Shown: one piece after another, positions 1 to 26,303 of the stretch
How positions within the stretch are numbered: position 1 is the stretch's first letter
Layout of the letters: each line of letters opens with the position of its first letter
DNA from: a virus
Lineage: Duplodnaviria; Caudoviricetes
IMG/VR virus record: IMGVR_UViG_3300033412_000058
Location: 1-26,303 of that record
DNA: 26,303 nucleotides
Direction: 5' to 3' (one strand)
The notes under the pieces: model-generated
What the model saw: the letters and a program-made list of their open reading frames with translations, nothing else
Told to the model about the DNA's origin: nothing
Database searches by the model: none
Made by a program: the position numbers and the translations under genes

Positions 1-77
1 TCGCAGCAGAGATTGACGAGGCGATACTGATAGGAGGGGAGAATGGCAACGGAACCAACGGGAAGGGCGGGGCGTGA
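1..77 (+). CDS. 3' end of an upstream gene (partial; ...AAEIDEAILIGGENGNGTNGKGGA*)
   Basis: Frame 3 is open from the window edge to TGA at 75-77, just before the GTG at 81. An alternative 13-codon mini-ORF (ATG 43 to TGA 84) has an AGGAGG RBS. Confidence 0.35.
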   Translation, partial: AAEIDEAILIGGENGNGTNGKGGA

Positions 78-80
78 GTC

Positions 81-365
81 GTGAGGGCATTTATTGCGGT
101 GCTGATAGTGATTGGGGCGGCGGTCGTAATGAAGGAGAAGAAGATCGGTGAGCAGCTCCGCAAGCTCAGGGAGGGGCGCGGCATGTCGCAGACGGACCTG
201 GCGAGGAAGGTGCGCTGCTCCCAGGAGAACATCTCGGTGTACGAGAACAGCGACATGAGCATGCAGCTCGGCACCATCAAGCGGATAGCCAAGGCGCTCG
301 GGGCAAGGGCCACGCTGGTTATCGAGGAGGTCAAGCGTGCCGACGCTGTACCCGCTGACGGCTGA
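81..365 (+). CDS. XRE/Cro-family helix-turn-helix protein
   Basis: IGEQLRKLREGRGMSQTDLARKVRCSQENISVYENS...LGTIKRIAKALG fits the HTH_3 pattern. The start is either GTG 81 (adds a hydrophobic 16-aa N-terminus) or ATG 129. Confidence 0.85.
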   Translation: MRAFIAVLIVIGAAVVMKEKKIGEQLRKLREGRGMSQTDLARKVRCSQENISVYENSDMSMQLGTIKRIAKALGARATLVIEEVKRADAVPADG

Positions 366-543
366 GGACTTCCGCGATCTCGCACACACAGACGACCTAA
401 TCGACAGCTTCAGTTGGACCATCAAGAGAACTGGTGAGCCTTGCAGGCGGCACCTGTTCTCGTCCCTGAGGCTCGCCCAGCAGGTGGGGATGCGAAAGGA
501 GTACGGGCGCAAGTACTGCGTGCACTGCCATGCGAAAGGATAG
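337..543 (+). CDS. small hypothetical protein with Cys/His motifs (CRRH...CVHCH), possibly Zn-binding
   Basis: GTG start preceded by GAGGAGG, overlapping the HTH gene; C-x2-H and C-x2-C pairs. Confidence 0.55.
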   Translation: MPTLYPLTAEDFRDLAHTDDLIDSFSWTIKRTGEPCRRHLFSSLRLAQQVGMRKEYGRKYCVHCHAKG

Positions 544-654
544 GGAGATGAACTCGCTGCGGAGCAAAATACGAAGCGACTCCGCTCATGGTTGGAGAAC
601 AAGAAGCAGCGCAAGAGCGCTAGCGGTGGGAGTGCCGTTGAGCAAACGAGCTAC

Positions 655-685
655 TTGACAAGGCTTTCGGCGACAGCGATACCAT
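655..685 (+). promoter_or_regulatory. putative sigma70-type promoter for the terminase gene, possibly giving a leaderless mRNA
   Basis: TTGACA at 655-660 and TACCAT at 680-685. The 19-nt spacer is longer than ideal. GTG 692 lies 6 nt after the -10 with no SD. Confidence 0.35.
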
Positions 686-691
686 TCCGGT

Positions 692-2167
692 GTGGACAAG
701 GCGGCTAGAGACCGGCTCGCACGGCACCTCGCGACCCTCCCGCTAGAGCAGCGCAAGGTCGTCCTCGACCAGATTCAGGGCTACGTCCCGCCCGTGCGGC
801 GGACGAAGTACATGCCCCCGACGCTCTCCTTCAAGCAGGAGGCGTTCCTCCGCGCGCCCAACCTGGAGATTCTCTACGGCGGGGCTGCCGGTGGCGGCAA
901 GACTGCCGGGATGCTCGCGGCTGCGCTCCAGTACGCGGACCAGCCGAACTACGATGCGCTCATCATCCGCAGGACCCACGCAGAGCTGGAGATGCCCGGG
1001 GCCACGATCTCCCTGGCTAAGCGCTGGCTGGGGGGCAGCGACGCCGCATGGGTCAAGGGGAACCATTATGAGTTCCCCCTGGGGGCCACGCTCAACTTCG
1101 GCTACCTCTCCCGCGACGACGACAAGTGGCAGTACCAGTCTGCGAACTACAACTTCATCGGCATCGACGAGGCGGCTGAGTTCCCGAACGAGGACACCTA
1201 CAAGTTCCTGTTCTCGCGGCTCCGGCGCGGGGCCGAGATCAAGATTCCCTCGCGCATGCGCCTGGGGGCGAACCCGATCGGGCCTGGGGCCAACTGGCTC
1301 AAGCGCAGGTTCATCACCTGCCCGTTCGACCCGGCGCTCGCCGAGGAACCCTGTGAGGTCTGCCAGCACTACCACTGGAAGGACCACTGCGACGCCGAGA
1401 AGTGCGACTGCCCCTACAACCCCAACTCCGAGCCCCGCCTCTACATCCCGGCGCGCCTTGAGGACAACCCGTTCCTCGACAAGATCGCCTACAAGCGCTC
1501 GCTCTCGAACCTCGACCCGTACACGCGCGTCGCGCTTGAGAGCGGCGACTGGAACGCGAAGCCCCCGGGCAAGATGTTCCGCCGCGAGTGGTTCATCCCC
1601 GTGCCGGGCGGCCCAGCCGACCCGTTCACCGCACGCGTGCGTTTCTGGGACCTGGCCGCGACCGCCGAGGACAAGAACAAGAACCCGAGCTATACCTGCG
1701 GCGCGAAGCTCAGCTACCACAACGGGCTCTATACGGTGGAGCACGTGGTGCGAAAGCGCGCCACCCCGGGCGACGTGAAGGATCTGGTCAAGACGACCGC
1801 ATACGCCGACGGCCCGAGCGTGGCGATCTGGATCGAGCAGGAGCCCGGGTCGTCCGGCATCGCCGTGATCGCGGACTACATCAGGTTCCTGCCGCAGTTC
1901 GTCGTGCGCCCGTTCAAGGCGACGGGCGAGAAGACCGTGCGGGCCGCGCCGTTCGCCTCCCAGTGCGAGGCCAAGAATGTGCGCATGGTGACGGCACCCT
2001 GGAACGAGCCCTACCTTGAGGAGATGGAGCAGTTCCCGAGCGGCACGGTGAAGAACGACCAGGTGGACGCGAGCTCGGGCGCGTACAACGTGCTAGTCAA
2101 CTACCCGGACTTCTCCGCGATCGCCAGCTACGGCGAGCGGACGAAGCCAGACTGGAACTTCGGATGA
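692..2167 (+). CDS. terL: terminase large subunit (Terminase_6-type ATPase plus RNase H-like nuclease)
   Basis: Walker A YGGAAGGGKT, Walker B FIGIDEA, coupling motif GANP, nuclease acidic motifs RFWDLA, IWIEQE and NDQVDA; lies upstream of the portal. Confidence 0.95.
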   Translation: MDKAARDRLARHLATLPLEQRKVVLDQIQGYVPPVRRTKYMPPTLSFKQEAFLRAPNLEILYGGAAGGGKTAGMLAAALQYADQPNYDALIIRRTHAELEMPGATISLAKRWLGGSDAAWVKGNHYEFPLGATLNFGYLSRDDDKWQYQSANYNFIGIDEAAEFPNEDTYKFLFSRLRRGAEIKIPSRMRLGANPIGPGANWLKRRFITCPFDPALAEEPCEVCQHYHWKDHCDAEKCDCPYNPNSEPRLYIPARLEDNPFLDKIAYKRSLSNLDPYTRVALESGDWNAKPPGKMFRREWFIPVPGGPADPFTARVRFWDLAATAEDKNKNPSYTCGAKLSYHNGLYTVEHVVRKRATPGDVKDLVKTTAYADGPSVAIWIEQEPGSSGIAVIADYIRFLPQFVVRPFKATGEKTVRAAPFASQCEAKNVRMVTAPWNEPYLEEMEQFPSGTVKNDQVDASSGAYNVLVNYPDFSAIASYGERTKPDWNFG

Positions 2168-2493
2168 AAATGTTCCAAGTGGCGATAAAGCTGCTGCTCG
2201 ACGAGCTTGAGACGGGGACACACACCTGCTGCACGAAGTGCGCGGCCCTCGGGTTCATGATCAACTGCGTGATGACCTTCTTCATGGCCACGCGCCCCGA
2301 CCTGTCCGACGAGGACCAGAAGAACATGACGCTCGCGCTGAGCGCGATGGTCGTCGGCGGGGAGTGGGCCGAGCTGAAGGTCATGATGGAGAAGATGTTC
2401 GAGGGCCTCTCGACGGAGGAGGTCGACGCGGTGAACGAGACCGCGACGAAGAACCGCGACGAGTACATGACGTTGCGCGGGAAGGTGCAGTGA
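2164..2493 (+). CDS. hypothetical protein
   Basis: ATGA overlap with the terL stop, high GC3 codon usage, C-C-x2-C motif. Confidence 0.7.
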   Translation: MKMFQVAIKLLLDELETGTHTCCTKCAALGFMINCVMTFFMATRPDLSDEDQKNMTLALSAMVVGGEWAELKVMMEKMFEGLSTEEVDAVNETATKNRDEYMTLRGKVQ

Positions 2494-2663
2494 ACTGGTA
2501 CTGCCAGGAGTGCCAGCGCTTCGTCGGCGCCGAGCCGGGCACAGAGCACGACGGCCACAAGCAGCGCATCGTCGGCATCCGCGACGACATCCTGAAGGAC
2601 GCGATCAAGCGGCTGATCTTCGAGCTGCGCGTCACGGACAGGCTCGTGGAGTTCAAAACGTAG
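2490..2663 (+). CDS. small Zn-finger-like protein (MNWYCQECQRFV...EHDGHK...), 57 aa
   Basis: GTGA overlap with the previous stop; C-x2-C...H-x2-H; corresponds to the 3' part of track ORF 2238..2663. Confidence 0.65.
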   Translation: MNWYCQECQRFVGAEPGTEHDGHKQRIVGIRDDILKDAIKRLIFELRVTDRLVEFKT

Positions 2664-2689
2664 CCAAGTCCGCCCCGTTGTGATACAGT
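2661..2689 (+). promoter_or_regulatory. putative extended -10 promoter upstream of the portal leader
   Basis: TAGCCA at 2661-2666, 17-nt spacer, TG-A-TACAGT at 2681-2689 (TGnTAnnnT). Confidence 0.45.
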
Positions 2690-2692
2690 CCC

Positions 2693-2801
2693 GGCGACCA
2701 CGGCGCTATGGTGCGCAGGGAGAGCCTGCGACGGGTTTGTCTCGGACGCGCTCTCGCCGGCCGCCGAGTACTCTTCCCCTATGAAACACGCCGTGGTCGC
2801 C
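2693..2801 (+). ncRNA. putative structured RNA (leader or standalone) before the portal gene
   Basis: Perfect 13-bp inverted repeat GGCGACCACGGCG (2693-2705) / CGCCGTGGTCGCC (2789-2801) enclosing AGGGGAGAG/CTCTTCCCCT and CTCGG/CCGAG pairings. Confidence 0.5.
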
Positions 2802-2821
2802 AACAGACCTGAGCGACGACT

Positions 2822-5800
2822 ATGGCAACGCGCCCCCAGTCAAAGCGTAAGTTCAAGTCCACCATCCCGCCGAAGCGCCCCAGCAGCAGGGGCGGCGGCA
2901 ACACGTCCGGCTTTCCGCTCGGCTCCGAAGTCAGCACCGTCAGCTCGTACCTCTACCTGACGCGCCCGTACCCCTACAATCCCGACGACATCATCGGGAA
3001 GAAGGGGGTCAGGAAGTACACCGAGATGGCGCGCGACGAGCAGATCAAGGCGGCGATGCTCGCCAAGCAGTTCTCCGTCATCGCGCCCGGTTGGGAGGTC
3101 GTCCCGTCCGCCCACGAGAAGCAGTCCGAGAAGGACGACGCCGAGGACGTGGCCGACTTCGTCGAGCAGAACTTCAACGACATGGCCGGCAGCTTCGACA
3201 CCAAGCTGATCGAGATGCTGAGCGCGCTCATCTACGGGTACTCGGTCGCGGAGAAGGTCTTCTGGCTGATCGACTACGGCGACTACGAGGGCCGGGTCGG
3301 GCTGAAGGAGCTGAAGTTCCGCAACCCCGAGGGGTTCGACTTCGACATGGACCCGTACGGGAACCTGTACCCCGACGGCGTCCTCCAGGCGCAGCGCCGG
3401 CTCCCCGCCGAGAAGTTCGTCATCTACAGCTACCGCAAGAAGTTCTCGAACTACTACGGCGACAGCGACCTGCGCGAGTGCTACAGGCCGTGGTGGGCCA
3501 AGGACAACGTGATCAAGTTCATGATGATCACGCTGGAGCGCTACGGCGAGCCGACCTGGGTGTTCAACGCCTCGGGCGGCCTCAGCGGCGAGACGAAGTC
3601 GCTGCTTGAGAACTTCATGCGGGACATCCAGAGCAAGTCCGGGCTGATCCTGCCCGACACGATCCAAGCCGACCCCAAGAGCCCCGCCACCGACGCCGGG
3701 CGCACCTACATCCCCGTCCTGGAGTACCTCGACGGCCTGATCAGGGGCGCGCTCGGCCTGCCTTCGCTGATCGGCGCGTCCACCAGCGAGAAGGAGGTGG
3801 GCAGCCTCGCGCGGTCGCAGACGCAGTTCGACCTGTGGGTGACTCTCATGGAGTACATCCGCCACGACGTGGAGGCGAACCTCAACGAGCAGGTGATCAA
3901 GCCTCTCGTCGACATGAACTTCGAGGTGCTCGACGGGCTCTATCCGGTGTTCCGCTTCAAGGCGCTCACCGAGGACCAGAAGACCAAGCAGTTCGAGGAG
4001 TACCTGAAGGGGCTCAGCGGCAAGGCCCTCACCAAGACGCGCGAGGACGAGAACTTCTTCCGCGAGCGCCTGGAGATGCCGCTCCTGTCCGAGGACTACC
4101 CGGTCGCGGGCGAGGTCACCCCCGAGATGCAGCAGCAGCAGGACCAGATGGCGAAGGAGCAGCACGACGCCATGATCGCCACGATGAACGCGAAGGCGGA
4201 GAACGGCGGCGCCGGGCTGCCGGGCGGCGGCGGCTTCCCGCCGAAGGCCGCGAAAAAGGACAACGCGGAGGCGGAGGCCGTAGTCGGCGATGTCGTCAGG
4301 CCGCAGCAGCAGGAGCTCAAGTTCGAGACCGAGAAGGAGCGCCACGCCCGCGAGTACCGCGAGTGGAAGGACAAGCAGCTCCTCCAGGACCACCTGATCA
4401 ACCACGAGCGCAACCGCGACCTGACCGGCCCGGACGCGCGCCACGTCTCGACCTACATGCACGGCACGGTCTCCATGCAGTACCTCGACGTGCCGGGCGT
4501 GGACGAGATGCACCGGGCGATGGGCATGGAGCCCGACCTCGACACCGAGCCGAAGAAGTACGCGCAGGCGCGCGCACGGCTGTTCAACAAGCAGCCGAAG
4601 CGCCGGGTGCCGCTCTCCGACATCCGCTTCACGCAGACCCACGTGCACAGCGGGCGCGTCGAGGAGATGTCGCACGACCCCGAGGCGCTGAACAAGCACG
4701 TGCAACTCCTCAAGGGCGGCGGCTCGCACTACCTCATGGACGGCCACCACAGGGTCGTCGCCCGCCACCTCGCCGGCAAGAAGTTCGTGCAGGCGCAGGT
4801 GTTCGAGCCGAAGAAGAAGTTCTGGGACGAGGACGCCCACCCGAGGCACCCGTCCGGGTCCGACCGTGGGGGAGAGTTCGCACCGAAGGGCGAAGGGGAC
4901 CGCGCTGGCGAGGCCAAGGGACGCAAGGAGGGCTCCGGCAGCATAGCTGACCTGATCAGCCGGCCGACCCCCGAGAATCCGAATATTGACGCAAATAAAG
5001 ACGGAATTACCGATGCGGCCAGGGTCGGAGTGCCCGGACTCCAGACTCCGCCTCCGCCCCCAGATATTCCACGACTCCCCAACCTGACACATGAGGAGCG
5101 GGCCGTGGAGAGCAACTTCGCGGAGGCCTACGAGGCGAACCCGTCCGACATGGTGTCCGCATACCTCAATCAAGTGACGACTTCCGGCGCTCCGAACACC
5201 TTCTCCACCGACGACGCGAAGATGCTCTCGCCCGACTACGCGCGGAGCAACGACAACAAGGCCGTCTACAACGTGGCCGTGCATCAGACGGCCAACGCAG
5301 TCGCGAAGAACGCCTTCGCGCGCTACCTCGACGAGGTGGTGTCGAAGCTGCCGAAGGACCAGCAGACGATCCTCGTCACAGCCGGAGGCGTGGCCGCAGG
5401 CAAGGGCTATGCGCTCGGGAACATCGACTCGGCGAAGTCCGTGGCGTCGAAGGTCGGCGCTGTGTGGGACACGGCCGGCGAGCAGAACTCGACCGAGCTG
5501 CCCTGGGTCATGGACGAGGCGGCGAAGCGCGGCATGCGCGTTGTCTACGCCTACGTCGACGCCGACCCGATCACGACCTTCGAGCGGGTGGTCTCGCGCG
5601 CGCAGAAGACGGGCCGCATGGTCGACGCCGACCTCTACGCAGACAGCTACGCGATCGGCGCGCGCAACTTCCAGACCTTCGCCTCCAAGAACTCCGGCAA
5701 GGCGGACTTCCTGTACCTCTCGAACCGCACGGCCAAGCCCTCGCTGCTCGACAGCTTCCCGAAGGACGCTCTCGTTGACCGTGAGACCGTCTATCGCGCG

Positions 5801-5887
5801 GCGAAGAAGTATGTGTCAGCAAAGGCAGACAGCCTGAGCCCCGCCGTGCTCGCGGGTGCGACCATCGGAGAGCGCCTGTGGCACTGA
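2822..5887 (+). CDS. portal protein (Mu gp29/DUF935-like, about aa 40-430) fused to C-terminal ParB/Srx-like and zeta-toxin-like P-loop kinase domains
   Basis: Portal motifs LSALIYGYSVAEKVF, YGDSDLRECYRPWWAK, LERYGEP, GSLARSQ and QVIKPLVDMNF; ParB-like YLMDGHHRVVA at 4730-4762; Walker A AGGVAAGKG at 5381-5407; ERVVSRAQKTGRMV. Confidence 0.9.
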   Translation: MATRPQSKRKFKSTIPPKRPSSRGGGNTSGFPLGSEVSTVSSYLYLTRPYPYNPDDIIGKKGVRKYTEMARDEQIKAAMLAKQFSVIAPGWEVVPSAHEKQSEKDDAEDVADFVEQNFNDMAGSFDTKLIEMLSALIYGYSVAEKVFWLIDYGDYEGRVGLKELKFRNPEGFDFDMDPYGNLYPDGVLQAQRRLPAEKFVIYSYRKKFSNYYGDSDLRECYRPWWAKDNVIKFMMITLERYGEPTWVFNASGGLSGETKSLLENFMRDIQSKSGLILPDTIQADPKSPATDAGRTYIPVLEYLDGLIRGALGLPSLIGASTSEKEVGSLARSQTQFDLWVTLMEYIRHDVEANLNEQVIKPLVDMNFEVLDGLYPVFRFKALTEDQKTKQFEEYLKGLSGKALTKTREDENFFRERLEMPLLSEDYPVAGEVTPEMQQQQDQMAKEQHDAMIATMNAKAENGGAGLPGGGGFPPKAAKKDNAEAEAVVGDVVRPQQQELKFETEKERHAREYREWKDKQLLQDHLINHERNRDLTGPDARHVSTYMHGTVSMQYLDVPGVDEMHRAMGMEPDLDTEPKKYAQARARLFNKQPKRRVPLSDIRFTQTHVHSGRVEEMSHDPEALNKHVQLLKGGGSHYLMDGHHRVVARHLAGKKFVQAQVFEPKKKFWDEDAHPRHPSGSDRGGEFAPKGEGDRAGEAKGRKEGSGSIADLISRPTPENPNIDANKDGITDAARVGVPGLQTPPPPPDIPRLPNLTHEERAVESNFAEAYEANPSDMVSAYLNQVTTSGAPNTFSTDDAKMLSPDYARSNDNKAVYNVAVHQTANAVAKNAFARYLDEVVSKLPKDQQTILVTAGGVAAGKGYALGNIDSAKSVASKVGAVWDTAGEQNSTELPWVMDEAAKRGMRVVYAYVDADPITTFERVVSRAQKTGRMVDADLYADSYAIGARNFQTFASKNSGKADFLYLSNRTAKPSLLDSFPKDALVDRETVYRAAKKYVSAKADSLSPAVLAGATIGERLWH

Positions 5888-6471
5888 GCCTCGTCGACGA
5901 ACTCAAGCATGGGATGCTCCAGAACCTCACCGAGGCGATGGCGGACCCGGACGCGTGGGACGAGAAGGAGGCTGAGCGCCAAGAGGGCTTCCACCCGGTC
6001 GACCTCGACGAAGTAAAAAAAAACAGCTTCCCTGATCACAAGGGCAGGCCGGGACTGAGGGGCGGCAGCCTGCCGCGAGGCGAGTCCGACCAGGAGGTGG
6101 ACGAGCTGAAGGAGAAGGCCGTCAAGTCGGGGGGCTTCACCTACAACCCCGTGCGCTGGAAGGACCGCGAGCCGCCGAAGAACGGCTTCGCGCTGAGCGT
6201 GCGCAAGGACACCGAGAAGGTCGTGGACCTCAGCGCCAAGCGCGACGAGCTGCGCAAGCAGCTGAAGCAGTACATCCACGAGCACCGCGCCGACATCAAG
6301 GCGCAGGGCAACTTCCTCGGCGGCTGGATCGACAACGGCAAGCTCTACCTCGACATCTCGAAGGTCGTGGGCGAGAGGCAGAAGGCGATCGAGCTGGCGC
6401 AGAAGGCGGACCAGCTGGCGATCTTCGACCTGGGCAAGGGCGAGACGATCGACGTGAAGAAGGCGGCGTGA
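5878..6471 (+). CDS. effector-array protein: acidic N-terminal peptide, HKGRPGLRGGSLP tag and an uncharacterised alpha/beta domain
   Basis: Start overlaps the portal stop; domain pattern GGFTY...GFALS...FLGGWIDNGKLYLDIS...A...A...DQLAIFDL. Confidence 0.8.
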   Translation: MALSLVDELKHGMLQNLTEAMADPDAWDEKEAERQEGFHPVDLDEVKKNSFPDHKGRPGLRGGSLPRGESDQEVDELKEKAVKSGGFTYNPVRWKDREPPKNGFALSVRKDTEKVVDLSAKRDELRKQLKQYIHEHRADIKAQGNFLGGWIDNGKLYLDISKVVGERQKAIELAQKADQLAIFDLGKGETIDVKKAA

Positions 6472-9400
6472 TGCCAGAGGCGAAGTACGTACTGATCGAC
6501 ATCCAGGAGGGCGACGACGAGGACGCCGCGATCGAGCGGCTGCTCGACGAGCTGGTCGGTCCAGAGCCGGCGCCAGACATCCGCGAGAATGCCGAGTGGG
6601 ACGAGTCGAAGCACCCGAGGAAGCCCAAGGGCGGGGAGTCGGGCGGCGAGTTCGCTCCGAGCGGCGACTCCGGCGCGGGCAAGCCGAAGACCAAGGCGGA
6701 GCTGCGCAGGGCGAAGCGCGAAGAGGACAAGTTCTGGAACTCCCACTACGTTCACTCCGACATACAAGGCATAGAGAAGGGGACGAGCGAGGAGAACCTG
6801 AAGTCGATCTTGAAGAACGGCTTCAGGGGCGGCCCGCACGTGAACCTGCTACCGGCGTTCGGCTTTCGCGGTCCGCGCGACAGGGCCGACATCATGAGCT
6901 TCAACTACTGGCCCAAGAAGGGGTCGATAGTCTACCTCGTGCCGGAGTCCGACATCGTCGTCGTGCACGGCACCGCCAGGGTCAAGACAGGCTGGAAGCC
7001 CGGACCCAATCAGGTGTTCCGCATAGACGACCCGGACAAGTCGCTGTATGACTACTACCGCGAGGCCTCCGGCAAGAAGTATGAGTGGCAGGAAGAGGCG
7101 CACCCGCGTCATCCTTCCGGCAGCGACAGAGGCGGAGAGTTCGCTCCCAAAGGGAGTGACAGTGCGGCTAACGGCAAAGACTCCGAGAAGAAGACATCAG
7201 GCACGGTCGAGGGCATCGTCGACCCGTCAGAGCTGATCGTCACGAGCGGCTCCGACGCAGGACCGGGCTTCTCCCCTGAACAGGTCAGGGAACGCGACCG
7301 CGTCATCAACTCGATAGACGCGGTCGCCCGGAACTGGCTCCACAACAAGACGGGCGGCGACAGGGAGCCCACGCGCGGCGAGCTGGCGGAGATGATGAAG
7401 TTCGTGGGCACGAAGTACGGCGACCAAGTGGACAAGATCATCGCCGACTTCTCCGACTACACGAAGTACCCGGACCGGCCGGCGATCCACCTCGTCGTCG
7501 GCGAGAAGAACGTCCCCGACGTGTGGCTGCTCGGTTGGCGCGAGGAGCAGAAGGGCCTTGAGGCCACCCCGATCCACGACCACGGCGCGAGCGAGGCCGG
7601 CATCTACGTGCACAAGGGCTCGGTCAACGAGCGCATCTTCGCGATCGACAAGAAGGACTTCGGCAAGGACACGCTCGCCTTCCACGAGGTCGACCGTGGG
7701 CTGAACGAGGGGTCGGGCATCACGATCAACGCGCCCTACCTGCACGACATCGGCGCCTCCCACGGCGAGAAGCTCTCGGTCACGGTCCACGCCTACTACC
7801 CGCCGCTGAACGACATGGGCTTCTACGAGGTGAAGGGCAAGAAGCTCGTGAAGTCGGGCTCCTGGAAGGAAGACCCGAACGTCATGAAGGCCAAGGGCTT
7901 CCGCGACCACACTTTCCCCTGCTACCACTACCACAGGCGCAAGTACCACGAGGAGACCCCGTGGGGCGTGCACGCCTACGAGTGGGTCGGCTCAAAAAAA
8001 AAGTCCGTAAAAAAGTTTGAGTGGAACGAAGAGGACCACCCTCGTCAGCCCGGAGGGTCTGAGAAGGGCGGCGAGTTTGCGCCGAAGGGCGGCGGGCTCG
8101 CTGAGCAGAGGACGGCCGCGATCGCGGATGTCTCCAAGCTCGCCGACACGATCATCAACAAGGAAGTCGAGGTCGATGTGCTCGAGGAGGACAAGTTCCA
8201 CGTTCCTGAGAGCTGGGATGATGTGTCAGAGAGTGATCAGGACGCCGTGAAAGAGCAGTGGATCGACGACAACAAGCAGGAATACTACGAGTCCGCGGTC
8301 GAGAATTGGTGGGAGACCGAGGCGATCGAGAGCGCACGCAGCTACGCCGTGTGGCAGGAGAAGGACTGGGCCAAGGAGAAACTGTCGGAGCTGCTCGAAG
8401 AGCACGGCGTCGACCTGGAGAAGAGCGGGCTGCTGGACGAGAAGGGCGAGCTCAAGGAGGAGGTACTAGGCGAGCTGTGGGACAAGGACGCGGACAACGA
8501 GTACGCGTTTCGGTACAACGGCCAGAGCGGCAAGTGGAACGACGACAAGGGCCTCTCCTACGACAGCCGGAAGTACGAGCTAGTCGACAACTCGGGGCTC
8601 GTCAGCCCGGAAGCGCTCGGCGAGATGGTCGACTCCGAGGGCAACAACCTGTTCGTCGGGTCCGAGGCGTTCCCTGGCCAGCTCGGCCTGGCAGGCGTGC
8701 CCAAGATGCCGTCGTCGTCCGAAACTGCCAGCGACCTGCTTAACGACTTCGAGAGGGCCGTGCTTGAGAAGACCGACGACCCGCAGAGCTTCATGGAGGC
8801 GCCCGACGCGGAGTACTTCCAGGACAGCATCAACGACTACATCGGCGAATCGTTCGATGAGAAAGACGACAGCGAGAAGTTCGAGCTGGCCAAAGATAAG
8901 TACGGCAGCGACTGGGACGACAACGAGCGCGGCGAGACCGTCACGGCCACGCTCACGCCTCCGTCCGAGTGGAAGCTCCTGAGCGACGGGCGCGACTACG
9001 AGCGCACCAAGGCGATCGGCAACGAGCTGAGCAAGGAGCGGTTCCTGCAAGTGCTCGCAGATCGCGGGATCAAGAGCAATTCAGACCGCGCGGCGCAAGC
9101 AATCAAAGATGTCTGGTCGAGCTGGACTGGCGACTCAGGTGGGCGGCTCGCCTACGCGATGCAGGCGGCGGCAGCCGACGAGCTGGGTGGGAACTTCTAC
9201 AAGAGCCGCGACAAAGACAAGGCGGATGCGGTCAATGACGCGAACGAACTCTTTCCGGGCGGATACGACGGTCTCAAAGCCTACGTGCGCGCGCAGTGGG
9301 AAGTGAACCAGTACCTGTTCGACAAAGCCAAGGTCGACCACCTCGACCTGTACCGGGCGGTCATGGTGCCGACGAAGAACCTGGAGGGCCACACGCAGAA

Positions 9401-9791
9401 GATCGTCATGGACTCGACTTACGGCGGCATGCCGTACTACACAGCCGTGCCCACGATGTTCATCCATCAGAACGGCGCCGCGTCGTTCACCGCCAAGGAA
9501 AGCGTCGCCAACAACTGGAACGGCGTCGGCTACCGACCCGACGAGCCTTCGGAGCGCGTGGTGATCCGCGCGCGCGTGCCCTCGACGGCGGTCCTCTCTC
9601 TGCCGGTGTTTGGCAAGAACCTGGCGAGCGAGGAGGAGGTCGTCGTCACTGGGCTCCCGTGGAAGTCCTGGGACGCGTGGCGAGGCCGCGCGCCGAGCAA
9701 CGAGGAGTTCAACATGCTCCACCCGCGCGGTCCAGACGGAAGATTCGTTGACAAGCCGGGCGGCTCCGACGCAGAGAAGAGGGCGGCATGA
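6468..9791 (+). CDS. 1107-aa polyvalent effector protein: ART-like domain, cysteine-dioxygenase-like cupin, acidic helical region and R-S-E ADP-ribosyltransferase, separated by HPR tags
   Basis: H...GTSEENLKSILKNGF; WLLGW...TPIHDHG...YLH...VHAYYPPL; LYRAV...SFT...EEEVVV. GTGA and ATGA coupling at the two ends. Confidence 0.85.
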   Translation: MMPEAKYVLIDIQEGDDEDAAIERLLDELVGPEPAPDIRENAEWDESKHPRKPKGGESGGEFAPSGDSGAGKPKTKAELRRAKREEDKFWNSHYVHSDIQGIEKGTSEENLKSILKNGFRGGPHVNLLPAFGFRGPRDRADIMSFNYWPKKGSIVYLVPESDIVVVHGTARVKTGWKPGPNQVFRIDDPDKSLYDYYREASGKKYEWQEEAHPRHPSGSDRGGEFAPKGSDSAANGKDSEKKTSGTVEGIVDPSELIVTSGSDAGPGFSPEQVRERDRVINSIDAVARNWLHNKTGGDREPTRGELAEMMKFVGTKYGDQVDKIIADFSDYTKYPDRPAIHLVVGEKNVPDVWLLGWREEQKGLEATPIHDHGASEAGIYVHKGSVNERIFAIDKKDFGKDTLAFHEVDRGLNEGSGITINAPYLHDIGASHGEKLSVTVHAYYPPLNDMGFYEVKGKKLVKSGSWKEDPNVMKAKGFRDHTFPCYHYHRRKYHEETPWGVHAYEWVGSKKKSVKKFEWNEEDHPRQPGGSEKGGEFAPKGGGLAEQRTAAIADVSKLADTIINKEVEVDVLEEDKFHVPESWDDVSESDQDAVKEQWIDDNKQEYYESAVENWWETEAIESARSYAVWQEKDWAKEKLSELLEEHGVDLEKSGLLDEKGELKEEVLGELWDKDADNEYAFRYNGQSGKWNDDKGLSYDSRKYELVDNSGLVSPEALGEMVDSEGNNLFVGSEAFPGQLGLAGVPKMPSSSETASDLLNDFERAVLEKTDDPQSFMEAPDAEYFQDSINDYIGESFDEKDDSEKFELAKDKYGSDWDDNERGETVTATLTPPSEWKLLSDGRDYERTKAIGNELSKERFLQVLADRGIKSNSDRAAQAIKDVWSSWTGDSGGRLAYAMQAAAADELGGNFYKSRDKDKADAVNDANELFPGGYDGLKAYVRAQWEVNQYLFDKAKVDHLDLYRAVMVPTKNLEGHTQKIVMDSTYGGMPYYTAVPTMFIHQNGAASFTAKESVANNWNGVGYRPDEPSERVVIRARVPSTAVLSLPVFGKNLASEEEVVVTGLPWKSWDAWRGRAPSNEEFNMLHPRGPDGRFVDKPGGSDAEKRAA

Positions 9792-12310
9792 AGAAAAAAG
9801 AGGCGAGCGGACAGTTCGGCGGAAGGGTGCCCGATGGCGCGTTCGTGATCCCGCCGCTCGACCTGCCGCTGGAGCGTCCGCACTGGCTCTCGGGCGGCGC
9901 CGGCCAGAAGGCGCAGATCAAGGCGCTCATCAAGCGCAAGCGAGCTGAGAAGAAACTCTGGGAGGAGTCGCAGCATCCGCGCCACCCTGCGGGGTCGGAC
10001 ACCGGAGGCGAGTTCGCGCCGGCAGGCGGGGGCGCCGAGTCGGCCACAAAGGAGAAGGCCAAGAAGAAGGCCGTTATCAAGGGCGACGTGTCCGAGGCGG
10101 CCGACGCGCTGGGCGTGGTGCCCGACGACATCGCGGAGGGCTTCGGCCTCGACAGCGACGAGTTCCACACCGAGATCACAGCCAGCGAGACGAGGGGCGA
10201 GGGCTCCGACCCGGACGAGAGCTCGATCCGCGCCTCCTTGGCCGAGAGCTTCAACGAGACTTTCGACCGCCAAGAGGAGTTGGACCGCTTCATCGAGAAG
10301 GAGCGCGAGAGCTACGACGACACCGACGCACGCGAGTACGTCGAGGGGCCTCTCCGCAAGGACATCGCCAAGAATAAGGAGCTACGAGACAGCGTGCTGA
10401 AGGAGGCCGAGCTGGACGACTCGGCGAGCGACGCGGACAAGCAGAAGGCGATCGACGAGTACGTGCAGCGAGAGACCGAGGACCAGCTCAACGAGTACAT
10501 CGACGAAGAGATCAACCGGATCGTGGATGACGACTTCGAGAGCCACGTCGACAGGATGCGCGACCAGTACATCGAGGACAACTACAACGACGAGGTCGAC
10601 GCCTGGCGCGAGGCGAACCCGAGCAGCGTGGACCAGATCACGATCGAGGGCGACGTGAGGACCGCCGACAACCACAGGGTCGCCTCGTTCACACGCGAGA
10701 TTCACCCCGAGGACGGCTACGCCTACCACGCGAGCTTCTTCATCGACAAGGAGTACCAGAACAAGAAGATCGCCCGCGACCTGCTCGACCGGAGCGTCCA
10801 CATGTACGACAAGATCGGGCTGAATGAGGTCAAAGTCTTCGCGAACGGCGACGTCGGGAAGTACGCCTGGGCGATGTACGGCTTCGACTTCGACGACCAG
10901 TACGCGCTGGAGAACTTCCGCTCGGCCCTGCTCGCCCGCGTCGCCGAGACGGACGCGTACAAGAAGATGACGAAGGAGCAGCAGGTTCAGGAGCTCGCGA
11001 AGGTCAGGGCGGTCAAGCACTCGTGGGACGTGGCCGCGTACCGGGTCGGCGGCGAGAAGGTCGGCAAGGACCTCATGCTGCACGGCACGTCGTGGAACGG
11101 GACGCTGAAACTCAAGGGCGAGGGCCGAAAGATATTCGACGCGTACACCGCAGCCTCCAAGCGCCCGCCCGAGGACAAGAGCCAGCTCAAGCTCCCGTTC
11201 GCGCAGAACGACGGCATGGCCGACCAGGACAGCGAGGCGTTCCACTACGACATCCTCGGCATCGAGGACGAGATGCACGCGATCATCAACCGCCGCGACC
11301 ACGCGCACGCCTACGAGTGGAACGAGTCGGAGCACCCCCGCGACACTGAGATGGACGACGCCGAGGGGAAGAAGCTCCTCGACGAGGCCATCAGGGAGCT
11401 GGACGGCGAGCACGACCACGCGCACCACTACCGCGCCAAGACGGGCCCGGAGCGCCGGGTCGACTTCGCGCAGGCGAAGCAGGCGCTCGACGCGAGCGAG
11501 TCGAACGTCAAGGAGCGGCTCACGGGGCAGCTGAAGGGCGTGCAGGACCAGCTCCTCGCCTGGGTGCGCGTCACGCCGCTCAACTCCGACGTCGTGCGGC
11601 AGCTCGCCGTGGCGACCCCGGCCGACACGCAGCGCACGCTCCAGGACATGTTCGAGGGCGCCTGGGGCGAGGGCAAGGACGCCGGCATCTCCGAGGTGCC
11701 GCGCGCGGTGCGCGCGCAGCCGCGCGTGCAGGACGTGCGGACCTTCGCGCTCCTCAAGTACGACGCGGGCTTCGAGCCCGAGGAGGCGATGACCGCCTTC
11801 GAGAACAGGGCGTGGATGATCAAGGACGTGATCGACGCGAACATCCAGGCGCAGGTGCGCCTTGAGCTGTTCGAGCACCTGAAGGGCGGACGCACGCTGG
11901 GCGACACAATCGACCGGCTCCGCGAGGTGTTCGAGCCGTGGGTCGGCGACCCCGAGAAGGTCGGGTCCGACGACCTGCTGCGCGCGCCGCGCCTTGAGAA
12001 CATCGTGAGGACCGAGAGCACCTGGGCCTACAACCAGGGCCGGCTCGCGGTGGGCGACGCGGCCGAGGACTACGTGATCGGCTACCAGTTCAGCGCGATC
12101 ATCGACGAGCGCACGACCGAGACCTGCCAGACGGCGGACGGTCTCGTGCTGCGCAAGGACGACTCGCGCACGATCCGGCTCACGCCTCCGCTCCACTTCC
12201 AGTGCCGCTCCGTGCTAGTCTTCGTCACGCAGGACGACCAGCCCGTCGAGTGGTCGGACGACCGCGAGATCGACAAGGCGCTGGCGCTCGTGCCGAAGGG
12301 GTTCAAGTGA
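9788..12310 (+). CDS. MuF/SPP1 gp7-like head morphogenesis protein with an N-terminal extension (HPR tag, acidic region, GNAT acetyltransferase)
   Basis: C-terminal MuF motifs RLENIVRTESTWAYNQGR, YQFSAIIDERTTETC and PPLHFQCRS; GNAT-like FFIDKEYQNKKIARDL...GKYAWAMYGFDF. Confidence 0.9.
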   Translation: MKKKEASGQFGGRVPDGAFVIPPLDLPLERPHWLSGGAGQKAQIKALIKRKRAEKKLWEESQHPRHPAGSDTGGEFAPAGGGAESATKEKAKKKAVIKGDVSEAADALGVVPDDIAEGFGLDSDEFHTEITASETRGEGSDPDESSIRASLAESFNETFDRQEELDRFIEKERESYDDTDAREYVEGPLRKDIAKNKELRDSVLKEAELDDSASDADKQKAIDEYVQRETEDQLNEYIDEEINRIVDDDFESHVDRMRDQYIEDNYNDEVDAWREANPSSVDQITIEGDVRTADNHRVASFTREIHPEDGYAYHASFFIDKEYQNKKIARDLLDRSVHMYDKIGLNEVKVFANGDVGKYAWAMYGFDFDDQYALENFRSALLARVAETDAYKKMTKEQQVQELAKVRAVKHSWDVAAYRVGGEKVGKDLMLHGTSWNGTLKLKGEGRKIFDAYTAASKRPPEDKSQLKLPFAQNDGMADQDSEAFHYDILGIEDEMHAIINRRDHAHAYEWNESEHPRDTEMDDAEGKKLLDEAIRELDGEHDHAHHYRAKTGPERRVDFAQAKQALDASESNVKERLTGQLKGVQDQLLAWVRVTPLNSDVVRQLAVATPADTQRTLQDMFEGAWGEGKDAGISEVPRAVRAQPRVQDVRTFALLKYDAGFEPEEAMTAFENRAWMIKDVIDANIQAQVRLELFEHLKGGRTLGDTIDRLREVFEPWVGDPEKVGSDDLLRAPRLENIVRTESTWAYNQGRLAVGDAAEDYVIGYQFSAIIDERTTETCQTADGLVLRKDDSRTIRLTPPLHFQCRSVLVFVTQDDQPVEWSDDREIDKALALVPKGFK

Positions 12311-12567
12311 GCCTGGAGGATGCGATCAAGGTCTCCCCGGGCGAGACCGTCGAGGAGCAGACTATGCAGGTAGGCGTCGCGATCGGCGGAGAGAACGTGC
12401 GCGGTATGCGGGCGACGGCCAACTGCCCGTTCCACGAGGACGCGGACCAGCACTCGCTGGTAGTGGACATCAGGGGAGGCGCGTTTCACTGCACCGGGTG
12501 CGGCGCCCAGGGAAACGTGGTCACGACTGTGGCAATGATCGAGAGGACAGACGAGGAGGAGAGTTGA
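12307..12567 (+). CDS. standalone CHC2 (primase-type) zinc-finger protein
   Basis: GTGA overlap with the MuF stop; CPFHED...SLVV...FHCTGCGAQGNV. Confidence 0.8.
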   Translation: MSLEDAIKVSPGETVEEQTMQVGVAIGGENVRGMRATANCPFHEDADQHSLVVDIRGGAFHCTGCGAQGNVVTTVAMIERTDEEES

Positions 12568-13190
12568 TTCCAACACTAGCACAGGACCTGAAGGTCATCA
12601 TGGGCAGGCTCGGCAGCTGGCCGGGCGACTTCGGACCCGAGGCGGCGATGAACCTCGCCGCAGTGGCGAGCCAGAACCTGACGCCAGGCGCACTCGCGGT
12701 CGACGCGAGCCCCGGCTGCGGGCGCAGTCTGGTGCTGCTGGCAGCGGCGGCCTACCGCGCGGGCGCGAAGGTCGGGGTGGTGCGCGACAACATGTCGCCG
12801 CCCGAGCAGCTCTGGTTCAACAGGGCGTTCCGGCTCTTCAAGCTCAGCGAGGCGGTGCGCAACGACGACACGATCGCGCCTGCGGACCTGGTGGTCGTGA
12901 GGAACGACCCGGAGCTCGCGCGCGCGGTGTTCGCCTCGCTGCTGAAGCCCGAGGGCATCCTCGTCGGGCTAAACATCCAGCAGCTGGAGAACCTGACGCC
13001 GGAGCAGTCGGGCAACGGCTGGGCCGTGTGGCGCAGGCCGAAGACGCCCGAGCTGAGGGTCGTGAAGCCGGAACACGCTACGATGGACGCGGCGACCAAA
13101 GACAAGCAGCTCGACATGCGGTCGTTCCTGCCGCCAGACGACCCCGAGTACGACGCGGAGGGGCTCGATGGAGTACGGGCAGACGGCTAA
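12564..13190 (+). CDS. degenerate class I SAM-methyltransferase-like protein
   Basis: TTG start overlapping the previous TGA, with an AGGAGG RBS; AVDASPGCGRSLVLLA resembles the motif I region of Methyltransf_24-like proteins; LLKPEGILV near the end. Confidence 0.5.
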   Translation: MIPTLAQDLKVIMGRLGSWPGDFGPEAAMNLAAVASQNLTPGALAVDASPGCGRSLVLLAAAAYRAGAKVGVVRDNMSPPEQLWFNRAFRLFKLSEAVRNDDTIAPADLVVVRNDPELARAVFASLLKPEGILVGLNIQQLENLTPEQSGNGWAVWRRPKTPELRVVKPEHATMDAATKDKQLDMRSFLPPDDPEYDAEGLDGVRADG

Positions 13191-13416
13191 CGGGACTTTC
13201 ACGTCGACGGGGTGCTACCCGCTCCCGCCGATGGACCTCGCCGCCGCGTGGGGCGACCCGCGCGTGGGCGACGCGCTGAGGCGCATCGAGGGCACGGTCG
13301 CGGAGATGGCTGGCACCGACGTGCAGCTCTCGACCAACATGCGGCCACGGAGCGAGAAGGGCTACATCCTGTTCCAGGTGACGGCGACCTTCCGCTTCCC
13401 GATCGGGAGGCTGTGA
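13168..13416 (+). CDS. hypothetical protein
   Basis: GGAGGGG upstream; overlaps both neighbours; high GC3. Confidence 0.6.
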   Translation: MEYGQTANGTFTSTGCYPLPPMDLAAAWGDPRVGDALRRIEGTVAEMAGTDVQLSTNMRPRSEKGYILFQVTATFRFPIGRL

Positions 13417-13775
13417 TGGCTGTCGAGCGGATGATGCCCTACACGGCGAGGACGATGCAGGTGCCCGAGGGCGCACCGCAGCACGAGCGCCACGACGGCG
13501 TCGTCGACATGCCGGAGTACCGCCTGCTGGAGGCGCTGCTCTCCGAGGCGGTGAACACCTACGTCTACGGCGACGAGAACAAGCGGCACTGGGTCGAGGC
13601 CCGGCGCTGGCTCACGCGGCCCGAGCAGCCGAACTCAAGCCTGTACCACGACGGGATCACCCTCCAGTTCGTGTGCTCGCACCTCGGGCTCGACGCGTCC
13701 TACATCAGGAAAAGGGCCTTCGAGGAGAGAATCAGGAACAAATCTGTTGACACTCCACTGGAGGTTGCTGTATAA
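13416..13775 (+). CDS. conserved-looking small helical phage protein, possibly a regulator
   Basis: TGATG coupling at 13414-13418 with a GGGAGG RBS; pattern PEYRLLEALLSEAV...EARRWL...FVCSHLGLDASYIR. Confidence 0.7.
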   Translation: MAVERMMPYTARTMQVPEGAPQHERHDGVVDMPEYRLLEALLSEAVNTYVYGDENKRHWVEARRWLTRPEQPNSSLYHDGITLQFVCSHLGLDASYIRKRAFEERIRNKSVDTPLEVAV

Positions 13776-13776
13776 G
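13747..13776 (+). promoter_or_regulatory. putative late promoter for the protease-capsid operon with an internal palindrome
   Basis: TTGACA at 13747-13752, 18-nt spacer containing CTCCA-C-TGGAG (13753-13763), TATAAG at 13771-13776, in a locally AT-rich stretch. Confidence 0.5.
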
Positions 13777-13840
13777 CTCCTCCTAGATACTATTTCAGGG
13801 CTTGTGACATCGTCGCCCTTGCCAGGACCCACGTCAGCGA

Positions 13841-13906
13841 CGCAGCGAAAAGCCTGAAGACCGAGTATCCGGCAACGGAGAAAAGTTTTCAGGCTTTTTT
13901 GCTGTG
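13841..13906 (+). promoter_or_regulatory. long leader hairpin sequestering the protease start codon
   Basis: CGCAGCGAAAAGCCTGAAGAC pairs with GTTTTCAGGCTTTTTTGCTGTG; apical TCCG-GCAA-CGGA hairpin flanked by AGTA/GAA. Confidence 0.7.
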
Positions 13907-15460
13907 GACCCGAAGAACCAAGACACCCTACCGACCGTGACCCTCGACAACGTCGAGGTGTTCTCCGTCGGGACCTGGAACGGGGACCCGTACTCCGAGC
14001 ACGACCTCGACCAGATGGTCTCCGCGTTCCACGAGCTGCGCTCCAGCTGGGAGCCGGCCGCGAAAGCGGGGCACGAGGACGGGCAGGAGAAGGACGGCAT
14101 GATGAGCCGCCTCTTCGGCGTTCCGGCGCTCGGCTACGTCGACCAGCTCGCCCGCAAGGGCGGCAAGCTGATCGCGCGCTTCAAGGACATGCCGCGCCGC
14201 TTCGCCGGGCTCGTCAAGGCGGGCACCTACAAGAAAATCTCCTCCGAGGTCTACTGGAACTACAAGAACCCCGCCACCGGCAAGGTCTACCCGCGCGTGC
14301 TGAAGGCTGTCGCCTTCTTGGGTGCGGACGTTCCGGCAGTCACCAACCTCAAGGAGATCGAGGCGCTGTTCTCCGTCAAGGACAACGGCGCGCTGGTGGC
14401 CTACGACGACGCGAAGAACGAGTTCCGGGCCTACGAGCAGGAGTACTGCGGCGAGGCGTACGTCGCCCCGATGCAGACCCGCAAGCTCGACAAGGCCACG
14501 GTCAAGTACAGCGAGAGCGGCAAGGCGGACGACACGTGCGGCAAGTGCCGCTACTTCCAGGGCGACCAGTGCTCCGTCGTCGAGGGGACGGTGGACTACA
14601 ACGGCACCTGCGACTTGCAGAAGCCGTACCCCTCGAAGATGGCCTCGATCGTCCGCGTGAAGAGCCACAGCATCGTCCGTCAGGGCGACAAGTTCTGCGT
14701 GGTCTCGAAGGACGACCCGAGCAAGGTCCTGGGCTGCCACGACACCGAAGAGGATGCCCAGAAGCAGCTCGCCGCTGTCGAGGCAGGCAAGGCGGACAAC
14801 GGCAACAACGACAACGACGGCGACGAGATGAAACCGCCTTTCAAAAAGAACAATTCGGAGGGTCACATGAACGAAGATCAGATCAACGAGCTCATGAAAA
14901 AGCGCGAGGACGAACTCAAGCTCCAGATGTTCAAGGAGTTCGAGGATCGCATCCACAAGGCGCGCGAAGAGGGCAAGGAAGAGGCCAACAAGGAGGCCGA
15001 GGCCCTACGCGAGGACATCCGCAAGCTCCAGCTTGAGAAGCGCTCCGAGCGCATCGAGGCGTGGATCAAGAGCATGAAGGAGCAGGGCAAGCTGCTCCCG
15101 GCCGAGGAGTCCAAGGTGCGGAGCCTCCGCCAGTGGATTCCCGACGAGGGGACCGACCTGAAGTTCTTCTCCGTCAAGGAGGGGAAGACCCAGGAGTTCA
15201 CTGCCGGGCCGGCTGAGATTTTCGAGTCGCTCTTCTCGAACCGTCCGAGCATCTTCCGCACGCTGAGCGCGCACGAGGACAGCGAAGAGGACCAGGGCTC
15301 CGTCCTTCAGGACGCGGGCGCCGAGGTCGACCGCCGCGCGAAGCAGTTCGCCGAGAAGCGGGCGAAGGACGGCGTGAAGGTCGCCTACATGGAGGCCGTC
15401 AAGCACGTCCTGGCGGGCAACCCCGGTCTTGCCGAGCGCTACCGCCAGCAGCGGCAGTAA
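13904..15460 (+). CDS. prohead protease (Mu gpI-like) fused to scaffold, with two inserted Cys-containing mini-domains
   Basis: VEVFSVGTWNG, KAGH (candidate catalytic His), PALGYV, YKKISSE (candidate catalytic Ser), LKAVAFLGADVPAV; charged coiled-coil C-terminus; lies upstream of the cement and MCP genes. Confidence 0.88.
   Translation: MDPKNQDTLPTVTLDNVEVFSVGTWNGDPYSEHDLDQMVSAFHELRSSWEPAAKAGHEDGQEKDGMMSRLFGVPALGYVDQLARKGGKLIARFKDMPRRFAGLVKAGTYKKISSEVYWNYKNPATGKVYPRVLKAVAFLGADVPAVTNLKEIEALFSVKDNGALVAYDDAKNEFRAYEQEYCGEAYVAPMQTRKLDKATVKYSESGKADDTCGKCRYFQGDQCSVVEGTVDYNGTCDLQKPYPSKMASIVRVKSHSIVRQGDKFCVVSKDDPSKVLGCHDTEEDAQKQLAAVEAGKADNGNNDNDGDEMKPPFKKNNSEGHMNEDQINELMKKREDELKLQMFKEFEDRIHKAREEGKEEANKEAEALREDIRKLQLEKRSERIEAWIKSMKEQGKLLPAEESKVRSLRQWIPDEGTDLKFFSVKEGKTQEFTAGPAEIFESLFSNRPSIFRTLSAHEDSEEDQGSVLQDAGAEVDRRAKQFAEKRAKDGVKVAYMEAVKHVLAGNPGLAERYRQQRQ
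14867..15460 (+). CDS. scaffolding protein from an internal in-frame start
   Basis: GGAGG at 14857-14861, 5 nt before in-frame ATG 14867, preceded by an A/U-rich stretch; same arrangement as Mu I/Z and lambda C/Nu3. Confidence 0.65.
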   Translation: MNEDQINELMKKREDELKLQMFKEFEDRIHKAREEGKEEANKEAEALREDIRKLQLEKRSERIEAWIKSMKEQGKLLPAEESKVRSLRQWIPDEGTDLKFFSVKEGKTQEFTAGPAEIFESLFSNRPSIFRTLSAHEDSEEDQGSVLQDAGAEVDRRAKQFAEKRAKDGVKVAYMEAVKHVLAGNPGLAERYRQQRQ

Positions 15461-15498
15461 GCGGGGCCAAACCAAAAGGGACGTAAAGGAGAACAGCT

Positions 15499-15867
15499 AT
15501 GTCTGAGAAACGTGGTGGAGACTTCGGACCTTCTGCTGTCGCGAGCGGAGACCTGAGCGGATTGCAGTTCAAGTTCGTCCGGTTCATCGGCAACGACGTG
15601 TTGATCCCGACCTCCGGCTCGCAGTGCCTGGGAGTCTTGCAGAACAAGCCCAAGAACCGCGAGTTCGCGGGCGTCATCGGCATCGGCTACACGAAGCTGT
15701 GGCTCGGCAACTCGATGGGCAGCGGGTGCGAGGTCATGGCTGGCAACCAGGGGTTCGCGACGATCGCGGCCTCGGGTCAGTGGACCCACGGCTTCCTGCT
15801 CACCGCCGGCAACTCCGGCGACCTGGGCGAAGCTGTCGTCGGCCCCGGCTACATCAAATCGGTCTAA
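15499..15867 (+). CDS. capsid cement/decoration protein (DUF2190-like)
   Basis: 122 aa, Gly-rich, LGVLQNKP motif, AAGGAG RBS; located between scaffold and MCP. Confidence 0.75.
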   Translation: MSEKRGGDFGPSAVASGDLSGLQFKFVRFIGNDVLIPTSGSQCLGVLQNKPKNREFAGVIGIGYTKLWLGNSMGSGCEVMAGNQGFATIAASGQWTHGFLLTAGNSGDLGEAVVGPGYIKSV

Positions 15868-15879
15868 AGGAGAGGCACA

Positions 15880-16860
15880 ATGGACGGAACTGTAAACCCT
15901 GGTATCGTAAAACGCTTCGCCGGAGCCACGGGCCGGGACTTGCACATCGACGTGCCCCTCACGGGTCTCACGATCGCGTACGAGCCGCAGGGCCTGATCG
16001 CGCCGATGATCTACCCGGTCGTCAGCGTCGACAAGGAGACCGGCGTCTACTACACCTGGCCCAAAGCGGAGAGCATGCGCCTGTACGACGCCTTCCGCGC
16101 GCGCGGGCGTGAGGCGAACCGCATCACGTTCGACGTCAGCTCGGACGGGTACGCTGTCAAGAACTACAGCTTGGCGCTGGACATCCCGCTCGAAGACATC
16201 GCGAACGCAGACGCGGCGCTCAACATCCAGGCTTCGGCCGCAGAGCGCGTCACCGACGGTCTGAATCTGGCCTGGGAGGACCGTCTCGCGACGACCCTCA
16301 CCACGACCACGAACATGACCTCCTCGACGGCGCTGGCCAACCCGTGGTCCGACTTCACGAACAGCTCGCCGATCGACGACCTGTACACGGCCCGCAACGC
16401 GATCCGCAAGCAGACCGGCTACACGCCGAACGTCTGGATTTACTCCGACGTGGCGTGGACCAACATCTCCCGGCACCCCGACGTGATCGAGTTCATCCGG
16501 GGCAAGGGCGACGACACCGGAGGCGGCCCCGTGAGCGAGCAGCAGCTCGCCAACGCCCTCGGGGGCGGGCGCGTGCTTATCGGTAAGGGCCTGAAGAACA
16601 TCGCGGCAGAGGGCCAGGCCCCCGTCTTCACCGACGTGTGGTCGACCGCCTGCGTGGTGCTCTATGTCGCGCCCAACCCGGGCATGATGCAGCCGTCGCA
16701 CGGCTACACCTTCCGCTGGACCCCGACCGGCCTCCCCGGCCCGCTGGCGGTCGAGCGCTACCAGAACACGCGCCCCAAGACGGAGTCCGTCGAGGTGCAC
16801 ATGTTCCAGGACGAGAAGGTCACCGGCGCGGACCTCGGCTATCTGATCGTGGGGTGCTAA
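15880..16860 (+). CDS. major capsid protein (HK97 fold)
   Basis: 326 aa; HIDVPLTGLTIAY, IAPMIYPVVSVDKE, PWSDFTNSSPIDD, GYTPN, PSHGYTF and DEKVTGADLGYLI; AAGGAG RBS; consistent synteny. Confidence 0.9.
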   Translation: MDGTVNPGIVKRFAGATGRDLHIDVPLTGLTIAYEPQGLIAPMIYPVVSVDKETGVYYTWPKAESMRLYDAFRARGREANRITFDVSSDGYAVKNYSLALDIPLEDIANADAALNIQASAAERVTDGLNLAWEDRLATTLTTTTNMTSSTALANPWSDFTNSSPIDDLYTARNAIRKQTGYTPNVWIYSDVAWTNISRHPDVIEFIRGKGDDTGGGPVSEQQLANALGGGRVLIGKGLKNIAAEGQAPVFTDVWSTACVVLYVAPNPGMMQPSHGYTFRWTPTGLPGPLAVERYQNTRPKTESVEVHMFQDEKVTGADLGYLIVGC

Positions 16861-17172
16861 GTGAACGTCTTCACCAAGGCGATCGACACGAAGAACTTCA
16901 AGGCCGTGCCCGGCATGGCCGTGCCGCGAAAGTACGACAAGCCGCACGTCATCCGCCACCTGCGAGAGAAGTACGGCAAGGACGCGGTGATCGCGATCGG
17001 CCAGGACAACCTCGACGTGCTAACTGCGATGCTGGGGGGCGAGTCGGCTGAGAAGTCGCTCGCCTCCATGAAGCAGATGAGCGTCGAGCAAGCGCAGAAG
17101 ATCAAGGCCCTTGAGAAGGAGAACGCCGCCCTGCGCAAGCAGGTGCAGCGCCTTGAGGGGCCCCAGCAGTAA
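16861..17172 (+). CDS. hypothetical protein with a C-terminal coiled coil, probably capsid-associated
   Basis: Starts immediately after the MCP stop; heptad pattern KIKALEKENAALRKQVQRLE. Confidence 0.7.
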   Translation: MNVFTKAIDTKNFKAVPGMAVPRKYDKPHVIRHLREKYGKDAVIAIGQDNLDVLTAMLGGESAEKSLASMKQMSVEQAQKIKALEKENAALRKQVQRLEGPQQ

Positions 17173-17173
17173 A

Positions 17174-17214
17174 CCCGGACCCGCGCCAGCGGGTGGCGAG
17201 CCGAGAGGCTCGGG
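17174..17214 (+). other. tandem GC-rich hairpins after the capsid genes (possible mRNA stabiliser or attenuator)
   Basis: ACCCGC-GCCA-GCGGGT (17179-17194) and CGAGCC-GAGA-GGCTCG (17197-17212); no U-tract follows. Confidence 0.5.
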
Positions 17215-17223
17215 AGGTACAGC

Positions 17224-17526
17224 GTGAGAATCAAAGAGCGGTTCCTCAGCCTGACAGCTGCCAAGGTAGTCGGCACGACCGACTGGCGCGGCGTCTCGAT
17301 CATGAGCTCCGGCACCACCGTGGTGTCCGTGGCCGCGACGCGCGCGAAGTCGGGCGCGGTGATCCTGACCCAGGCGATGCAGATGACCGTGGCGACCAAC
17401 TCGGCCAACCCGAGCGCCATCTTCACGGTCCCGGCGTCGGTGGGCAACGGCAGCTTCATCATCACGACGATCGGAAGCGTGGCGCCCCCGGTGAACATGC
17501 CGGTGGCTTGGGCCATCATCCAGTGA
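17224..17526 (+). CDS. small beta-rich putative virion structural protein
   Basis: GGGAGG RBS; rich in Ser/Thr/Val/Ala; located in the head module. Confidence 0.7.
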   Translation: MRIKERFLSLTAAKVVGTTDWRGVSIMSSGTTVVSVAATRAKSGAVILTQAMQMTVATNSANPSAIFTVPASVGNGSFIITTIGSVAPPVNMPVAWAIIQ

Positions 17527-17533
17527 TGTCGCG

Positions 17534-17869
17534 ATGTCGAGGATTCCGTACCTCTCCCGGACGGCGCTAGTCTTCCAGGACAACGTCGTCGTCAGCAGCG
17601 GGGCCGACTTCGGCGCGAAGCTGACAGGCCAGTTCACGCGCTTCTCCGGGGTGGGCCTCATCGCCTCGGGGAGCATGTCCGTCCGGCTCCGCACCTTCGC
17701 GTCCGCAGCCGGCACGCCCACGCTCTCCACGTCGACCTGGGCGCTCAACTCCGGCACATCCATCCTCGACGTCGCAAACTACGGGAACTACACCGCGATC
17801 GACGTGACTGCGGCCAACAGCAGCGCGTTGAACAGCACCCTGCTCATCTACGGCGAGCCGCTTCGCTAA
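17534..17869 (+). CDS. small beta-rich putative virion structural protein
   Basis: Rich in Ser/Thr/Gly/Ala; high GC3; consistent synteny. Confidence 0.7.
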   Translation: MSRIPYLSRTALVFQDNVVVSSGADFGAKLTGQFTRFSGVGLIASGSMSVRLRTFASAAGTPTLSTSTWALNSGTSILDVANYGNYTAIDVTAANSSALNSTLLIYGEPLR

Positions 17870-17945
17870 GGCGAGGGCGGAGATTTAATCTTCAACTCCC
17901 TCCCGAGGTGTGTTACACACACAGCGAGGAGGGATTGGCGCTTTG

Positions 17946-20900
17946 ATGAGAACCTACGAGCTAGACATAGTGATGTACGTCTCCGGGCTCCCGTTCGACG
18001 GCGACACGATCCCGTCCGGGCAGTCGCTCGGCGGGTCGGAGACGGCTGCCGTCCAGCTGGCCGAGGAGCTGGGAAGGCAGGGCCACAGGGTCACCGTCTT
18101 CTGCAACTGCGAGGGCGTGAAGGAGATCGGGGGCGTGCTCTACTCGCCGATCGGCTGGGCGGGGCGGCAGTTCCCGAAGGGCTTCTACGACTACATCCGC
18201 TCCGTCCCCGTGGACGTGTGCATCGTGCAGCGCATCCCGAGCATGTTCCAGTTCGAGACGCGCTCGAAGGTGAACCTGCTCTGGCAGCACGACCTCGCGA
18301 CGAAGACCGGCCCGTCGATCTTCCAGCCCTACTGCTGGAACATCGACCGCATCCTCGTGCTCTCCCAGTTCATGAAGAAGCAGTACCAGGAGGTGCACGG
18401 CGGCAGCGACGACCTGTACCACGTCACGCGGAACGGCGTCGACCCCGAGCTGCTCGCGTCGGTGCCCGAGACTCCGCGAGACCGCTTCCGGCTGACCTAC
18501 ACCGCGCGCCCCGAGCGCGGGCTCGACATCCTCCTGCGCGGCGTGTTCCCGAAAATCCTTGAGCGCGAGCCCCGAGCCAAGCTCTACGTCTCGCGCTACA
18601 CCGACCCGAACACGATGGAGTTCTACGGGCAGCTGGAAGCCGAGATGAAGCGCTTCGGCGACCGCGTCGAGTTCCTTGGCAACCTGGGCAAGAAGGCGCT
18701 CTACGACAACTACCGGCGCTCGCGCCTGTACCTGTACCCCTCCATGTTCGAGGAGGTGAGCTGCATCACGGCGATGGAGGTCGCGGCCAGCGGCTGCGTG
18801 TTCCTCGGCCCGTGGCGCGCCGCGCTCCCCGAGACGCTTGGCGGGTGCGCCCCGCTCCTCACGGACGAGGGCGTGCTGGGCCGACCCGGCGACGCCGCCG
18901 AGACCGGGCTCAAGCCCCCGAGCGAGAAGTTCGTGGCGGCGGTGGCCGACCACGCCGTGCGGCTCATGCGCGACGACGCGTACTGGGAGGACTGGCAGCG
19001 GAAGTCCCTCGTACGCGCTCAGGGGCTCAGCTGGAAGGGTGTGGCCGAGGACTGGATGCAGCTTGTGCACGAGACGATCGCGAGGAAGTCCGGCGACGCG
19101 CGTCGCATGGTGCGCCACTTCCTGTTCAACTCGGACGTGGTGGCCGCGCGCAAGTACGCGGACGAAGCGAAGTCCCCGCAGCTCCAGCGCTCGGTCGACA
19201 ACTACGTGGACCGCTACGTGCCGTTCATGTCGCGCCGCATCCCCGAGGAGAAGCGCCCGACGATCCAGCAGTTCTACGAGCAGCGGAGCGGCGGCGACCG
19301 CGCCAACTGGCAGACGGCGATGTACGCCGAGACCGAGGTGCGGACCCAACAGCTGATCAACTTCATCCGGCCGCACGTCGAGTCGGGCGACATCAAGACG
19401 CTGCTCGACTTCGGGTGCGCGCACGGCGGCTACACCAAGGCGTTGACAGACGCCTTCCCGAACCTGAAGGTCGTGGGCGTGGACACCTCGCCCAGCCTGG
19501 TCAGGTGCGCGAACGAGCTGAAGGCGAGCGGGCAGTGCAAGAACCCGCAGAACATGCGCTTCGTCGTCGCAGACGAGAACACGAGCATCCCGAAACTGAA
19601 CGACCTTGAGTTCGGCGATGACGGGATCGAAACGTATCAAAAGCCGTTCGACTGCGTGGTCGCGATGGAGGTGCTGGAGCACCTACCCGACGCCGAGGCT
19701 GCGGCTACCAAGCTGGAGGGCTTGTGCAGGGAGGGCGGGTGGACCATCTTTACAGTCCCCTCTGGCCACCGTGAGCGCGACGAGCTGGTGTCGAAAGGAG
19801 TGCCTCCGGTGCACGTGCGGTCCTTCGACCTGCACGACCTGCGCGACCTGTTCCAGAGGAAGCCCGAGTACTCGGTCACGAGCTTCAGCGACCTGACCGA
19901 GGCCGAGATGGACCGCACGTTCTCGTGCTGGTTCATGGTCTGCTACAGGGCCAACCACTGGCCGCTGGGCGAGATCGACTACCAGCGGAAGTTCTTCCTC
20001 CAGGGGCCGCGCGAGACCCTCGCCGTGTGCGTGATCGCGCACAACTCCGAGGACGTGATGCACCGCTGCCTGCGCTCGGTGATCCGATACGCGGACCAGG
20101 TGATCGTGGTCGACAACGGCCCGTCCACCGACCGCACGGCCGAGGTTGCGATGGAGTACACAGAGGACGTGCGCGCCGGCACGAGCCCGTTCTGGTGCTA
20201 CACGCACCTGGTCGTCCACCCGTACGACGGGATCGACCCGAACGTGTGCGAGATGGCCGGCTTCGAGACGCCGCGCAACGAGTCGGTCGAGGGCGTGTGG
20301 ACCGACTGGATCATGTGGATCGACTGCGACGAGCAGCTCCTCGACCCGGCGAACCTGCCGAAGTACCTGCGGAGCAACTGCTACGTGGGGTACGCCGTCG
20401 AGCAGCACCACATCTCGGTCGACGCGGTCAGCGCGATGAAGCGCGACGTGCCGGTGCGGCTCTACCGCAACGTGCCCGAGATGCGCTTCTACGGCATCGT
20501 GCACGAGCATGCGGAGCTGGGGATCAACAGGGGCGTGGGTCCGAACGTGATGGTGGCGACCGACGTGAAGCTCCACCACGACGGCTACCTGGTCGAGTCG
20601 ATCAGGCGGAACAGGTTCCGGCGCAACCTCCGGCTCCTCCAGTGCGACCGCAGGAAGTACCCGGAGCGGCTGCTCGGCTGGTTCCTCTACGAGATTCGCG
20701 ACTGCCAGCACATGGCGCGCTACGAGCAGGAGCAGAACGGCGGGTTCGTCAACGAGAAGGTGCAGCAGCTCTGCCACACGACGATCCGCGCCTACCGCGA
20801 GAAGTTCATGAAGGACAACATGATGATGTCCGAGGACGCGCTCAACTACTACTCGAACGCCCTGGCCATGCTCGGCATGGGCGTCGACGTGGTCGCGGAC

Positions 20901-21047
20901 ATCGAGATCGGGCGCCAGGGGAGCCCGATGGGCCCGCAGAAGTCGGTGATGCGCTTCCGCGCCGCCGACGTGAACGAGGCCGCAGAGATGCTCAAGACCC
21001 GCATGGGCCAGCTCGCCGTGCCGCACTCCGGGAGGTACGTGGCGTGA
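17946..21047 (+). CDS. three-domain enzyme: GT4-like glycosyltransferase, SAM-dependent methyltransferase and GT2-like glycosyltransferase
   Basis: GT-B motifs LGGSET, LWQHD, TRNGVD, RPERGL, YPSMFEEVSCITAME; MTase motifs LLDFGCAHG, VGVDTS, FDCVVAMEVLEHL; GT-A motifs VCVIAHNSE, VVDNGPSTDRT, WIDCDE, GIVHE. Start likely TTG 17943 or ATG 17946 after GAGGAGG (the track gives 17910). Confidence 0.9.
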   Translation: MRTYELDIVMYVSGLPFDGDTIPSGQSLGGSETAAVQLAEELGRQGHRVTVFCNCEGVKEIGGVLYSPIGWAGRQFPKGFYDYIRSVPVDVCIVQRIPSMFQFETRSKVNLLWQHDLATKTGPSIFQPYCWNIDRILVLSQFMKKQYQEVHGGSDDLYHVTRNGVDPELLASVPETPRDRFRLTYTARPERGLDILLRGVFPKILEREPRAKLYVSRYTDPNTMEFYGQLEAEMKRFGDRVEFLGNLGKKALYDNYRRSRLYLYPSMFEEVSCITAMEVAASGCVFLGPWRAALPETLGGCAPLLTDEGVLGRPGDAAETGLKPPSEKFVAAVADHAVRLMRDDAYWEDWQRKSLVRAQGLSWKGVAEDWMQLVHETIARKSGDARRMVRHFLFNSDVVAARKYADEAKSPQLQRSVDNYVDRYVPFMSRRIPEEKRPTIQQFYEQRSGGDRANWQTAMYAETEVRTQQLINFIRPHVESGDIKTLLDFGCAHGGYTKALTDAFPNLKVVGVDTSPSLVRCANELKASGQCKNPQNMRFVVADENTSIPKLNDLEFGDDGIETYQKPFDCVVAMEVLEHLPDAEAAATKLEGLCREGGWTIFTVPSGHRERDELVSKGVPPVHVRSFDLHDLRDLFQRKPEYSVTSFSDLTEAEMDRTFSCWFMVCYRANHWPLGEIDYQRKFFLQGPRETLAVCVIAHNSEDVMHRCLRSVIRYADQVIVVDNGPSTDRTAEVAMEYTEDVRAGTSPFWCYTHLVVHPYDGIDPNVCEMAGFETPRNESVEGVWTDWIMWIDCDEQLLDPANLPKYLRSNCYVGYAVEQHHISVDAVSAMKRDVPVRLYRNVPEMRFYGIVHEHAELGINRGVGPNVMVATDVKLHHDGYLVESIRRNRFRRNLRLLQCDRRKYPERLLGWFLYEIRDCQHMARYEQEQNGGFVNEKVQQLCHTTIRAYREKFMKDNMMMSEDALNYYSNALAMLGMGVDVVADIEIGRQGSPMGPQKSVMRFRAADVNEAAEMLKTRMGQLAVPHSGRYVA

Positions 21048-21265
21048 TCGACGACAAGGTCCCGGAGATCACCGAGGGGTTCACGCTCGCGGTGACGCGC
21101 GCGGACGGGCAGAAGCAGGAAACTACCTACGATCAGGACGGGCCGCTCGACCTACAGAGGACTGCGAGGGCCGCCGTGAACGAAGCATTCGCAGAGGCGC
21201 TCGACCGGCGCCTCGCCGATATTGTCACGGAGGTTCTCGACTATGAGCGACGGCGTTCTGATTAA
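21044..21265 (+). CDS. hypothetical protein (MIDDKVPEITEGFTLAV...), 73 aa
   Basis: GTGA overlap with the GT stop and a GGGAGG RBS; corresponds to the 3' end of track ORF 19925..21265. Confidence 0.6.
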   Translation: MIDDKVPEITEGFTLAVTRADGQKQETTYDQDGPLDLQRTARAAVNEAFAEALDRRLADIVTEVLDYERRRSD

Positions 21266-21710
21266 ACACGACTTCAAGTTCTTCATCCAGCGCGACGACG
21301 GACGGACGGAGGAGACGGAGTGGATCGACAACCTCTTCGTGAAGCGCGGCATGTCCTACCTGGCGCGCCTCCAGTCGACCGACGTCGTCTCGGCGATGAA
21401 CTTCATGCACCTCGGGAGCGGCACCGTGGCGGCGACGCTGTCGGACATCGCGCTAGGGAGCCAGTCCGGCTCGCGGTCCGTGATGGCCTCGCGCCTGGTG
21501 ACGGGGGCGAACTCGAACATCCTGACCGAGGTGGCGACCTTCGCCGGGTTCCTGAGCGGGGTCACCTCGATCCAGCTGAGCGAGATCGGCATCTTCAACC
21601 AGGCCAGCTCGGGCGGCGACATGCGCTCGCGCGCGGTGTTCGCGCCGATCGTCCTGGCCGACACGGACTTCTTGCAGGTGACCTACCGGACCACGGTCGG
21701 GAGCATCTGA
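21243..21710 (+). CDS. virion structural protein resembling the tail-collar/fibre N-terminal domain
   Basis: NLFVKRGMSYLA...MHLGSGTVAATLSDIALGSQ...ATF...SEIGIFN...RAVF...LQVTY; GGAGG RBS before ATG 21243. Confidence 0.7.
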   Translation: MSDGVLIKHDFKFFIQRDDGRTEETEWIDNLFVKRGMSYLARLQSTDVVSAMNFMHLGSGTVAATLSDIALGSQSGSRSVMASRLVTGANSNILTEVATFAGFLSGVTSIQLSEIGIFNQASSGGDMRSRAVFAPIVLADTDFLQVTYRTTVGSI

Positions 21711-21722
21711 CGAGGGACGGCG

Positions 21723-22307
21723 GTGAGGGGCCTGCTTGTCCGCCAGCACAACGGCTCCTTCAGTCTCCTGCGGTATGAGCCGATCATCCAGGAGGTGGCT
21801 GGCACGGATCACTTGGACGTGTATGTTGCTCCTGGCGATCCTGTTGGTTTCAGGAATATGTGCGTGGCTGGCACTCACGCACTTCTGGGCACCGCTCCTG
21901 TCGGACTCGATGACACGGGCGACGCTCTCGCCGTAGAGGTGTTCATCGTGCCGAAGGCCGCGATGTCGGCAGACTTGAGGCGACGGATTTTACAGGCGCA
22001 ACTATCTTATCAACCCACAACCAAGGAGAAGACTATGTATGACATCGTGATCAACGCGACACTGAGCGGCGACTCCGTGCTGGGCGTGGCCAGCGTGTCC
22101 AAGGACGGCAAGCCGTTCACCGACTACAGCGCGACCTACCACAGCATGAGTGCGGACCAGATCAAGATGCTCAACGCGCACGTCCAGGACTTCGTGCGGA
22201 AGAACCGGCTCACCGGCCTCACGCGCGAACAGATGCAGAACGTCCAGAAGCGTTTCGCCAACCACATGTTCGCGCTGGGCGACAAGGTCGGGAAAGGCAG
22301 AAAGTAA
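21723..22307 (+). CDS. hypothetical protein; the strongly supported part is 22035-22307
   Basis: Open from GTG 21723; internal AAGGAG followed by in-frame ATG at 22035. Confidence 0.55.
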   Translation: MRGLLVRQHNGSFSLLRYEPIIQEVAGTDHLDVYVAPGDPVGFRNMCVAGTHALLGTAPVGLDDTGDALAVEVFIVPKAAMSADLRRRILQAQLSYQPTTKEKTMYDIVINATLSGDSVLGVASVSKDGKPFTDYSATYHSMSADQIKMLNAHVQDFVRKNRLTGLTREQMQNVQKRFANHMFALGDKVGKGRK

Positions 22308-22323
22308 AAAGGAGAGGTGGACC

Positions 22324-22665
22324 ATGACGGAGCAAGAGAAGAACCAACTGAATGGCCGCATCGCGGACGCCCTGTTCGGCTGGGACAAGCGCGACAGCGG
22401 CAAGTGGGCGGACCCGACCGGCGACGAGTACGACCTAGCTCCCAACTACACGGACAACAGCGGCCTGGTTGTGAGCATAGAGTACAAGCTGCGGGCTCGC
22501 GGCTTCTCCCTGAGCTTCGTCTGGCCGCTCGGGCAGGCGTGCGAGTACAAGCTGACCAAGAACGGGCAGGACTACATCGGCGTGGGCGGAGTCAAGAGCC
22601 TCGCCATCTGCCTCGCCACCCAGGCCGTGCTCGACGCGGGAGTGCTGCTTAAAGCGGACGTGTAG
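22324..22665 (+). CDS. phage ABA-sandwich-domain-like protein
   Basis: LNGRIADALFGW...PNYTDN...SLAICLA pattern; AGGAG RBS before ATG 22324. Confidence 0.65.
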   Translation: MTEQEKNQLNGRIADALFGWDKRDSGKWADPTGDEYDLAPNYTDNSGLVVSIEYKLRARGFSLSFVWPLGQACEYKLTKNGQDYIGVGGVKSLAICLATQAVLDAGVLLKADV

Positions 22666-22684
22666 GGGGATCGGGGGGTTCCAG

Positions 22685-23725
22685 ATGACCATAGAAAAAC
22701 ACCCGACTCGGGAGTTGCAGCAGCAGATCGTCGACCGGAAGTTCCTGTTCTCCCGGCCCGACCGGCTGAACCAGAAGCTGTTCGTGATCACCACGATCTT
22801 CAACGCGACGCGGTGGCGCTCGCGGTGGAGGCTGTGGGAGGACTTCGCGAAGCACGTGCAGGAGGCCGGGGCGGTGCTCATCACCGTCGAGATCGCCTTC
22901 GGCGAGCGCGAGTTCGTCCTCACGCAGGAGGGCGACATCTACGACGTGCAGCTCAGGACGAACTCCGAGATTTGGTTCAAGGAGAACGCGATCAACATCG
23001 GGGTCATGCGGGCTGTCCACCTCGGGGCCGGGAAGATCGCCTGGGTGGACGCCGACACGATGTTCGCGCGCGGGGACTGGGCCGACGAGACGCTCCACCA
23101 GCTTGAGCACTACAACTTCGTGCAGATGTGGAGCCAGTACCAGGACCTGACGCCGGACCACGAGCTGATCGGCACGGCGACGAGCTTCGCGGACAACTAC
23201 CTCAAGCACGGCTACAAGAAGCCGCCGAAAGGGAAGTGCTACTATGGCTACCCCTACGGAAAGAGAGGTTATCCGGGCGCACCGGGTCTTGCTTGGGCTG
23301 CTCGTGTCGATGCTCTTGATGCTACTGGCGGCCTTATCGACTATTGCATACTGGGGGCCTGTGATTGGTACATGGCGCACGCGATGATCGGGCGGCTCGA
23401 CGACGTGCTGCGGCCCGAGTACAACAGGCGCTACTCCGAGCTGATGCGGGAGTGGGAGGCGCGCTGCATGCGGCTCTACAACTCCAGCAAGCGGGGCATG
23501 CTCGGCGTGGTCCCCGGGCTGGCGCTGCACATGTTCCACGGGAAGAAGGTGAACAGGAAGTACGGCACGCGCGACCAGATTCTGATCGAGGCGGACTTCA
23601 ACCCGGACCTCGACCTGAAGCGCGACGCGCAGGGGCTGTACCAGCTCACGAACCGCTCGCCGAAGCTCCGCGACGAGATTCGCCGCTACTTCAGGGAGCG
23701 CAATGAAGACAGTATTGACGTCTGA
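22685..23725 (+). CDS. GT-A-fold nucleotide-sugar transferase-like protein
   Basis: WFKENAINIG, IAWVDAD (DxD), FVQMWS, PGLAWA, ILGACD, HMFHG...RKY..R. Confidence 0.75.
   Translation: MTIEKHPTRELQQQIVDRKFLFSRPDRLNQKLFVITTIFNATRWRSRWRLWEDFAKHVQEAGAVLITVEIAFGEREFVLTQEGDIYDVQLRTNSEIWFKENAINIGVMRAVHLGAGKIAWVDADTMFARGDWADETLHQLEHYNFVQMWSQYQDLTPDHELIGTATSFADNYLKHGYKKPPKGKCYYGYPYGKRGYPGAPGLAWAARVDALDATGGLIDYCILGACDWYMAHAMIGRLDDVLRPEYNRRYSELMREWEARCMRLYNSSKRGMLGVVPGLALHMFHGKKVNRKYGTRDQILIEADFNPDLDLKRDAQGLYQLTNRSPKLRDEIRRYFRERNEDSIDV
23244..23387 (+). CDS. candidate nested single-TM peptide in the +1 frame (47 aa)
   Basis: MATPTEREVIRAHRVLLGLLVSMLLMLLAALSTIAYWGPVIGTWRTR; purine-rich AAAGGGAAG upstream; the host gene switches to T-ending codons over this span. 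Confidence 0.5.
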   Translation: MATPTEREVIRAHRVLLGLLVSMLLMLLAALSTIAYWGPVIGTWRTR

Positions 23726-24027
23726 TGAACGAGATAGCGCTGACAGGATTGCAGCTCTTCCTGCTGGCGACGGATGCGGTTGGCATCTTCGCGTCGATCA
23801 TGATCGCGCAGTACTACTGGACGGAGAACAAGACATCGCCAGTGTATCTGCTGTACGTATTCTTCACGGTGCTGACGCTGGTGTTCGTGGCGCTCACCAT
23901 CTCGGACACTATGGTCATTCTCAGAGCGCCGCAATCCTGGGCCACGATGCCCATCGTGCGTGGCCTCGTGTTCAGGGCACCGCTGACAGCGTTGGAGCTG
24001 TGGATCATCAGTAGACAACATGGCTAG
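23725..24027 (+). CDS. small membrane protein with about 3 TM segments
   Basis: Three hydrophobic segments; TGATG coupling; first gene of the lysis cluster. Confidence 0.7.
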   Translation: MNEIALTGLQLFLLATDAVGIFASIMIAQYYWTENKTSPVYLLYVFFTVLTLVFVALTISDTMVILRAPQSWATMPIVRGLVFRAPLTALELWIISRQHG

Positions 24028-24373
24028 TAGACCGGCACAGCCCGACGTCCTGTTCGACCTTGCGACCAAGATGGGGGAGCTGACCGGGTCGCAACACGCG
24101 GTACTGGCGGAATTGAGCAGGCTCAACAGTGAGCTGCTGGGTCTTCGGGCCGAGCTGGATCGCAAGCACGAAGAGAATCTCAGGCTCATCGCAACCCGCC
24201 ACGATGAGAACATGACGGCGATCAACATGCACGCTGCGGACGACGCGAGGAACTTTCAGAAAATCTTTCGGTGGATGAACTACTTCTCAGGGGCGGTTGG
24301 CGTCATCACTATCATCTGGGGAATTATCAAAGTGGTCGCGCCGTTTCTGTCGTCAGTCAGACTGGGTGAATAG
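24020..24373 (+). CDS. coiled-coil protein with a C-terminal TM helix (holin/XhlA-like lysis accessory)
   Basis: Heptad region followed by YFSGAVGVITIIWGIIKVVAPFL. Confidence 0.7.
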   Translation: MASRPAQPDVLFDLATKMGELTGSQHAVLAELSRLNSELLGLRAELDRKHEENLRLIATRHDENMTAINMHAADDARNFQKIFRWMNYFSGAVGVITIIWGIIKVVAPFLSSVRLGE

Positions 24374-24382
24374 GGGGGGGGC

Positions 24383-24562
24383 ATGCGCGAAATGCTTGAT
24401 GGCAAGAAGACCTACCTCGTTGCGATAGTGCTGATCGTGTACGCCGTCGCCGGTTACTTGAGCGGCCACATGTCGCTGGACGAGGCAATTAGGAACGTGC
24501 TGGATGGACTCGGCCTGGGATTCCTCAGAGCCGGGGTGCAGAAATCTGGGCTGGAGGGATGA
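24383..24562 (+). CDS. putative holin, 59 aa (below the ORF-track size cutoff)
   Basis: MREMLDGKKTYLVAIVLIVYAVAGYLSG...LDGLGLGFLRAGVQK; hydrophobic helix plus a GKKTY...GL..LR.G pattern; ATGA overlap with the next gene. Confidence 0.7.
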   Translation: MREMLDGKKTYLVAIVLIVYAVAGYLSGHMSLDEAIRNVLDGLGLGFLRAGVQKSGLEG

Positions 24563-24924
24563 CTATGAAGGTCGTACGACTGATCGCGGTGTTGCTTTTG
24601 GTGGGGTGCTCGACGTTCTCGAAATCAATCGCTGTCACGGGAGAGTCTCTGGACGCCACGGGTCGGCAGTTCGTGCAGGTGGCGGCGCTCTACAAAGACG
24701 GGTGCGACGTGAAGAAGACTATCGCGCCGGACGAGTGCAAGAAGTTCGCTGACTTCGGGAGAAACTTCCAGAAGGTCTTCCCGACGGCGGTGGGGCTGTG
24801 GAAGTCGGCACGTGCGGCGGGCGACAGCACGACTCAGCAGGCGCTTGAGAGCAAGCTGGGCGAGCTGGCGGGCGCGTTGAGTCAGTTCAGCATAATGGCG
24901 TTCAAGGCCGTGGAGGGCAGCTAA
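24559..24924 (+). CDS. lipoprotein, possibly a spanin-like lysis component
   Basis: Signal peptide MKVVRLIAVLLLVG-C with lipobox LVGC; helical mature region; lysis context. Confidence 0.75.
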   Translation: MTMKVVRLIAVLLLVGCSTFSKSIAVTGESLDATGRQFVQVAALYKDGCDVKKTIAPDECKKFADFGRNFQKVFPTAVGLWKSARAAGDSTTQQALESKLGELAGALSQFSIMAFKAVEGS

Positions 24925-24925
24925 C

Positions 24926-25123
24926 ATGGGAGCGGAACTCGCACTGCAATTGATCCCTGGGCTCGTCGTGTCGATCGGGCAGATCGTCGCGATGATGCGC
25001 GACGATAGCATGACGCCAGAGCAGAGGGCGGCACAGCTGGATGCGATTGAGAAGCGCCTCGACGAGACGATGAAAGCTGTGCAGGCGGCGCAGCTGCCGA
25101 ACGCCGGGAGCAACAACCCGTGA
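24926..25123 (+). CDS. small helical protein, possible partner of the lipoprotein
   Basis: GGAGG RBS; hydrophobic N-terminus and charged C-terminal helix. Confidence 0.6.
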   Translation: MGAELALQLIPGLVVSIGQIVAMMRDDSMTPEQRAAQLDAIEKRLDETMKAVQAAQLPNAGSNNP

Positions 25124-25497
25124 CGATCGACTGGACTCACGTCAGGCACTTCAGCATGGACGAGTTCGCGGAGCCGGACAAGCTCCGCTGGGACATGCTG
25201 AGGATGCTGGACAACCTGCGGGAGAACTGCGGCTTCCCGATGTACGTCACGTCGAGCTACCGCGACCCGGCGCACAACGCTGCGGTCGGTGGCGTGTCCG
25301 ACAGCTCGCACTGCCTAGCGCCCGACGGCCTGTACAGCGGCGTAGACATCTCGATCACGGACGGAGCGCGTATGTTCAAGGCCGTGAAGGGGGCGCTCGC
25401 TCTCGGGTTCAACCGAATCGGCGTCTACCCGAAGCATGTCCATCTGGACATCGAGGGGCGGCTACCGCAGAACGTCATCTGGACGGGGAGCGACTAA
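25120..25497 (+). CDS. peptidase M15-family endolysin (Zn-dependent D-Ala-D-Ala peptidase fold)
   Basis: VTSSYRDPAHNAAVGG..SSH...VDI...GFNRIGVY..HVHLD, with candidate Zn ligands H, D and H. Confidence 0.88.
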   Translation: MTIDWTHVRHFSMDEFAEPDKLRWDMLRMLDNLRENCGFPMYVTSSYRDPAHNAAVGGVSDSSHCLAPDGLYSGVDISITDGARMFKAVKGALALGFNRIGVYPKHVHLDIEGRLPQNVIWTGSD

Positions 25498-25661
25498 ATG
25501 GCCTTCATACCAAGCGCATCGAGGTCCACCCGCAGACGGGCTACGAGTTCCTCTGGCCCATCGGGCGCGAGCAGCCCATGCGCGGCGGCGAGAAGATCGG
25601 CATCGAAGTGACGGCGGTCGACACCGTGAACGCGGTCGGATGGTTCTGGGCGGACGAGTAA
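25498..25661 (+). pseudogene. probable remnant of a structural gene whose start codon is out of frame with the coding-like C-terminus
   Basis: ATG 25498 (GGGGAG RBS) opens a Ser/Arg-rich junk frame. The -1 frame from 25503 reads LHTKRIEVHPQTGYEFLWPIGREQPMRGGEKIGIEVTAVDTVNAVGWFWADE* with genome-typical codons. Confidence 0.55.
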
Positions 25662-25664
25662 GCC

Positions 25665-26303
25665 ATGAGCGGAATCACCATACCGGCGACCGGGTCTGGT
25701 ACACAGAACCCATCCGTCGCCACCGAAGTAATAAGCTCAGACCATTATCAGCTGTTCAAGCTGATCGACGGTAACGTAGGCTCGTTGAGCCCGGTCGGTA
25801 CATCGGCCAACCCACTCTTTGTCAGGTACACCGTATCGACGCTGCCCATCACCGGAACGGTCTTAACACAGGGTGGTTCGCTGACGGCATTTCAAGGGGC
25901 GGCACCGTGGACCTTCATTGGCTCGGTGAACATCACGGGCGATGTGGCAGCAGGCTCGCTCGACGTAGGGTTCCCGGTAAAGATCGGTGGCTACGCTATC
26001 TCGTCTGCGTTCCCAACTTCAGTGGGAAGCGGCACCAGGGTCAACGCGCTGTTCGATAGGACCGGACGTCAGATCACGATGCTCGGCGCTCCGCTGGCGC
26101 TGCGGCAGAACAAGCACAACGATTTCACCGGGCCACTGAGCGGGACCGTCGTGTGGTCTGCTGGCGTGGCGAACCGCATAATCGTCACCGACTTCAACGT
26201 CATGGCTGGAAGCGGCACCAGCGGCATCGTCACTCTGTTCTACGCGCGATCAGGTGCTCCGATCCAGTTCACCGTCGGATCGGGCATCTGCCTGTTCCGT
26301 GCT
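25665..26303 (+). CDS. putative virion structural or fibre protein (partial, runs off the window)
   Basis: Open for 213 codons to the window end: MSGITIPATGSGTQNPSVATEVISSDHYQLFKLIDG...GFPVKIGGYA...; rich in Gly/Ser/Thr/Val. Confidence 0.75.
   Translation, partial: MSGITIPATGSGTQNPSVATEVISSDHYQLFKLIDGNVGSLSPVGTSANPLFVRYTVSTLPITGTVLTQGGSLTAFQGAAPWTFIGSVNITGDVAAGSLDVGFPVKIGGYAISSAFPTSVGSGTRVNALFDRTGRQITMLGAPLALRQNKHNDFTGPLSGTVVWSAGVANRIIVTDFNVMAGSGTSGIVTLFYARSGAPIQFTVGSGICLFRA

What the first reader, a model, noticed from the sequence alone, without database searches (positions are those of the whole stretch)
4601..12310. Tag-delimited multi-effector array built into the portal-MuF locus
Seen: four coupled ORFs between the portal core and the MuF core carry at least seven enzyme-like modules (ParB/Srx, zeta-like kinase, unknown alpha/beta, ART-like, CDO-like cupin, R-S-E ART, GNAT). 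Most are preceded by the same ~23-aa HPR tag. Known: MuF proteins can carry toxin domains, usually one and C-terminal. Here cargo sits on the portal C-terminus, on the MuF N-terminus and in free ORFs. Inference: this is a modular system that loads a cocktail of host-takeover or anti-defence enzymes into the prohead for delivery with the DNA.
Basis: partly seen in the sequence, partly recalled or inferred. Interest (0 to 1): 0.92.

Follow-up and report, generated by a model that had tools for sequence, protein, structure and literature searches.

The report
Cut-and-tag cargo code in phage heads
A soil phage strings seven enzyme-like modules between two head-building genes, most behind a short swappable peptide tag, and across many phages the residue just before that tag changes with the phage's own head protease family, so the modules are likely cut free inside the head and would be injected with the DNA.

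Summary
Observation confirmed. Four overlapping ORFs (2822-12310) carry seven modules. Five follow a full HPR tag, one follows a different tag, and the ParB-like module has none. Close relatives keep portal and MuF but swap cargo at these boundaries. The tag is widespread (620 clusters) in polyvalent proteins, including Acb1 carriers.

(2) The residue just before the tag tracks the protease family in 34 of 38 independent phage groups: Phe/Tyr with Mu-I-like, Asp with DUF2213, Lys with XkdF, Lys/Arg with S78 (shuffle mean 17.5). The same residue usually follows the protease domain itself.

Best reading: a cut site + tag + enzyme grammar for head cargo. Cutting, packaging and ejection are inferred, not shown. 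In this window only 3 of 5 full tags have the Phe/Tyr site. Zeta-like, cupin, R-S-E ART and GNAT calls are supported; ParB and the first ART-like call are weak; ORF B is a weak SAM-lyase lead. This scan noted a Lys-site + HPR version before, on another genome (e1-5967420). Multi-enzyme portal/MuF fusions are already published.

The parts
692..2167 (+). terminase large subunit (context)
   Evidence: Pfam Terminase_6C/6N, PHROG 979
2822..5887 (+). ORF A: Mu-type portal with two C-terminal cargo modules
   Evidence: Portal_Mu aa 65-417, E 2e-49
4322..4807 (+). ParB/Srx-like module, no tag; starts at a Phe that is kept in three close relatives
   Evidence: homologues P0004-P0006; ParBc_2 E 0.006 on P0005 only; weak call
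4823..4888 (+). HPR tag 1, Phe directly before it
   Evidence: 41.0 bits; upstream residues
4937..5884 (+). zeta-toxin-like P-loop kinase module; segment order looks circularly permuted; Walker A ends in Gly instead of Ser/Thr
   Evidence: E 1e-6 for the C-terminal part; the Asp/His segment aligns before the P-loop at sub-significant score; Pfam Zeta_toxin E 0.026; relative P0111 E 1e-6
5878..6471 (+). ORF B: leader, second-type tag (about 6028-6081), conserved alpha/beta module (6094-6468) of unknown function; weak SAM-lyase lead
   Evidence: PHROG 17808; AF2 pLDDT 87; 23 viral structural matches; no clear PDB match
6468..9791 (+). ORF C: free three-module protein with no portal or MuF domain
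6597..6662 (+). HPR tag 2, no Phe/Tyr in the 4 residues before it
   Evidence: 36.8 bits
6708..7082 (+). module C1, possible PARP/KptA-like ART, lead only
   Evidence: Atlas scores 0.87; hhalign P 38%; no homologue found
7086..7151 (+). HPR tag 3, Tyr two residues before it
   Evidence: 37.0 bits
7188..7907 (+). cysteine-dioxygenase-like cupin module
   Evidence: CDO_I E 1e-9, above cut-off; PDB 8qfl E 7e-6
8022..8087 (+). HPR tag 4, Phe two residues before it
   Evidence: 39.7 bits
8106..9713 (+). acidic spacer (8106-8957) and R-S-E-type ADP-ribosyltransferase module (8958-9713)
   Evidence: hhalign P 94%, E 1e-7 against 54 exoenzyme-type ART domains with the Arg, Ser and Glu motif columns aligned; seed-only DRAT-like profile E 6e-6; AF2 model low confidence
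9720..9746 (+). short tag-like copy at the C-terminus of C, no cargo after it
   Evidence: 4.6 bits, within chance
9788..12310 (+). ORF D: leader, tag, acidic spacer, GNAT-like module, truncated tag, MuF
9959..10024 (+). HPR tag 5, Leu (not Phe/Tyr) before it
   Evidence: 43.9 bits
10613..11173 (+). GNAT-like acetyltransferase module
   Evidence: Pfam E 1e-4, below cut-off; 15 homologous domains in session loci and proteins; PDB 5f46 E 0.0012
11318..11341 (+). truncated tag with Tyr two residues before it, ahead of the MuF part
   Evidence: 12.2 bits; E 3e-4 in own-genome search
11423..12310 (+). MuF minor head protein core
   Evidence: Phage_Mu_F aa 689-810, E 2e-13; homology to fused portal-MuF relatives from about aa 506-536
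13904..15460 (+). Mu-I-like prohead protease plus scaffold, the predicted processing enzyme
   Evidence: PHROG 976 and 3894 head maturation protease; weak Mu-like_Pro; Phe at the end of the protease domain
15880..16860 (+). major capsid protein (context)
   Evidence: PHROG 1005

Best explanation
The locus is an array of swappable modules between a phage portal and MuF, most headed by a short tag, and the phage's own prohead protease likely cuts just before the tags so that separate enzymes would be left inside the head and ejected with the DNA. Shown: ORF layout, tags, exchange of cargo at tag boundaries, interchangeability of tag types, protein-level conservation of the tag, and covariation of the residue before the tag with the protease family. 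Inferred steps: (1) portal- and MuF-fused cargo enters the prohead with its anchor (about 0.85); (2) the Mu-I-like protease at 13904 cuts at Phe/Tyr sites (about 0.75); (3) the tag, which stays on the cargo side of the cut, is the signal that brings anchor-less ORFs B and C into the prohead and holds released modules until ejection (about 0.4; partner unknown, probably something common to unrelated capsids); (4) the freed enzymes act early in infection on host proteins, nucleotides or defence signals (about 0.65).
For: Swapping: portals 80% and 67% identical to A leave its homology at aa 498 and go on into tag + unrelated cargo; P0004 leaves at aa 661, one step before tag 1, and runs into MuF; P0005 shares the tag and diverges after aa 701; P0006 and L013 carry tag + ART-like cargo inside MuF. 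The ORF B module follows a tag in 8 of 12 homologues, with at least four tag types (read by eye). Tags 1 and 3 share 20 of 22 residues, but 12 of 19 degenerate identical-residue codons differ. Covariation: 34 of 38 groups at 70% protease identity (Mu-I-like 9/10, DUF2213 12/12, XkdF-type 6/8, S78 7/7, S77 0/1), shuffle mean 17.5, 0 of 100000; 20 of 24 at 55%, 1 of 100000. With the class picked freely per family: 0 and 1 of 20000. The same residue follows the protease domain itself: DUF2213 12/12, S78 6/6 visible, XkdF-like 3/3, Mu-I-like 8/10 (by eye). In Mu-portal relatives Phe/Tyr lies within 3 residues before 36 of 40 tags of four types. Within proteins, 235 of 356 tag pairs share the class against 76 expected. 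The Lys/Arg class fits HK97's K103/S104 cut (PMC10275583). Tagged proteins hold MuF (20 of 52), Acb1 (9), ART-PolyVal (8), exoenzyme-type ART (7), LPD1 (6), InPase (5).
Against: No virion or cleavage data. In the window only 3 of 5 full tags have Phe/Tyr in the 4 preceding residues, and B's tag lacks it in the 3 before. Phe/Tyr site density in the window's scaffold (0.83 per 100 aa) is no higher than in other proteins (0.3-0.8). Four groups break the rule (L162, L175, L281, L197) and two count at exactly half (L039, L157). 79 of 159 tagged locus-strands had no protease found and were left out of the test. Only 64 of 104 distinct tagged loci had MuF or a protease found within the fetched DNA. 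Related phages share both protease and upstream residue by descent, so groups are not fully independent and there are only four informative families. Tags also occur in head modules with a scaffold and no protease found (L189, L202). The tag is slightly acidic (mean -1.1 over 258 tags), which argues against a simple DNA tether.
Confidence: 0.62

Rival explanations
1. The cut sites are real, but the tag only helps processing: it would be a protease docking or spacer peptide, or a Pro/Gly-rich cap that stops further digestion of the freed enzyme, and targeting lies in the leaders that are cut off, as in the T4 capsid targeting sequence.
For: Tags hug the predicted site. In T4 the targeting peptide is the removed propeptide (PMC9026906). 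B, C and D each have a 45-60 aa leader before their first tag. The four protease families are believed to share one fold (recalled).
Against: Tags stand within 8 residues of the first Met in L140, L202, L305 and L313, where no protease was found (few cases). Leaders of B and C found no homologues among session sequences, whereas tags are shared across unrelated phages.
Confidence: 0.2
2. The array is a set of uncut multi-domain fusions or lysogen fitness genes, and the tags would be linkers that serve as recombination points.
For: Breakpoints do fall at tags. Some MuF-fused enzymes act in lysogens (Bxa, PMC11699363). The host and lifestyle are unknown; the contig is about 27% complete.
Against: Tag DNA is only 41-48 of 66 bases identical while the protein is conserved. 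This reading does not explain covariation with protease family. No small ORFs lie between the four overlapping cargo ORFs, unlike toxin-immunity pairs.
Confidence: 0.1
3. The modules are packaged and cut, but would act inside or on the particle (DNA handling, capsid modification, protection) and are not delivered to the host.
For: ParB-like, topoisomerase IB and acidic spacer modules occur among the cargo. The cupin has no obvious host target.
Against: Acb1, ART, kinase and InPase domains need cytoplasmic substrates (established biochemistry). T4 Alt and internal proteins are cut and ejected.
Confidence: 0.08

Closest known systems
Phage-type polyvalent proteins (Iyer et al. 2017, PMC5512222; Iyer et al. 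2022, PMC9503650)
   Same: Disparate enzyme domains (ART, GNAT, ParB, zeta-like kinase, 2H, InPase, LPDs) fused to MuF or portal in the head module, predicted to be injected with DNA; the tagged proteins carry their Pfam families.
   Different: They propose a built-in zincin metallopeptidase as the processing enzyme; none was detected in A-D. 'HPR' has 0 hits in both main texts and 'prohead' occurs only in a reference title of the 2017 paper. Their external supplementary files were not seen.
T4 internal proteins and Alt with the capsid targeting sequence and gp21 (PMC9026906); SPN3US gp245 substrates (PMC10052503)
   Same: Head-protease cleavage at a short phage-specific motif; varied cargo loaded into the prohead and ejected.
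   Different: There the signal is the removed N-terminal propeptide, one per protein. Here the conserved peptide lies after the predicted cut, recurs inside polyproteins, comes in several types and is shared across at least four protease families.
MuF polymorphic toxins (Jamet et al. 2017, PMC5576092; Bxa, PMC11699363)
   Same: MuF gene next to the portal gene, fused to a variable enzyme domain.
   Different: Those are short or have a C-terminal extension with adjacent immunity genes. Here MuF has N-terminal cargo and no C-terminal extension, and no small gene lies between the cargo ORFs.
Phage SAM lyases (Svi3-3, T3 SAMase; PMC7877911, PMC12255297), for ORF B only
   Same: Ferredoxin-like strand/helix order in the model; invariant Gly82, Trp84, Asp93, Ser95, Gln113 in the order of Svi3-3 Gly56, Tyr58, Glu69, Ser71, Gln104.
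   Different: Asp for the key Glu, no 10-12 residue T-loop in the model, and structural scores only Z 3.5 (rmsd 5.3, 87 aligned) and Z 2.8 (rmsd 3.9, 70 aligned), within background.

Membership tests
Phage-type polyvalent proteins | two or more domains of disparate predicted activity in one polypeptide | tested here: met
   C: ART-like lead + cupin + ART; A: portal + ParB-like + zeta-like; D: GNAT + MuF
Phage-type polyvalent proteins | encoded among head genes or fused to MuF/portal | tested here: met
   terminase, portal, MuF, protease, capsid
Phage-type polyvalent proteins | mosaic domain content among orthologues | tested here: met
Phage-type polyvalent proteins | zincin metallopeptidase hub domain (common, not universal) | tested here: inconclusive
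   no Pfam hit in A-D; divergent forms could be missed
Phage-type polyvalent proteins | packaged and injected with DNA | not testable with these tools
   no virion data
MuF polymorphic toxins | toxin domain C-terminal to MuF | tested here: not met
   MuF domain ends 30 aa before the stop of D
MuF polymorphic toxins | adjacent immunity gene | tested here: inconclusive
   none between A-D; the ORF after D is a CHC2 zinc finger; function untested
T4-type CTS cargo | cargo preceded by the phage's own protease motif | tested here: inconclusive
   covariation 34 of 38 groups but 3 of 5 in the window; no cleavage data
T4-type CTS cargo | conserved signal is the removed N-terminal propeptide | tested here: not met
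   the conserved peptide follows the predicted site
R-S-E ADP-ribosyltransferase (module 8958-9713) | Arg, Ser and Glu motifs in order, aligned to known R-S-E ARTs | tested here: met
R-S-E ADP-ribosyltransferase (module 8958-9713) | ART fold | tested here: inconclusive
   model pLDDT under 50 over the catalytic half; searches blank
Zeta-toxin-like kinase (module 4937-5884) | P-loop with zeta-type C-terminal half | tested here: met
   E 1e-6 against session zeta domains, reversed control E 810; Walker A atypical
Cysteine dioxygenase-like cupin (module 7188-7907) | Pfam CDO_I above cut-off, three His aligned to a solved enzyme | tested here: met
ParB/Srx (module 4322-4807) | profile match to a ParB family | tested here: inconclusive
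   only E 0.006 on relative P0005; not folded
SAM lyase (ORF B) | ferredoxin-like PII-type fold | tested here: inconclusive
   element order fits; Z 3.5 and 2.8; DUF3293 E 0.036, SAM hydrolase E 0.23
SAM lyase (ORF B) | conserved Gly, catalytic Glu, Gln | tested here: inconclusive
   Gly and Gln counterparts invariant, Asp in place of Glu; matched by order, not by a significant alignment

The most novel reading that the evidence does not exclude
Tailed phages share a portable cargo code: own-protease cut site + one of several interchangeable 15-25 aa tags + any enzyme. The tag alone loads and retains a protein in unrelated capsid types and gets it ejected. Tags would then mark hundreds of unannotated virion-delivered anti-defence proteins (ORF B possibly a new SAM-lyase-like family), and the residues before them would read out the specificity of uncharacterised head proteases such as DUF2213 (Asp) and Mu-I-like (Phe/Tyr).
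Probability: 0.35. Interest if true: 0.92.

Novelty: new variant of a known kind. Interest (0 to 1): 0.74.

Why it matters
Polyvalent phage proteins have lacked an account of how they are cut into units and how anchor-less ones reach the head. This gives a testable rule with residue-level predictions, including cleavage specificities for two protease families whose sites I found no paper on. The tag is also a search handle: what follows it is enriched in known anti-defence and host-modifying domains, and 7 of 52 scanned proteins had no Pfam family at all. If the tag alone directs loading, it would be a CTS-like tool for laboratory phages beyond T4.

Tried and rejected
Tags as DNA repeats: rejected, synonymous sites are diverged. 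Tag as a polycationic DNA tether: not supported, net charge -1.1. Enrichment of Phe/Tyr sites in the window's scaffold: null. AF2 of the ART module: low confidence, fold searches blank and meaningless. ORF B: no PDB match by sequence, Foldseek or VIA; a trimer-with-SAM job gave no answer, no evidence either way. C1: no homologue among 30-607 aa proteins. Sequence searches of PDB with the ART profile and the kinase found nothing meaningful. The first ART profile test against the expanded DRAT-like set was circular (it held four loci of the query alignment) and was redone with seeds only. The window's long tag found no isolated phage; a short tag from L142 found 12 records, best in portal-region genes. 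No RNA holder listed. No credible tag-to-tag deletions in four soil runs; all joints had sides under 30 letters. Host: only distant portal matches (28-48%) in mixed MAGs, not usable. Searches for a paper on the tag or on this grammar found none; motif strings search poorly and subscription journals are missing. A paper on Mu portal cleavage by gpI was not found, so that precedent is recalled only. Motif-level coordinates inside modules were not computed; part boundaries come from residue numbers in earlier outputs and may be off by a few codons.

Full report
Setting. The window is a 26.3-kb fragment of a soil phage, about 27% complete. Gene order is terminase, portal (ORF A), ORF B, ORF C, MuF (ORF D), three small genes, prohead protease/scaffold, a small head gene and the capsid protein. 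The host is unknown.

Observation. The four ORFs and their overlaps are real and are repeated in other assemblies. Five full tags score 36.8-43.9 bits on a profile built from 343 tags of other phages; 300 shuffles reach at most 14.0. A truncated copy (11318) and a short copy (9720) are visible but within chance. Of seven modules, five follow a full HPR tag, ORF B's follows another tag type, and the ParB-like module has none.

Module identities. Supported: cysteine-dioxygenase-like cupin; R-S-E ART at 8958-9713, by non-circular profile comparison, although its AF2 model was too poor to test the fold; GNAT-like; zeta-like kinase, apparently permuted and with an atypical Walker A. Weak: ParB-like and C1 as an ART. 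ORF B folds confidently (pLDDT 87) and has 23 structural matches among viral models, some inside longer proteins named for an XkdF protease or a zeta domain. It has no clear solved relative. Its invariant residues follow the order of SAM-lyase active-site residues, with Asp for Glu; I put that at about 0.3.

Exchange at boundaries. Of 39 non-self portal relatives of 561-1787 aa, 21 are portal-MuF fusions (the length limit favours fusions), so the window looks like an expanded, split form of that layout. P0002 and P0003 follow A to aa 498 and then carry a tag and unrelated cargo. P0004 follows to aa 661 and runs into MuF with no tag. P0005 follows through tag 1 to aa 701 and then diverges. P0006 and L013 insert tag + ART-like cargo within MuF. 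L029, L035, L013 and L055 hold multi-ORF tagged arrays with different cargo, including Acb1. Among 104 distinct tagged loci, 47 have more than one tag, 30 have tags in two or more ORFs, and 191 of 201 tags are followed by at least 100 residues.

The tag. A 32-column profile finds 620 clusters at E 0.001 or better, with up to eight copies in a protein; two exact DNA patterns give estimates of about 330 and 180 stored viral stretches. I scanned 52 of the 148 non-self top hits, chosen among the longest: MuF 20, Acb1 9, ART-PolyVal 8, exoenzyme-type ART 7, LPD1 6, InPase 5, none 7. Tags 1 and 3 share 20 of 22 residues but differ at 12 of 19 degenerate codons, so selection acts on the peptide. At least three other short His-, Cys- or Gly/Pro-rich peptides take the same position, and the ORF B module appears behind at least four types in 8 of 12 homologues (by eye).

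The residue before the tag. Within a protein it tends to be constant; between proteins it falls into classes (235 of 356 pairs concordant, 76 expected; labels were mine and copies in one protein may share descent). I seeded protease profiles from Pfam- or PHROG-named proteins and, for some seeds, from proteins judged by eye. A protease was found for 80 of 159 tagged locus-strands; the other 79 were dropped. Collapsed at 70% identity, 34 of 38 groups match: Phe/Tyr with Mu-I-like, Asp with DUF2213, Lys with XkdF-type, Lys/Arg with S78. The window is one of the 38. Because I chose the classes after seeing the data, I repeated the test letting each family take its best of ten classes: 0 of 20000 shuffles at 70% and 1 of 20000 at 55% reached the observed value. 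The same residue sits at the end of the protease domain in most members, where self-cleavage from the scaffold would be expected. HK97's known site is K103/S104, which fits S78. In Mu-portal relatives 36 of 40 tags of four types have Phe/Tyr within three residues. Against: four groups fail, two pass at half, the window itself gives 3 of 5, site density in its scaffold is not raised, and four families are few independent events. Two further classes (Ala/Gly-rich and Glu) had no protease assigned.

Mechanism. Most likely, A and D bring cargo in with portal and MuF; the protease at 13904 cuts at Phe/Tyr sites; each enzyme is left with the tag at or near its new N-terminus; and the set is ejected. 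B and C have no anchor, so something else must target them, and the tag is the only feature they share with cargo elsewhere. In a few loci with no protease found, the tag sits right after the first Met. That fits a need for an N-terminal position, but 4 of the 11 such tags are in loci that do have a protease. The tag is shared across unrelated portals and capsids, which argues for a common partner; it is not basic, so plain DNA binding is not favoured. This step is the weakest.

Comparison with what is known. It works like polyvalent proteins in content and like T4 head cargo in processing. It meets the testable criteria for a polyvalent locus and fails the C-terminal criterion of MuF polymorphic toxins. 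What I saw of each paper: PMC5512222 abstract, outline and passages; passages only of PMC9503650, PMC11699363, PMC10052503, PMC2628397, PMC7877911, PMC12255297, PMC5576092, PMC10275583 and PMC9026906. No supplements were read; those of PMC5512222 could hold the tag under another name. Searches found no description of the tag or grammar. Recalled, from no call: processing of the Mu portal by gpI, the shared fold of these proteases, the sliding-clamp motif, and the papain-like, JAB-like and nuclease labels for cargo in P0002, P0003 and P0005.

Earlier scan note. e1-5967420, on another genome, proposed Leu-x-Lys sites before HPR tags. I had reached the covariation before reading it. It agrees with the Lys class and is not independent support.

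Verdict. Real, not an artefact, and richer than first read. The cocktail idea is an extension of published work. The cut-site + interchangeable-tag grammar across four protease families is the new part. New variant of a known kind; interest 0.74.

Noticed in passing
window 11183-11200 (end of GNAT module) and 8679-8696: Sliding-clamp-binding-like peptides (label recalled). Such motifs are enriched in tagged proteins: 24 in 13 of 147, against a shuffle mean of 4.3 and maximum of 8.
   Followed up: partly
window 8106-8957 and 10058-10567: Long acidic spacers precede both the ART and the GNAT; the first recurs next to GNAT or ART modules in L198, L201, L264, L276, L303, L304. Possibly DNA-mimic or targeting domains.
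   Followed up: partly
ends of ORF B (6471) and ORF C (9791): Both end in two alanines after basic residues, as do several B homologues. Could be a ClpXP-type degradation signal (recalled) or a by-product of overlapping ribosome-binding and start signals.
   Followed up: no
window about 14570-14815, inside the protease/scaffold ORF: Two small inserts between protease and scaffold: a Cys-rich stretch and a PHROG 3684 match.
   Followed up: no
window 17910-21047: 1045-aa fusion of GT4 glycosyltransferase, methyltransferase and GT2 glycosyltransferase after the capsid genes; similar genes lie near heads in L149, L160, L196, L209. Possibly capsid or DNA modification.
   Followed up: no
window 12307-12567: Stand-alone CHC2 (primase-type) zinc finger coupled to the MuF stop codon.
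   Followed up: no
L162, L175: XkdF-family proteases whose tags are preceded by Asp or Asn instead of Lys; could be specificity switches or cargo cut by another enzyme.
   Followed up: partly
L170, L151, L199; L201, L204, L188; many of P0041-P0189: Two further upstream classes (Ala/Gly-rich and Glu) for which no protease was assigned.
   Followed up: no
P0011, P0019, P0021, P0033, P0042, P0050, L035, L055: Inteins or Hint domains inserted in portal or MuF domains of relatives.
   Followed up: no
L029, L035, L038, L057: A fifth recurring short peptide (Trp-Thr type) near tagged cargo that does not follow the Phe/Tyr rule.
   Followed up: no
L145:9932-10486: A tagged LPD3 protein inserted among neck genes, away from the portal-MuF interval.
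   Followed up: no

Follow-up and report, generated by a model that had tools for sequence, protein, structure and literature searches.

Why should a short peptide recur in front of one protein module after another among the head genes of a phage? The window analysed here is a stretch of 26,303 nucleotides that covers the whole of a 26-kb virus contig, and two other contigs are near-identical to it (99.9%). It spans late genes of a phage, with a terminase, a portal, cargo ORFs, a MuF ORF, a protease-scaffold and a major capsid protein, arranged as follows.

692..2167, plus strand: terminase large subunit (Pfam Terminase_6N/6C; phrog_979)
2822..5887, plus strand: Mu-type portal (residues ~40-440; Portal_Mu, E 2e-49) with a C-terminal extension
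within 2822..5887, plus strand: portal ORF residues ~500-665, an untagged module that we take to be ParB/Srx-like from a DGHHR motif seen by eye
C-terminal part of the same ORF, plus strand: tagged P-loop module, weakly zeta toxin-like (Zeta_toxin, E 0.007, below cut-off)
4805..11411, plus strand: cargo block; in two relatives, portal, ParB-like module and MuF are encoded by one gene, and a junction of 14-45 residues takes the place of the block
5878..6471, plus strand: 197-residue ORF with an acidic leader, an alternative tag and a phrog_17808 module of unknown function
6468..9791, plus strand: 1107-residue polyprotein of three tagged modules, namely one of unknown content, a cupin (cysteine-dioxygenase-like; CDO_I, E 1e-9), and an acidic region with a predicted ADP-ribosyltransferase-like domain (R-S-E pattern by eye; no Pfam match); homologues of the modules lie behind tags in other phages
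9788..12310, plus strand: 840-residue ORF with a leader, a tagged acidic and GNAT-like module, a truncated tag and then MuF (Pfam GNAT, E 1e-4, below cut-off; Phage_Mu_F, E 2e-13)
13904..15460, plus strand: Mu-like prohead protease and scaffold (phrog_976, E 4e-36; alignments; weak structural matches)
15880..16860, plus strand: major capsid protein; its leader has 13 residues and ends in KRF, with AGATGR next (phrog_1005; leader analysis)

The peptide, referred to here as the HPR tag, follows the pattern W-x-E-x-x-H-P-R-x8-G-x-F. A recount agrees with the first-pass annotation, which had listed five full and two partial copies together with a different Gly/Pro/His (HKGRPG) motif in ORF 5878 (HKGRPGLRGGSLP, at 6037). 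The strict pattern occurs five times in the six frames of the window and not once in 200 shuffles. The copies and the alternative tag are given below.

4823..4879, plus strand: copy 1, portal residue 668; KKF before the tag
6597..6653, plus strand: copy 2, ORF 6468 residue 44; NAE before the tag, an exception in that the aromatic residue is absent
7086..7142, plus strand: copy 3, ORF 6468 residue 207; KYE before the tag; lowest codon adaptation
8022..8078, plus strand: copy 4, ORF 6468 residue 519; KFE before the tag
9959..10015, plus strand: copy 5, residue 58 of the MuF-containing ORF; KKL before the tag, an exception with Leu rather than Phe/Tyr
9720..9746, plus strand: degenerate short-form tag, HPRGPDGRF, 20 residues before the stop with no cargo behind it
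11318..11344, plus strand: truncated tag, WNESEHPRD, without G-x-F; AYE before the tag; adjoins the MuF part
6022..6075, plus strand: alternative tag, NSFPDHKGRPGLRGGSLP, with related modules elsewhere behind HPR tags

Every copy that is followed by cargo is intact, including the one in the portal fusion, whose loading would not require a tag, and both cargo-less copies are degenerate. Because neither fusion to the portal nor a place within a polyprotein has cost modules an intact tag, and the tag has decayed where there is no cargo, it appears to act on each freed piece. A separate feature of the DNA is that the window has just two A9 runs (6015-6023 and 7994-8002, with an A6 run at 8009), and each lies no more than 30 bases before a tag. 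They are read in frame as A-AAA-AAN, and the -1 frame meets a stop within a few codons; slippage at these runs could make some chains terminate ahead of the next module. As a general feature of tags, slippery A-runs were rejected, being found at only 2 of 176 tags, both in the window.

How widespread is the tag, and in what company is it found? Searched against 1.84 billion proteins, a profile of the five copies matched 634 cluster representatives at E<=0.001. The best 150 of these 634 contain 358 tags, 270 with an 8-residue spacer and 33 with a 3-residue spacer, and tags within a protein are spaced by a median of 254 residues. The short-form DNA pattern was found in 133 stretches of the scanned part of a viral collection (~340 estimated) and in 123 stretches of the scanned part of a bacterial collection (~250 estimated). 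Among distinct viral tag loci of at least 12 kb, 44 of 51 have a head marker, meaning a terminase, portal, MuF, protease or capsid gene recognised with local references and labelled partly by eye; of the remaining seven, several carry genes that PHROGs assigns to the neck, capsid or tail. For bacterial loci of at least 12 kb, a head marker is absent nearby in 8 of 30. The first-pass annotation had proposed such a survey of the tag and its context, and the outcome assigns the motif to virion-head cargo. The cargo is diverse: 158 tagged segments fall into 111 clusters, and Pfam matches among 150 segments include ART, PBECR, LPD1/3/13, zeta-like, GNAT, ParB, topoisomerase IB, 2H, NUDIX and kinase domains, with the majority of the 150 having no Pfam match. 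MuF was rejected as a required partner of the tag, since local profiles did not detect it in 19 of 46 tag loci of at least 14 kb. Two tag profiles found nothing credible among PDB sequences, Pfam likewise had no match, and a search of the ESM Atlas gave no usable match. Searches of a GenBank phage set by tblastn gave no match in one case and one match at E=3 in another, and the genome stretches examined for E217, BcepF1, Jinkies, MN1, phiT1 and Vibaki have no tag.

The residues directly before the tag are genome-specific. When sorted into residue classes that were defined after looking, they agree in 266 of 391 pairs within proteins, versus 21% after shuffling; at a control site 40 residues upstream of the tag, 17 of 309 pairs agree. 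A label-free test on 28 lineages, which are phylogenetically non-independent and of which L021, L026, L072 and L087 owe their labels to weak matches or by-eye alignment, detected a protease-family signal at -3..-1 (0.183, null sd 0.031, P<0.001); near-identical loci, loci without an assigned protease or tag, and groups L006/L058, L008, L020 and L082 were left out. The same test detected no family signal at -6..-4, -9..-7 or -13..-11, nor any downstream of the tag; inside the tag, there was a weak one (P=0.03). With families assigned per locus from PHROGs, Pfam and local profiles, and no family assignable at many loci, the tag is preceded by Asp in the DUF2213 family (10/10), by Lys/Arg in the HK97-like (12/12) and XkdF-like (27/35) families, by Ala-Ala/Gly in the actinophage-type family (6/7), and by Phe/Tyr in the Mu-like family to which the window belongs (5/7). 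The exceptions are L051 and L079, which have an XkdF domain and Asp or Gly-Ser-Asn before the tag, and L026 (RLE); in the window itself, Phe/Tyr is absent before two of the six copies that start with Trp (NAE and KKL). L082, which has an S77 protease and lies outside the 28 lineages, has SGA before the tag. A prohead-protease site likely lies just before the tag, a feature that the T4-type reading of the first-pass annotation had missed. A possible parallel comes from E217, a DUF2213-type phage whose capsid protein has the sequence AMD64-S65: PMC10329688 places the start of capsid protein density at residue 66, and there and in PMC11456595 the authors allow either cleavage or disorder for the missing residues. 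As an aside on L051, its XkdF-like protease domain is the C-terminus of a 2H phosphoesterase protein, weakly Acb1-like (L051:13485-15830), and the neighbouring polyprotein has six tags, five of them after D-x-E, unlike other XkdF loci.

In the window, the Mu-type protease likely cuts after Phe/Tyr. In a prediction test on 40 portal homologues, Phe/Tyr was present at -3..-1 for 8 of 8 tags, against a background of 92 of 358 (26%); for newly met proteins only, the count was 4 of 4. The capsid protein, as an independent check, gives a similar picture. Of 95 capsid homologues, 81 could be anchored; the leader ends in Phe/Tyr before A/G-x-ATGR in 61 of 63, and 14 of 18 leaderless homologues start with Met-x-ATGR at approximately the point where the leader would end. 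The protease, encoded by ORF 13904, has His57 and Ser113 invariant in 39 sequences, and in close homologues its domain terminates in EAL[FY]. The top Foldseek matches to a model of ORF 13904 are all T4 gp21/herpesvirus assemblins, and weak (E 0.008 or weaker); a profile of the protease found nothing credible among PDB sequences.

What might the tag do? The sequences show a conserved tag in front of interchangeable enzyme modules, with pre-tag residues that match the protease family of the genome. On balance, the prohead protease probably cuts after Phe/Tyr, 0-2 residues upstream, which would make the tag the new N-terminus, and the tag probably holds the module to something in the head until ejection. 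Modules would enter the prohead as portal or MuF fusions, or behind a short leader, and the prohead protease very probably frees each of them. The exposed tag would then bind a component that widely differing tailed phages have in common, most likely the portal or the inner capsid face and possibly DNA, thereby keeping the freed module and positioning it for exit with the genome. In elements without a detected protease, the tag at the natural N-terminus would do the loading itself. Once ejected, the modules would act on host defences within the first minutes of infection. If the partner were a protein, one would hardly expect the tag sequence to be so conserved in phages whose portals and capsids are unrelated, and DNA or a host factor could be bound instead. 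The tag alone is predicted with modest confidence to be a small loop closed between Arg and Phe (pLDDT 74, pTM 0.34, one Arg-Phe bridge). A complex prediction for the portal core, the capsid protein and the tag scored 0.00, which is not evidence either way.

The modules behave as movable units. Close portal relatives have different cargo behind the tag at the same position, and modules of the window turn up again in unrelated phages, where the tag ahead of them is preceded by residues proper to the phage concerned. Two relatives, P0191 and P0193, align to portal residues 1-661/663 and to MuF residues 542/543-840; we infer that the direction of change was gain of the 4805-11411 block by the window phage. 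Homologues of the ORF 5878 module lie behind HPR tags in four distinct proteins/loci, which bears out the earlier suggestion that HKGRPG is a different tag at the equivalent position. Given the recurrence of modules behind foreign tags and of the ORF 5878 module behind HPR, the cargo block has most likely built up as an array of cassettes, and HKGRPG is most likely an interchangeable alternative tag. Further tag types at equivalent positions are W-x-T-x-x-G-x-H-V-F-I, N-P-x-H-D-x-x-G-R-F and G-N-F-G-H-x-G-R-P-G (L008:13033-14310, L011:19349-20072, L005:8211-9473 and L060:444-3338). Portal cargo does not need a tag: the portal extensions of E217 and BcepF1 have none, and neither does the ParB-like module of the window.

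Tagged genes also occur alone. In gut phages, solo tagged genes have the tag from residue 2-4 and are scattered through late operons, and an S78 or ClpP-type protease was found in none of the five gut-phage records with solo tags. This near-N-terminal position, residue 2-5 over all elements in which no protease was found, indicates that the tag probably loads or retains cargo as well. A single mechanism, an N-terminal tag that binds a component present in all these heads, would account both for this position and for the intact tags of fusions and polyproteins: it would load unfused cargo and, once a cut has been made, keep the module and position it. Two solo tagged genes (L005:5089-6561 and L024:9971-11776) have in common an aromatic leader of 12-13 residues that stops at a Lys site. 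A true tag is present in 66 of 80 loci from bacterial genomes, with Met no more than five residues before it in 39. Genomes of the Gastranaerophilales type (gut Melainabacteria) have tagged chromosomal genes scattered among housekeeping neighbours; the tag is fused to phage lysozyme, M23 peptidase and papain-fold amidase, and there are lipase-like tagged genes too.

Is there a particle in these bacteria that could carry the tagged proteins? All five of the Gastranaerophilales-type genomes tested have two to four tagged genes with a near-N-terminal tag, and a common terminase family. Two of the five were scrutinised further (31 of 49 ORFs scanned) and have a ~16-kb podovirus-like structural cluster, at L308:1-16000 (G007:C12:16001-32000) and in L309 (G008:C50:104000-123999). 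The cluster contains a terminase, a connector, a capsid protein, tail tubes, internal virion proteins and a fibre, with housekeeping genes around it; a long tail is absent, and a 200-residue protein in the scaffold position has the PHROGs label "protease". A contractile-tail vehicle was considered and rejected, with PF04984 in 0 of 5 genomes. PF17289 was also found in 0 of 5, although a terminase is present; hence, family searches can miss genes, and the same applies to the "no protease" result. Among 61 sampled Gastranaerophilales genomes, the cluster is present in five, one of which has the tag at E<=0.001, and there are three weak tag matches in sampled genomes without the cluster. The cluster and the tagged genes are possibly a gene-transfer-agent-like effector carrier, or the tagged chromosomal genes may be prophage leftovers. 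A broader proposal, which we offer only tentatively, is that the HPR tag is a portable address, independent of host and phage, for HK97-type capsids; it would need a free N-terminus, with the preceding site tuned to four protease specificities. Melainabacteria would have captured it, and would load tagged lysozymes, M23 peptidases and toxin-like domains in trans into a domesticated podovirus-like particle. If this were true, the particle would represent a novel means of delivering antibacterial effectors.

There are several other ways to read the tag. It could be purely an ejection pilot that, once exposed, threads the portal first or meets a host import step, with no role in loading or retention. 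Two properties agree with a pilot: the tag is always at or near the predicted N-terminus, being kept even in portal fusions, and there is one tag per released module, as judged from the median spacing of 254 residues. However, a pilot would leave loading to some other signal, and none that is shared was seen on the solo genes whose tag begins at residue 2-5. Moreover, PMC9958956 describes T4 internal proteins as losing an N-terminal peptide, with IPI still injected. We consider a pure pilot unlikely.

Alternatively, the tag could purely target the capsid by binding the scaffold before cleavage, with fusion copies inherited from cassettes that were once solo genes. The model for such a signal is the T4 CTS, described in PMC9958956 as an N-terminal peptide of ~10 residues that is cut off IPII and IPIII by gp21 processing. 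Like the CTS, the HPR tag is short, belongs to head cargo that is non-structural and is predicted to adjoin a prohead-protease site, and the solo leaderless tagged genes of gut phages and bacterial chromosomes are what capsid targeting would lead one to expect. In contrast to the CTS, the tag sits behind the predicted cut rather than ahead of it and would stay on mature cargo. It occurs inside polyproteins and in portal and MuF fusions, and is common to several protease families; in the window, its copies start at residues 44-668, and it is N-terminal only in elements without a detected protease. The short leaders before the solo tags of L005 and L024 are more like the CTS than the tag is. The tag has also remained intact in portal fusions while synonymous sites saturated, and a purely targeting function is decidedly unlikely. 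Hence, of the original proposal of a capsid-targeting or ejection signal like the T4 CTS, the loading or ejection role most likely stands and the likeness to T4 does not, given a predicted cut upstream and a retained tag.

A third alternative is that the tag serves the protease, either by guiding an assemblin-fold enzyme to the adjacent site or as a cap that blocks degradation of the cargo. The tight spacing of 0-2 residues between the predicted site and the tag, the fold that the window protease may have in common with T4 gp21 (a weak structural match, E 0.008) and the small looped model of the tag all suit this idea. On the other hand, one tag serves four specificities and also occurs where no protease was found, making a docking site or cap very unlikely.

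Could the DNA of the tag be what matters, rather than the peptide? Copies 4823 and 7086 have an identical peptide of 19 residues, AHPRHPSGSDRGGEFAPKG, and differ in 12 of 19 codons, including AGG/CGT and TCC/AGC, where 8.3 differences are expected at saturation under phage codon usage (P=0.043). Over all ten pairs of copies, there are 81 synonymous differences at 152 positions versus 62.2 expected. The pairs that exclude copy 7086 have 41 versus 35.8 expected, and those that include it have 40 versus 26.5; three of these pairs are above the saturation expectation (P=0.007-0.04, uncorrected). Codon adaptation is 0.36 in copy 7086 and equally low in some cargo flanks. Because synonymous sites are saturated, the copies must be old and have been kept for their peptide. 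Selection on the peptide, as first proposed, is upheld, since residues are kept with synonymous sites near saturation. The suggestion of active recoding against recombination finds little support: divergence is approximately that of saturation, and the excess stems from one poorly codon-adapted copy, such that no recoding is needed for what is mostly synonymous saturation. A recombination junction, in which tag DNA provides homology for cassette exchange or was recoded deliberately against deletion, is extremely unlikely: close portal relatives do switch cargo at the tag, copies have 62-72% of their bases in common and copy 7086 exceeds saturation, but the longest common DNA stretch is 7-12 bases, saturation accounts for the pairs that lack copy 7086, cargo flanks are also low in codon adaptation, as foreign DNA would be, and conservation of the peptide is left unexplained, leaving at most a side role.

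How does cleavage followed by retention of the tag, the reading we prefer, relate to known systems? The tagged cargo has the same context of portal, MuF and head genes as polyvalent proteins and effectors fused to MuF or portal, as described in PMC5512222 and PMC9503650, and Pfam matches in related tag loci include ART, PBECR, LPD1/3/13, GNAT, 2H, NUDIX and ParB from the domain set given there. The window likewise has several unrelated catalytic domains per chain among head genes; of the polyvalent repertoire, GNAT and zeta are below cut-off, and ART and ParB are recognised by motif only. Processing of polyvalent proteins has been proposed to occur through zincin-like MPTases or fused assemblin domains (PMC5512222 and PMC9503650). 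No linker tag is named in the portions of this literature consulted, and "HPR" occurs 0 times in the main text of Iyer et al. 2017 (PMC5512222). The literature searched yielded no published description of the tag, and the supplementary alignments of Iyer 2017 may bear on this point. The tag is real and widespread, is apparently undescribed, and apparently represents head-cargo signalling outside the T4 CTS family. A further comparison is with polymorphic toxins, which have junction motifs such as VENN in CdiA and DPxGL in Rhs. In both systems, a conserved peptide marks the place where a constant carrier meets variable cargo. The HPR tag differs in that it is repeated along a polyprotein, has a predicted site for a separate protease before it, and is portable to solo genes.

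What are the implications? First, a tag of ~14-19 residues gives a direct handle on the release, retention and ejection of MuF and polyvalent effectors packaged in heads. Second, hundreds of cargo modules that lack annotation have their domain boundaries, and likely their mature N-termini, marked by the tag, and can be mined for early anti-defence proteins. Third, the tag allows one to predict where prohead proteases about which little is known would cut: after Asp for DUF2213, after Lys for XkdF-like, and after Phe/Tyr for Mu-like (phrog_976) enzymes. Fourth, if the tag loads foreign proteins, phage engineering would gain a general means of tagging cargo.

Other features of the window deserve mention. 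The ORFs at 5878, 6468 and 9788 each have a start that overlaps the stop of the preceding ORF. Each opens with a leader of 43-57 residues (5878-6020, 6468-6596 and 9788-9958), and these leaders could be partner peptides for the upstream module. A 1045-residue fusion of a glycosyltransferase, a methyltransferase and a second glycosyltransferase lies amid the virion genes at 17910-21047. Finally, a G9 run at 24373-24381 is directly 5' of a 59-residue holin-like ORF that starts at 24383.
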